Shown here piece by piece: positions 1 through 64,000 of a stretch of 64,000 nucleotides of DNA. Location of the stretch: the NCBI GenBank assembly GCA_002269645.1, contig NIVC01001564.1:62001-126000 (forward strand). The letters run 5' to 3'. How positions within the stretch are numbered: the stretch's first letter is position 1; each line of letters starts with the position of its first letter. This stretch comes from Macrostomum lignano. Taxonomy: Eukaryota. The notes below the pieces were generated by a model. It saw only the letters and a program-made list of their open reading frames with translations. It did not search any database and was not told where the DNA came from. The translations under genes were made by a program, and so were the position numbers.

Positions 1-67
1 AATCAAGATGAGATTTCGTGAATTAGAGCCTGTAGCAGAACAGTGATTGCTGAGTTCTGGGTGCTGA

Positions 68-313
68 AAAGTTCAAAGGGTTTCCAATCCCATCAAATTT
101 CACTGCAAGGACATCTACCGCGGACTACTAGTACACCTGGACGATCAGGATTCGCGCATTCGCTCGGCCGTCTACGGCGTCCTGGCCGTTGCCGGGCGGC
201 TGCACAGCCGCCTGCTCGCCGAGGAGGTGCAGCGGGTGCGGCACAAGCACCGAGACGAGGCCCTGCTGACCCGCCTGCTTGAGGAGTGCCAGCGCGACTC
301 TCCCTCTGAATGA
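68..313 (+). CDS. DNAAF5: Terminal coding exon of a DNAAF5/HEATR2-like dynein axonemal assembly factor (5' boundary uncertain)
   Basis: A frame absent from the ORF track reads ...KFHCKDIYRGLLVHLDDQDSRIRSAVYGVLAVAGRLHSRLLAEEVQRVRHKHRDEALLTRLLEECQRDSPSE* (TGA 311-313). This resembles the remembered HEATR2 C-terminus (LYRELLVHLDD...VIHKHRS...QLL). The frame is closed upstream by TGA 65-67, so an intron must precede it. Confidence 0.7.
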   Translation, partial: KVQRVSNPIKFHCKDIYRGLLVHLDDQDSRIRSAVYGVLAVAGRLHSRLLAEEVQRVRHKHRDEALLTRLLEECQRDSPSE

Positions 314-846
314 ATTTGCCTATTAACCAACTTGTAATGTCTTCACCTTGGAAACGTTACCCTGACAAGAAACGCTAAAGAGTCATTGCAAACAACTCAC
401 GACGTTCCCACAGTGGGTTTTCTCAGTGAGTTGCAGGGTGCCGCTGGTCCTGGCCACAGACAGCTGTGGCGGCGGGCATTCCGCGGATAGCAGATTGCTG
501 CAGAGCAGGTTGGGTTGGAGGTTGTTAAGCGACTCTTTGACGACTTTTACCGCAAAATTCGTCGTTTTTAGAGTCGTCTAGAGTTAAGTTACTTCTTTCC
601 TGTTTTACTTGTGTTATCTGCTCCATCTTTTTTCTCCGTCCATTCAACCCCATGAGCTGTAGTGTGTTTTGCTGTTGTCTGCTATTGTCCCATTTTATTA
701 GCCGTGCTTAATAATACTTATTGCTATTAATAATAATAATGATTTTCTATCCTTAAACAAATTTAATAAGCTACTGCTGCCTAACACATCTTGAAAGTTG
801 ATCAACAAATGGAGCTTAGCTTAAAGTGTTATTATATTTAATTTCT

Positions 847-1815
847 TGTTGTAACCCGGGTCGGTTTGGGTGCCCAGTCCCGAGTACAATATATATTATA
901 CGTGATATAACAGGCGTTGTCACGCTCTGTCTGTACTTTTATGGATACGAGCAGGCGTGACGACGCTCTGCGATAATAGTTCGATCCCTCTGGTGTTGTG
1001 TCACTCAGAGTTCACGCTGCGACTTGAGGTGTGGTGACACTCGAGTGCTTCTAGTCTCAATACTGTAGGTTGTACACACTATATAGAGTAGACGGTACAA
1101 TACTACAAAAAGCTATATGATCTCCCGGCGTTATGACGCTCTGGCAAGAACTCAGCCTAACAAGCTCCCAGAAAAGAACGAACTCAAGCAGCAGCGGCTT
1201 ACCAGTGGCCAAATCGCCGTTCGTACGTTTATTGCTCGTAGGTCTCAAGCGCAGGTTCGCACGTTTGTTGATTGGCTCTGAGGTCTCAAGCCGGCTTCTA
1301 ATTTCTTCTCAATTCTCAGGCTCTTTTCAAAGACTGACTTCTCAATTGAGTTCTCGGGTTTCTGTTATCGTAGGTAGCTAATGTCGCTGTTTCTTACTCA
1401 AGTCAAGTCTCGCGCTTGCTATCTCGGAGCCCACAAAAACACAAAAAGCACAAACAGAGCAAACAGAGCGAAGGGCGTGAGCAAGGCCCAGAGCCGCATT
1501 AAATAATAACCAAACCCTGGGGCCGATGGCCCCACCGGCTAAGCCCACCCAAACAAGCTACCCCAACAAAAAAGAGACTGGCCGCGCCGGCCAGCCAATC
1601 AAAACCCCGCCTAGGGGGGGAGGGGCCGCACCCACGCCAAAGCTGGCCCGGCCGCAGCCAACCAGCCCTGAGCACGGGGCAGGGGCACGGCTGGGGAGGG
1701 GCACGCGCAAAGCCCGGCCGGCGGCCAGACCCTGCCACGCCCGCCAACCACCCCAACCAGCCCCAAAGTGCAACGCGCCCTGCCAACTGACAAGGGCGCA
1801 CGCACTGCATCTACA
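847..1815. mobile_element. Solo-LTR-like insertion of about 965 bp
   Basis: Termini TGTTG...CTACA with a flanking direct repeat: TTCT 843-846/1816-1819, or TTCTTGTTG 843-851/1816-1824. No coding similarity; GC-rich 1500-1810 segment. Confidence 0.45.
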
Positions 1816-1840
1816 TTCTTGTTGAAAATTAAGTACTTCC

Positions 1841-2377
1841 ATGGATCCCTCATTGCAGAATGACTTCCATCCCTCATTGCAGAATGACTTCCATCCCTCA
1901 TTGCAGAATGACTTCCATCCCTCATTACAGAATGACTTCCATCCCTCATTGCAGAATGACTTCCATCCCTCATTGCAGAATGACTTCCATCCCTCATTGC
2001 AGAATAACTTCCATCCCTCATTACAGAATGACTTCCATCCCTCATTACAGAATGACTTCCATCCCTCATTGCAGAATGACTTCCATCCCTCTTCCATCCC
2101 TCATTGCAGAATAACTTGCATCCCTCATTACAGAATGACTTCCATCCCCCATTGCAGAATGACTTCCATCCCTCATTGCAGAATAACTTCCATCCCTCAT
2201 TGCAGAATAACTTTCATCCCTCATTGCAGAATAACTTCCATCCCTCATTACAGAATGACTTCCATCCCTCATTACAGAATGACTTCCATCCCTCATTGCA
2301 GAATGACTTCCATCCCTCATTGCAGAATAACTTCCATCCCTCATTACAGAATGACTTCCATCCCTCATTGCAGAATG
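1841..2377. repeat. 24-nt minisatellite (CCATCCCTCATTGCAGAATGACTT)n
   Basis: Directly visible tandem array; explains the DFHPSLQN/MTSIPHCR ORFs. Confidence 0.97.
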
Positions 2378-3230
2378 CTATCAGTGTTAAAGAATTCAGT
2401 CTTTTTCACCGAAATTTGCAACGATCAACACCAGTGCTGTGCTTCTGTTTATCAGCTCTGAACTTTGTATTTATAAATAGAGAAGTTTTATGTTGCACAA
2501 AACCTGACAAAACAGATCGATACAGGGACTGAGGAGACTCAGCCTCGGCTTGAGTAGCCGTGACAGCTAAAATTAGTTGGTATTTAGAAAAAATATTAAG
2601 GTACCAAGCCTTGAGATAAATAAAAGAAACACTAACACTACTTATATAGTAGAGCGGAGGCCGTTAAATTTTAGAATTGAACTGGGGGGAGGTGCTGGAA
2701 CGGCAGCCTTTGGATGCCAGTAATAATTCTCTATCACGCGCCAGAATTTGATTATGTAACGATTTTCAATGAAAACAATCTGGAACCTCTTCTCCAAGTC
2801 ATGCTACTGTCTAATTTGCACAAGTAGCATAATTGGGATATCCAGTGTAAAAATGTGATAAAGTAAGAAATTACGATTGAATTTATTGCCGCAGGCGCAG
2901 TGACGCAGAGCAAGTGATAAATAAGTTTGCAGCGGTTAGAGTTAGGGGCCCACGGTTAGCAGGTATATACTGCTCTAAATTAATGTACATATGCTTGTAA
3001 CATCAGGTGAAAAAATAGCCACAACTATGGTAAATTCACATATAACAGAATAACTACGCTCGTAGATGTCACTCGCATTTGAAGTTTTGAAAAGTAGAAC
3101 GTCTTCGCGGTGATGCCATGGCCCATATTTCAAATTTAATTTGGCAGCTAAAATTTCTTCTCCTTTCTTTCTCTTGGGTGCGGTGCATATGGGGTTACGA
3201 ATGAACAAGAAGCATTTAAGTTAGACAGAT

Positions 3231-3465
3231 GAAACTCAGCCTAGGGGGCAGACTCAATTCGGCTCAGCCAATGAGAGAGCAGTAAGGAGAGAGGTGAAAG
3301 TCAGGCGGACGAAACTCTGCCTAGGGGACAGGCCCAATCTAGCTCAGCCAATGAGAGGGCAGAAAGGAGAGAGGTTAATGTCAGACGGAAAGTCAGCCTA
3401 GGGTGGGCGAACTCTAGCTCAGCCAATGAGAGAGCAGTAAAGAGAGAGGTCAGAGTGAGGCGATA
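3231..3465 (+). promoter_or_regulatory. Three ~78-bp tandem units, each with an NF-Y-type CCAAT box (AGCCAATGAG)
   Basis: Units start near 3231, 3311 and 3388; CTCAGCCAATGAGAG is conserved in all three. Confidence 0.5.
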
Positions 3466-4359
3466 AGAAAAAAACGAAACTATATTTATCGGCCTTGCTG
3501 GGGCGCCACCCCTCTTCTCTCTTGCTCGCTATGCACACGCACAGGATTTGGGTTGTTTGGACTGAAGTTTTATTGCAATCTTCAGTCTTGAATGAAGAAA
3601 GCCAGAAGCGATTGTTGCAGTTTTAAGTCTTAACAAAAGCCGCTAATTTTTTCTACTGAAAACAGTAGATGAGTGCATTTTTTGCGAATGACTTACGCAA
3701 GTATTCTATCATCTGTGATGATGCAACTTATTTTTACCATAGTTAAAACAAATAAATTTAAATTTAATAATATAGAGATAAAACATTTCACGCTAAAAAA
3801 AACTCACGGGTTCGCAGGCTAATTAAAAGAAGTAATTGAAAAGAATATGTCTGATTGAAGTAGTTCAACAACAACAAGACTGCTACCACTAAAACAGGCA
3901 AAAAAGAAAACACAAAAATATGTTTTAGCGAATTTTGTGAAGAAGCAGAGCATTAGAATTCAAAAAAGATATGAGCATATGAGCTCTCGTGAAATACAAT
4001 TTAACAGTAATAATAGTATGCATATAAATAATATAATTTCGAAGAAAAATGATAATTGATAAAAATATAGGGACAATAATTGCGACACATACACTCGTAC
4101 TACTGCGATATTACCTAAAATAACAAATATAAGTTTGTTCTGGGCTAGTGTGCAACCTAGCTATGCAACACCTAAGCGCATCTATCATTATTAATCGCGC
4201 AACAATTAAGCATATAATTATCTTGTGAATAAAAATTATAACTTTATTAATTACAGAAACATAGTGAAAATTTATAAAGCCTGACCCACAGAAAATCACA
4301 ATGTTTCTATTAATCTTTTCAAACACACTTCAGGCAAATATGTCAGGAACAGTTAAAAC

Positions 4360-4461
4360 TCAGATTTTGCCTTTGGCCTTGGTGCCCCGGGGCGGCGTCA
4401 CCGGGCGGCCGGAGCCGATGCCGCCGTACGGGAACTTTTTCTTGTCGGCCGGCTTGAGAAT
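4360..4461 (-). CDS. PPP1C: PP1 catalytic subunit, exon 5 (ILKPADKKKFPYGGIGSGRPVTPPRGTKAKGKI*)
   Basis: Acceptor ...TAACAG at 4462; stop TGA 4360-4362; carries the CDK-site TPPR tail typical of PP1. Confidence 0.95.
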   Translation of the reverse strand: MLKPADKKKFPYGGIGSGRPVTPPRGTKAKGKI

Positions 4462-4564
4462 CTGTTATTATGGTTTGCGAGCCGGTGACTTTGTACTTGT
4501 GGCTGGTCACATTTGCTTTATTTATCACTTTACAGATTCCGAAGACTTTAAAGGGTCTGATTGC

Positions 4565-5155
4565 TACTCAACCTCAAAACTACTCAAACCTCAAAACTAC
4601 TCAAAGCTCAAAACTACTCAGCTAGCTCAAAACTACTTAGCTAGCTCAAAACTACTGACAACTCAAAAATACTCACAGCGCAAAACTACTCACAGCGCAA
4701 AACTATTTAAATCTCAAAACTACCCCAAAGCTCAGAGCTACTCAAAGCTCAAAAAAACTACTCAAATATCAAAACTTCTCAAAGCTCAAAACTACTCACA
4801 TCTCAAACTACTCAAAGCTCAAAACTACTCAAATCTCAAAACTACCCCAAAGCTCAAAACTACCCCAAAGCTCAAAGCTACTCAGCTCAAAACTACTTAA
4901 AGCTCAAAACTACTCAAATCTCAAAACTACTCAAATCTCAAAACTACCCCAAAGCTCAAAACTACCCCAAAGCTCAAAGCTACTCAGCTCAAAACTACTT
5001 AAAGCTCAAAACTACTCAAATCTCAAAACTACTCAAATCTCAAAACTACCCCAAAGCTCAAAACTACCCCAAATCTCAAAACTACCCCAAAGCTCAAAGC
5101 TACCCCAAATCTTAAAACTACCCCAAAGCTCAAAGCTACTCAAAGCTCAGAACTA
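4565..5155. repeat. Degenerate CTCAAAACTA(C) minisatellite in PP1 intron 4
   Basis: Visible tandem 8-17 nt subunits. Confidence 0.9.
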
Positions 5156-5215
5156 GACAATCTGAAATCTTCAAAGCTTGAGCATTTTGTTCAAAAGTCA
5201 AAAGACTTCGCACTA

Positions 5216-5737
<522 letters not shown>

Positions 5738-5794
5738 CTAAGCTAGAAAGTAAGTTTAGCGGCCAATTTAAGCATAAGTATCTAAGCTATTAAA

Positions 5795-6375
5795 CTTGGT
5801 TCGAAAAAGATTTTTAGGTCAGCTTAGACAGATTTTTAAGTTAGTTTAGATGTAGATTCTTAGGTCAGTTTAATCGTAGATTATTAGGTCAGTTTAATCG
5901 TAGATTATTAGGTCAGTTTAGGTATAGACTTTTAGGTCAGTTTTGATACAGATTAGGTCAGTTTAGAAGTTTTCAGGCCAGTTAAGTTATAGATTTTTAG
6001 GTCAACTTAAATTTATATTTTAGGTCAGTTTTGCTGCGAATTTTTAGGTCAGTTTAGATGTAGATTTAAGGCCATATTAGACGTAGATTTTTAGGTCAGT
6101 TTTGTGCAGATTAGGTCAGTTTAGACGTTGATTTTTAGGTCAGTTTAGATGTAGATTTTAAGGTCAGTTTTGATGCAGATTAGGTCAGTTTAGAAGTTGA
6201 CCTAAAAGTTGACTTAGATTGACAGTTAAGTTATAGATTTTTAGATTAACCTAAATTTAGATTTTTAGGTCAGTTTTGCTGCGGATTTTTAGGCCAGTTT
6301 ATATATACATTCTTAGATGAGCGTACGATAGATTTTTAGGTTAGTTATTAAGAATCATATTTGGTCAGATTAGGT
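5795..6375. repeat. Degenerate ~21-nt TTTAGGTCAGTTTAGA... minisatellite in PP1 intron 3
   Basis: Repeated TTAGGTCAGTT core. Confidence 0.9.
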
Positions 6376-6494
6376 GGGTGTATCCGGTACATCCGGTTAC
6401 ATCGATAGTCCATAAAGCCAGTTTACGACCCATTTCGGAGATCAATGGTGAGTCAGGTTGCCCCTCAGATTAGCCAAGAATACGGTGTACTCAC

Positions 6495-6725
6495 ACTCAT
6501 CATAGAAGCCGTAGATCCTGTTGATACTCGCGCACTCGTGGTTTCCGCGCAGCAGGAAGAAGTTCTCCGGGTACTTGATCTTGTAGGCCAGCAGCAGGCA
6601 GATCGTCTCCAGCGACTGCTTGCCGCGGTCCACGTAGTCGCCGAGGAAAAGGTAGTTGCTCTCCGGGGGGAAGCCGCCGTACTCGAACAGGCGCAACAGA
6701 TCGTAGTACTGGCCGTGAATGTCAC
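6495..6725 (-). CDS. PPP1C: PP1 catalytic subunit, exon 3 (231 nt)
   Basis: GDIHGQ, GDYVDRG and RGNHE metallophosphatase motifs; CAG acceptor 6726, GTGAGT donor 6494. Confidence 0.98.
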
Positions 6726-6759
6726 CTGCGGCAGGGGAGTGTGAAATGTAGAGATCACG

Positions 6760-8512
6760 GTTCCTGACCATTCGCCAATCACAGCTGTTGATCATTCACC
6801 AATTACAGTTCCTGAGTATTTACCAATCTCAAGACCATTCACCAATCACAGTTCCTGGGTATTCACCAATCTCAGTTCCTGACCATTCGCCAATCACAGC
6901 TGTTGATCATTCACCAATTACAGTTCCTGAGTATTTACCAATCTCAAGACCATTCACCAATCACAGTTCCTGACTATTCACCAATCACGGTTCCTGACCA
7001 TTCGCCAATCACAGTTCCTGGGTATTCACCAATCTCAGTTCCTGACCATTCACCAATCACAGATCCTGGGTATTCACCAATCTCAGTTCCTGACCATTCA
7101 CCAATCACAGATCCTGACTATTCACCAATCACGGTTCCTGACCATTCACCAATCACAGATCCTGACTATTCACTAATCACGGTTCCTGACCATTCGCCAA
7201 TCACAGTTCCTGGGTATTCACCAATCACAGTTCCTCATCATTCACCAAACACAGTTCCTGAGTATTCACCAATTACAGTTCCTCATTATTCACCAATAAC
7301 AGTTCTTGATCATTCACCAAATCACAGCTCTTGATCATTCACCAATCACAGTTCTTGATCATTCACCAAACACAGTTCCTGATCATTCACCAATCACAGT
7401 TCCTAAATATTCACCAATCACAGTTCCTCATCATTCACCAAACACAGTTCCTGAGTATTCACCAATTACAGTTCCTCATCATTCACCAATAACAGTTCTT
7501 GATCATTCACCAATCACAGTTCTTGATCATTCACCAATCACAGTTCTTGATCATTCACCAAACACAGTTCCTGATCATTCACCAATCACAGTTCCTGAGT
7601 ATTCACCAATCACAGTTCCTCATCATTCACCAAACACAGTTCCTGATCATTCACCAATTACAGTTCTTGATCATTCACCAATCACAGTTCCTGAGTATTC
7701 ACCAATCACAGTTCCTCATCATTGACCAATCACAGTTCTGATCATTCACCAATTACAGTTCTTGATCATTCACCAATCACAGTTCCTCATCATTCACCAA
7801 ACACAGTTCCTGATCATTCACCAATCACAGTTCCTGAGTATTCACCAATCACAGTTCCTTATCATTCATCAAACACAGTTCCTGAGTATTCACCAATCAC
7901 AGTTCCTCATCATTCACCAAACACAGTTCCTGATCATTCACCAATCACAGTTCTTGATCATTCACCAAACACAGTTCTTGATCATTCACCAATCACAGTT
8001 CCTGAGTATTCACCAATCACAGTTCCTCATCATTCACCAAACACAGTTCCTGATCATTCACCAATCACAGTTCCTGAGTATTCACCAATCACAGTTCCTC
8101 ATCATTCACCAATCACAGTTCCTGATCATTCACCAATCACAGTTCCTGAGTATTCACCAATCACAGTTCCTTATCATTCACTAATCACAGTTCTTGATCA
8201 TTCACTAATCACAGTTCCTGAGTATTCACCAATCACAGTTCCTCATCATTCACCAATCACAGTTCCTCATCATTCACCAAACACAGTTCCTGATCATTCA
8301 CCAATCACAGTTCTTGATCATTCACCAAACACAGTTCTTGATCATTCACTAATCACAGTTCCTGAGTATTCACTAATCACAGTTCCTCATCATTCACCAA
8401 ACACAGTTCCTGATCATTCACCAATCGCAGTTCCTGAGTATTCATTAATCACAGTTCGGATCATTCACCAATTACAATTCTTAATTATTTACTAATCACA
8501 GTTCCTGATCAT
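6760..8512. repeat. 24-nt minisatellite (GATCATTCACCAATCACAGTTCCT)n filling PP1 intron 2
   Basis: About 1.75 kb visible array; explains the DHSPITVP ORFs. Confidence 0.97.
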
Positions 8513-8558
8513 TCGTCAAAATCGCAGTAAACAAACAGCCCAATCCAGTCCAACTCAC

Positions 8559-8690
8559 CACAAATTTTAAGCGGTGCCTCCAGCTCCAGTAAAATTGGCT
8601 GGCTCAAAAAAATCTCTCTGGACTTTAGACAGAGTCCGCGGATTTCACCCTCAGACAGTTGCACATTCTTGCCAGGTCGGGAGCCACGAA
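8559..8690 (-). CDS. PPP1C: PP1 catalytic subunit, exon 2 (132 nt)
   Basis: [45 protein letters not shown]; CAG acceptor 8691, GTGAGT donor 8558. Confidence 0.97.
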
Positions 8691-10114
8691 CTGTGAATAA
8701 AATTACAATTTCACAGGTGTTATAAATAAGTTGAATTTGAGAACCCAAACTGAAATTTTTTTAGGAATTAAAATGGAAAGACTGGGCATCAAATAAATAT
8801 CTAATTTATAATACATTTCATTTTATTTAATTATAACAGTATAAAAATTTCCTTGAAGAATTTCTAACAAAATATAGCAGAAATTCAACACATTTTATTG
8901 AGCTAAAACCAAGATAAAAATAAAATATACTATACATACATGCAAAAGCTCTAAATTTATACCAATTTTGGAACTTTGTTTTGACCAAAGAAATGAATTC
9001 ATTTTACAACTTACCCAATACTGTGTGCAACTAAGTTTGCTAAGCACTTTAAAACTTGCTCTGTCTTTTTATTATCTTCTTTCTTATTTTGTTTTGTCTT
9101 TTGTGAAGTTATGGTTTGTTGGTTTGTAAGCTGGGTAACTTTATGGGGTTTGAATTATTTACCTAACTTTATTCACTTTGTTTGCATGTTGCTTTTGCAA
9201 TTAGCATGCTCTATGTACTCAGTAAACCAATGCATACATTGTGCATACACTGTTGCAACAATAAATAACCTTTTTGTATTGTATAAAGGACCCTTTTTGA
9301 CTGATAATTTGCTTGAAACATGTTTTTCTATGGCCCCATGCTTTTTAAGAATGATGTTGACTTTTTAGACCTTATTAAATAGGTTTTTGGCTATTCTGGC
9401 AATATGAGGTTGAGTTTTATCAACTAAATAAAAGATAAAAACTTAAATATATCAATCTACACTTAGGATCATGTTATTTGTACTGATTTCTGGTATACAT
9501 TTGTGACAACTGGCACACACTTAGTGCACAATTTTTTCAAAGTCTCCTACTACATATGCCTATATTTTTGTATAACTATAAAGCATGTACTAAATAGCAT
9601 ACATACATTTATTCTGTACCTAGAAGAGGCTATGCAATGCCACGATTAGTAAAGGCACAAAAAATCAAAAACAAAAAATGTTTAAGTTATGAAGATTTTA
9701 GTTTTTTTTAGAAAAATGATTAAGAAAATTTATATAGCATAAAGTCATATATACTTTGTGTAGTATTTTATTTATTTATATAAAAGTGTATTAATATTGA
9801 AGTAAGCTAGGGGCTATGAGATTTTAGACAACTGCTAGCACACTTATTGTATGGTACATTTTTGCTTAGTGTACTTAGTATATAATCAAAAATGTTTTAG
9901 GTAACTTCTAGCATACATATAATATATTATATATTCTTGACTATAGATATCAATGATATATAGACACATTTTAGTTAAATAAAAAGCTTTACCAAAAATA
10001 TTAGTAAAAAAAGTTTCTGGGCAATATATAGATAAACCATTTTTAGAATAAGCCTAGTATGTATTCAGTCAATCCAGCATTAGGATGATCTGGCAACAGA
10101 CAATCTGGCAACCA

Positions 10115-11100
10115 CACTTTGGATCATATAGTATATATCCAAAAATTCGGGTGTGCATTGGCCTTACATTCCAAAAGTAGGCATGCACAATTGGCATATA
10201 TCACTGCTAAGAAAATAGTATGTCTGCACACCTAGTGTGCACTTTATAGAATCATGCAGACAGTGCTACTACTCACAACAAAATTATTTATGCGCACAAT
10301 TTAAAAAATTGTGCAGGTAGAAACCTAAGCTGATTGTTGTTAGTAAAATGAAGAAACAAATAAAGAAATTCAGTCTAGCATCCTTTTTTTCTTGTCAAAT
10401 TTTTTTCTCAGTCACAACTTTCAAAACTTTGAAATCCCTAAAAATTCTTTCCTAAATAAATCAAAGGATAAATCAAATGCTTAATGCTTGAAAATGAAGA
10501 AATTAGTATGAAAATTGTGTGTTTAATTTTAAGTGCAAACAAAGAACAGCCATAACTGACAAATGAAATATCAATGTATCATCATTTGAAGTGGAATTGA
10601 ACATTTTGTACTGCCAGATTGTCAACAATCCAAAGTCTGATTTGCATAGAAATTTAGGGTTTTGCACATTATTTGTATATTTGTGCAGAAAAATGCGTTG
10701 CTATGGCAACACTGCATACAGAAGAGTTATTGTAAAGTAAAAAAAGATGAAAGTTCATTTTTAAATATAAATTTTAAGCTTTTCCTCTCCGGGTTTTGTA
10801 AGCTTATAATGAAGTATTTAAAATTTTTTTGCATGCATCAAATTTTTACTAGAAATAATATCACTAAAAAAGCTGAAAAATTAACCAATTATCTGCCAAA
10901 AATGGTCTATTATGCAAATCAAAACAAGGCATTGATTGTCACAATGCATTGTAAAAAAAAGGTCATTTATTGTTGAAACACTGATATAGTTTTGAGAATG
11001 GGTGTGCACTCAATTTTTTGGAGTGCATTTGTAATTCTTTGATTTTTGTTTGGGCATGCAGCTAGCATGATCTGGACTATGGTCCAACAACAGTCAAAAT
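10115..11100 (+). repeat. Unclassified dispersed repeat, copy 1
   Basis: 10130-10254 and 10720-11090 align by eye with 40380-40870, which lacks the middle ~465 bp. Confidence 0.7.
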
Positions 11101-12690
11101 AGCAACAGTCAATCTGGCAACAAGATATAGTAAAAAGCTAGGCATTGGCATTTAAATATATAAGAAAACTTCAATTGTTATAATAACTAAATATTTGTTC
11201 TTATTGTTATTAATAATAAATACTTTTTTATCTCTTAGAAATACTTTTTTATAGGCCCTAGAATAAAAATAAGTTCAAAAATGCAATCAAATCTGTTGTG
11301 TGGTATAATAAGTAGGGATGCTAACCCTGGGGACAGCCTCCCGGGGACTCCAAATGAAGGTCCAGGGTTTTGTCCCCAGGGTTTTTTCCAGTAATACCTG
11401 GATAGAAAATTTTATTTTAAATGTCTTTAGTATTAGTAAAACTGGACTTTTTCAAGTTTATGTTGATAAAATAGTTTCAATTTGGATAGGATCATAATTT
11501 TGTCTCTATAGGGGTTTTTGATGGTGCTGATTTCAAATTTGAGCTCTATTTTTAGGTAGCTTTAACCCAATTATATGTAGCTTAAAACCAACCACCGGGG
11601 CATGGGGAATGGGGGGTTTTAGGGTGAGGAGATTCTTCATGGGGATTGATTTTATCAACATAAACTTGAATAGAGGCATAGAGACCTATTCAAGATTGTG
11701 TTGATAAATTCCAATTCTAATAGGGGGGGGGGGGTTGAAACAAGTTGGAATTTATTTGATAATGAATCTCTGTTTAATTATATCAACATAAACTTGAATC
11801 AATATAACTTTATCTAAATTAATTTGCTTACCAAAATTAAGTGTTGTTACTGCCTTAATACAATAGAATTAGTAATCTAGCCTTGTACAGTAGTTGGTTT
11901 TGAGGTGCGAAATACAAGTGCAAGTTTTGAATGTTGCTTTGGCTGGGTGCAATGAAAGTGCAAGTGCAAAGATTAAGTAGGTTGTGACGTGACAGTTTTA
12001 AAAAAAAGCACACAGTGACATGGCACTGTCTATGCATTATAACTAAATTGAAAAACTATAATCCGCAAACATAAAAAACATTTGCATATTAATTTGTAGA
12101 TATTAATATTCATCTTTAATTGGCCTAATGAAGTTCTAGCACATGTGCCATAAAATTAAAAGTCAAGTGGATACACTTTCAAAAATGTATTTGTAGAAAC
12201 TTTTTCTTACCGAACCTCATTAAGAGAATAGGGAATCAAGTAAATCGTCATTGCATCAACCGTACAGGTAACTTTCTACACTTTTTTTGCATTTTTGTAA
12301 TTTTGGGTGCCCTATAAGTCTCCACCACAAGTTTCAGAAAAATCGAAAAATCGGAAGTATTTTATCAACATAAACTTGAAGAAGTCCGTAAAACTAAATA
12401 TGTGAATAAAAGAATTATAGTATATCTTTACGCATACTACTGTTTTTAAGCATGTCTGTTTTTAAGAGACAACTGCTTTCTAGAACATTTCGTCAAATTT
12501 TACAGCATTTTTCTGCGCCATAGAAACATATAGCTAATGGCTGGCATATATAGCATAGTATTTATATCTACCAATATCCACCAATTTAGTCAAGCCATTA
12601 AATTTAAGAATTCAATCTAGTCAATCGATTTAAAAAATTCATAACCTCGTCCGAGAGGTGAACAGCAATACAGCATTAGTTATTACATAC

Positions 12691-12745
12691 CTTCTAGAAG
12701 CCGAGCAATGATACTGTCAATATTCAGCTTGTCTGAATCAGCCAT
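12691..12745 (-). CDS. PPP1C: PP1 catalytic subunit, exon 1 (MADSDKLNIDSIIARLLE; 55 nt)
   Basis: ATG 12745, GTATGT donor 12690. Phases join to a 984-nt CDS (327 aa). Confidence 0.96.
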
Positions 12746-13079
12746 TTTGGAATTAAAAACTTGATTAGGAAAAACAAATAGAAAGAGTAAAGTGGTTCTT
12801 CCACTTTATAGATAGAATAACGCTGAAAAATTATTCAGGAAGTCTCGTCAATAGTTTGCGGTGAGAATTTTCCAAGATAAAAAATAACTATTTAAAAAGA
12901 AAGTATTGTGGTAACAACAACAAAACCTACTAAAACAAATAATAATAAATCTCACTCAAAATATTCAAGATATATAGCCTAATTTATGATTATTTACCAT
13001 TAACATTTTTCTTTAAACAATTAAACTGTACGCTGTACTAATGTTAATATTACACAATAACTAACGCTTACTTACAATT

Positions 13080-13560
13080 GTAAAGCCTGGGCGCCATCGA
13101 CGGTCGAGAACAGCTGGGCGAGATCGTCGGCTCAGTCAAGCATCGATTCAAAGTACTGTATAGCGTGATATATTTACGTTTTCAGTGAATGATTTGTCTA
13201 GGAAGCGTTCGATCTGAGATCGACCACAATTGGCTCAACATGACATACAGATTGATTAAAAAAATTACTGAGCTCAAACCCTCTTCGCCACACAAACTAA
13301 ATGTGTGTATGCAGCATTAAGATCTTAGAAAACTTGACAGACTCGGTCAGAAATCACAAGAAATTATCGGAAGACTGGAAAAAGAGTGTACAAATTAAAA
13401 TGCTTTTTCGGAGTCATTTTTAGACGCGCCCAAAAGTTGTAGCTTATTAACGAATTTTGGCAATGATTCATAGGAACTGTCAAGAAATTTACTGTCAATC
13501 ACATTGCATGTACATGCACAAACTTCTAGACACGTACATGTACGTAAACAACTCGTAGTG
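13080..13560 (-). mobile_element. Possible decayed hAT transposase C-terminal (dimerization domain) fragment
   Basis: Broken frames give SLPIISCDF*PSLSSFLRS...GEEGLSS, loosely like LPVTSCECERSFS...GEERLSSL. Confidence 0.3.
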
Positions 13561-14229
13561 GAAAAGCAATTGATCACTGCAGTCCTAAAGTTGAGTCTAC
13601 ATAGAAAATCATATGCATGTAGTGCGAGATTTAATAAATAAAAAAGAGAAAACCCGGCCTAAATGTATAGCCTACTAACGTACAGTATGAGAGGGATCAT
13701 GCGGTGACTTAGAAACGATTCTATGTAGATTGAAAAAGTGCATCAACATCAAAAAGTTTTATTCTAAAGCGACAAACCCAAAATTATTAAAGGTACTCCA
13801 GTGTGATCCATAAATTGTCAAGCCCCATATACATGCATGTAATTAAAACGAATTCAGTTCTGTCTTATCCGGGCTTTTGTTTGCAAGTTCTAAAACCGAC
13901 AACTTTAGAGTTAAAATTTGGTTATTCGTGCAACTATGCTAAGCAATGGTGTGCGACAAGCTAATTAGGGCTATCCTGTTGCCTGTCTTGTAAAAATTAA
14001 CAATTCTTTAAAAGAAATTAGAAAGGCCGTTTTTGGAGGCATGAGATATATGCGCTGGGAGGTGGATTTATAATCTTCGATTTGCTGATTACATTGACAT
14101 CCTGCAGTAGGTTATAAAGAAAAGACTTTGAGAAAACTGACAGAAGATACGGAGTGGAAATCAGCACGGAGAAGAGCAAAGTGATGATGAGATTAGAATT
14201 AAAGAGGCCAGAGAGGAACACGAAGAATC

Positions 14230-14590
14230 AGTTGGTGAATGTCACAGTTGGTCGTGTACACTGGGAGCAGGTAAGAAGCAACTTACCTACCTTGGATTAA
14301 GAATAGAAGACAATATGGAAAGTCAGGACATGGAGATTCGGATACGGATTGTGAAGAGCTACATGAGCATGTATACAAATACAAAACTTGGAGAGTAAAA
14401 AGCATCCACATGAAAATAAAATGCTGATGAGATCGGTAGTCATGGTGACTTTAATTCTCTATGCCTATGAGATCTGGACATTGGAGAAGACTGAGAGCTT
14501 TCGAGATCAAGACCCACAATAAGGACGCTGGGCATTTTCTGGAATTAGAAGAAGACTATAGTGACTAGATTAAAAAAGGAAGTGACTATA
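14230..14590 (+). mobile_element. Degraded RTE-clade LINE reverse-transcriptase 3' fragment
   Basis: Frameshifted TYLGLRIE...EIRIRI...LYAYEIWTLEK...LRAFEIK motifs. Confidence 0.65.
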
Positions 14591-15004
14591 AGAATCCTTT
14601 CTTGTGGTGGAAGGCCGCTTTGCGAATCTGATGAAGAGAAAGATATATTAGAAGTTTCTTTGGGCGTTTTGAGAGAAGTGATGAAGAGCTGAAGGCTGTG
14701 GTTGAATTAGGTGTTGATATATCAGGGACGAAGGTGCTGAGGCATGCAGGCCAAAAGGTGAATGGACAGGATCTGGAGGATTGGAGATGAGATGGTTCAT
14801 CTGGGTTGCTGGCTGGACGGCCTTCTATCGAAGGAGGTGTAGAGTCGCTGTCGACAATTGGGTACAACAACGGCTATGTTGGCTGCGAACCTGATCAGGG
14901 GCGTCGCTATGGATTTTATCGTGGGGGAACAAAGCCAAGAGTTCAACATGTACATGTACATGAATAAATTCTTATATACACATGTCCAATATTTTCAGAA
15001 TCGG

Positions 15005-15150
15005 TGTTGTCAGCGCTCATTTTGGCGCCACAAGCACTGCTCATTTTGGCGCCACAGGCACTAATTTTGATGCCGCAGGCACTCATTTTGGCGCCACAAG
15101 CACTGCTCATTTTGGCGCCTAAGGCGCTATATTTTGGCTATTTTGGCACC
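15005..15150 (+). repeat. ~21-nt GCACTCATTTTGGCGCC satellite, same family as the OMA1 intron 1 array (opposite strand)
   Basis: The unit is the reverse complement of AAATGAGTGCCTGCGGCGCT; the flank GGTGTTGTCAGCGCT is shared with 36060-36085. Confidence 0.8.
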
Positions 15151-15812
15151 CTGAATAAAAATTTTTGATTTCCACAACGGGTCACAAGGTAAGGTGGGGG
15201 GGACAGGCATTGGCATGTCAATGCTGTGCCAGCCCCATGGCACAGACAGTGTACATGTTAGAAAGTCAAAGGGCCGCTGTACACCAATGTTGCCGAAGTC
15301 ACTACGCCAGGATGTCCCCTACAGCTATAAGCGATGAAGTGTTATATAAATACAGTAGTTGATTTTCACTTTTGTCTCAAGTTGAATTCCAACAAGAATT
15401 GGAAAGTCGGCACAGTTTCGCTGCCAGATACCACTATTGGGCTGGCAATGCAAGTATGATAATTATTTGAATAAAGGGTTCTATTTTGTGCTACACAAAC
15501 GATCTCATTCAAACAAGCTGAAGTTCTTTATAACAATGAATTCTATCATTTCTAAAGAAAAATCTAGTTACAGTGTGCATGTATTCACAAAAACACATTC
15601 CGATTGGTTTACTTAAGAGTAGAACATGCTTGATTCACGATCGCTCTAATGAACGCCTGCTAGCTGAAATAAAGGCACAATATTTCTGAAAAAATGATTC
15701 ATGCGTGGAAAAATGAATGATTCACGTTCTTACTGTACTACTGTTAGTAGAGCTGCAGGTCTCAGTTCAATAATGGAGCGGTCACAGTTTATTAGCAACC
15801 AAGCGGTGCACA

Positions 15813-17258
15813 TCAGGCCAGGGTGGGGCAGAACAGTCGGCGCTCAACGTCTAGCAGCTCCTTCTCCCGTCCAGCGTCCAGCTCCACGACGGCCCAGGCG
15901 TCGCGAACGCGCCTCACAGCGTCTCTCAGTAGGTGCCGATGCTTCCACATGGTGAAGGCAACCACCAGCGCCTTGCCAACTGGTACAGAGCCGAAGCACA
16001 GCAGGACGCACTCACCTTTGTCCTCCGTGTGCTTCATCAGCCACAGGGCGGCTTCGACGTCTTCGCTAAACGATGCCAGCCGAAGGCAAGCAACGCGTTT
16101 TCCGGACAGCTGGAAGTGACAGAACTTCTCCACTGTTTTACTGTCCGTCAGCACCGACTGGTACAGGGACAGGGACTCCGCTGACGGGGTGAACTGCTGC
16201 TCGTGGATGAGGTAGATGAAGTCCTCGAACACGGTTGGCATCTGGCTGTTGCCGCCCAGGTACGTTGCCAAGTTGACGTCGCAGTCGAGAACGTGAATTG
16301 CCAGGCTGCAGGAGTTGCAGCAGAGTTTGAGGTGCTGCATCAGCTGGTCCCGCAGCAGCAGCAGCGCCTCCTGCGGGCAGCCAATGAGGTTTGACACTAG
16401 CACCAGGTACCGATAGGCTTTGCTGAGCCGCTCCAGCTGCAGGCTGTCCGCTTCCAGCAGATCGCGCACCGAGAAGGACACCAGATGAGTCAAGTCCAGC
16501 CTGGAGGTCTCGCTCTCGTCCCGACAGTCAACGATGCCGACAAGATGTCTCCGTTCGGCCATCAGATTGTGCAGCTGCTCGATGCTCAGCAGGACGTTCG
16601 CCGCCGCCGTTGCGCAGATGGTCTTCGTTGTCGATGTGGTGGTTTCCGATCTGGCTGACTCAGCATCTGGGAGGCCGTGGCAGTAAGGCGACGGCTCGAG
16701 CAGCTGGCCGAACACTCTGGGATTGTCGGGCAGCGGACAGTGGTGCTGACGGTACGCCCTAGTGCGGTCCATGAAGGACAGCCGCGGCGCGCCTCTGCTG
16801 AGCACGGCCGCCAGCTGGGACGCCAGTCCAGTTGCTGGGGACGCCGTTGCGGATGAGACCGAGTGTCCGGCCTCCGGATCCCCAGCCGGCGGAGTTCTGG
16901 CCGTGCCGACCTTTGCTGAGACGGCTTTGCGCGGCGCTGGAGGCGGCAGCGGCGTAGCGGCTGCTCCGGTTGGCGCCGCGGCCGAGGCGCAGCGAATCTG
17001 AACTGGCGCGGCGGCCAGGACCGCCGTCTGGGTCAGCTGAGTCATCTGGGTCAGCTGGGTCGGCTGCTGTGACGGCTGGTGAGCAGTCGTCAGGCTGGTC
17101 TGCTTCGGCTCCAGGATGTTTCGAGTGCACAAGTCGCGGACTGAGAGGACCTGCTGTTCGGGGGGGGGGGTGCATGGACTATCGAGATTGGGTCTCTGTG
17201 TCTCAACAGGTGGAATTTTCTTTCTAACAGAGTTGACTTTGTTTTTAACAGTTTCCAA
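15813..17258 (-). CDS. Large terminal exon: low-complexity N-part + rhodanese (CH2) domain + catalytically dead dual-specificity phosphatase domain (MK-STYX/STYXL1-like)
   Basis: LLSIEQLHNL...IVDCR (rhodanese). ECVLLCFGSVPVGKALVVAFTMWKHRHLLRDAVRRVR...KELLDVERRL fits the DSP C-terminal pattern but lacks HCx5R. The track 'M' is TTG, so the true start lies in an upstream exon. Confidence 0.65.
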   Translation of the reverse strand: METVKNKVNSVRKKIPPVETQRPNLDSPCTPPPEQQVLSVRDLCTRNILEPKQTSLTTAHQPSQQPTQLTQMTQLTQTAVLAAAPVQIRCASAAAPTGAAATPLPPPAPRKAVSAKVGTARTPPAGDPEAGHSVSSATASPATGLASQLAAVLSRGAPRLSFMDRTRAYRQHHCPLPDNPRVFGQLLEPSPYCHGLPDAESARSETTTSTTKTICATAAANVLLSIEQLHNLMAERRHLVGIVDCRDESETSRLDLTHLVSFSVRDLLEADSLQLERLSKAYRYLVLVSNLIGCPQEALLLLRDQLMQHLKLCCNSCSLAIHVLDCDVNLATYLGGNSQMPTVFEDFIYLIHEQQFTPSAESLSLYQSVLTDSKTVEKFCHFQLSGKRVACLRLASFSEDVEAALWLMKHTEDKGECVLLCFGSVPVGKALVVAFTMWKHRHLLRDAVRRVRDAWAVVELDAGREKELLDVERRLFCPTLA

Positions 17259-17310
17259 CTTTTCTAGTCTAGGAAGCGTAATTGTGTGTCTAACCAGAAA
17301 AACTTTCTGT

Positions 17311-17630
17311 CTACAAGGTGAAACCGTGTATCTAACAGGTGAAAGAGTGTCTAACAGGTGAAAGCATGTCTAACAAGTGAAACCGTGTATCTAACAGGTG
17401 AAAGCATGTGTCTAACAGGTGAAAGCATGTCTAACAGGTGAAAGCATGTGTCTAACAGGTGAAAGCATGTGTCTAACAGGTGAAAGCATGTATCTAACAG
17501 GTGAAAGCATGTATCTAACAGGTGAAAGCATGTGTCTAACAGGTGAAAGCATGTGTCTAACAGGTGAAAGCATGTGTCTAACAGGTGAAAGCATGTGTCT
17601 AACAGGTGAAGCCGTGCGTCTAACAGGTAG
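17311..17630. repeat. 21/19-nt minisatellite (TCTAACAGGTGAAAGCATGTG)n
   Basis: Visible array; three units lack a TG dinucleotide. Confidence 0.95.
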
Positions 17631-18009
17631 ATCAGTCTTTGTATCGGATAGAACTGTTTATCTAACAGGTCTAACAAGCAGGACTGAGTATTTAACTTTC
17701 ATGTCGAACAGCTGGAACAGTAGTGTCTATCTTATAGACTAAAAACTCTATATAGTTAGCTATGTTTTCAAATTGTTCAGTAAACACTTTATCAGAAACA
17801 AATGATATGCTTCTGTGTACATGTAGAGTTGCAAAACAGAGCCTGTGTTTTTTCCTCCTCATCTAACTCTCGCATCCAGCTCTCTCGGAGCACTTGATTT
17901 ATTTGTCTAGCTGTCAGGCGGGACACGTGTAAACACGTTTTCTCTCGGTTGCATATTTTTTAACTCTATACTATAATGTTTTTCAACATCTTATTTCAAC
18001 CTGGTTCTA

Positions 18010-18787
18010 ACCCATCTCCTTCTACCCAGTCTCCTTCTACCCCATCTCCTTCTACCCAGTCTCCTTCTACCCCATCTCCTTCTACCCAGTCTCCTTCTAC
18101 CCCATCTCCTTCTACCCCGTTTCCTTCTATCCTTCTACCCCATCTCCTTCTACCCCGTTTCCTTCTATCCTTCTACCCCATCTCCTTCTACCCCGTCTCC
18201 TTCTATCCTTCTACCCCATCTCCTTCTACCCCATCTCCTTCTACCCCGTCTCCTTCTATCCTTCTACCCCATCTCCTTCTACCCCATCTCCTTCTACCCA
18301 TCTCCTTCTACCCCGTCTCCTTCTACCCCATCTCCTTCTACCCCGTCTCCTTCTACCCCGTCTCCTTCTACCCCGTCTCCTTCTACCCAGTCTTCTTCTA
18401 CCCCATCTCCTTCTACCCAGTCTCCTTCTACCCCATCTCCTTCTACCCCGTCTCCTTCTATCCTTCTACCCCATCTCCTTCTACCCCATCTCCTTCTACC
18501 CCATCTCCTTCTACCCCGTCTCCTTCTACCCCGTCTCCTTCTACCCCATCTCCTTCTACCCCATCTCCTTCTACCCCATCTCCTTCTACCCCATCTCCTT
18601 CTACCCCGTCTCCTTCTACCCCGTCTCCTTCTACCCCGTCTCCTTCTACCCCTTCTCCTTCTACCCCTTCTCCTTCTACCATCTCCTTCTTCCATATCTC
18701 CTTCTACCCCATCTCCTTCTACCCCATCTCCTTCTACCCCATCTCCTTCTACCCCATCTCCTTCTACCCCGTCTCCTTCTACCCCAC
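18010..18787. repeat. 15-nt minisatellite (CCCCATCTCCTTCTA)n, G-rich on the minus strand
   Basis: About 50 visible units. Confidence 0.97.
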
Positions 18788-19036
18788 CTGAATGTGTAGT
18801 TTAGAGCGCACAGGAAGACAATAAGCAAAGCTCACCACTACTTGATGCCCAGCGGCTTTGCTGGATTCGGCTGCAGCTGCCGCAGCTTCATCTTTGACGT
18901 CAGTTAACTGCCAGTCAATTGTCACGCCTCTGGCAGTGGCTGGATCTTGCTGTTGCTGCTGCTGCTGTTTCTCAGAGCAATTTCCCGGAGCAGTTTTCAA
19001 CACCTCCGCAAATTCGAAGGCTTCATTGTCGCACAT
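18788..19036 (-). CDS. Putative first exon (MCDNEAFEFAEVLK...KLHIQ, 83 codons), possibly of the STYXL1-like gene
   Basis: ATG 19036, protein-like composition with polyQ/polyA, CAG|GT donor at 18787. The joining acceptor was not identified. Confidence 0.45.
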
Positions 19037-19968
19037 ATTTCCTGGCAATCTTATTATCGATTATCGATTTTTAACGATATAAATCTTTTAGAAAGAAAGT
19101 ATAGCTCCACTTTCCTTGTGTATTTATGAGAGATTCTAGCGCACACTGCCAATATAACCAACCTACCTCAAAATCCGTACACCTGTAAATCCGCTAGCAC
19201 TGCCTCCACAGATCCTCCTCTCCCCTCCCCAGAAAAAAGCGCATTGAGGAGGGACGTGGGGAAGTGGGTGTGACAGGCATCAAGCTTGGAGATCGGAACG
19301 GAACTCTCTCTGTCCCCCCAATGGAGCGGAGGGCCGCGCAATGTACACTTAGGCAGCCGGGGGAGAGGGTGCTCAAGACAGGCAGACAGGTGTAGGCCGG
19401 CGCGTACAGCCCAAACAGGCCAAGGGACGATTGAACGCCCATTTTTATTTACGCCTTCTTCATAGATTGCCCGGCGCAATCTCCATCTTCATGATTTTCT
19501 GCTTATTGTAGAGCGCAGCGACTCCTTTTTAGCTTTCAAGGCATTGATGCTGTGGGCAGCGGCCGGACAGGTGGATGGTTGGGGGAATCAATGCTTCTCA
19601 AATCATTACCAACCCCGTGCCCAGCAACTGCGAGGGAGAAGAGCTCAGAATCAAAGGGTGAGCATAGCAGCAATAGGGAAGCGGAGCTACTCAAGAGGAT
19701 CTGGCAAGAGGATCTGAAGCTCTCGCAGAATTTTGCCTCTTGTTAAAGTCTAAAAGTTCTTACTGTGAGCTCTTAGGGTGCTCCACCGTTCCATCGCCAT
19801 CAGAGAAGAGCGCTGTGGGCTGCAGCCCAGCCAAGTTTTGTAAAAACTCTTCAAAGTGAAGAGAGGACGGCTCATCGAGAATTTCTGCAGCAAAAAATTA
19901 GGAATAGGAAAGAGGTCTAAGCAACTCCACATGGTCATGCCAATGCGTATGTAAGGTCATGCCCACAT

Positions 19969-20633
<665 letters not shown>

Positions 20634-21300
20634 AATCTGTTGTCGCTGTTTTCAATTTCTGATTAAATCCTTGGATTCAGATCCCATCCCGGACGCAGTC
20701 CCTAGGCGCCCATTTCCTGTTTTTTTAATCTAATTTTAGCTTCGCTCCCTGCAGTCAACCGCGGTCAGGAAGAGCCTGCAGTTTCCTGTCACCATCGGGA
20801 GCAGACAGCGCTACAGACTTACTTGAAGCCCAGCTACATAGGCAAAGATGTACAGCGCCGTGTAGTATGAATCAGCGCCGATCGTCCCATTCATCTGATT
20901 TTACAAGCTGCACTTTTTGTATCTCCATAGCAGCGGAGTAAACAGAGTCAGACTATAATTTTTACACTACTACACTGAAATTCACGATTCACGCCTACTT
21001 ATTTACTACTAATAACAGTACCACATGTCCTGCATAGAGTAGAGTAGAAGAACATTACCAGACTAACGGTACGCCTCGAATTAGTCTGTGGAAAAAAGAG
21101 TTGCAGAGTGAATTTGAAGCAACGTGGTATATAGAGACTTCCCGATTTGAAAAACGATTCAATCGGTGAAGATTGCATAACCAGTAAGATTTATATTGCG
21201 TAAAGTGTCCACCAAATGCTTCTTAGTTACTATCGCATCGTATTCGTTATACATGTATGGGTTCTGCATCACCAAGTCAAGAAGTCGTATTGCTTACCAG

Positions 21301-21683
21301 AAACTGTCGAGTCCGCGCTTCGAGCAGCTTCCAAAGATCGCTCGACCACGCTGTACCTGACCTACACCAGCGTGCTGATGATGTGCGGCCCGTTGCTGGC
21401 ATTGCTCATGCTCACCTGCTTCTGCTGGTTCCGCGAGGGCGAACTGTCCGCAACCCGGCAGGCCCGCGGCAACGTCGGCGCCGCCACCGCTCATTTCGAC
21501 GTCGATTGGCGAGAGCGACGTCTGATTCGACTGCAGGCGGCCGTCGGTTTGGAGAATTTTCACAATGCCGCTTATTCGGCCAGGGATCCGCGAGTTTACC
21601 TGGTTGGACGGCACAATGCCGACCTGCTGATGCACATTCAGTACAGACGAGAGATGCAAAGTGGCGACGTAGAATTGCAGTAG
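21301..21683 (+). CDS. Probable terminal exon of an uncharacterised single-pass membrane protein
   Basis: TTACCAG acceptor at 21300, GC-rich codon usage, hydrophobic helix LYLTYTSVLMMCGPLLALLMLTCFCWF, stop 21681-21683. No family recognised. Confidence 0.55.
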
Positions 21684-24161
21684 TATATGTACATGCATGC
21701 ATGCATGTTATTGGTAGCATTAATATTTAAATTCTTTCTAAATTAATGTGTAATAATGGTTCAATTAATCAAATCATTTTGATTTTCTTCTATCATACTG
21801 TATTTTCGAAGCAACCTAGCTAAACAATCGACTACTACATGCAGCTCGTACGTGTATATGACAGTAGCTAGCTAGTAATGCACCTAATCAAAGCAAAATA
21901 TAATGGCATGTATAGTAGCTCGAAATCGCGAAATCGTTTGTTTTACGAGGGCTGTCTAAAAAGTAGTGTTACTTTTCACTGTATCTCTCTTTCTGATGAT
22001 ATCCCAATAACCAGGGTCATGACCCCCATGACCCCCACCAGCCGGCTGATCCAGGCCAAATTTTCAAGCCCCCTCCCACGTCGCAGAGGCCTAGCACCCC
22101 CTGCCCCCGGTTGCCGCTGTGAGCCTGTGACTGACCCCCCCCCCCCGTTGTGTAGCCAAGGCTTGAAGTTTTCTAGTTGAGTTGAACAGTAAAGTGCATG
22201 CTATCTAGGTACGCACAGTTGCTTTGTTTATATTTTCGTTATTTAAGAAAAACTACATGATCGATATTTTAACTACACTAGAAAAACTGCACGATCGATA
22301 AATTCAAGAGCTAGAGATATCACGTGATTAATAATACATTATACAGATAATTTATCAACTACTCTACTTAAAGTGGCAGTATAAGTAATAGACAATAATA
22401 ATAATATAGGTAGCATTTACGTTATAGTAGAAATATTCGTAAAATATTATCTATCATTAAGTTGGTCTGTCAGGTTACACGAAGCAACACCCCCCCCCCC
22501 CAGAAGGAAATCCTGGCTACGCCACTGCCAATAACATCATTTTGCTCAATTTTATAGCGGCAACTCTCTTCTTCGTATTAACTTAAATACTTTTAAAATC
22601 AGACAATGGAAACAAAAGTATTTATTCGTAAAAATTCGATTCATATTATTGGCTTAGTTAACATCCAGTTATTTAGTTTAAATTTACAGTTCCAATTCTG
22701 CTTACATGCACCTACTGGTGTTGATCGTTCTGACTTTTAACTCTGGATGCAAGAAGTTCAGCAGGAGCCTATTAGTTATATATGTAACATGTACAAAATT
22801 GTCTCTGGAATAATTTATTAAAGCAACTATTATAAAACTTAAAGTATATCACAGTAGCTGTGCCGCAGTAATTGTACTTACGAGTTTTATTGACTAAATA
22901 ATCTTTAATTTTATCTGTCAGTGTATCCATTTCATTAAATTGTAGTAGAATTCCCGGCATGCTACTAAATGTGCAGCAGGAAGTGTGTGATTTACCACCG
23001 TTTAAATGTAACTGCATACGTTCATGCATTCACTTTTCTCTCGGACTTGCAGGCTCTGGGCCTTACCCGTCCATCTGCAGAGTGTAGCTAAGGCTGGACT
23101 CAGCTATTTTCCATCAGCGGGTGATTAGGCTGATTATAGTGCCAGCGGCTGTGTAATTTAAAACCTGAACTAAATAACTAAAACAAAGCGGAAAATCGAA
23201 GTACAGTTTTTATTTATTCGAGTACTACTTTAAATCTTAGTGGTGATATAAATAAAATTAACTGATTTATAGGTTTGATTTTTATACTCTAGTAGAAAAA
23301 TGGTAATTTTTTACTGACGTTGTATATTTTCAACGTGGAAAAAAGGTGGTATTTTTTAACAGAAAATAAACATCAAGCCCCGAAGTGGCCCCCTGAGATC
23401 CATGGTTGTGCTGCCTGAAACGCAAACCCTAATATATATATATGTGTTTGATCAAAAGTATATACAGTACTATATAAAACATTTTTGACACAAATACAAT
23501 TTTGGTATTTATATTTATTGTACCCAGCCAGCCATTACTAAAGCCATTACTTAAAAGCGATGTTACTAAAGCCATTACTAAATCCATTACTAAAGCCATT
23601 ACTAGGCCTAGGCCTAAAGCCATTACTAAAGTATTACTACTAAAGCCATTTTATACCCATTGTTAAAAGTTGCTTCTTGTTTGCTAGAGCAAGATGAATT
23701 TTTTACCAAACACTAAAAAGGGAAGTTAAATATCCTGGCCAACATAGGACATTAAAAAATTGATCATTAGTTTGTGAATATTAAAGGAAATTTAATATCA
23801 GCAATTTAATTGTAACAATCTCATTATGTATATTACTAAAATTGTATTTAATATTGATTTTATTTAGTGATGACACATTTAATGATTTCTGATGAGATAT
23901 TTATAGTTCAATTTGAATCAATTATAAAGAAATATTAAGCTGAAATTTTTTTGTTTTCTAAGCTTTAAACAAAGTTTGTGACTTGTAATCATTTTTAGGA
24001 CAAGTTGAGTTTTTAAAGAAAGGTATTTGTATAGTGATAATAAAATGTATATCAATATACAGCCTATATCACAAGCAACTAACAGGTAAATTGTAAAATG
24101 TTTCTACACTATTCAAAAGACCTTGATAACATATTTCAGCTAGCGCAACCAGAACAGGACC

Positions 24162-24983
24162 ATGCTACAAGTTGCACTGCTTGACGTTGAAAGCTTTGAG
24201 CTTGTTAGCCAAGCCCTTGAAGACAACAAACTTCTGGTCCTGGCGCTCAGTGCCCTGTTGGTATTCCTGACAATCCACTTTGTGCATCACTGCTTATTGG
24301 GTGCTGGCACTGATGAGGCACAGCAGCCGCAGCATCCAGATCACGGCGCGGCGGATCAGAGCGCCGACTCTGTATCTAAGAAAAGCCAGGTCGACGACAA
24401 AACGCTGATCGACGCGTTCGAGAATTCTCGGCCGCCGCAGGATCCGATTCACGGCTTCATGGCCGGCGATCGGGACAAGGTGCCCTTCATGTGTCCCTTC
24501 TTCGAGGCGTTCAAAATGGCACAGAAGCGATCAGAAAAAGAGCAAGAAGAGGAAGAGTTTATAGCCAAGGCCCAGCAGAAGGAACTCGAGAAGAAGGCGG
24601 TTCAATCCAAAAGTGCGATCGCACCAGAGAAGAAAAGTACACCTCCGCCACCGAAAAAGGACTCTTCGCCGAACTCAAAAGAGAATGTTAAAAGCGACAA
24701 CGAATCCCAGCAACTCTCCGCGACCGCTACTGATGCTCAAGACCCACAAGACTTGAAGAATGTTCTTGGAAACGTGCCGTTCAACCACCTGCCCGGCTGT
24801 CTGAAGCGCCAAGAGCAGGGCAAGCAGTTCTCGGTCATGTCTGAGGAAGAGAAGAGCCGCGAGCGGCAGGCTGTCAGTCAGCAGTTAAGCGAAATCTACG
24901 CTCTGCTTGCCCAGCAACGAGAAGCCATGGGCGATACGTCAATTCAGGACATGCAGGAGCAGCTCAAGCTGTATGCTCACTGA
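24162..24983 (+). CDS. MXRA7: MXRA7-like single-pass membrane protein, 273 aa, single coding exon
   Basis: N-terminal TM helix. C-terminus MSEEEKSRERQAVSQQLSEIYALLAQQREAMGDTSIQDMQEQLKLYAH resembles the remembered MXRA7 end (MTKEELEEEQRVQKEQLAAIFKLM...DVQEQLRLY). Possible 54-nt 5'UTR intron 24086-24139. Confidence 0.7.
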   Translation: MLQVALLDVESFELVSQALEDNKLLVLALSALLVFLTIHFVHHCLLGAGTDEAQQPQHPDHGAADQSADSVSKKSQVDDKTLIDAFENSRPPQDPIHGFMAGDRDKVPFMCPFFEAFKMAQKRSEKEQEEEEFIAKAQQKELEKKAVQSKSAIAPEKKSTPPPPKKDSSPNSKENVKSDNESQQLSATATDAQDPQDLKNVLGNVPFNHLPGCLKRQEQGKQFSVMSEEEKSRERQAVSQQLSEIYALLAQQREAMGDTSIQDMQEQLKLYAH

Positions 24984-27241
24984 CTCGTGTGTAAGCATGC
25001 GCGATGCATCGATCCGCATAGCAGCTGGATTAGTGACAGTAGCCAGTGTATTTTCTAGGGGATCACGTCGGCCTGGAGGTGGTCACATCGGTCTAGGTCG
25101 CACTCAGTGTAGGAGGTCACATCCATCTAGGAGGTCGCATCAGTCTTGGAGGAGGTCATCGGTCTGAGATAAGATGAAGACTTGATCCGTCCACGTTGGA
25201 CGGATCAGTCCGTCCACGTCCGTCCATGTTTATTAACCGCGGACGATAGAAAATGAATAATATAATAAGTTTAGGAAAATCAAGGACTAACCCAATGAAC
25301 CTAATGACAAGCTGAAACATTATGTTATGAATCTCTAACCAGACATATGAACTTAAAGATATGAATGTAAAACATGGTGATTAGCTCGTAGCAGTCCAAC
25401 TATACCAAGGAAGATTCCCCTTGAAAAATTTTCGCGCAACTCAGGGCTCAGGTGCACGAAATTCTATGTGAACACGGGCTAACTTTTTGTTGCGCACCTT
25501 CTCAAACAAGAATCCAGTCGCCAGCCCTCTGGACCGTCCAGATATTCAACAATTTTGCCAGAAGGTCGGATCTTTCGCATAAATAAGCGCCAGTGTATTC
25601 AGAACACCCCTGTGCGCCAAGCCTTGCCGAGCCTCCAAATTTCATCAGCACGTCGACCACATGCGTCCGCATAAGCTCTGACTTCGTTAGTCACTGGCCT
25701 TCACCCAGGTAGAGCTTCTGGACCTTCAACAGGTGTCACCAGGTGACAATGGACACCCTAAGCTGTTGAAATTGCGATTTTCTACAGTTTGGCCTATTAA
25801 GCCTCGATAATGGGTGAACTGAGAAAATCCAGCAACTGCTGGACATCTTCAGCTAGTCTCTCAAGCATTCAATCATCACTTCAACCACCGTCGGCACCTT
25901 CAACAGGTGGCAAAAGTTGACTATATGAATTGTTGAGTATTATCTCAACGATCCAGAGAGCTATCGAATTGATTTTTGTTTGAAGCAAAGCTACGCAACC
26001 ATAAAAGTTAACTTGTGTTCTTGAATTTCGTGTGCCTCCGAACACTAAGTTTCGGCGCAGCAAAAAAGATTGTCAAGGGAATTGGAATTCCCTCTCTTTG
26101 GTAGTTCGATGGGTGGAAAAATGGCTTGGGTATTCTTTACTGTTAATCAAGACTGCATAGAATAAATATATAGGGCCAGGGCTCAGCTACTGCATAAAAC
26201 AGACGACTCTAAGTAAGAAAAGTTAGGCACAAAAGATATAAGGCGTGAGTACGCAAAGGATTTTTAACTAATTACTAAGAGCTATAGCCTAAAGACTATA
26301 GGGAAGGGATTTATGGAAATAATTACCATGAAGAGAAATTCTCACTGTGTACCTGTAATTAGCGCTTCATGCATGCATAGCGGGAATTCGATCGTAACCC
26401 ACTGTAGCTGTCAGTCAGTTTGTATTGTTATTATAATTAAAAATACTTTGCGCAAGCAGCATTGCAAATGCACGTATATTTAAACTGTTTGACTGTCTGC
26501 ACACCTGTCAACATCTTAATCTAACACAAAATGCAATTGACCTCTTTGATAGCGGCGTGAACTTTAGTCGTCGAATTGTTTTGTTTTTCTTTAAAGGTGA
26601 TTTAATTTGACAATTTTATCGATTTTCTTATCGAAACAGAGCACCTCAATTGCACCTTTGCAGTTATTATAGCTCCACTTGCAATCATTGTAAACATTTT
26701 TTATCGCTTTTACACTCGAAAATTTAATGCGTTCGTCTGTTCGTTGTATTGTTAATTGCATTCCATATAACCGTAATTTAAACAAAATTGCACTTTCAAC
26801 TTTAAGCTGTGAATTGTTTTGATTACAACAGTAAAAACCCAGTGCAAGTTTTTTTGTTTTATTTTCAAAGAAAACGTTTTTATTGTTTCTTTAGCCCTAG
26901 TCAAGCAGTATTTTAAAAGATCGTCCGTCTATTTGGTAGTTTTGCCAGCTTTTATGTCAGTGTTTTTGTGCTCCGTTTGCTTCTTAATTAGCAGCTTTTT
27001 TGGCACGTAGGATTTGTCAGTAGTGCTTAAGTGAGTAGTATCATGCAGGACATTTTTGTAAGTTTTTTGCGATTTTATTTTACCAGTAACAAGTCTCATT
27101 TTTACATTCAATAAATAAGTGGGCCGGAACATTGTGATTTTCTATTACTAATAAAGCTTGACGCTTTTCTGTGCACTATATAATAAACTACGCAGAGCCC
27201 AATGGCGTTTTTATGGCTTTCATTTACATTTATTTCTTTCC

Positions 27242-27410
27242 GGGGCTGAAGATCCTACAGTGGTTGTAGCGTCGGACTCACGACTTGAAGGTCGGGGGTT
27301 CGATTCCCGATCCCACTGGAACAATTTGTGTCCTTGAGCAAGACACTTAACACTGCATTGCTTCAGTTCACCCAGCTGTAAAATGGTTGCCAGCATTAGC
27401 TGGGGTAATT
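27242..27410 (+). mobile_element. tRNA-derived SINE family A, copy 1
   Basis: tRNA-like head with B box GGTTCGATTCC followed by the TGTGTCCTTGAGCAAGACACTTAAC core; second copy at 62513-62640. Confidence 0.85.
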
Positions 27411-27574
27411 GAGGGTGTGTGTGGCGACCCCCTAGTATTACCAACAGAGCTATTAGAAAGGCAAAACATATCAAACGATGAACACTGGGTCTCCCCTCTA
27501 TCAAAAGCAATAAAAATTCTTCTGCTGAAAAAATTGAACCTTCCAATCTCCGTAATCTACTTTTTTGGTTAAAC

Positions 27575-27745
27575 CTTGAGCAGTCCTTTGAGTACTACCT
27601 GAGCAGTCCTTTGAGTACTACTTGAGCAGTCCTTTGAGTACTACTTGATCAGTCCTTTGAGTACTACTTGAGCAGTCCTTTGAGTACTACTTGAGTAGTC
27701 CTTTGAGTACTACTTGAGTAGTCCTTTGAGTACTACTTGAGTAGT
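27575..27745. repeat. 23-nt minisatellite (CTTGAGCAGTCCTTTGAGTACTA)n
   Basis: About 7 visible units. Confidence 0.95.
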
Positions 27746-28607
27746 CCTTACCTACGACTTAAAAGCTATTTAAAAAGAAATCAAATAAAGACTGAATATT
27801 GCCCAGATCCAGTGGTGTGCATAGCTGGCGAGGCTACCGCTTCGATTTCAGGCCAGAGAGTTTCTGTCACAAGGACTCCACCTCCTGCACGACACCCGGA
27901 GCCCTCTGCGGCTTAGATCAAAGTAATTCTAGTTCAATTTCATCACAAGCTACAGAATTCCTTTAAACTGTAAACTAAACGAAAGTTTCACCGATTTAAA
28001 TGACTACAACAGAAACAGGAGTTCTAAAAAGATTTCACAATCAGTATGAAGACACCAAAGACACTAATAATAAATGACAGTCAAATCTCTTTGCTCGATT
28101 GCCAGTTGATTTTTTTTATAACCAGATGATCAGAACCATAAATTAGAACTCAGCAAAATTAATCACCACAAAATAAATATTTGATTAATAATCTTATTAA
28201 TAATTATAACTGATGACTGGGGCGCATACAGGCTGAGTGAGTAGTCAAGGTTATTACAGCATTTGAATCCCTTTTTTAACATCTAGTTAACATCAAGATT
28301 CGCAAATTGAAAACAAAACAGTCAGAAGTTTAAAGACGTTTTTATTTCTAAATCGACTTAGGAAATTCTTTAACCTTACTCCTAGCCTAAAGAAGTATTT
28401 CTCTTCGTCCATTTGTAGTCGGACTGGCTCATTTTTTGGATAAAACTGCGTTTAGCTTTTACGCTACTATCAGTAGTTTTATCCCAGGAAAATATCAGAA
28501 TTCGGTTAGTTTTAAGGGTTTGCTAACATTATTTAGAGTAGTGTTGCTTCTAACATCCATTGACTAACAATTGACAGTCTCAACTATGTTAACAGAAAGT
28601 CTAGAAT

Positions 28608-28745
28608 CTAGCTCAGCACCCGGGCAGTGAGCAGCCACATAAACAAAGGCTGCAGGCCGGCAATGAACAACAGCATGTAGAGCCGGCGTTTGTGGCCTTC
28701 GCTAGATTGATCGGCAGCTTGGATTTGAAAGTTCAGAGTGCGGAT
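28608..28745 (-). CDS. YIF1: YIF1 exon 4 (IRTLNFQIQAADQSSEGHKRRLYMLLFIAGLQPLFMWLLT...*)
   Basis: CAG acceptor 28746; stop 28608-28610; matches the Yif1 C-terminal TM pattern. Confidence 0.92.
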   Translation of the reverse strand: MRTLNFQIQAADQSSEGHKRRLYMLLFIAGLQPLFMWLLTARVLS

Positions 28746-28836
28746 CTGCCAGTGGCGGTTGGGTTGAAATGAAATATGAAAGTACATGTCAATGTGATTA
28801 CACAATATTGCACAGTATTCAGAGTATTGCACTCAC

Positions 28837-28930
28837 AAGAAAGAAGGCCAGTGCGGCGCCAAACCACAGTAGAGCGATATAGAAGCCAAGCGAGCTGAAT
28901 AGCAGGCCGCTGAGAACTATGGCGATCATG
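28837..28930 (-). CDS. YIF1: YIF1 exon 3 (GMIAIVLSGLLFSSLGFYIALLWFGAALAFFL)
   Basis: Not in the ORF track. CAG acceptor 28931, GTGAGT donor 28836; phases fit both neighbours. Confidence 0.92.
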
Positions 28931-29211
28931 CTGCGCAATGTTTAAGGTGTTCAGGCTAAGTCGGGGCTTTTAGGGTTGCATGTGAATGCCCGTTTGTCTT
29001 AATCTAGATTTGGTGAGTACCTTCAGCTAGTGTCTACTGCCTATACTGTTCTCTATGATGTATTACATTTTCCGGTTGTGTCAGCTTGCCTGCCTGTCTG
29101 TTTGTCTGTCTGTCTTTCTGCCTGTATGTCCGTCCGTCCGTCTGTTTGTCTGTCTGTCTATCTGTCTGCCTGTCCCTCAGTCCCACCCGCAGGACCCCAA
29201 ACAGCACTCAC

Positions 29212-29842
29212 CCAACATATTTATACCCAGCGTAGGCAACCAGATCCAAATACCTCAGCCGGGAGTTCAAATTAAATATATAGAAGGTCAGCAGCAGTGC
29301 CAGGATTTCAACCAGCAGCCACACCAGAGCTGTGCTGGTCAGCACGCCCAGCTGCTCCGGGGTGAACTTGTTGCCAATGCCAAGAGCTACGCCGCAAAGC
29401 AATATATAGGTGACAAAGGCCATCACGGGGATGTACAGATCTGGCGCGTTGACATCGAACCGTGGCGCCACTGGTACAGACTGTTGCGGCTGCTGCTGCT
29501 GCTGAGGCACCTGCGCCGGCTCATCGCTGCTATATTTCAAACTCCAATTCTTATTAGCATAGGGAAACAATAGCAGCATTAGTTTCTTGCCAACGTAGGC
29601 ATTGTCAACGGCAAAATAGTATTTAATGCGGCTGTTAGTGACGTATTTGTTGAGATTCTCCTGCACGTACTGGGTGCCTTGGCCGAACACCTGCTGGCCG
29701 TATTGCATTGCCATGTCGTTCACCATTGGATTGTTGAGCAGTTGGCCAGGATTGAAGCTGGGCTGGTAGGATTGCTGCTGCTGCTGCTGCTGCTGTTGCT
29801 GATGGGGCTGACCGGGAGGCTGGTACTGCGGCTGGTACGGGC
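29212..29842 (-). CDS. YIF1: YIF1 exon 2
   Basis: KYYFAVDNAYVGKKLMLLLFPY...PVAPRFDVNAPDLYIPVMAF...DLVAYAGYKYVG; TAG acceptor 29843, GTGAGT donor 29211. Confidence 0.97.
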
Positions 29843-30264
29843 CTATAGATAGAGGTTTCACAGGTGTTTGAGATATGATGGAGAAGAACCACTATAGAAT
29901 CAGAAAGAGCATTAAATTAGCAAGATTACTCGTATAAGTAGATTAATATTTTCAAAATTAGATAAAATATGTGAGATTAGATGAGCGCCTAAGATAAGAT
30001 TTGGTATAATTTTTAAGCTCCATTAGAGGACACTAATAAAGTCATATTTTATAGTGGGAGGGTGATTTTGCAAGGTTGTAAAGTGAGATTGGGTGAGACT
30101 AGACGAGATGAGACTGGATGAGACTGTGGGAGATTTTATGAGACTGTGTGAGATAGGATGAGACTGTGTGAGATAGGATGAGACTGTGTGAGATTGGATT
30201 AGACTGTGTGAGATTAGATGAAACTGGGTGACATTAGATGAGACTGTAAGAGTTAGGATAAGAC

Positions 30265-30540
30265 CATACATGCGCAACCCCCCTGTTTTACACTGGCCAC
30301 GCGACTTACTTTTTGACCAAAAATGCGACTTACCTGTGAAAGAAACCCTAAAGCAAAATTAACGCTTATTTGGGTAAACGGCAGGAGTAACTATGACTGT
30401 CTTATCAGGCCTAAATGTCTCAGCATCTAATTAGTACTATGTCCGTATTCTTTGGGGTGGCATTTTTGCGACTTACCCCTGGTCCACCACAATTTACGGT
30501 GGCCAGATCGGCCAGGTCGGCCAGCAGTTGCACATGTATG
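30265..30540. mobile_element. 276-bp hAT-type MITE
   Basis: 14-bp TIRs CATACATGCGCAAC / GTTGCACATGTATG (1 mismatch); 8-bp TSD GATAAGAC at 30257-30264 and 30541-30548; subterminal GCGACTTAC x3. Confidence 0.85.
30372..30435 (+). other. Decayed 64-nt fragment of 28S rRNA helix 69-71 inside the MITE (not a functional rRNA gene)
   Basis: GGGTAAACGGCAGGAGTAACTATGACTGTCTTATCAGGCCTAAATGTCTCAGCATCTAATTAGT versus the conserved GGGTAAACGGCGGGAGTAACTATGACTCTCTTAAGGTAGCCAAATGCCTCGTCATCTAATTAGT: 52 of 64 identical without gaps. Confidence 0.88.
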
Positions 30541-31940
30541 GATAAGACTGTGAGATTGGATGATACTGAGTGAGATTGGATGAGACTGAGTGAGATTGGA
30601 TGAGAGACTGAGTGAGATTGGATGATACTGAGTGAGATAGGATGAGACTGTGTGAGATTGGATTAGACTGTGTGAGATTAGATGAAACTGATTGACATTA
30701 GATGAGACTGTAAGAGTTAGGATAAGACTGTGAGATTGGATGATACTGAGTGAGATTGGATGAGACTGAGTGAGATTGGATGAGAGACTGAGTGAGATTG
30801 GATGATACTGAGTGAGATAGGATGAGACTGTGTGAGATTGGATTAGACTGTGTGAGATTAGATGAAACTGATTGACATTAGATGAGACTGTAAGAGTTAG
30901 GATAAGACTGTGAGATTGGATGATACTGAGTGAGATTGGATGAGACTGAGTGAGATTGGATGAGACTGAGTGAGATTGGATGAGAGACTGAGTGAGATTG
31001 GATGATACTGAGTGAGATTGGATGAGACTGAGTGAGATTGGATGAGAGACTGTGTGAGATAGGATGAGACTGTGTGAGATAGGATGAGACTGTGTGAGAT
31101 TGGATTAGACTGTGTGAGATTAGATGAAACTGGGTGACATTAGATGAGACTGTAAGAGTTAGGATAAGACTGTGAGATTGGATGATACTGAGTGAGATGG
31201 ATGAGACTGAGTGAGATTGGATGAGAGACTGAGTGAGATTGGATGAGACTGTGAGGTTGAATGAGACTGAGTGAGGCTAGATGAGATGTTTGAGATTGTA
31301 TGAGACTGCGTGAGATTGTATGAGACTGTGTGAGATAGGATGAGGATACAACAGTGAGTTTAAAAAAAGCTAATAAATGAGCAGTACAAATAAATTTCAG
31401 TAATAATGAATTCTTCATAAATAAATACTCTAGGTCCCTTAACCAAATGAAGTTTATTGACAATCCTGCCACTAAAAAGCCAATGCTAACGTACACTGTT
31501 ACTGACACAAGATTTAGAAAAGCACATGAAAAATTACTTCACCTTATTGATCACAGATCAGGAATATAGGATAATAAGTAAGACCATAAGAGCAAGCATA
31601 TTAATTCTCTACAGGTGAAACTGGACTCACCATCCATGGAAAAGGCTTAAAACCAAAAGAAAATTAAGTAATTCGATAAGTTGTTATAACATTGATCAAT
31701 GCATTACAGCTAAAGCATGCAAGGCTGCACACAATATTTATGAGTTACATTTAGCTAAGCATTGCACTGCATGTATTGTTAAAAGTACTTTAATTGTACT
31801 TTCTAACATGCTGTTTCAACACGCCACTTTCTAGCACGCTTAGAATTCTATTAGCAAGAAAAGACACAAAGACAGACGGGTAGACGGACAGGAAGATAGG
31901 CGTACAGACGCAAAAAATAACCAGACGGACAGCCAGCCAC

Positions 31941-31941
<1 letters not shown>

Positions 31942-31999
<58 letters not shown>

Positions 32000-32002
32000 C
32001 TA

Positions 32003-32043
<41 letters not shown>
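31942..32043. repeat. (GACA)n microsatellite
   Basis: Visible; a shorter (GTCT)n lies at 29085-29170. Confidence 0.97.
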
Positions 32044-32118
32044 CAGAAGAGACTGAAGCGATCAAACGCCTATCTCTAACAAAGCCCAAATAAAAACCCG
32101 CAAGCTCGTCAAACTCAC

Positions 32119-32323
32119 TAGCACCGTAGGGATCGCTGGCAAATGCCTGGTGAGCACTGGGATCGTAGAACCCCTGCTGCGGCGGCGGTGGCGGCGGCGG
32201 CTGCATGCCAAAGCCGGCCTGCGGCATGTCGGAAGTGTCGTCGAAAAGCGCCGGCGGCGCCGCCCCCTGCTGCTGACGCGTCGGTTTTGAGGCGCCGCGA
32301 TGGCGCCGACTGCCGCTGCTCAT
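32119..32323 (-). CDS. YIF1: YIF1 exon 1 (MSSGSRRHRG...ALFDDTS...DPYGA)
   Basis: ATG 32323, GTGAGT donor 32118; LFDDTS motif; total CDS 1068 nt. Confidence 0.9.
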
Positions 32324-32774
32324 TTTTTGTTTTGTTTTTTAGCAACAAAAATTGATTTTGTTTATTTCAGTTTAGCAACGTTTAGTCTTGGCTGGGAAAT
32401 GGATCTGAAAATTAGTCAAAGAAGCATATACATAAATATAGCAATAAATGCTGTACTAACCGCGGCTAACTCTGCTTAACCTATAAAAATGGATAAAGAG
32501 CGAAATATGAAGTTAAAAAATTAAATATAAGTGTACACAAGGCCTGTTTATGTTTTATATAAAAATTGATTCTTTATTAATAGGCTAAAAATTCTATAAA
32601 TAGACAATATGTTTTACCAAAAACACGCCTTCAATAAAATCCAATAAAAGATTTGGTTTTGACACACAATAACGAGGCGAACGCAGTTCAACAATTCAAT
32701 AGTTGGACACAGCAAACTGATAACTGATCACAGATCAGAGGATTGGGAAAGTTTGGAAGCATTTAATCCAAGCA

Positions 32775-33140
32775 GGATTTACTAGGGATCTGAACTGGAT
32801 TAACATGGGATCTGAACTGGATTAACACGGGATCTGAACTGGATTAACATGGGATTCGAACTGGATTAACACGGGATCTGAACTGGATTACGTGGGATTC
32901 GAACTGGATTAACACGGGATCTGAACTGGATTAACATGGGATCTGAACTGGATTAACTTGTACTTTGGATCTGAAATAGGGATTATGGGATCTGACTAAT
33001 CTGGGGATTATGGGATCTGACTAATCTGGGGAATATATGGGATCAGACTAATCTGGGGATTATGGGATCTGACTAATCTGGGGAATATATGGGATTTGAC
33101 AAATCTGGGGAATATAGGATCTGACTAATCTGGGGAAGAT
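32775..33140. repeat. Two adjacent GGATCTGA-core minisatellites between OMA1 and YIF1
   Basis: Visible GGATCTGAACTGGATTAACA(T/C)G and GGGATCTGACTAATCTGGGG arrays. Confidence 0.9.
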
Positions 33141-33244
33141 GGGATCTTAAGCAATAAACATAATCAGAATAACAAGATCACTGAGATCACAAGTATTAGG
33201 GATTCTCAAGATATGTGGCAAGCCTGCTTCCATTTTTCAGTACA

Positions 33245-33649
33245 CTATGCCCGCTCATTCTTAGAAGCGTCAGTCTCGTTGCCATGCGAGCCGCTGAATC
33301 TGTTGCGTAGGCCTTGCATGCCCCTGCGCAACAGATCGTAGACCGAGTCCGCAGGACTTTGATCTCGTTGGCCAAGCGGCACGCAGCCGCAGGAGGCTCG
33401 GGTCGCAATGGCTCGGTCCTGCAAGCCGCGCAGCACGCTGGCTCGATCGGCACTCAGCGGATGAGTGGAGAGAAACTCTGGCACCCGAGATTCCTTCACC
33501 TCCTCCATGTAGTCCATGAGCTCCCAGAACCTGGCCGCCTCCCTGGGATCGTAGCAGCTGGCTGAGGCGATTTCTAAACCAACGGCATCGGCTTCCAGCT
33601 CCAGGCGCCGGCTGAACGGCATGTCAAAGAAGATGCTGATCAGATGGTC
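33245..33649 (-). CDS. OMA1: OMA1 exon 3
   Basis: PFSRRLELEADAVG (M48 third zinc ligand) and EFLSTHP; CAG acceptor 33650. Confidence 0.93.
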   Translation of the reverse strand, partial: DHLISIFFDMPFSRRLELEADAVGLEIASASCYDPREAARFWELMDYMEEVKESRVPEFLSTHPLSADRASVLRGLQDRAIATRASCGCVPLGQRDQSPADSVYDLLRRGMQGLRNRFSGSHGNETDASKNERA

Positions 33650-33821
33650 CTGTTGCAGGGGCGAGCGAACTTCGGCAGTGATGTTCAAAATCTCAAACTG
33701 GACTGGACTGTGTCTCAATCAAAATCTCATTTAAGATTCTGCAATCTCAAAATCTCAATATATAAGTTTGTGATTACTTGTAAAACAATCTAAAACATTT
33801 TGATACTGAGATACAATAAGA

Positions 33822-34635
33822 TACTGACAGGTAATAATCTCACCCATGAGATCGCAATGGGTAATAATCTCACCTTTAAGATTGACACAGGTAATAATCT
33901 CACCCATAAGATTGTGACAGGTAATAATGTCTTACCCATAAGATTGTGACAGGTAATAATCTCACTCATAAGATTGTGACAGGAAATAATCTCACCCATA
34001 AGATTGTGACAGGAAATAATCTCACTCATAAGATTGTGACAGGAAATAATCTCACCCATAAGATTGTGACAGGAAATAATCTCACCCATAAGATTGTGAC
34101 AGGAAATAATCTCACCCATGAGATCGCAATGGGTAATAATCTCACCCATAAGATTGTGACAGGTAATAATCTCACCCATAAGATTGTGACAGGAAATAAT
34201 CTCAGCCAGATGATTGTGACAGGAAATAATCTCAGCCAGATGATGGTGACAGGAAATAATCTCAATGAGATCGCAATGGGTAATAATCTCACCTTTAAGA
34301 TTGGGACAGGTATTGATAATAATCTCACCCATAAGATTGGGACAGGTATTGATAATAATCTCACCCATAAGATTGTGACAGGAAATAATCTCACCCATAA
34401 GATCGCAATGAGTAATAATCTCATTTTTAAGATTGAGACAGGTAATAATCTCACCTAAGAGATTGTGAAAGGTAATAATCTCACCCATAAGATTGTGACA
34501 GGAAATAATCTCAGCCAGATGATTGTGCGAGGTAATAATTAATGTCTCACCCATAAGATTGTGACAGGTAATAATCCCACCCATAAGATTGTGACAGGAA
34601 ATAATCTCACTCATAAGATTGTGACAGATAATAAT
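33822..34635. repeat. 30-nt minisatellite (GTGACAGGTAATAATCTCACCCATAAGATT)n in OMA1 intron 2
   Basis: Visible array. Confidence 0.95.
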
Positions 34636-34661
34636 CTTACAATTCTGAGACATAACAGTAC

Positions 34662-35100
34662 CTGAATAGCGTAGCCAAAAGCAGCCACAATATCCGGCAC
34701 AAACAGCCAGGTGAGAGCGGTGAGCGGCAGCAGCACCAAGGTGTAGACTGCATTGCCAATTGTGACACTTTCTCGCGAATGACCAATAAAAACGTGAGCC
34801 AGTTCGTGCGCCAGAATAAAAGCCAATTGATGGTCATTTTCCACGAATTTCAGCATGCCAGAGTACACTAAAATGTCGCCAGTACTGAAGCACATTGCGT
34901 TAACCGTCTCATCGTCTTCAATGACGCACACTCGCCAACGACAGTAAAAATCTGGAAACATTTTCTCGGCGGCTGGCAGCAGCGACTCAATAATTTCGGC
35001 CACTCGGCGCGTGTACGGATGCTCGGAGGTGTACACCGCGCCTTCTTTTAACACGTCTTCCAAGAGGGCGTTTAACCCTAGCCGAGAGTATTCGTTTAGC
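34662..35100 (-). CDS. OMA1: OMA1 exon 2 (peptidase M48, HELAH)
   Basis: VNAMCFSTGDILVYSGML...LAFILAHELAH; CAG acceptor 35101, donor GT 34661. Confidence 0.95.
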
Positions 35101-35144
35101 CTGTCAAAATAATTTGTGCGCATCATGTGAAACATTGGCCTTCT

Positions 35145-35207
35145 GAGCTCGATTTCAAGTGCAATTTGGGGCTAAATAATTGGAATCTCGGCTTGGCTCT
35201 GCTTGTG
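35145..35207 (+). mobile_element. Internal fragment of SINE family B
   Basis: ATTTGGGGCT...TTGGAATCTCGGCTTGGCTCTGCT matches the copies at 39504 and 60260. Confidence 0.7.
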
Positions 35208-35221
35208 GCTCTGTGGGGCTA

Positions 35222-36085
35222 CAAAAATGAGTGCCTGCGGCGCTTAAATGAGTGCCAGCGGCGCTTAAATGAGTGCCAGCGGCGCTTAAATGAGTGCCAG
35301 CGGCGCTTAAATGAGTGCCAGCGGCGCTTAAATGAGTGCCAGCGGCGCTAAAATGAGTGCCTGCGGCGCTAAAATGAGTGCCTGCGGCGCCAAAATGAGT
35401 GCCTGTGGCGCTAAAATGAGTGCCTGCGGCGCTAAGATGAGTGCCTGCGGTGCTAAAATAAGTGTCTGCGAAGCTAAAATAAGTGTCTGCGAAGCTAAAA
35501 TGAGTGCCTGCGGCGCTAAAATGAGTGCCTGCGGCGCTTAAATGAGTGCCAGCGGCGCTTAAATGAGTGCCAGCGGCGCTTAAATGAGTGCCAGCGGCGC
35601 TTAAATGAGTGCCAGCGGCGCTAAAATGAGTGCCTGCGGCGCTAAAATGAGTGCCTGCGGCGCCAAAATGAGTGCCTGTGGCGCTAAAATGAGTGCCTGC
35701 GGCGCTAAAATAAGTGTCTGCGAAGCTAAAATGAGTGCCTGCGACGCTAAAATGAGTGCCTGCGGCGCTAAAATGAGTGCCTGCGGCGCTAAAATGAGTG
35801 CCTGCGGCGCTAAAATGAGTGCCTGCGGCGCTAAAATGAGTGCCAGCGGCGCTTAAATGAGTGCCTGCGGCGCTAAAATGAGTGCCTGCGGCGATAAAAT
35901 GAGTGTCTGCGAAGCTAAAATAAGTGTCTGCGAAGCTAAAATGAGTGCCTGCGGCGCTAAAATGAGTGCCTGCGGCGCTTAAATGAGTGCCAGCGGCGCT
36001 TAAATGAGTGCCAGCGGCGCTAAAATGAGTGCCTGTGGCGCTTCAATGAGTGCCCGTGGCACTAAAATAAGCGCTGACAACACCC
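35222..36085. repeat. 21-nt minisatellite (AAATGAGTGCCTGCGGCGCTA)n in OMA1 intron 1
   Basis: Visible array; explains the MSACGAK ORFs. Confidence 0.97.
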
Positions 36086-36201
36086 TTTCTCAAAATAATG
36101 TAGTTGTAGGAATTTAGTCATGTACAATACATGCACATGTATAATTCTTTGCTTTGTCTCTCCCCCACCATGGTTCTAAGTACAAAAAGTTCAGCTGATA
36201 C

Positions 36202-36548
36202 CTTTCAGTAGATATGGTGACCACCCTCAGTCGGCCGGTAAACGGTGCCCGCTCCAAGTGCCAGGCATAGTAGCCCAGGCAGCCAACGCAGCAGCTGATT
36301 CCACCGCCTATCAACAAGCGCCTACGAGCAGATAAGTACGCTAAGTACTTTTCTTTAGTCTCGGGCTTGAATTTGCTCCATTTTCGACGAGCAACTCTAG
36401 CAGTTAGCGCTGTAGCCATCTTCAACAGTGGCTTCATCAATACCACTACAAGTACAGGCGGTGCTCGGTTCGTTGTCGAGGTGTGAAATAATTTTTTTAA
36501 CTGGCGCAGCTGATGCTGCGGCTGAGTAGGCGCCAAGCGCCATCGCAT
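36202..36548 (-). CDS. OMA1: OMA1 exon 1 with mitochondrial-targeting-like N-terminus
   Basis: FHTSTTNRAPPVLVVVLMKPLLK...RKW...HLERAPFTGRLR, as in OMA1; donor GT at 36201; total CDS 1191 nt. Confidence 0.88.
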
Positions 36549-37199
36549 GTGGCGGGAAAGTGTTGACAGCAGAAGTTTATAATTATATTTATGAGCATGA
36601 GAGCATGAGAAAACAAGTGACCAGGAAAAATGAATGGAAAAAAAATTTTTATATAACAGATGCAGATATGAATTAGGACTGATGGCTTAAGCAGATAAAT
36701 AATCATTGTAAGCTTAGACAAATTTGTTTACTTAAAATTGAAACATTTAAAACTAGGATGCAGGCAGATATTAAGGCTTCTAATGTTGACTGCCACATCC
36801 TTAAAATTGCAACTATTTACTATTTCAACTAGGATTTCTATACTATGTATTTCTCTACTTAGCCAAGATTTTTTGTTTAGATATATTTAAATATACTATG
36901 TGGTACAAATAACTATAGACACTTACCCTACCTTAGACATCTTAAGGGTGTATCTTAAGAATAATAGTCACTAATACTAGAGGCAATGCCTTCAAGGATA
37001 CCATTATAATGTAATTATAATATTACATTATTCGAGTAAAATTGTCATGGCCAAAGATATTTGCTATGAATCTCTTTTATCTAAAGTAACAAAAAGACAA
37101 CAAAATAAAGCCTTCACAAAGATAATGGGCATTCCCCCTTAATAGAAACCATCTCCAAGATAGCACCCTAGAAAAAAACATGCTAAACTTAGAAAGTCA

Positions 37200-38694
37200 A
37201 CCATGGTACTTTCATGACAAGATTGACTTACAAAGTTTTCAAAGTAAGTATCAATTTTGTGGGCCACTTTGTGAGCCGAGCTTTGTGGGCCACTTCTGAG
37301 TCCACTGGCATGGGTTGTATGACTGCAAGGCAGAGTCCAGCCTGTTGATACCACTTATAAATCTGTTGTACGACACAATTGTCTGATGCTTCTGCTGGAT
37401 GACCAGTTCATTTCGCACGAATTGGTGAACAGGGTGAAGTTGGGCTACGCCTTGCATGTCAAGGAAGTAAACTTTCTTTAGGCCCGAGCTCTTCCTGTCA
37501 ACTATTTTCAATGCTAGCACATTTCCTTTGTGCATAAACATGTAGCTTGGAGCTTGGTTTCCCTGGTACCATGAAGACCATCTGGGACACAACAATCGGC
37601 GCAAACTATGCATGTCAGCATGGTGCTCCACTGCAGCAGATATATTGCAAGATGATAAGATCGGAAACCAGCTATCACAGATGTGATAACCTAAATCCAA
37701 TATGTACCTAACTGCCTCCACCAGGACTTTATCACTTAGAGACAGCCCCCCACACTCAAGATCTTGACCGAATCACTCATTCTCAGCTCTACTAGAACTA
37801 GAGTGCACTAAGAAGTTGCTCATGTAACTGGATCTCGCTTTGCAAAGACAATACAGTTTGATGCCATATCGTGCTTTCTTGGATGGAATATATTGACAAA
37901 ACATGACGCGACCCCTGAACAGAACAAGCTCTTTGTGGACACTAATTTCTTTTTCTGGCAATGTACACACTGCAACATATCTCAGCTACATGCATAATAA
38001 ATGGTCTTGCCTTTGCTAGTGGGTCGTTTCCATCGAAGTTGTTGCAGTCATAGAAGCGCAGCTGGCTATTGATCTGTTGGTACCTGTCCCTTGTCAGGCG
38101 AGCAAGTTGTTGGAAGAAAGGTGTTGTGTAGAAATCATCTTTGCTCCAATAGTTGGCGATCTTGGGCTTTTTAACTGTTCCCATGTAAAGCAACATGGCG
38201 ACAAACTTCTTTATCTCGTCCATGGTCACATCTTTCCACACAGAGAACCTTTGAGACAAGTTTGGCATCAATGCTTGTAGCTCATTGAATTTGCGCCATG
38301 TCCATGCATTGGTCCAAGCGCAGAGCTGTTTCAGTAGGTCAGCAGTCAGAAACAGCTTGAAAAACGCAGCTGGATTGTCATTGGCAGACTTTGGCCTCAG
38401 CAAGTCAGGATCCACACCAGGCATTCCCAAGAATTTGGCCTCTGCATCTGGCCGTTTATCATGCCCAACTTCCCGTGCCATCCAAGCATTATTTGGCAAG
38501 CTGCTGGCATCTTCATTTGGCTGGAGATGCAGGTCCTCTTTTTTATATTCACCTTCATCTGCTGTTAGCCAGCCTTTCTTCTCCTCTAGTTCAGAGTTGG
38601 TATCCAGATCAAAATGCACTTGAGCAACCATGACAAACACTGTCCGATACTTAGAAATTATTGCACTAAATAAAGCTACTGATCGATGATTCAA
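37200..38694 (-). pseudogene. piggyBac (PGBD4-like) transposase pseudogene
   Basis: FFKLFLT..., YWS...RDRYQQI...LRF, YIPSKKARYGIKLY and YNRFISGINRLD in three broken frames; catalytic Asp positions degenerate; TIRs not found. Confidence 0.9.
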
Positions 38695-38946
38695 TTAACT
38701 AATTGGCACTTGAATTTTATCATGTAGCTTCAAGCTTTCTTGATTTGATGAATCCCACAATCTTGCTGTGTCATTTATACCCATCTACCTGTCCATCTAC
38801 CTCACTCCACTTGTTTTTTGCTTTTATGTTTATCCTTTATTGCTACGAGTATAAGCTAATCCATTTGTGGAAGAGTAGCTCGTCTAACAAATAGTAGGAA
38901 AATAAACGTCAACAAAAACATAAAAAGTAAACTTTGTTTAATTCTA

Positions 38947-38984
38947 GCCAATGCATTTTGTCAGACACAAGACATTGTCAGGGC
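38947..38984 (-). ncRNA. Decayed minimal hammerhead ribozyme in the Penelope terminal repeat
   Basis: GCC CTGACAA T GTC-loop-GAC AAAA TGCAT T GGC: stem I, stem II and a palindromic ATGCAT stem III are present, but two core G residues are A. Confidence 0.5.
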
Positions 38985-39503
38985 AAATTCAATCAACCTA
39001 AGATCACACCACCAATATATTTAAGCAAAAATCACTATACAGTCCAGAGGCGGGTCAAAACAGTCCAGTAGAATATAGAAAGTGCCAAGTACATAACAAA
39101 GAGAGAGAAAAAAATAATAAAAAAATAGGCACGGTTCTGCTCACAGTACTCTTAGCTCACGCTCCATCCCATTGCTAGTAAGCTGCACATTCAGGTAGGG
39201 TTTGTGCATTCTAATATACGAAGCTTCAATAATCTTAAGCTTATGGTCAAATTTGCACCCATCCAGCACTTTAAAGAGCTGAATCGGTTCACCGTCACAG
39301 CATTTTTTTACAAACAAGCAGATGGTCATTAATTGTAGAGCTCTTTAGCCAATGTTCCCTAGCTCTAATGTGTAGGTGTCGCTTTGTTTTTCCAATATAG
39401 GAAATGCTCTGATCCTCAGAGCAGCGAAATTGGTAAACAACACCAGCCCTTAGAGCAAGTAGAACAGCTGACTTGAAAAAATGCTGTGAATTAAACAAAG
39501 TTT

Positions 39504-39862
39504 TTTTTATTAGAGGCAGGGGGGTTGTGTGCACCCTGGTGCAATTTAAGCGTCATTGGCACACAACCGGCGAGAGGCATTACTGCCCATTCTGCCGACT
39601 CCCCTGAGCAGGCATACAAGCGCGCGGATACGTACGCAGGCACACACTCACACAGGAGTGTACAGCGGCCCTAACTTTATTAATTGTTAGGCATGTACAC
39701 TTCATTGCGCCTTGGGGGGGTTGGCTCTCAAGGCCATTAATTGCACAAGCGAGCCAAGCCGAGATTCCAATCCAGCCCCAAATTAATGTGGCTGCACTTG
39801 GAATTGAGCCTGGGTTGCGGCACACCAGAGCAGCTGCGCTACCGCTGGGCTATGGCCCCCCC
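39504..39862 (-). mobile_element. tRNA-derived SINE family B, copy 1
   Basis: A box TAGCCCAGCGG, B-box-like GGCTCAATTCC, A-rich tail, 12-bp TSD TAAACAAAGTTT (39492-39503/39863-39874). Confidence 0.88.
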
Positions 39863-40369
39863 TAAACAAAGTTTACTTTTTATGTTTTTGTTGACGTTTA
39901 TTTTCCTACTAATCCATTTGCTATTGCAGGCTATGGCTATGTCAAAAATATGCTGAAATAGTCTATGGCCTTGGCCTGCTTTGCAGGCCATTCGGCAAGC
40001 TATGTTAGTAAATAGAATTCCAACCAGCAGTGTCGGATAAGGCTTTAAAAAGTCTTTAGCCAATTAAAATCTATGCCAATGAGTTTAGCCACTAGGCTTC
40101 TATGAATTTAAGGTAGGTGCAGCACAAGACCTGGAACAATGCGCACGCCCTGCAATCTTTTCTTGCAGAAAAAGCAATTCTTATCTTCCTACTAAGTCTG
40201 AATTGTGCTCTATATATATATATCTATATCTATAGAATTTATATATATATGTATTTATTTATATCTTAGGCCTATCTATGCCCTAGATTTTTGGGCATAG
40301 CCTATATTATGATTGATACAAAGTGTGGCCCCCTTGATTTTGTAGGCTAGTTGTACTGGAATGCCACAC

Positions 40370-40900
40370 TCTGGATCATGTAGTATATACCTGAAAATTT
40401 GGGCATACATTGGCCTTGCATGCCAAAAATAGGCATGCACAGTTGGCATACATCATTCCTAAGAAAATAGTATGTGTGCATACCTGGCATGTACTTCATA
40501 GAATCAAGTGGAAGAGTTATTATGAAGTAGAAAAAAAGACGAAAAAATGTTCTTTTTAAGTGAAAATTTCAAGCTTTCCAGTTTTTTTAAGCTTGTAATA
40601 AAGCATTCAAACAAAAGTTGCATGTATCAATTTTTTGCAATGAATAGTAGTCTTGAAGAAGTGGAAAAAACAACTAAAATATTTTCCAAAAAAGGTTCAT
40701 TATACAATTCCAAAAGGTTATTTATTGTCACAACATAAAAAGGTCATTTATTGTTGCAACACTATTATAGTTTTGAGAATGGGTATGCAGTAAATTTTTT
40801 GGCATTCATTTGTAATTATTTGATTTTTGTTCGGGTGTGCACCCAGCATGATCTGGACTATGGCCAGAAAAATGCATGTCCAACAGTAATAGTTCAACCC
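40370..40900 (+). repeat. Unclassified dispersed repeat, copy 2 (internally deleted)
   Basis: Aligns by eye with 10130-10254 joined to 10720-11090. Confidence 0.7.
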
Positions 40901-41231
40901 TGCCCTTTTATGCCAGATAGCCAGAATTTTCTATGAAAAAGGCCATCTTTCTGACTATGGCTCCAGACTCTTTATGGCTTGCCTTAAGTTTTTTATATAA
41001 GACCCAACTATTGAACTAGAAAACAAAAATTAAGATCAAGGTCATACTATTAAAAGATATTATCAAATTATAGACATAGCATAGCATATACAGCCTAGTA
41101 GTATAGTTCTTGTAATTTATAAAATGAGTTTTTGGCATACATAAAATGAAGACTAATAAATGGCTTTTTAAAACAACTTTATTTGATTATTAGATATTGG
41201 ATATTATAGAATTAGGATAGGATTGGATGGA

Positions 41232-41279
41232 CCCAAGGACGACTTAAGTAGACTAGGGCCTACTTAAGTCGTCCTTGGG
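41232..41279. repeat. Perfect 20-bp inverted repeat with 8-nt loop
   Basis: CCCAAGGACGACTTAAGTAG actagggc CTACTTAAGTCGTCCTTGGG. Confidence 0.95.
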
Positions 41280-43130
41280 ATGGACCATGGACATCCTAGG
41301 CCTAGTCAAAGTCAAGCATGGTTTTCAATACAATTGTCAATTTCTATATGATGGTAATACTGAGCTAGCTAATTTATAGGTGATAATCTGAAACTAAGCT
41401 GGTTAAATTCGTAGGCGATAAACTGAAAATGAAAGTAACTATAATAACAATCAATAAAAATGAAACTCAGAGAATGTAATAAAATTGTAGCTCGGATTTT
41501 GAATATTGTAATTTCTTTAGAATTTGTTAGTTTTATATTGTATTTATATTATTTTCCACTCCTGTCCCTCATTCTGTAATTTTAGTAGTATATTGGTACA
41601 TTATCTACTTATTTTGTTATTATTTAGTTTATATTCAAATTGGAAAGAGCGTCGCGCTGGGGGGTCGTTCTCAAAATCAGGCACTGCTTATGCTTCCGTT
41701 TTTTTTCTTTAAAAATTCGTGACTCAATCTTTACCTAAGAACGAATTATAGATGCAACAAACGTATTTTGTGTCGTAAACCACAACAAAATGTCAGGACA
41801 GCATGGAATGCCGCTTTGTTTAAATATTATTATCGGAATTATTTTATTGCACGAAAACTAGAAATACACCAGCATATCATCGTCAAATTCTATAGAGTAA
41901 TTTATTCTTTTAAAATAGATAATAATTTCATTTAATTAGTTTTCTGTTTACGGAGCGCCGAACCCTTAAATAAACATATTTTGTTATAATATGACTGTAT
42001 ACCTATGATACGCATTCGTTTAACTTTGAACAATTTGTGCGTCGCGCAACCTGAGGGTACTATCTCAAGTATTACATTGCTTTGTTCGTGACATTTTCTA
42101 GCTATTTACAAATTAATTACAATGCGCATTGCGTTGGATAACGCAAATATAGTAATTCAAAACATTATCTGAAAATTGTTAGCTACATTTCTTAGCGTGA
42201 ACGACTGATATGTGCATTTATGCGCGAAATTTAGTATCCCGCTAGGCGCTAATTCATATCTGTGGTTACAAGAATGATTGCAAAGTTTATGTATCACATA
42301 ATCCTTTTGGATGATTCAAACATCCATAGGAAGATCTATATGTACTCATATTTTAACTCAGAAGTCTGCTTCAGACGGAAAAAGAATATATTTATACATC
42401 TACAGCAAAAATTAAAGCATGAGTGTATAATAGAGAAGCTTTATAGTAAGTATGAAATTACAAAGGCAGTTTAAATATAGCACACATGGCATATAAAGAG
42501 CTGAGAAAATTCGTGTGCATTGTGTATAGTCTCAAAAAGTTCAAGAAGATGCAAAAACTGGAAAGAAGAGACAAAACAAATCAAGCACAGAAATGAAATA
42601 TGATTGCAAAAAGCTTTGTTGCATTGTAAATATGCATGGAATATTGGAGTTTGGACATCTTAATATATGGTACATATGAATGCAGCCTGATATTCTGTAG
42701 AATTATCTATGTTTGACTCTAAATGTAATTATTTATTATAAATAAGACATTTTCTTGTCTTATATTTTTTATTCTTGCAAGAAATGTAGTCTTGCAAACA
42801 GCTATATACTCTAGTCTGCTATGAATGGATACAATATTATTAAACAAGAAGAAATTTAAAAAGTACATGTATACTGACTGGTTTATGCTAAAGTATTACA
42901 ATCCAAAAGGATTTACAAACGTTACTGCAGGACAAAAACAACTGAAAACAATTTGATGAAATGGGTAGATTAAAAAACATTTATCTGTATATGTAGGCAT
43001 GAAGGAACTATATAATGAAGCTATCGAAACAGTCATGCTTGGACTTGACTGCCCCTGAATCAATAAAAATAGTGCATGAAGAATGATAGTATTTTAAACA
43101 TAGTGTGCATTTAACACTAGTTTAAAGAAA

Positions 43131-43537
43131 TGTAACAGGATGTGATGGACCGAGTTTTGACATCATGGGTGTCGGATTATAATCCTCCAATACTTCGCCT
43201 CTTTTGGGCCTTCACCTTCGACTTACGTTTTCATGTACTTTTAGTCCCTTTAACATATTAATTAGTTGCAGCTAACCTTATTTATTGTCTATGACCTCAT
43301 CCCTACCGTTTAGCCAAGCAATTCCAGCAATAGTGACCTAGCTCATCCTTTGCGTTTACCACTTTTATATCTATGTACAAGACCTCTCCGTTATAGGTTT
43401 CTCTTAGCTTTGCTCCCCTCAGGCGCGTCCATGTTCCTTTCTTTCTGCTTTACCTTTTGCTTCCACTGCCACGAAATACACTCCATCTACTAACTGCTCA
43501 TTAGTTTGTTGTCCAAGCGACAAATTTGGTAGCAGAG
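43131..43537 (+). mobile_element. Gypsy-type 5' LTR plus tRNA-iMet primer-binding site
   Basis: TGTAAC...GCGACA (43131-43522) followed by TGGTAGCAGAG (43527-43537), complementary to the animal initiator tRNA 3' end. Confidence 0.75.
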
Positions 43538-43561
43538 CGTTCACAACTCTTCAAATAATTC

Positions 43562-44092
43562 ATGGTTATTATGCGTTCGATGGATGCCGGCGACACCACC
43601 TCCACTTCTGCAACCACTACTGCTCTGGCGCATACCATGCCGCCCACTCCGACCGCTGTTGCTGCCACCGCTGGCACTAGTTCTGGAGCCCCCACTGGTC
43701 CTGATGCCTCTTTGACACCCAACTTTAACGACCGCTACGACCTCGCCGGGACCGACCGGGGCCCACAACAACTGGCTGCTACTCCTACTGCGCCGGTCAC
43801 TGCTGCCACCCTCACCCCGACAACTCCTGGCATCGATGTCAACGCATTGATGACCGCGAAGATGCAGCAGAACCAACAGCTAATACAACAGCTCGCTGCC
43901 GCAGTCCATCCTGCTGCAACAGCGGAGCCTGCTGCACCGCCCACCTCAACGCCGCTGGAGATGCCGACTCCAAGGAGGCCATACTCCCTTGTCTCTGCCG
44001 CAGCCGATGGAGGCCTCGTTCCGCATTCGGATTTAAATACGAATGGTTCACCTTACTTGTACTACTTGCGCCTAACTTTATTTAATATATAA
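43562..44092 (+). pseudogene. Truncated gag-like N-terminus of the Gypsy element
   Basis: ORF just after the PBS; MQQNQQLIQQLA helix typical of gag N-termini; runs into unrelated DNA at about 44050. Confidence 0.55.
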
Positions 44093-44170
44093 ATGTGAGC
44101 AAATCAACCCCTACTTTAATGGTATATAGCACGTACAATTAGGATAGGATTTCATTTTTAGTATATAGGA

Positions 44171-47100
44171 CTAGCAATCTTCGCCCCCCGATGGGGGACA
44201 TCTGGATAGAATCTCTGTTTTCTAAAGTAACAAAAAGACAGCCAAAAATCCTTCAAAAAGACAACAGACAAACTGCTCAAATGAAGTGCATTGCAAAAAG
44301 AAATCATCCCAAGACTGCAAGCATCCCCCAGATAGCAAGCATCCCCTAGATAGCAAGCATCCCCAAGATGGCAAGCATCCCCCAGATAGCAAGCATCCCC
44401 CAGATTGCAAGCATCCCCCAGATAGCAAGCATCCCCAAGATAGCAAGCATCCCTCAGATAGCAAGCATCCCCCAGATAGCAAGCATCCCCCAGATAGCAA
44501 GCATCCCCCAGATAGCAAGCATCCCCAGATAGCAAGCATCCCCCAGAAAGCAAGCATCCCTCAGATAGCAAGCATCCCCCAGATAGCAAGCATCCCCCAG
44601 ATAGCAAGCATCCCCCAGATAGCAAGCATCCCCCAGATAGCAAGCATCCCCCAGATAGCAAGCATCCCCCAGATAGCAAGCATCCCCCAGATAGCAAGCA
44701 TCCCCCAGATAGCAAGCATCCCCCAGATAGCAAGCATCCCCCAGATAGCAAGCATCCCCAAGATAGATAGCATCCCCAAATAGCAAGCATCCACCAGACA
44801 ATAAGTAGCTAGTGCGACAATTTCCTTAGCATTATAGCGGCTCCTTTAAAATTCGCTTACTTTTACGTTTGAAATTGTGTATCTTTTTATGTTTAACAGG
44901 GTGGCTCTTTTATGTTCTACGCTCGTACATGGTAACTCTTTTATGTTTGATACGGTGGCTTTTCAATGTCTGACATAGTGGCTCTTCTATGTTTGACATG
45001 GGGGCTCTTCTATGTTTGACATGGGGGCTCTTCTATGTTTGACATGGGGGCTCTTCTATGTTTGACATGGGGGCTCTTCTATGTTTGACAAAGTGGCTTT
45101 TTAATGTTCAAAAAGGTGGCTCTTTTATGTTTGACATGGTGGCTCTTTAATGTTTGACATGGTGGCTCTTTAATGTTTGACATGGTGGCTCTTTAATGTT
45201 AGACAAAGTAGCTCTTTAATGTTTGACATGGTGGCTCTTTAATGTTAGACAAAGTAGCTCTTTAATGTTTGACATGATGGCTCTTTAATGATAGACATGG
45301 TGGCTCTTTAATTTTTGACATGGTGGCTCTTTAATGTTGGACATGGTGGCTCTTTAATGTTAGACATGGTGGCTCTTTAATGTTCGACATAAAGTCACTT
45401 ATATGTTTGACATGATGGCTCTTTTATGTTTAACATGGTGGCTCTTTAATGTTTGACATGGTAGCTCTTTTATGTTCGACATGGTGGCTCTTTAATGTTC
45501 GACATGGTGGCTCTTTTATGTTCGACATGGTGTCGCTTCAATGTTTGACATGGAGTTACGTATATGTTTTACATGGTGGCTCTTTTATGTTCGACGTGGT
45601 GGCTCTTTAATGTTTGACATGGGGTCTCTTCAATGTTTGACATGGAGTTACGTATATGTTTGACATGGTGGCTCTTTAATGTTTTACATGGTGGCACTTT
45701 CATGTTTGACCTGGTGGCTCTTAAATGTTTGACATGGTGGCTCTGTAATGTTTGACATGGTGTCTCTTTAACGTTTGACATAGAGTCATGTATATGTTTG
45801 ACATGGTGGCTCTTAAATGTTTGACATGGTGGCTCTTTAATATTTGACATGGTGGCCCTTTTATGTTCGACATGGTGGCTCTTTAATGTTTGACATGGAG
45901 TCATATATATGTTTGACCTGGTGGCTCTTGTATTTTTAACACGTTGGCTCTTTAATGTTCGACATGGTGGCTCTTAAATGTCTAACATGGAGTCACGTAT
46001 ATGTTTGACATGGAGTCATGTATATGTCTGGTATGGTAGCTCTTTAATGTTTTACATGGAGTCACCTATATGTTTCACATGGTGGCTATTTTATGTTTGA
46101 CATGGTGCTTCTTAAATGTTCGACATGGTGGCTCTTTAATGTTTTACATGGTGGCACTTTCATGTTTGACCTGGTGGCTCTTTAATGTTTGACATGGTGG
46201 CTCTTTAATATTTGACATGGTGGCCCTTTTATGTTCGACATGGTGGCTCTTTAATGTTTGACATGGAGTCATGTATATGTTTGACCTGGTGGCTCTTTAA
46301 TGTTTGACATGGTGGCTCTTTAATGTTTTACATGGTGGCACTTTCATGTTTGACCTGGTGGCTCTTTAATGTTTGACATGGTGGCTCTTTAATATTTGAC
46401 ATGGTGGCCCTTTTATGTTCGACATGGTGGCTCTATAATGTTTGACATGGAGTCATGTATATGTTTGACCTGGTGGCACTTTCATGTTTGACCTGGTGGC
46501 TCTTTAATGTTTGACATGGTGGCTTTTTAATATTTGACATGGTGGCACTTTCATGTTTGACCTGGTGGGTCTTTAATGTTTGACATGGTACCTCTTTTAT
46601 GTTCGACATGGTGGCTCTTTAATGTTTTACATGGTGGCTCTTTAATGTTTGACATGGTGGCTCTTTAATGTTTGATAAGGTGGCTCTTTAATGTTTGACA
46701 TTGTGGCTCTTTAATATTTGACAAGGTGGCTCTTTAATGTTTAAAATGGTGGTTCTTTAATTTTCGAAATGGTGGCTGTTTTATGTTTGACATGGTGGCT
46801 CTTTAATGTTCGACATGGTGGCTCTTTAATGTTCTTAATGGTGTCTGTTTTATGTTTGACCTGGCGGCTCTTTAATGTTTGACATGGTAACTCTTTTAGG
46901 TTTGAAATGGTGTCTCTTTAATGTTTGCCATTGTGGCTCTTTAATGTTTGACATGGTGGCTTTTTAATGTTCGACATGGTGGCTCTTTTAGGTTTGAAAT
47001 GGTGGCTCTTTAATGCTTGACATTGTGGCTCATTAATGTTCGACATGGTGGCTCTTTAATGTTTGACATGGTAACTCTTGTATGTTTGATATGGTGGCTC

Positions 47101-47787
47101 TTTTACGTTCGACATGGTGGCTCTTTAATGTTTGACATTGTGGCTCTTTAATGTTTGAAATGGTGGCTCTTTAATGTTTCGACATGGTGGCTCTTTAATG
47201 TTGAGAATTTTGTGTTTTTTAACGTGTTTTAATAAAAAAAACATTTTTCACCACTAAGATTCGAACCAAGGTCGCTACATTAGCATTCCAGTCTGTTTGC
47301 ATCCGGCTATCTCTTTTCAATTGAAGAACATGACTTGTGGCCCTTATAATTCAATACTTATAGCAAGTCGGTTAGAGTAAAAGTTATGACATAATCAATT
47401 TCTCAGTCAGCCAGTATCAGTCTCAATTCAAGTTAGCAATATGGTTACGCAATTTCAATGAAGTCTTGTGTGCGTTTCTGTGGCACTGTTTTCACCTTGT
47501 TGTGATGCAATCTTTATCACAATCGTAATTCAGCCAGTCAGTTTTTTCTCTAGCATTCTTACAATGCATTTCAAGTCAAAAATTTGGCTTGACCTTTGCA
47601 AAAAAGCATGTTTTTCGAATATTTAATCCCTTTAACATTGAGCAATTTCTTAGCCAAGATACATGTACCGTCCCAGGAACATTTCTGATCGAATGGTGCA
47701 AGTTTGAAGAAAATCGGTTGAGCCATTTTTTCTGAAATCTATCGCATAGCTAGTTAGTTACAGACATTTCATTTTTAGTATATAGGA
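44171..47787 (-). mobile_element. Non-autonomous Helitron, unit 1 (minisatellite-filled)
   Basis: Minus strand starts TC (47787) and ends GTCCCCCATCGGGGGGC hairpin + 8 nt + CTAG|T (44171); body of 18-nt and 23-nt arrays. Confidence 0.85.
44925..47200. repeat. 23-nt minisatellite (ATGTTTGACATGGTGGCTCTTTA)n in Helitron unit 1 (second array 48270-52010)
   Basis: Visible; explains the MSNIKEPPCQTLKSHHVKH ORFs. Confidence 0.97.
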
Positions 47788-50700
47788 CTAGCAATCTTCG
47801 CCCCCCCGATGGGGGACATCTGGTTAGAATCCTTGTTCTTTACAAATAACAAATAGACAGCGAACTAAAGCCTTCAAAAAACAACAACAGACATTCCCTC
47901 TAAAAACAAAACATCCCAAGACAGCAAGCATCCTCAGACAGCATTCAAGCATCGATCCCAAAATAGCAAGCATCCCCCAGATCGCAAGCATCCCCCCCGA
48001 TAGCAAGCAACCCCAGATAGCAAGCATCCCCCAGACCCCAGATAGCAAGCATTCCCCCAGACCCCAGATAGTAAGCATCCCCCAGATAGCAAGCATCCCC
48101 CAGATCGCAAGCATCCCCCAGATCGCAAGCATCCCCCAGATAGCAAGCACCCCAAATAGTAAGCATCCACCATACAATAAGTAAAGTAGCTAGTGCTACA
48201 ATTTCCTTAGCTCTATAGTGGCTCCTTTAAAATTGGCATGACGCTTACTTTTACGTTTGAAATTGTGTAAATTTTATGTTTGACATGGTGGCTCTTTAAT
48301 GTTTGACATGGTGGCTTTTTAATGTTTGACATGGTGGCTCTTTAATGTTTGACATGGTGGCTCTTTTATGTTCTACATGGTGGCTCTCTTATGTTTGATT
48401 CAGGGTTTTTTTAATGTCTGACATGGTGTCTCTTTATTGTTTGACATGGTGGCGTTTTACTGTTTGACATTATGGCTCTTTAATTTTTGACATGGTGGCT
48501 CTTTTATGTTTGAAATGGTGGCTCTTTATGTTAGACATGGTGGCTCTTTAATGTTCGACATGGTGGCTCTTTAATGTTAGACATGATGGCTCTTTAATGT
48601 TTGACATTGCGGCTCTTTTAATGTTTGACATGGTGGCTCTTTTATGTTGGACATGGTGGCTCTTTTTTGCTTGACATGGTGGCTCTTTACTGTTTGACAT
48701 GGTGGCTCTTTAATGTTCGAAATGGTGGCTCTTTAATGTTTGACATGATGGCTCTTTTATGTTTGACATGGTGGCTCTTTTATGTTGGACATAGTGGTTC
48801 TTTAATGTTCGACATTGGTTGCTCTTTTATGTTCAAAAAGGTGGCTTTTTAATGTTAGACATGGTGGCTCTTTAATGTTCGACATGGTGGCTCTTTAATG
48901 TTAGACATGGTGGCTCTTTATTGTTCGACATGATGGCTCTTTAATGTTTGACATTGCGGCTCTTTAATGTTTGACATGGTGGCTCCTTTATGTTTGACAT
49001 GGTGGCTCTTTTTTGATTGACATGGTGGCTCCTTTATGTTTGACATGATGGCTCTTTTATGTTTGACATGGTGGCTCTTTAATGTTTTACGTGGTGGCTC
49101 TTTAATGTTCTTCATGGTAGCTCTTTTATGTTTGACATGGAGTCACGAATATACTTGACATGGTGACTCGTTATTGTTCGACATGGTGGCTCTTCTATGT
49201 TTGACATGGTAGCACTTTAATGTTTGACATGCTGGCTCTATAATGTTTGACATGGAGTCACATATATGTTGGACATGGTGGCTCTTTAATGTTCGACATG
49301 GTGGCTCTTTAATGTTTGACATGGTGGCTCTTCAATGTTTGACATGATGGCTCTTCAATGTTTGACATTGCGGCTCTTTAATGTTTGACATGGTGGCTCC
49401 TTTATGTTTGACATGGTGGCTGTTTTAAGTTTGACATGGTGGCTCTTTTTTGATTGACATGGTGGCTCCTTTATGTTTGACATGATGGCTCTTTTATATT
49501 TGACATGGTGGCTCTTTTATGTTTGACATGGTGGCTGTTTTATGTTTGACATGGTGGCTCTTCTATGTTTGACATGGTGGCTCTTTAATGTTCTACATGG
49601 TGGCTCTCTTATGTTTGATTCGGGTTTTTTTTAATGTCTGACATGGTGTCCCTTTATTGTTTGACATAGTGGCTCTTTTATGTTTGACATGATGGCTCTT
49701 TAATGTTCGACATGGTGGCTCTTTAATGTTTGACATGGTGGCTCTTTAATGTTTGACCTGGTGGCACCTTAATGTAATGATGGCTCTTTAATGTTTGAAA
49801 TGGTGGCTCTTTAATGTTCGACATGGTGGCTCCTTTATGTTTAACATGGTGCTCTTAAATGTTTGACATCGTGGCTCTTTAATGTTTGACATGGTGGCTC
49901 TCTAGTGTTTCACATGGAGTCACGTCTGTGTTTGACATGGAGTCACGTATATATTTGGCATGGAGTCACGTATATGCTTTTCATGGTGGCTCTTTTATGT
50001 TTGACATGGTGGGTCTTTAATGTTTGACATGGTGGCTCTTTAATTTTTGACATGATGGCTCTTTAATGTTCGACATGATGGCTGTTTAATGTTTGTTATG
50101 TAGTCATGTGTATATGTTTTACATGGTGGCTCTTTTATGTGTGACATGGAGTCACGTATATATTTGACATGGAGTCACATATATGTTTGACATGATGGCT
50201 CTTTTATGTTTGACATGGTGGCTCTTTTATGTTTGACATGGTGGCTGTTTTATGTTTGACATGGTGGCTCTTCTATGTTTGACATGGTGGCTCCTTAATG
50301 TTCTACATGGTGGCTCTCTTATGTTTGATTCGGGTTTTTTTTAATGTCTGACATGGTGTCCCTTTATTGTTTGACATAGTGGCTCTTTTATGTTTGACAT
50401 GATGGCTCTTTAATGTTCGACATGGTGGCTCTTTAATGTTTGACATGGTGGCTCTTTAATGTTTGACCTGGTGGCACCTTAATGTAATGATGGCTCTTTA
50501 ATGTTTGAAATGGTGGCTCTTTAATGTTCGACATGGTGGCTCCTTTATGTTTAACATGGTGCTCTTAAATGTTTGACATCGTGGCTCTTTAATGTTTGAC
50601 ATGGTGGCTCTCTAGTGTTTCACATGGAGTCACGTCTGTGTTTGACATGGAGTCACGTATATATTTGGCATGGAGTCACGTATATGCTTTTCATGGTGGC

Positions 50701-52604
50701 TCTTTTATGTTTGACATGGTGGGTCTTTAATGTTTGACATGGTGGCTCTTTAATTTTTGACATGATGGCTCTTTAATGTTCGACATGATGGCTGTTTAAT
50801 GTTTGTTATGTAGTCATGTGTATATGTTTTACATGGTGGCTCTTTTATGTGTGACATGGAGTCACGTATATATTTGACATGGAGTCACATATATGTTTGA
50901 CATGGTGGCTCTTTAGTGTTCGATATGGTGGCTGTTTAATGTTTGACATAGTGGCTATTTTATGTTTGACATAGTGGCTCTTTAATGTCTGACATGGTGG
51001 CTCTTTAATGTTTGACATGGTGGCTCTTTTATGTTCGACATGGTGGCTCTTTAATGTACGACATAATGGCTCGTTTATTTTCGACATGGTGGCTCTTTAG
51101 TGTTTGACATGGCTTTTTAATGTTTGACATGGTGGCTCTTTTATGCTTGACATGGTGGCTCTTTAACGTTCGACATGGTGGCTCTTTAATGTTTGACATG
51201 GTGGCTCTTTTATGCTTGACATGGTGGCTCTTTAATGTTTGACATAAAGTCACTTATACATGGTGTCTCTTAAATATTAGACATGGTGGCTCGTTTAGGT
51301 TTGACATGTTGGCTCTTTTATGTTTGACATGGTGGCTCTTTTATGTTCGACATGGTGGCTCTTTTTTGTTCTACATGGTAACTCTTTTATGTTTGATACG
51401 GTGGCTTTTTAATATCTGACATGGTGGCTCATCTATGTTTGACATTGTGGCTCTTCTGTGTTTGACATGGTGGCTGTTTAATGTTTGACATGGTGGCTCT
51501 TTAATGTACGACATAATGGCTCGTTTAAGTTGGACATGGTGGCTTTTTAATGTTTGACATGGTAGCTCTGTTATGTTCGACATGGTGGCTCTTTTAGGTT
51601 TGACATGGTGGCTCTTAAATGTTTCACATGGTGGCTCTTAAATGTCTTACATGGTGGCTCTTTTATGTTTGACAATGTGGCTGTTTAATGTTTTACATGG
51701 CGGCTCTTTTATGTTCGACATGGTGGCTCTTTAATGTTTGACATGCTAGCTCTTTAATGTTCGACATAGTGGCTCTTTTATGTTTGGCATGGTGGCTATT
51801 TAATGTTCTTCATGGTGGCTCTTTTACGTTTGACATGGTGGGTCTTTAATGTTCGACGTGGTGGCTCTTTAATTTTCGAAATGGTGACTCTTTTATGTTT
51901 CACATGGTGGCTCTTTAATGTTTGACATAGAGTGACGTATATGTTTTACATGGTGCCCATGTAATGTTTGACATGGTGCCTCTTTTATGTTTGACATTGT
52001 GCTTTTTTATGTTTAGCAGTTTCGTGTTTTCAAGGTGTTTTAATAAAAAAATCTTTTTGCAGCACTAAGATTGGAACCCAGGTCGCTGCATTAGCAGTCC
52101 AGTCTGTTCGCATCTATGCTATCTCTTTTCAATTGGCGAACATGATTTGTGGCCCTTATAATTCAATGCTTACAGCAAGTTGGTTAGAGTAAAAAGTTAT
52201 GACATAATCAATTTCTTAGTCAGCCAGTATCAGTGTCAATTTAAGTTAGCAATATTGTTACGCAATTTCAATCAAGTTGTGTGTGCATTTCTTTGGCACT
52301 GTTTTCAACTTGTTGTGATGCAATATTTATCAGAATTGAAATTCAGTCAGTCAGTTTTTTCTCTAGCATTCTTACAATGCATTTCAGATCGAAAGAGCCG
52401 CTTGACCTTTGCGAAAAAGCCTGTTTTTCGAATATTTAATCCCTTTAATATTGAGCAATTTTTTAGCCAAGATGCATGTACCGTCCCAGGAAAATTTCTG
52501 ATCGAATGGTGCAAGTTTGAAGAAAATCGGTTGAGCCATTTTTTCTGAAATCTATCGCATACCTACCCACATACATACAGACAACTCATTTTTAGTATAT
52601 AGGA
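47788..52604 (-). mobile_element. Non-autonomous Helitron, unit 2 (head-to-tail with unit 1)
   Basis: A|TCCTATATAC 5' end at 52604; same hairpin and CTAG at 47788; CTAG|TC junction with unit 1; ~710-bp internal duplication (49621 vs 50331). Confidence 0.85.
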
Positions 52605-52638
52605 TATATAGGATAGTTAGAGAGCTGAGATGAGCTAC

Positions 52639-54792
52639 CTAAGGTTCGTTGCAAAAGTCATAAGGGAGCAGCGCCTTTTCATCACCACTTGCACGTCCAC
52701 GTCCACCTCCGCGTCCTCGTCCACCTCGGCGTCCACCTCCGCGTCCTCGTCCACCTCGGCGTCCACGTCCACCTCCACGCCCACATCCGAGTCCACTCGT
52801 TGCAGTATCAGGAGCTGGCGCCTCCGGCAGCATCAGCGGCGCCCACACTTTCATCTCGTGGCATGGGCAGGCTACTGCTGTACCAGGGCACATGCAGGAC
52901 AGCTGACGGTAAGTGATCGGCCCACCATCAGTCCTTGAGACGTCGTGCATCGACTTCGAGCCTGGCATGCCGCAGAGGTCCTCACCTACGAAGGTGATGA
53001 TGCTTGTGAAATAGTTCATGTCCTCTGGCTGAACCAACCATGTGAGTATGTGCAGAGGGCTACCCGATCTGACGGCTTCCATAACATCCTGAGGTGTTAC
53101 AACGTCCTGCCGGCTAGCCACGACTTCATCGCAGCGGCGTTTGATAGCCGCTCCAACTCCATCCGCAGCACCCTTGCCGTGTCCGGCCTCTGTGTAGATC
53201 CAACGCCAGCTTGACACCCTCATGATCTTCATCAGGCGGTCGAATAAGAAAACCATCTTGCGATTTCTATACTGGCTGGATGGCGAATCAGAGACGATGA
53301 CGATCTGGTCCAGTTGGCTAAAGGCGTCCTTATCGACATCGTGCTTCTCCTTAAAGTGGCGAAGGACTGGTTGTAGATGAGCGGCGATGGCCTCCGCCGT
53401 CTTACTCCTCTCTCCTGATACCGTTGCGAATGAGCAAGGTTGATGTCCAGCCATGTAGGCCACGCCTTGATGAAGCACCACCTGATCCTTGTCGCCAAAG
53501 TGCGCCGCCTGTACCTCTTTGTGGTACTTCGCCGTATAGTTTTCGGAGAAGTCTATGTGCAACAGGAGCTGTCCCGGCTGCAGAGTATCCTTAACCTGGC
53601 GGATTGCACGATACTGGTTCCGCATCCGCATAAAGTGGCCCGCAAAGTCGACTAGTTGCACCATCAGCATGCTGATAGCCGTCTTGCATGATGCCGTCTC
53701 TTTGACCACATCCAAGCCGCTGCGTCCATCTGTCCGAGGCTTCCAAACGCGGTACACAACCTGTGGCTCAGCCTCAGCTGTCTCCGTGACTACAAATGAC
53801 TTGCGACGGCACTCGTCGCATTTGCGCAGCAGGCAGTCAGCGTATTCCATGTCGCAGACCATTTCATTCAACACTTTAGTAATGTGGTGGCTGTGAAGAA
53901 GTCCAGCAATGTGCATGCCTTTGATTAAGGACTCCGTGTTAGTGCACTTTATGCACATACACATGTCTCGGTCACACAGACGAGCCCTCTTGACATACCA
54001 TGGCTTCCAGCGGTTAAATGTTGCCCGGCTGATCTTCACACCAGGATACTCCCAAAGGAACTTTGCATGGAGCAGGGAGACTGAGCTCAGGAGATAACGC
54101 TTCTGCTTTGTCTCCTTCTCCTCGCCAAATCTCTTGGAGATGCAATCCTTCCGGGAGGAGGTGGCCCGCGAGTTTTCGTCCTGGCAAAAGTACTCCTGGA
54201 CGACGCTCACAAGCAGATTTATCTTCGGCGCTCTCGGCTGCTTCAAGATCTTCGCGGAGGCGCCAAAGAAGGCCATGACGGCCTTCCGTCCTGCCTCGTG
54301 GGCGTTTAGACAGGCAGCCTTGATTACTCGCCGGGTGTTATTGAACCGTCTGACTGACTGCAGCGCTCTCTTCACATGGCTAGCTATGTTGGTGAAAGTC
54401 TGAAGCCGGCAACTTTTTGCCGCCAATTCCTTATTCGCGCGGTGAAGTTTCACTCGCAGGCAGGTTTTGCTTGTCTTGCGCTGCTTGGCAGCAGTCTCAA
54501 GCAGGTGCACCCTGGCCTTTAGCTTGGCATTCTCCCGCTTGAACGCCGCTGCCGATCTTGCCAAGGATCGCTGGGGGATCTCTGCCGAAGTGCTGGACCC
54601 TGCCTTGTCCTTGCGATTGCCTTTGTCCCTATACTTCTGCTGTTGCCGCCGCATGTGCTCTAGGTAGCTACTGTGGGAGCCAAAATTTGTTTTAATATAT
54701 TTTTTCCTCTTTTCACGCCGCTTTTGTCGTTCAGTCGGCTTGAACGGCATTGCTTGAAACAGATGGTGGGAATTTTTGTGTTTTGCAGTCAT
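52639..54792 (-). CDS. Sola2-type DDD transposase, ~717 aa, uninterrupted, with Gly/Arg-rich tail
   Basis: CMCIKC and CLLRKCDEC Cys motifs, HIDFSENY, VSDSPSSQYRN, HGKGAADGVGAAIKR; first ATG 54792 (the track start is TTG). Confidence 0.85.
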   Translation of the reverse strand: MTAKHKNSHHLFQAMPFKPTERQKRREKRKKYIKTNFGSHSSYLEHMRRQQQKYRDKGNRKDKAGSSTSAEIPQRSLARSAAAFKRENAKLKARVHLLETAAKQRKTSKTCLRVKLHRANKELAAKSCRLQTFTNIASHVKRALQSVRRFNNTRRVIKAACLNAHEAGRKAVMAFFGASAKILKQPRAPKINLLVSVVQEYFCQDENSRATSSRKDCISKRFGEEKETKQKRYLLSSVSLLHAKFLWEYPGVKISRATFNRWKPWYVKRARLCDRDMCMCIKCTNTESLIKGMHIAGLLHSHHITKVLNEMVCDMEYADCLLRKCDECRRKSFVVTETAEAEPQVVYRVWKPRTDGRSGLDVVKETASCKTAISMLMVQLVDFAGHFMRMRNQYRAIRQVKDTLQPGQLLLHIDFSENYTAKYHKEVQAAHFGDKDQVVLHQGVAYMAGHQPCSFATVSGERSKTAEAIAAHLQPVLRHFKEKHDVDKDAFSQLDQIVIVSDSPSSQYRNRKMVFLFDRLMKIMRVSSWRWIYTEAGHGKGAADGVGAAIKRRCDEVVASRQDVVTPQDVMEAVRSGSPLHILTWLVQPEDMNYFTSIITFVGEDLCGMPGSKSMHDVSRTDGGPITYRQLSCMCPGTAVACPCHEMKVWAPLMLPEAPAPDTATSGLGCGRGGGRGRRGGRGRGGGRRGGRGRGGGRGRASGDEKALLPYDFCNEP

Positions 54793-55324
54793 TTCAAGCA
54801 ATTACAGCTGCAGTCTAATTTGGACAATCATGTGATTGGGAATCACTTAGATGTTACTAGGGGCAACAAACCCAGCAATGTCACTATTAGATGCCTCAAC
54901 TGCCAGTAGGACCTAGTGGAAAAGCTTCAAAAATGATATCCAAATTTTGCAGTCTATTTTGTGCTAAATCTGCATAGAGTCTAAACTGTATCTTTCATTT
55001 AAATAATGCCAATAGCTACTTGCTTATTGGGACACAAAATTCAGGATTTTTTGCAAGAAACTGTACATTTCAAAGTAAAATTTTCCAAATGGCCAAAACT
55101 TTTTTTGATGGACCAATTTCTACAAATAAAGCCACTTGATTCATATTCTTTCAGTCATTGAGATCTAATATCTAATTTAAAACATCAATTTTAATTTCAA
55201 GTTTAAAATGCTACTGAATCCCTTACTCATAAATTACAGTTTGTATGTATTGCCTGGTTTCTAAATTGTTAACATATTTTGTGTGGCTTATATGCAATAT
55301 TTTCTTTTAAAAAATTAATGCTCC

Positions 55325-55683
55325 TACACAACACCTAGTAAAACATTCTCCAAAAAATTCAGCCCAATCAGTTCTTTCAGTGACCCATGATGGCAGTCCC
55401 AATGGTTTGACATATGCAAAAGTGCATGTTTTTTCAGATGTTTTACTTAATTGTGGGGCTCAGAGGCAATGTATTTAAAAATGCAAAAAATGCTCCCATA
55501 AGACACCTAGTCTAACACTCTCCAAAAAATTCGGCCCAATCAGTTCTTTCAGTGACCCATGATGGCAGTCCCAACGTTTTGACACATGCAAAAGTGCATG
55601 TTTTTCAGATGCTCTGCTTAATTGTGGGGCTCAGAGGCAATGTATTTAAAAAAGCACAAAAATGCTCCTGTAAGACACCCAGT
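55325..55683. repeat. ~171-bp tandem duplication in the 5' region of the Sola2 element
   Basis: CCCAATCAGTTCTTTCAGTGACCCATGATGGCAGTCCC at about 55363 and 55534. Confidence 0.9.
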
Positions 55684-56350
55684 TCTCCACTTTACTCCTT
55701 TTTTTGGTCATTATCTTATTCCAGTGTTGCAAAACTGTGGTCCCAACGTTTATTGGCTTGTGTCTGTCTTAGTAGCAATTAATTGTATAAAAAAATATTG
55801 CAACAACTGTGGTGCACTAATCCATATAAAAACATCACAAATACAAAGATCACATTATAAGGCACAAAAAAACGCCAAAAGACGCCATATGCATTGCTTT
55901 CACCTAAAAAACTAGCAATATATTTGTACAATTCAACTGCTAGTAACTAGAACAGTGATGCGTTTAAGTGATGAAAGATTGTGTTTAAGTCAAGGAACAA
56001 ATCACTAAGCAGTCATTCTTTAATAAGAAGCAAATTCTAATGTTCTTTTCTTCCTTCCTGTGCAAAATAGTTTATTTCTGATGTTTCTTTCCCATTGAAT
56101 TTTTTCACAAAACATGACACCGTCTTAGCGTTACATCGAAGAAATGGAAATATTAAATTGATAAAATGACTCAGTAGTCAGTTGCTTTGACAACCGTACC
56201 AATTTCACTGTTTCGAATGATAAATAAAGTACTTTTCTTTCAACAGCTACGTTTACCCTGTTGCTTGTTTTGCATGAAAGGCTGGTTCAGGGTCGAAAAT
56301 TTTTTTTCTTGTTTTATCGCGTAATTCCTGATTTTGAGAACGACCCTGGG

Positions 56351-56681
56351 ACGGTTGGACGGTCAACTCGGGCTACTGGGTCGTGAGTCACAACGTAGCT
56401 TAGCGTCTTAACACTTAATAACAGCATTCATTAGCATTAAATTTTAGCATTAGAGCCTTAGGATTATCCAATTCAGTATTCTATTTCATTAGATCATTGG
56501 TGTTAATAAAAGCGCCCAACTAAGTAGTCACAGTTGCAGTCAGTCGTTCGGGTGCTCGCTTAATATAAGCATATTGAACTTAACTACTTAGTCTTAACTT
56601 ATTATTGCTCACTTCGATTTCAAATCTGATTGCCATACTTGTTATCGACTTTATTATTTTTAGACAAAATAATTGGCGACC
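56351..56681 (+). mobile_element. Possible LTR remnant (with 41615-41661) that was the Sola2 target
   Basis: AATAAA near 56505, ...AGACA at 56666 followed by PBS-like TGGCGACC 56674-56681. Weak. Confidence 0.3.
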
Positions 56682-57252
56682 ACACCTAGTTTTCTATATC
56701 CTACTACACAGTACACATACGAGCCCAATATTTTGAAAATTCAAACAAGACTCAAACCAAACCTCTTTCTTTACAGTAAGACCGGTCGTTTTTTCTTGTA
56801 AAACGCCACAACCGTTAAAATATCGCCTTTTTAATACAAAACAACAAACAAGAATGTTTTTCAATTAAAAATTGCTTTAATTTGCAGTGCACATGTATAC
56901 GTACATTCGCTAGTTCTACATGTTACATTTCCTTAGCAGATCACTACGCTACTATGAAGAAAAAGTAAAGAAAATAAGGTTACAAGTATGTCACTACTAT
57001 AACTCGTGTTTATTAGAACGCGGCTTCCCTTCTACATGTACAGTATATATAGGAAGTAGATATACACATAAATACTTAATTAATATTTTTTGGCTTGTAT
57101 ATACATGTATATGTAATCAGTTGTAAATATCGTGATCTGATAATAGCCGTATAAACGAAAAAACAAATTGGTCCAGCTCAGTGCCAGCGCAGGCCGTCTA
57201 TAGAAAAGAATTGAACGAAAGACATGAAAACATCTACATTATTCGTTGTTCT

Positions 57253-58755
57253 TCAAATCTCAGAAACCCTTTTTGCAGCCACAGCAGCCACCGCCTCTTT
57301 CAGCGCTTCGTCCGATAGCAGCCGCCAGTCGCCGCAGTCCAGCAGCCAACGGCAAGCGGTGATGTGCCCGACCGACAGAAGCGGCAGCAGCCGCGCCGCC
57401 TCCACAGCGTCTGCTGGACAGCGGGCCGTCAGCGCGTCGCTAAACGCCTCCGCCATCGCTGCCGTCTCCAAGGACGCCCCCAGCGAGTCCCCGCAGAGGT
57501 CGGCGTCCCATCCGGTCACCGCGGCCGGGCCCTCTCTGATGCAGCTCGCCGCCGCGCAGTCGTCGCCGACGTCGAGTCGCGACTGCCAGCCGTCGTCGTC
57601 ACCCGCGTCGTCGTCGTCGGCGTGGAGGGCACGGAGCTGCCCGGTGCGCCGCAGCCACCGCGCCACGCGCCAAGCGCCGCTGCGCACAACGTCGGCCGCG
57701 TCAACGTCGCAGGCGCCCTCCCGCGGTAGCCGCAGCTCCACCGCTAACAGCGACAGCAGGCGAACCGCAGCGAGCGAGTCCAACCGAGCCGCTGCCTGCA
57801 CCGGCGTCCGCCAGCCGCCGTCCGGCATCGTCAGGGCGGCCCGCAGCCCCGACACCGACGCCCTGCCGTCTCGCAGCAGCCGCAGTAGCCGGGCGACCAC
57901 CGCCGCAGCCACCGACGGCTCGGCGGCAGCGCAGTAGTGCAGCAGGTTGCGTCCTCCGCTGTCGTAGTGCCGGTGCGCCTGCGACGGATCCAGCGACAGC
58001 AGCCGCTCGGCGAGGTCGGCGCGGCCTCTCAGAACCGACAGCATCAGCGCCGACTGCAGGGCGCCGTTCCGCAGCTCCGTCACGGGGAGGCGGAGCCGCT
58101 CGCTCGGGATGGGGTGCCGCGAGTCAGCTGTTTCCATGGCAACCGGTGTTGATGAGGCTGTTTCCATAGCAACCGGTTCTGCTGAGACTGTTTCCATTTC
58201 AACCGGTTCTGCTGAGGCTGTTTCCATAGCAACCGGGTCTTCTGTTGGTGCTGTTTCCTTAGCTACCCGATCTGTTGGCGTCGTTTCATTAATAGCATTC
58301 GAAGCCGGATCTGTTGTTGCTGTTTTCGTGGCAACCAAATGATGTGTTGATTCTGTTTTCATGGCAATTGGCTGTGTTGTTGCTGTTTCCTCAGCAACCG
58401 GATTTCTTACAAAAGTTTCAATGGCAACGAAGCCTTTAGACATTGTTTCCCCTGCAACTGGGACTGTTGAAATGGAATTCACGGGGGCAGCTTCCATTTG
58501 AAGTGACACAAATCGTTTAGACTTGAGACGTGGCGTAGCATTTGATGCGCTCGAAGACTTTCTCTTCGATCTGATTGCATTGTTGCTTTGCTGCTGTTGC
58601 TGAAAGTCAAAAGCTTTCGAAGCACCTTCGGTGGTTAGTCGATGCTGAATCCTGAGTGCTCGAGTTTTCTTCAACTCTGCAACATCGTCGATGACCTTGA
58701 GTACTCCGACTCCCATGCTTGTTTCAGAATTTTTAGCAATTTTAGAATCCAGCAA
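57253..58755 (-). CDS. Ankyrin-repeat protein with N-terminal VAMET repeats (large exon; start uncertain, ATG 58716 or an upstream exon)
   Basis: QSALMLSVLRG...LAERLL, GRNLLHYCA and RTPVQAAAR ankyrin-like motifs; 500-codon open frame with GC-rich coding bias. Confidence 0.75.
   Translation of the reverse strand: MLDSKIAKNSETSMGVGVLKVIDDVAELKKTRALRIQHRLTTEGASKAFDFQQQQQSNNAIRSKRKSSSASNATPRLKSKRFVSLQMEAAPVNSISTVPVAGETMSKGFVAIETFVRNPVAEETATTQPIAMKTESTHHLVATKTATTDPASNAINETTPTDRVAKETAPTEDPVAMETASAEPVEMETVSAEPVAMETASSTPVAMETADSRHPIPSERLRLPVTELRNGALQSALMLSVLRGRADLAERLLSLDPSQAHRHYDSGGRNLLHYCAAAEPSVAAAVVARLLRLLRDGRASVSGLRAALTMPDGGWRTPVQAAARLDSLAAVRLLSLLAVELRLPREGACDVDAADVVRSGAWRVARWLRRTGQLRALHADDDDAGDDDGWQSRLDVGDDCAAASCIREGPAAVTGWDADLCGDSLGASLETAAMAEAFSDALTARCPADAVEAARLLPLLSVGHITACRWLLDCGDWRLLSDEALKEAVAAVAAKRVSEI
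58130..58458. promoter_or_regulatory. Phased array of ~11 RFX X-box-like motifs inside coding sequence
   Basis: GTTTCCATGGCAAC 58130, GTTTCCATAGCAAC 58160 and 58220, plus weaker copies at 58190, 58253, 58322, 58355, 58385, 58415, 58445. Confidence 0.5.
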
Positions 58756-59334
58756 TTTTATCAGTGTCTTCGTTTAAGGAGTGCTGATTGCGTTCTTTTG
58801 ATGCGAGTATTTATACATTCAAGGTCGATGTAATAATGCAAAAAGAAAGAATCCAGTTTAGTCAGCAGCCAGTTTGGAAAATTCTTTGCCACGGAATTTC
58901 CGTGGTTATTTTCTCTCATTTTTTGAACGCGCACAACTACGAGTACGTTTATTTGCGTATGAGTGTCGTTTGATACTCGTACATGTATGCTATTTTTAGC
59001 TGCTGTACATTATTGCAGGGAATCCATTTTTAGACCTGCAAAGCGGCTGACTAATGTGTTGCGAGCTCTGAGTGATAGCTCGCACTAAATTGCACCTAAT
59101 TTTGGGGGTCAATAAGTTTTTTTTAATTTTATTTCAGACACAACTAATTGCAAAATCATGTAATTTGAAGAAAAAATTACCTAATTGATATAATAATTTA
59201 TATTCCACTTACATTACAGGAAATCACCTAGTTAGTTGCATATAGATGCTTGTACACCAAGAAGTGAATAATAATTTGTGCCCGCAAAATATTCTACACG
59301 AAAAATCTCAAGGCAATCTCAATAAATCAATTGA

Positions 59335-59595
59335 CTTCAGAAGTCACCGGCAATCATCCAGTAAATTCACAAATCAGTGCCAATCATCCAGTGACTTCAC
59401 AAGTCAGTGCCAATCATCCAGTGACTTCACAAATCAGCGGATACTGGCAATCATCAAGTGACTTTTCAAGTCACCGGCAATCATCAAGTGACTTTTCAAG
59501 TCACCGGCAATCATCAAGTGACTTTTCAAGTCACCGGCAATCATCAAGTGACTTTTCAAGTCACCGGCAATCATCAAGTGACTTTTCAGATCACT
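59335..59595. repeat. 30-nt minisatellite with internal AAGTCAC/GTGACTT palindrome
   Basis: Visible contiguous units with no unique spacers. Confidence 0.93.
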
Positions 59596-59611
59596 GGAAT
59601 CTACTATAAAA

Positions 59612-60000
59612 AGCTTGATGAACTTTGGCGTCTCACAGGCGTTGGTTTAAAGAATTGCCTCAAGATCGCAAAGGCCGTCACCTGGGCGATGCTGCTCTAT
59701 GAGTGCGAGAGCTGGACTCTGGGGAAGAAAAGTGTGGAGACACTCAAAAGCGTTTGAAATAAAATGTTATGTCAGAAGAATGCTAAGGGTTTCATGGAAA
59801 GAGAAAAAGACAATGCCTGGGTTTGGAGGAAAGTGAAGGAGGTTTTGGGAAAGGAACCAGAATCTGTGGTGGAGATCATTAAGCGGAGAAACCTCAAATA
59901 TTAACGGACATCGGAGGAGATTTGAGGAATATTCGAGGAAGGAAGCCATGGCAAATGTCTGCACTTCTCAATGAGAAATGGAAGGTGAAAGAAGAAGAAT
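59612..60000 (+). mobile_element. Degraded RTE-clade LINE RT 3' fragment
   Basis: LLYECESWTL...LKAFEIKCYVRRMLRVSWKEKKT with frameshifts. Confidence 0.8.
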
Positions 60001-60259
60001 AAGGCATCGACCGCCCGAAAAGCATGTCCTGTATGGCGTCTGATAATGACTGTCTGCTGACAGATGCTGATTGAGGGGCTATTGAACGCTCAATAACTCA
60101 CATGGCAATTACAAGATAAAAAATTGTTGCCAAGCGTCTAAAATATCGCTTCCAATCAGCCGAAGAAGTCCACAGTCGGCGGCCAACGGTTAAGCGCGGA
60201 GGTCATTAGCAAGCAAGACCTGGATCAGGAGTCCATCGCAGGTGACGGTAAATCCAGCC

Positions 60260-60622
60260 AATTTTTTATTAGCTAGAGGCAGGGGGGTTGTGTGCACCCT
60301 GGCACACTTTAAGCGACATTGTCACACAACCGGCGAGAGGCATTACTGCCCATTCCGCCGACTCCCCTGAGCAGGCATACAAGCGCGCGGATACGTACGC
60401 AGGCACACACACAAGAGTGTACAGCGGCCCTAACTTTATATTATCGTTAGGCATGTACACTTCACTGTGCCTTGGGGGGTTGGCTCTCAAGGCCGTTAAT
60501 TGCACGAGCAGAGCCAAGCCGAGATTCCAATTCAGCCCCAAATTAATGTGACTGCACTTGGAATCGAGCCTGGGTCGCTGGCACACCAGAGCAGCTGCGC
60601 TACCGCTGGGCTACGGCCCCCC
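60260..60622 (-). mobile_element. tRNA-derived SINE family B, copy 2
   Basis: Collinear with 39504-39862; 11-bp TSD TAAA(T/G)CCAGCC at 60249-60259/60623-60633. Confidence 0.9.
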
Positions 60623-61039
60623 TAAAGCCAGCCTAGCTATAGCCAGCCTCTCGCCTATTTATCGAAGACCAAAGTGGCTGAATGAGGACACCAAAAAGAA
60701 AAAAAACGGCCAACTCCAAAAGTCCGACACCCGCGTGCAAAAAGAGGCTACAGAGACTTCGTCGCTATAGCAGGCACGAGGCAAAGATTCTTCAATCAAG
60801 CCTGCTGCCCTACCAGCAAAAGCCGGGTTGCGTGTGACGTACGTCAGCTGGAGAAAACTGGAAGATTTCGTTAAGCACTGGTTCCGAAGCTCGTCTTCCC
60901 ACAGCGAATCTGTCGCGAAAAATCGGATATACGAGCTATTTTCAAAATCTTCGTTTCATCAAATCAATGTCTTCAATCGAACAAGATTTTTAGCTATATT
61001 ATAGTAGGAAAAATATAGTAGGAATAAAAGCGACCTGCA

Positions 61040-62139
61040 CTACTGGTAAAGATCAGGCGAGTAGAAAGCTGCGTACATACCGGGGGAAATTCTGGTGCCA
61101 GCTGCTGTTTGTGGACTTGACTTCTTTTTACACACACACAGAGTTAGTAAGAACTGTTCCAGTGTTGTACAGGTGACAGTAGACGCCGCCTGAAGAAAAT
61201 GTTGGGGTAGTGCTGGTACACTCCGTTCAGATTTATAAACGTGCAATACCCAAACCACCATCCAGCTGAGTACTGATGAGAGCAGCTGCCAGAACCGAAG
61301 CCGTCATTGTCGGAGTCCAGAGTGCTGAATTGCTTGTTGTTCGGAGACAATTGCAGCTCAGTCCGCTGTCCGACACGCTCGACCTGCTCGCGTCCAGAGG
61401 TCCCATCGAGCACCTGTACTTGTCGCTCGCTGGACCAACAGAGAACGGAGCATTCTCAGCCCAGTACCAGGTGCCGTTCCAGTCGCTGAACTCCCAGCGG
61501 ACTCTCCACACTCCAGTGGCGGTGAGCTGGTGGAGCTGCTCCAGTCCCATCCAGTAGTTGAGACTCTCGCCCTGACCGAATCCGCTCGCGTAGTCCGCCC
61601 AGTTTCGGTTGAAGCTGACGGAGCCGTCGACTCTGTGCTGGAAGGTCGTCCAGCACTTCACCGGCTTTCTCATCTGCAATTTGGTGCTGCATTTTGTTTA
61701 CGCATATTGATGCGGTGCTGCATTTCGTGCACGCATATTGATGCGGTGCTGCATTTCGTGCACGCATATTGATGCGGTGCTGCATTTCATGCACGCATAT
61801 TGATGCGGTGCTGCATTTCGTGCACGCATATTGATGCGGTGCTGCATTTTCATGCACGCATATTGATGCGGTGCTGCAAAGTGCAGTGCAGAAGCCACAA
61901 AGCAAAGCCCAGCTCACTCACCCACAGTTGAGACAGGCTGCGGCGTCTATCGCTCCCCGATCGCAGGCCAGCAGCGAGCAGGAGCCCGAGGCCGCGTTCT
62001 TAGCAATCATCGTACAGTGAATATCGCTGATGGCCAGCTTCATCGCCAGCACTCGGTACTCGGCGAGGTCACCTCACTGGAGCTCCCAGCCGGAGTCTGC
62101 GGCCACAGCAGTCACCATGACAGCAGAGAATGAATGCAT
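61040..62139 (-). pseudogene. Fibrinogen C-terminal domain (FReD) gene, apparently disrupted
   Basis: WTTFQHRVDGSVSFNRNWADYASGFG...YWMGLEQLHQLT and FSTLDSDND...GWWFGYC...NLNGVY lie in different frames (shift at about 61340). The upstream exon 61922-62139 has an in-frame TGA at 62074-62076. Confidence 0.75.
61682..61878. repeat. 31-nt minisatellite in the FReD intron
   Basis: (TGCACGCATATTGATGCGGTGCTGCATTTCG)n. Confidence 0.95.
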
Positions 62140-62512
62140 GGCGTTACTGGACAAGAAACTTCTTCAGATTGATATGAACTTGGAACTGCTTGTTCTTTCG
62201 GTTTTCTGCAGCAAAGATAGATATGCGTTTTGAGCCTCACGGATAGCACCGTTTTATATCAAAACTGCCCAGTGCCGTGTCGCCTACCAGCATTTTTGAG
62301 CGTGCATTCCGTAATTGACCAAGACAGGCAGTTTACCAATCTATTATCTTGAGTAGCTTGCCCCGTTAGGAATCCGGATTTTCAAGATCTGTCAACAGGA
62401 ATATGAGATACTTCCAGGATCAGAGAGCAGTTGGCGATTTATTTACTATATTTTTATTACATCATGCGCAACTGAAGCAGAAAGAATCTGCATTCGATTT
62501 TTTAAGAAATGA

Positions 62513-62640
62513 GCTGCATGTGGAGGCCGTTAAGTTAAGTGTCTTGCGCTCAAGGACACAAATTTTTTCAGTAGGATCGGAAATCGAACCCCGACCTTCA
62601 AGTCATGAGTTCGACGCTCTAACCACTAGGCTACAACCCC
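62513..62640 (-). mobile_element. tRNA-derived SINE family A, copy 2
   Basis: GGGGTTGTAGCCTAGTGGTTAGAGCGTCGAACTCATGACTTGAAGGTCGGGGTTCGATTTCC head plus the same core as 27242. Confidence 0.87.
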
Positions 62641-63546
62641 CTAGCAGTTCTCTGCAGTTGCTAAGGAACTGCGTGCATGAAAAGAATTGATTTTGAATGA
62701 TCAATTTGAGAAATTGACGAGCGAACGAACAGAGACACAAACTCCCCTTGAGCAGCCTTGAGAAATGTCTTGAACGAGTCTAACAGTCTAGATGGAGCTG
62801 AGATCAGTCTCCTTTTTGGTGTTTCAATTTTTTTTACGAACAAACACAGGGACCTAATTGTCTTAGCATACAATATTTTTGCTAGAATAAATATATAACA
62901 AAGGAGACTTTCTAACTCCAGATTTTATACCGAGAGCACCTTGAATCGCATACAACAGTTTGGGGCAGTAGCTAATGCCCTTTTATGCCAATTAACCAAA
63001 GTGGATTTTGATTCCAAAGTGGAGGAAGCGGTTTATAAATTGACTGCAGGTGATACAGGTACGTGTGACCTTAGCCCAGCAGGATATTGTGTATAAACAG
63101 CCTTACCGGATCAAAGCAGCTGTTGTTGCAGTTTATTAATTAAATAGGCCAAAGTTCCTGATGATCCGAGATGTGTTTTTGTTCAATAAATACTGCTGAA
63201 TAATAAATAAATGAATAGGCAAACTTCTACATGCCAGACAAGCGCAAAATATGAAACATTTTTGGAATATGCAAAAAGCACAGTAATGAATCATGCAAAA
63301 TTGCTGTTTTCTTTACATGAAACTCGATTGCTTATCTGCCTTAACGACTGCCCCACCGATTGCCCCACCGGTTGCCCCACTAGTTGCTCCACCGGTTGTC
63401 CTACTAGTTGCTTCACCAGTTTTCCCACTAGTTGCTTTATCGGTTGTCCCACTAGTTGCCCCAACGGTTGAAATATTTCAAGCTAAAATTAAGCCGTTAA
63501 ATATTTAGCCAGTCAGTCAGTCACAGGCTTCAGTGTGTGCTGCTCT

Positions 63547-64000
63547 ATGGCAATTTGCCATGGAAACAGTCCCAGCAAAACCGGTTGCTATGGAAACAGC
63601 GCCAAAAACAAACTCGGTTGCCATGGAAACAGCGCCAACAACAAACTCGGTTGCCATGGAAACAGACTCATCAGCACCGGTTGCCATTGAAACAGCCGAC
63701 TCGCGGCACCCCATCCCCAGCGATCGGCTCCGCCTCCCCGTGACGGAGCTGCGGAACGGCGCCCTGCAGTCGGCGCTGATGCTATCAGTGTTGAGTGGCC
63801 GTGCCGACCTCGCCGAGCGGCTGCTGTCGCTGGATCCGTCGCAGGTGCAGCGGTACTACGACAGCGGAGGGCGCAACCTGAGCCATCAGTGGCTGCGGCG
63901 GTGGTCGCCCGGCTACTGCGGCTGCTACAAGACAGCCGGACATTGGTGGCGGGGCTGCGGGCCTCCCTGACGATGCCTGACGGCGGCTGGCGAACGCCGG
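63547..64000 (+). pseudogene. Inverted partial paralog of the ankyrin gene with a 22-bp frameshifting deletion; runs off the window end
   Basis: Collinear with 57830-58260 (reverse complement); CTGCACTACTGCGCTGCCGCCG is missing after GGRNL at about 63880. Confidence 0.85.

Follow-up and report, generated by a model that had tools for sequence, protein, structure and literature searches.

The segment between positions 41662 and 56346 of the window, a 64,000-nucleotide stretch of a Macrostomum lignano contig (NIVC01001564.1), is most readily understood as one autonomous-type copy of a Sola2 DNA transposon carrying two non-autonomous Helitrons nested 3′ of its transposase stop codon and no Gypsy element, a reading to which we assign a probability of about 0.72. 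Such nesting of elements within the 3′ UTR of another is commonplace. Both Sola2 elements and Helitrons of this kind were already known, and this copy adds one new member.

Ends and transposase of the carrier element

The outer boundaries of the element are well defined. A preliminary description of this DNA had reported perfect 20-bp terminal inverted repeats (TIRs) and a TGGG target site duplication (TSD), and both are present: the TIR GGGTCGTTCTCAAAATCAGG is matched at 20/20 positions by its reverse complement at the other end (Table 1). These two were the only TIR matches within the window even when 3 mismatches were allowed, compared to a chance expectation of 0.00. TGGG flanks both ends and is exactly 4 bp long, since the next outward bases differ, which agrees with staggered cleavage of a TGGG target. 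Without the Helitron block, the core of the element measures ~6.2 kb and consists of a 1.5-kb 5′ region, a 2.2-kb open reading frame (ORF) and a 2.5-kb 3′ region. A search of the window returned no further copy of the 5′ non-coding region.

Table 1. Features of the Sola2 element and of the nested Helitron block, in window coordinates.
Feature	Position	Strand	Length	Remarks
Left TSD, TGGG	41658-41661	.	4 bp	Identical to 56347-56350
TIR, transposase-distal (3′) end, GGGTCGTTCTCAAAATCAGG	41662-41681	+	20 bp	100% complementary to 56327-56346
Non-coding 3′ region of Sola2 element	41682-44148	-	2,467 bp	Gypsy fragment placed here in the preliminary description
Stub of third Helitron head, TCCTATATACTAAAAATGAAAT	44149-44170	-	22 bp	Directly after unit A CTAG
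Helitron unit A, non-autonomous	44171-47787	-	3,617 bp	Head TCCTATATAC..., arrays, hairpin, CTAG
Unit A, CTAG	44171-44174	-		
Unit A, hairpin	44183-44199	-		
Unit A, 18-bp array	44317-44798	-		27 copies
Unit A, 23-bp array	44927-47202	-		99 copies
Unit A, head and unique part	47208-47787	-	580 bp	
Helitron unit B, non-autonomous	47788-52604	-	4,817 bp	Plan as unit A
Unit B, CTAG	47788-47791	-		Abuts TC of unit A
Unit B, hairpin	47800-47817	-		
Unit B, 18-bp array	47963-48172	-		12 copies
Unit B, 23-bp array	48272-52014	-		163 copies
Unit B, head and unique part	52020-52604	-	585 bp	
Helitron-head duplicate, TCCTATATA	52605-52613	-	9 bp	Immediately upstream of unit B
Sola2-type DDD transposase ORF	52639-54801	-		720 codons from TTG; 717 aa from ATG at 54792
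5′ non-coding region	54802-56326	-	1.5 kb	172-bp repeat, 2.1 copies, 55317-55683
TIR, transposase-proximal (5′) end	56327-56346	-	20 bp	Pairs with 41662-41681
Right TSD, TGGG	56347-56350	.	4 bp	Second copy of TGGG

The transposase gene, previously noted as uninterrupted and encoding ~717 aa, is open over its whole length and yields 717 aa from its first ATG, so that the carrier, as had been proposed, is intact in both its ends and its ORF. The ORF keeps every residue that is invariant in the family, including a D-D-D triad found in 36/36 family sequences. Numbered from the TTG, the catalytic residues are D417 (53551-53553), D505 (53287-53289) and D547 (53161-53163), corresponding to D398, D486 and D528 in P0001 numbering. 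Upstream of the catalytic core lie Cys-rich motifs, and repeats of 12/18/30 nt at 52692-52796 code for an RGG-rich tail. The family, which comprises 17,520 representative clusters, is not represented by any Pfam model, and a Pfam scan of the transposase returned noise only. A sequence search of the PDB matched the RGG tail alone, to ribosomal and Sm proteins. In the AF2 model, which is of moderate confidence (mean pLDDT 64), the core follows the order strand-strand-strand-helix-strand-helix-strand-helix and places the three aspartates at the sites canonical for an RNase H-like fold. In the PDB, Foldseek ranked PIWI, the C-terminal half of UvrC, EndoV and RNase H highest, all of them weak matches (E >= 1e-3, low TM-scores).

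The Sola2 identity given in the preliminary description is supported by a profile match to two published Sola2 transposases, the D-D-D residues, the 5′-GGG ends and the 4-bp TSD, which together point to membership in this group. Profile comparison was needed because direct pairwise BLASTP of the transposase against Sola2_DFa-2 was not significant. With Hhalign, an alignment of 36 family sequences matched the published Sola2_DFa-2 with a probability of 96.2% (E 2.2e-9) and an alignment of 7 sequences with 95% (E 4e-8), while the family profile matched Sola2_PPa-1 in the same register as DFa-2 (E 1.1e-4, probability 57%); placement within the Sola groups thus rests on these two Sola2 references together with the terminal features. 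The motifs DFSEN, SD...QYRN and GHGK..D align with the reference motifs of both proteins, and the invariant triad aligns with the D residues of DFa-2. The Sola superfamily itself was reportedly described by Bao et al. in 2009.

TIRs of Sola2 elements start with 5′-GRG, a rule that the ends here (5′-GGG...CCC-3′) fit; the relatives at L003 and L006, described below, start with GGGT. The reference element, Sola2 DFa-2 of Dictyostelium fasciculatum (Bao & Jurka 2013, PMC3627910), shows the motifs DF[SK]EN ... SD....[FY][KR][NS] ... HGK...D in register with the transposase here. Its consensus starts with GAG and ends with CTC, and Sola2 elements have 4-bp TSDs (PMC3627910), so that DFa-2 and our element share both the TSD length and short TIRs of the 5′-GRG type (GAG in DFa-2, GGG here). 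The Sola2 elements of Dictyostelium and Polysphondylium are likewise large (10-14 kb), with long non-coding regions, and contain foreign Fanzor genes in the 3′ portion (PMC3627910). Unlike the Dictyostelium elements, ours resides in a flatworm and resembles them at the profile level only, its TSD is GC-rich (TGGG, compared to AWWT), and its passenger is a pair of Helitrons with minisatellites rather than a protein-coding gene.

Relatives in other genomes also speak against the possibility, raised in advance, that the TIR pair comes from a different element than the ORF. One relative, L003 (ENA ERZ26052378, contig ctg10134, 7837-15068), is an element of 7,232 bp that has the TIR GGGTGATTCTCAGCAAAAGG and the TSD AGGT and encodes a transposase with 31% identity across 64% of the query. 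Its ends (GGGTGATTCTCA...) agree with the TIR here at 14-15/20 positions and at 10-11/12 of the first 12, and its layout, with ~2.2 kb before the ORF and ~2.6 kb after it, is like that of the 6.2-kb core. In contrast to the element here, this 7.2-kb relative has no Helitron block after its stop codon. At L006, the ends GGGTCATTATCA and GGGTTGTTCTCA lie beside a transposase homologue and match over the first 12 nt at 10-11/12 positions, yet these similar ends formed no matched pair with a TSD. TIRs were also sought at L002 (Brassicogethes), L004 and L005, where none were resolved; L002 and L005 instead carry GGGACGGT[AT]ATGA subterminal repeats. Because relatives elsewhere carry a near-identical terminal motif, with the shared TIR consensus GGGTYRTTMTCA, beside a homologous transposase, we assign the TIR pair to the ORF.

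Since the TIRs are perfect and the TSD is intact, the insertion is likely to be recent. This bears on whether the transposase could be a domesticated host gene with the ends as relics, which would agree with a gene that is seemingly single-copy in the protein database and is annotated as a gene in both Mlig_3_7 and ML2. We regard domestication as extremely improbable given the signs of recent insertion, a search that found no orthologue above 42% identity in another species, and surroundings that are rich in transposable elements.

The Helitron block and the 3′ region

Between the stop codon and the 3′ region lies a block of 8,456 bp (44149-52604); 23-bp and 18-bp minisatellite accounts for 6,711 bp of it (79%). 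The cargo had been put at 9.4 kb, a figure that this measurement replaces. The description of insertions lying 3′ of the stop codon, with the Helitron 35 bp away, was accurate: the Helitron head TCCTATATACTAAAAA begins at 52604, 35 nt past the TAG stop of the transposase. Two non-autonomous units, of 4,817 bp (B) and 3,617 bp (A), are arranged head to tail, each following the plan 5′-TC ... GC hairpin ... CTAG-3′. Units A and B and the stub all begin with TCCTATATACTAAAAA on the minus strand, defining the 5′-TC terminus, and the 3′ ends of both units read ...GTCCCCCATCGGGGGG(G)CGAAGATTGCTAG, with a stem of 5-7 bp placed 9 nt before CTAG. In folding energy, the hairpins of the two units do not surpass shuffled controls (z-scores -0.2 and -0.6). 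As had been claimed, the two nested units are diverged from each other, being ~10% different in their 580-bp unique 5′ parts.

Based on these termini and hairpins, the units are structurally classified as putative non-autonomous Helitrons. Within the window, neither a RepHel protein nor a separate copy flanked by different sequence was found, and further Helitron matter amounts to one 100-bp internal fragment (37068-37165). A Helentron or Helitron2 assignment was considered and rejected, since there is no asymmetric TIR and the reverse complement of the first 8-12 nt is absent from both units. By eye, the 5′ part of the Helitron seemed to hold a tRNA-like B-box, which was likewise discarded after ARAGORN and Rfam were negative.

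Tandem-repeat non-autonomous Helitrons are known from Drosophila (DINE-1/DINE-TR1), and satellite-bearing Helitron/Helentron elements are known from bivalves. The units here resemble both in their 5′-TC and 3′-CTAG ends, a GC hairpin ~9 nt before CTAG, the lack of coding sequence, central minisatellite arrays and a head-to-tail arrangement. They differ from Helentrons in having no Helentron-type terminal inverted repeat, and from DINE-1/DINE-TR1 and the bivalve elements in the unusual length of their arrays (2.3 and 3.7 kb, values that depend on the long-read assembly).

At the edges of the block, an A precedes the 5′ end, this being the last base of the 9-bp head duplicate and forming the 5′ side of an A|T junction, and a T follows the last CTAG. 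Because the flanks are themselves the 9-bp and 22-bp copies of the Helitron head, the original Helitron target is not cleanly readable. Two clean insertions account for neither the 22-bp stub of a third head nor the 9-bp head duplicate.

On the other side of the block, the ~2.5 kb at 41682-44148 probably belongs to the Sola2 element itself, as its 3′ region. The Gypsy cargo proposed for it was not borne out. No Pfam domain was detected in its six frames or ORFs at E up to 0.1, gag and pol domains (protease, reverse transcriptase, RNase H, integrase) being sought, and an LTR pair was lacking, as no direct repeats longer than 27 nt occur in 41662-44320. The only sizeable ORF there, of 176 aa (43562-44092, plus strand), had no homologue among 5.8 billion proteins. 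The region has no other copy in the window, and the L003 relative likewise has ~2.6 kb after its ORF. A non-coding LTR fragment or a solo LTR may still lie within this interval.

Origin and proposed mobility of the composite

In the nested-insertion reading, an A|T site would have received the Helitrons through rolling-circle (peel-and-paste) insertion. The A|TC junction of the first unit would have been the target of the second, or both may have arrived together from adjacent donors through read-through of a 3′ end. Either way, the units would already have been ~10% different on arrival, and the minisatellites may have grown via slippage or unequal exchange. The insertion would most likely have taken place in this Sola2 copy or its immediate progenitor. 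On the evidence of this single copy, the Helitrons may have arrived before or after the last Sola2 jump.

The timing of the divergence between the units separates this account from one in which a single Helitron inserted, was duplicated in place and has since accumulated the ~10% difference. At CTAG|TC the units join in exact head-to-tail order and a further partial head follows, an arrangement that rolling-circle read-through or unequal crossing-over would give. In a simulation with 5% neutral change per lineage, however, the 2.2-kb ORF remained open in 1.2% of cases and all 40 bases of the two TIRs were unchanged in 13%; the carrier is nevertheless intact, and the 18-bp arrays differ in both length and pattern (27 compared to 12 copies). 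Duplication in place is therefore very unlikely. Because divergence on this scale within the element would rarely have spared the ORF and the TIRs, the units were probably different family members before they arrived. Diverged units within an undecayed carrier are thus better explained in this way, which makes a long joint propagation unnecessary.

The partial heads could also have another source, namely a tandem array of Helitrons elsewhere in the genome, used as the template for filler DNA during repair of a double-strand break in the element, for example after an abortive excision. The block would then need no clean Helitron ends, consistent with the 9-bp partial head before it and the 22-bp partial third head after it, and the 8-mer CTATCCTA is present in both flanks. 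However, the upstream boundary is exactly A|TC, in keeping with a genuine Helitron insertion; a piece of a head-to-tail array should start with a tail rather than with a 9-bp head duplicate, and no donor array is known. We consider repair-derived filler quite unlikely and retain the nested insertion of two Helitrons.

Judged by its sequence features, the composite keeps everything it would need in cis and in trans for cut-and-paste transposition. Several cut-and-paste superfamilies tolerate cargo of more than 10 kb. The question, posed by the giant-vehicle proposal of the preliminary description, is whether the 14.7-kb composite is a functional mobile unit that has moved, and can move, with the Helitron dimer and minisatellites aboard. 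In its favour are the perfect TIRs, the intact TSD and an open ORF with every invariant residue, and because the block spares the ORF and is separated from each end by more than 2.4 kb, no known requirement in cis or in trans is destroyed. On the other hand, the protein database records the exact transposase on one contig only, which makes a Helitron-carrying mobile unit unlikely, and the 90% cluster holds P0001 and only two UniProt gene models, both of the same species. The insertion also parts the stop codon from any native 3′ processing signals, in the ML2 gene model P0009 the transposase continues into an exon at 44081 with the block treated as an intron or absent, and elements more commonly become nested in a copy that is already in place. 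A junction from about 52683 to 44081 is present in UniProt A0A1I8GA31. The narrower claim, that the 14.7-kb Sola2 is active and takes the Helitron dimer and ~6.7 kb of minisatellite along in cut-and-paste transposition, is decidedly doubtful; if true, it would spread rolling-circle elements and satellite arrays to new loci of a flatworm genome.

Cut-and-paste elements that bear cargo are familiar from Pack-MULEs and from cargo-carrying CACTA or hAT elements. As in these and in nested insertions of transposable elements, one element here lies within the untranslated part of another, with the ends and gene spared. For elements of the Pack-MULE type, mobility of the cargo is shown by multiple copies, compared to the one copy known here.

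To our knowledge, no transposon of the Sola superfamily has been shown experimentally to transpose. Transgenesis is established in Macrostomum lignano. Because its ends, TSD and invariant residues are intact and its host is this species, the copy is a reasonable candidate for a first test of Sola activity. Its practical value is modest but real, and as a biological phenomenon the nesting is unremarkable. The nested Helitrons illustrate the spread of minisatellite-laden rolling-circle elements in the repeat-rich Macrostomum lignano genome, and the TIR consensus GGGTYRTTMTCA offers a handle for annotating a very large transposase family that has no Pfam model.

Ends and transposase of the Sola2 element

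The element is an intact-looking autonomous Sola2 transposon and adds a member to a known superfamily. It spans 14,685 bp between perfect TIRs flanked by a TSD (Table), neither of which can be extended since the outward neighbour bases are unlike each other, and the TIR has just these two matches in the 64-kb window at ≤3 mismatches (0.00 expected). The preliminary description had reported these ends, the TGGG duplication and an uninterrupted ORF of about 717 aa, all of which were reproduced here.

Pfam and PDB sequence searches with the transposase gave no match except for the low-complexity tail, and a word-indexed protein search returned few relatives, with a top identity of 39% and including proteins of the beetles Brassicogethes aeneus and Pyrocoelia pectoralis. 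An exhaustive profile search showed that the family is very large, with 17,520 representative clusters at E ≤1e-3 and 3,406 at E ≤1e-30. A family alignment of 36 sequences contained 34 invariant columns, among them D398, D486 and D528 (numbering of the database protein, P0001; D417, D505 and D547 when counted from TTG) within the motifs hIDFSENY, SD(G/S)P..QYRN and E.GHGKG..DG.G; upstream cysteines were also invariant. The reference set consisted of two published transposases, both from Sola2 (supplement of Bao & Jurka 2013, PMC3627910). Pairwise BLASTP of the transposase against Sola2_DFa-2 gave no significant match; the 36-sequence profile matched it with 96% probability (E 2e-9), the 7-sequence profile with 95%, and Sola2_PPa-1 matched the family profile at E 1e-4, with the three D motifs in register in every profile alignment. 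The AlphaFold2 model (mean pLDDT 64) has a strand-strand-strand-helix-strand-helix-strand-helix core; D398 sits on its first strand, D486 comes right after the fourth strand and D528 right before the next helix. Its top PDB matches were all RNase H-like domains, though weak (E ≥1e-3), and the literature places Sola2 among RNase H-like transposases (PMC5751038).

One refuting condition named in the preliminary description was a TIR pair from an element other than that of the ORF. In locus L003 (ENA ERZ26052378), an element of 7,232 bp (7837-15068) contains an 822-aa homologue and has TIRs GGGTGATTCTCAGCAAAAGGGTCCAA and GGGTCATTCTCAGCAAAAGGGCCCAA with a perfect flanking AGGT duplication; 14-15 of their 20 positions agree with the TIR of the Sola2 element in the window, as do 10-11 of the first 12. 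The Pyrocoelia locus L006 carries GGGTCATTATCA and GGGTTGTTCTCA termini next to its homologue (sites 8808 and 19678; no clean pair), and the Sola2 DFa-2 consensus starts with GAG, ends with CTC and has 4-bp TSDs (PMC3627910). Thus 5'-GRG ends, 4-bp TSDs and the transposase co-occur across organisms, and the pair at 41662/56346 is the transposase's own.

Two terminal styles occur among the relatives. L003 (with TSD AGGT) and L006 have GGGTYRTTMTCA TIRs; L005 and the Brassicogethes locus L002 have multiple GGGACGGT[AT]ATGA repeats in subterminal position and in either orientation, to which the transposase of a sister clade may bind. At the C-terminus of the transposase, 12/18/30-nt repeats (52692-52796, minus strand) encode a tail rich in RGG/GR. 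A comparable tail is present in P0002, the closest relative of the transposase, and the region may therefore function in nucleic-acid binding or localisation. The 5' non-coding region of the element holds a 172-bp repeat (2.1 copies, 55317-55683; Tandem Repeats Finder, 89% matches), perhaps of subterminal or promoter type.

Coordinates of features (window positions unless a locus is named)
Feature	Position	Strand	Details
TIRs	41662-41681; 56327-56346		GGGTCGTTCTCAAAATCAGG; exact reverse complement
TSD	41658-41661; 56347-56350		TGGG
Transposase ORF	54801 to 52639	minus	720 codons from TTG; 717 aa from first ATG at 54792
Helitron unit B	52604 to 47788	minus	4,817 bp, head-to-tail with unit A
Helitron unit A	47787 to 44171	minus	3,617 bp
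Third Helitron head	directly after CTAG of unit A		22 bp, then unrelated sequence
23-bp minisatellite	44927-47202; 48272-52014		unit ACATGGTGGCTCTTTAATGTTTG; 99 and 163 copies
18-bp minisatellite	44317-44798; 47963-48172		unit GCAAGCATCCCCCAGATA
Further minisatellite arrays (examples)	1845-2377; 4564-5155; 6754-8514; 17308-17628; 18005-18786; 30539-31344; 33816-34637; 35224-36068		
GGGACGGT[AT]ATGA repeats, L002	9880-9970; 13125-13160	both	
GGGACGGT[AT]ATGA repeats, L005	2-82; 5480-6012	both	

A nested pair of Helitrons

Two non-autonomous Helitron units, rich in minisatellite, sit nested in the Sola2 3' UTR, an insertion of an ordinary kind. Both units start with TCCTATATACTAAAAA and end with GTCCCCCATCGGGGGG(G)CGAAGATTGCTAG, following the plan of a 5'-TC, a GC hairpin of 5-7 bp, nine bases and then CTAG. 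As neither has an inverted copy of the head close to its tail, their ends belong to the canonical Helitron type, and the Helentron type was rejected. Units A and B contain no sizeable non-repeat ORF. Tandem Repeats Finder identified most of 44.3-52.0 kb as minisatellite, which makes up 6,711 bp (79%) of the 8,456-bp block. The unique parts of the units are 90% identical over 580 bp on the 5' side and 81-92% on the 3' side. The nine bases preceding unit B (TCCTATATA) duplicate the Helitron head, with A as the last base. In the 5' unique part, a GGTTCGAATC-like motif resembling a tRNA B-box occurs on the Helitron sense strand (47255-47265 and ~52070-52080); the resemblance is visual only, ARAGORN and Rfam being negative for a tRNA or RNA family.

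These data agree with the earlier claims that the first Helitron begins 35 nt past the transposase stop codon (TAG) and that the two units have diverged; the cargo had been overestimated at about 9.4 kb. From diverged Helitrons in an undecayed carrier, the preliminary description had further argued that the whole is still active. In a simulation of neutral substitution with 5% change in each lineage (10% pairwise), 1.2% of trials kept the ORF open and 13% kept all 40 TIR bases unchanged. Under neutrality, then, the two units did not acquire their differences in place. Of the two readings left, selection on the Sola2 carrier while it propagated is the less simple. That the units were already different family members on arrival is simpler. 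A second Helitron inserting at the A/TC junction of a resident unit would produce the precise CTAG/TC joint seen. Read-through of the 3' end from adjacent donors would give the same joint, and the partial Helitron heads at both block borders leave room for repair-mediated capture of the block from a tandem array.

Copy number and the 3' region

In the Mlig_3_7 genome of Macrostomum lignano (NIVC00000000; PMC5730564), a single contig, NIVC01000504.1 (GCA_002269645.1), is on record for the exact transposase protein. Its 90% cluster has only two further members, UniProt A0A1I8J4H8 (P0008) and A0A1I8GA31 (P0009) from the older ML2 assembly, unlike it in predicted splicing and one residue, and the word-indexed search found no fragmentary paralogues. 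Model P0009 joins the transposase C-terminus (~52683) to an exon at 44081-43839 (minus strand). Such a splice implies an intron that takes in the whole Helitron block (8.6 kb here; ~0.14 kb without the block), a hint, no more, of a Helitron-free or spliced version. The databases covered show no second copy with this cargo. It is quite improbable that the composite is a compound vehicle moving with its Helitron cargo. The element is mainly of value as a candidate with which the activity of a Sola transposon could first be tested, in a flatworm for which transgenesis is available. Both ML2 models are named 'ATP-dependent DNA helicase' in UniProt; no helicase domain was detectable, and the name is probably an annotation error.

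The Gypsy cargo claimed earlier was not borne out: 41682-44148 contains no Pfam domain in any frame, no direct repeat >27 nt and no second copy within the window, and a search of 5.8 billion proteins returned no homologue of its largest ORF (176 aa, Ala/Thr/Pro-rich). The L003 relative also extends ~2.6 kb past its ORF. Most simply, these 2.5 kb are native Sola2 3' region and the core of the element measures 6.2 kb, although a piece of a non-coding LTR within them is conceivable. NCBI annotates a 653-aa gene from 43220 (minus strand) that runs from this region out through the left TIR toward piggyBac ORFs, perhaps representing a chimeric transcript or one reading out of the element.

Repeats elsewhere in the window

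At least 14 more minisatellite arrays, with periods of 15-30 bp, occur in the window. TCTTATAGACTAAAAA, which differs from the Helitron head by two mismatches, lies between two arrays at 17730 (plus strand); together, the arrays and this near-head suggest that other repeat-carrying Helitron-like elements may be common in this region. A 100-bp fragment at 37068-37165 is 76-84% similar to the 3' internal part of the Helitrons, without hairpin or terminus. A perfect (GATA)166 lies at 19969-20632. The Sola2 left flank (40664-40863) shares a 200-bp repeat, 80% identical, with 10875-11082, and an inverted repeat, perfect over 20 bp and separated by an 8-nt spacer (CCCAAGGACGACTTAAGTAG ... CTACTTAAGTCGTCCTTGGG), sits at 41232-41279, ~400 bp left of the element. 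Pieces of a piggyBac-type transposase ORF (PF13843, E 1e-23 and 2e-4) are found at 37251-37721 and 37942-38694, both on the minus strand.

Follow-up and report, generated by a model that had tools for sequence, protein, structure and literature searches.

Binding sites for RFX transcription factors, called X-boxes, have been described by consensus sequences of different breadth, including the strict form RTNRCC N1-3 RGYAAC and the restricted (Drosophila) form GYTRYY N1-3 RRHRAC (PMC2375033). Validated X-boxes are mostly located upstream of genes in promoter-proximal positions, and searches for them have used windows of 500 bp to 3 kb upstream (PMC2375033, PMC3245922). The presence of an X-box does not by itself predict control by RFX (PMC2375033). 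The closest described site to the one considered here lies in the promoter of human DCDC2. An EMSA probe with this X-box, GTTGCTATGGAAAC, is supershifted with RFX1 and RFX2, and the X-box is required for promoter activity in that its mutation lowers this activity (PMC5024701).

X-boxes can also be exonic. One report (PMC3245922) cites X-boxes in exon 1 of MAP1A that are bound by RFX1 and RFX3, with repression by two such sites, and the same report describes expression in C. elegans as tunable by multiple X-boxes. More generally, a transcription-factor word embedded in coding sequence falls under the concept of duons, or exonic enhancers (eExons), which are defined by occupancy, enhancer activity or synonymous constraint (PMC4745165).

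Within the window (the whole stretch of DNA analyzed, 64,000 nt), an array of short coding repeats resembles each of these systems in part. Like the duons, it carries a transcription-factor word in coding sequence, but the synonymous sites of the motif show no constraint beyond the local background. With MAP1A, the array shares the occurrence of more than one X-box within an exon, for which the first exon of MAP1A is a precedent. However, MAP1A has two sites whose function was shown experimentally, whereas the putative sites here form a tandem array that derives from a coding repeat. The DCDC2 element, which is identical to three of the repeat units over 19 nt, is a single, upstream, non-coding promoter element conserved in mammals, whereas the copies here lie in tandem inside an ORF. 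In our assessment, the array is probably a coding minisatellite of the ordinary kind, with a founder unit that is an X-box by chance.

Table 1. Positions of the repeat arrays and the sequences that adjoin them
Feature	Position	Strand	Description
500-codon ORF	57253-58755	-	First ATG 58716; stop 57253-57255
N-terminal non-repeat segment	58462-58716	-	85 codons, GC3 0.45; without counterpart in the paralogue
Coding array	58126-58461	-	11 units in head-to-tail order, each 30, 33 or 39 nt
Four youngest units	58126-58245	-	Adjoin the ankyrin part; 14-mer exact at 58130, 58160, 58220; GCT -> GAA at 58190
Ankyrin-like C-terminal part	57256-58125	-	290 codons, GC 0.73, GC3 0.85
Paralogous array	63554-63697	+	5 units of 30/33 nt; 14-mer exact at 63584, 63617, 63650; two with one mismatch
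Paralogous GC-rich part	63698-64000	+	89-91% identity to 57801-58125; continues past the window end

A decapeptide repeat and its inverted paralogue

The ORF opens with a non-repeat segment, continues with the decapeptide array and ends in a GC-rich, helical ankyrin-like part (Table 1). The unit consensus, CCG GTT GCY ATG GAA ACA GCC TCA GCA GAA, encodes PVAMETASAE, and the 14-mer GTTGCYATGGAAAC comprises the V-A-M-E codons together with positions 1 and 2 of the Thr codon. An initial annotation of this locus had listed about 11 motifs at 30-33 bp spacing, three of them exact. Counted as codons there are indeed 11 units, and GTTRCYATGGAAAC is present exactly at three minus-strand positions (58130, 58160 and 58220), with seven further sites at one or two mismatches. 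However, one spacing is 39 nt, the full series being 30, 30, 30, 33, 39, 30, 33, 30, 30 and 30 nt. Only the four youngest units are called as an array by TRF (58127-58244, period 30, 3.9 copies, 86% matches); the remaining seven are older and more degenerate. Across the whole window, GTTRCYATGGAAAC has 20 matches compared to 1.6 expected. We reject this enrichment as a sign of selection, given that tandem duplication and the paralogue account for the excess.

The array has the properties of a coding tandem repeat, as had been proposed. Its units are arranged head to tail, all unit lengths are divisible by 3 (30, 33 and 39 nt here, 30 and 33 nt in the paralogue), and a single frame is kept open. 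Specifically, the frame that encodes VAMET is the sole stop-free frame of six across the N-terminal segment, the array and the GC-rich part, and it spans 197 codons of 47% GC sequence in addition to the GC-rich part.

A second, inverted array, absent from the initial annotation, is present on the plus strand. The GC-rich part that follows it carries a 22-nt deletion relative to the first copy just after position 63884, which shifts the frame and eliminates an LLHYCAAA ankyrin-like motif, and no homology to the first copy was detected upstream of 63555. Given the frameshifting deletion and the lack of shared upstream sequence, this truncated paralogue is probably a pseudogene. In the 60 colinear ankyrin-part codons that precede the deletion, the two copies differ by seven synonymous and five nonsynonymous changes (dN/dS roughly 0.25), a ratio that suggests past purifying selection and speaks for a real gene.

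This interpretation needs to be weighed against the possibility that the ORF is spurious or dead and the minisatellite within it non-coding, the open frame being an accident of GC richness and repetition. A word-indexed search of 5.8 billion clustered proteins, with the whole ORF and the array alone as queries, found no homologue, as would be expected of a spurious ORF. An exhaustive phmmer search of 1.8 billion representatives yielded seven weak matches and no orthologue; the matches are generic ankyrin proteins plus two unrelated decapeptide-repeat proteins. In Pfam, the ORF matches Ank_2 only weakly (E 3.7e-4; 21.4 bits, under the 27.3 cut-off), and a search with the array alone gave nothing meaningful, with no match to PF25296 ("Decapeptide repeat region"). 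In addition, structure prediction is of low confidence, GC-rich DNA yields long ORFs, as exemplified by one of 237 aa that overlaps on the plus strand, and several minisatellites nearby generate long spurious ORFs (e.g., 59331-59757). Against this, none of the other five frames stays open across both the 47% GC sequence and the GC-rich part, the indels between units are all multiples of 3, and the paralogues show an excess of synonymous changes. Moreover, the best phmmer match, a 2129-aa ankyrin protein (E 8e-14 summed over 12 stretches), is aligned in a manner that follows the ankyrin helix-loop pattern. We therefore regard a spurious ORF as unlikely.

A single-sequence AlphaFold2 model (mean pLDDT 43) places a long N-terminal helix at residues 3-49 (pLDDT 60-70) and helices downstream of the array at low confidence. 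In this low-confidence model the array is without secondary structure, and the repeat probably forms a disordered Thr/Ala/Glu/Pro-rich linker.

Several other features of the region are worth recording. The two copies belong to an inverted segmental duplication (57801-58184 and 63639-64000, 89-91% identity), and the 5' truncation of its right-hand copy falls within the array. The duplication flanks about 5.4 kb that contain several minisatellites and fibrinogen-C-domain exons (61144-61679, minus strand; Pfam E 9e-23). A 12-nt array at 63349-63470 (TGCCCCACCGGT, ~10 copies) immediately precedes the decapeptide array of the paralogue and repeats ACCGGTTGC, which is the junction sequence of the 30-nt unit, as though this unit had given rise to a sub-repeat. 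A GC-rich ORF of 481 codons elsewhere in the window (15813-17258, minus strand; GC3 0.75) is without a match in Pfam or the PDB and could be another lineage-restricted gene. A search of the window with Rfam gave one tRNA-like match. The CpG observed/expected ratio in AT-rich non-coding sequence (56200-57200 and 58756-59300) is ~1.1-1.2, which argues against a vertebrate-type globally methylated genome. Together with the fibrinogen-C exon, a CpG ratio near 1 would point to an animal outside the vertebrates.

Correspondence to known X-boxes

None of the 11 units in the first array, and none of the five in the second, fits the strict X-box consensus, because position 11 is A rather than Y. The restricted consensus is matched by five of the 11. 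The relaxed C. elegans X-box consensus is GTHNYYATRRNAAC, and three of the 11 units conform to it. Of the five paralogous units, three match these broader forms.

Of greater significance is the identity to a validated site. The 19-nt sequence CGGTTGCTATGGAAACAGC, consisting of GTTGCTATGGAAAC and its flanks in the DCDC2 X-box, is present at 58157-58175, 58217-58235 and 63582-63600. The units at 58160, 58220 and 63584 thus equal the core of the DCDC2 EMSA probe, for which binding is known with human RFX1 and RFX2, and the GCC variant of the unit is one base off. The initial annotation had classed the motif among the palindromes bound by RFX, and this identity bears it out. Because they are identical to a validated X-box, intact units are predicted to be RFX-competent, and we would with good confidence expect RFX to bind them in vitro. 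That the array is occupied by RFX in some cell type is a more tentative proposition, and we consider it rather unlikely.

These findings provide arguments for viewing the repeat as a selected duon, which would be kept at least partly for its RFX sites and would act on the ankyrin-like gene, or on one nearby, as an RFX-responsive exonic enhancer or silencer. The agreement with DCDC2 over the 14-mer and its flanks is more than resemblance, nearly half of the units in the first array fit the restricted consensus, two X-boxes in an exon repress MAP1A, and several X-boxes can tune expression in C. elegans. However, X-boxes easily arise from this peptide, since V-A-M-E-T can be encoded in 32 synonymous ways, of which 4-6 fit the relaxed consensuses. 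The array is also situated 256-590 nt downstream of the first ATG, inside the ORF, and not in the promoter-proximal position upstream of a start codon that is typical of validated X-boxes. Furthermore, the pseudogene-like paralogue has equally good motifs, as recent duplication alone predicts.

Two X-boxes that satisfy the strict consensus are present in the window, both outside the arrays. The first, at 10697-10710 (GTTGCTATGGCAAC; minus strand GTTGCCATAGCAAC), is a near-perfect palindrome found in single copy within AT-rich (30% GC) non-coding sequence. Judged on its letters, this site surpasses every repeat unit as a candidate for RFX binding. The second, GTTGCCCCTAGTAAC, at 54853-54867 on the minus strand, is located ~50 nt upstream of a 720-codon ORF (52639-54801, minus strand) that has a transposon-like look with an Arg/Gly-rich tail and matches no Pfam family.

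Divergence, codon usage and spacing of the units

If the motif were maintained as DNA, its synonymous sites should be constrained, and the initial annotation had pointed to spacers that diverge while the 14-mer persists. By alignment column this description is accurate, with a mean pairwise identity of 0.76 for the 14-mer and 0.44 for the flanks, although such columns pool units whose spacers no longer align. The contrast is much weaker among the most closely related units. When changes were counted along the edges of a minimum spanning tree of all 16 units from both arrays, substitutions affected 24 of 210 motif site-edges (11.4%) and 38 of 231 spacer site-edges (16.5%; Fisher p=0.13), a 0.69-fold trend toward motif conservation. 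With 62 substitutions among 16 related units, the power of this comparison is low. The spacers also contain every indel, and each indel is a multiple of 3.

The changes within the motif are seven synonymous and 17 nonsynonymous. The 14-mer contains about 2.3 synonymous and 11.7 nonsynonymous sites, which gives ~35 synonymous site-edges and, by hand arithmetic, rates per site-edge of ~0.20 (synonymous) and ~0.10 (nonsynonymous) compared to 0.165 for the spacer, again at low power. Among the copies in the window, therefore, synonymous sites of the motif evolve as if neutral, contrary to what a DNA-level role would demand. Because the synonymous rate is no lower than that of the spacer and the nonsynonymous rate is about half of it, the pattern suggests mild constraint on the protein rather than on the DNA, such that the peptide core V-A-x-[E/K]-T appears to be under mild purifying selection. 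The better conservation of the motif columns, which might otherwise favour a duon, can be viewed in the same way.

Individual positions agree with this assessment. The right half-site has been hit by five changes at G9 and G10, and older units have lost the X-box consensus. The AAAC at positions 11-14 is invariant in 16 of 16 units, including the third position of the GAA/AAA codon, but this is uninformative because only ~0.8 synonymous changes would be expected there and changes at the other three positions are nonsynonymous.

Codon usage had been offered as a further sign of maintenance, in that the motif uses GTT and GAA and the ankyrin part favours G/C-ending codons. The contrast itself is literally true (GC3 0.29 for the array and 0.85 for the GC-rich part, with 0.45 in the N-terminal segment and 0.6-0.85 in other exons of the window). 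However, the spacer codons are equally A/T-ending. Array-wide, spacers included, ACA accounts for 17 of 21 Thr codons and GAA for 14 of 15 Glu codons, and TCA and GCA are also used. Because A/T-ending codons fill the whole array, the choice of GTT and GAA is not specific to the motif. Moreover, if the array is one amplified founder unit, these codons represent one draw and not 11 independent choices.

The transition between these compositions is abrupt. GC3 rises from ~0.3 to 0.85-1.0 within ~20 codons at 58100-58160, and likewise at 63680-63720. The step coincides exactly with the end of the last repeat unit, and the GC-rich block (0.73) stops at the stop codon. Because the step is common to both paralogues, it would be older than the duplication. 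Candidate explanations are that a young AT-rich repeat was grafted onto an older exon, or that GC-biased conversion occurred between the inverted copies.

The proposed phasing at about three helical turns does not hold either. Spacings of 30, 33 and 39 nt amount to 2.86, 3.14 and 3.71 turns, and the sites therefore drift round the helix. All unit lengths are multiples of 3 because the frame is kept, and hence the period is set by codons and not by helical turns. Several other minisatellites in the window have a 30-nt period as well.

With synonymous sites unconstrained, the consensus gone from older units, no strict match among the 11, an A/T codon bias that spans the entire array and a period out of helical phase, the claim that the repeat is maintained as a homotypic exonic enhancer is unsupported, and we judge such maintenance to be very improbable. 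The broader idea of a selected duon fares little better and appears highly unlikely. There is likewise only a slim chance that the decapeptide repeat is at the same time a functional homotypic cluster of RFX sites. We give least credence to the idea that repeat turnover, through conversion or unequal exchange centred on GTTGC...GAAAC, has kept the DNA core with no selection on protein or binding: it would explain why core columns are better kept at all three codon positions, and the re-use of ACCGGTTGC in the 12-nt array might suggest a slippage-prone stretch, but it lacks direct evidence, the nearest-neighbour rates are not significantly different, and protein-level constraint on V-A-x-E-T gives the same pattern.

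Proposed amplification of a founder unit and its implications

A comparison from outside the window is instructive for the coding minisatellite that we favour. Among the phmmer matches is a PVALETAGLL repeat in a USP22 gene model of the sturgeon Acipenser ruthenus. As with the array described here, it consists of 30-nt units with a P-V-A-x-E-T-A core that were amplified head to tail, and both arrays display copy numbers that differ between copies and a gradient of age along the array. In contrast, the sturgeon DNA unit (GTGGCGCTGGAGAC / CCCGTGGCGCTGGAGACAGCGGGGCTTCTC) uses G/C-ending codons (GTG GCG CTG GAG) and contains no X-box, and the similarity is at the peptide level and does not establish common descent. 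That PVALETAGLL is encoded without an X-box indicates that the peptide does not require one. A dispersed family of X-box minisatellites was also considered, and was rejected because the sturgeon unit is without an X-box. The 839-aa sturgeon model (SCEB01215736.1, 47320-47740) includes the translated 30-nt minisatellite as PVALETAGLL x 13, together with a second N-terminal repeat (DLTPPRVNR...). Because other USP22 orthologues are without both repeats, their inclusion is probably a gene-model artefact.

We propose that a 30-nt founder unit was amplified, by slippage or unequal exchange, in an ankyrin-like gene that is lineage-restricted (an orphan), within its 5' half. The product would be a Thr/Ala/Glu/Pro-rich, probably disordered decapeptide linker that joins an N-terminal helix to the helical ankyrin-like part. 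Units on the ankyrin side would be young and near identical, and distal units would be older, with drift through point changes and through indels (3 or 9 nt) that preserve the frame. By accident, the V-A-M-E-T codons of the founder would have spelled GTTGCYATGGAAAC, an RFX-competent X-box, and amplification would then have multiplied this accident. Intact units may be bound by RFX in vitro, and perhaps in cells, and yet the period, the codon usage and the decay pattern can all be explained with no regulatory selection.

Minisatellites are exceptionally dense here, with 56 TRF rows in the window. The large arrays include those at 44927-52014 (23 nt x 307), 6754-8514 (24 nt x 74), 35224-36068 (21 nt x 40) and 33816-34637 (30 nt x 27). 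With dozens of arrays in a single window, some units genome-wide would be expected to spell the site of a known factor.

If the repeat did act through RFX, an orphan ankyrin-like gene would be under RFX control, possibly ciliary, from within its own coding sequence, and the copy number of the repeat would tune both protein length and transcriptional input. The locus would permit a cheap and clean test of a duon, because its units equal a validated RFX site and recoding of the sturgeon type abolishes the X-box without loss of the core peptide. One synonymous recoding is GTGGCGATGGAGAC. On the reading that we prefer, the array is a cautionary case in which an amplified coding unit can mimic a designed, phased cluster of transcription-factor sites, and in which the apparent design in codon choice, period and motif persistence derives from inheritance of a founder unit, frame keeping and mild constraint on the peptide.
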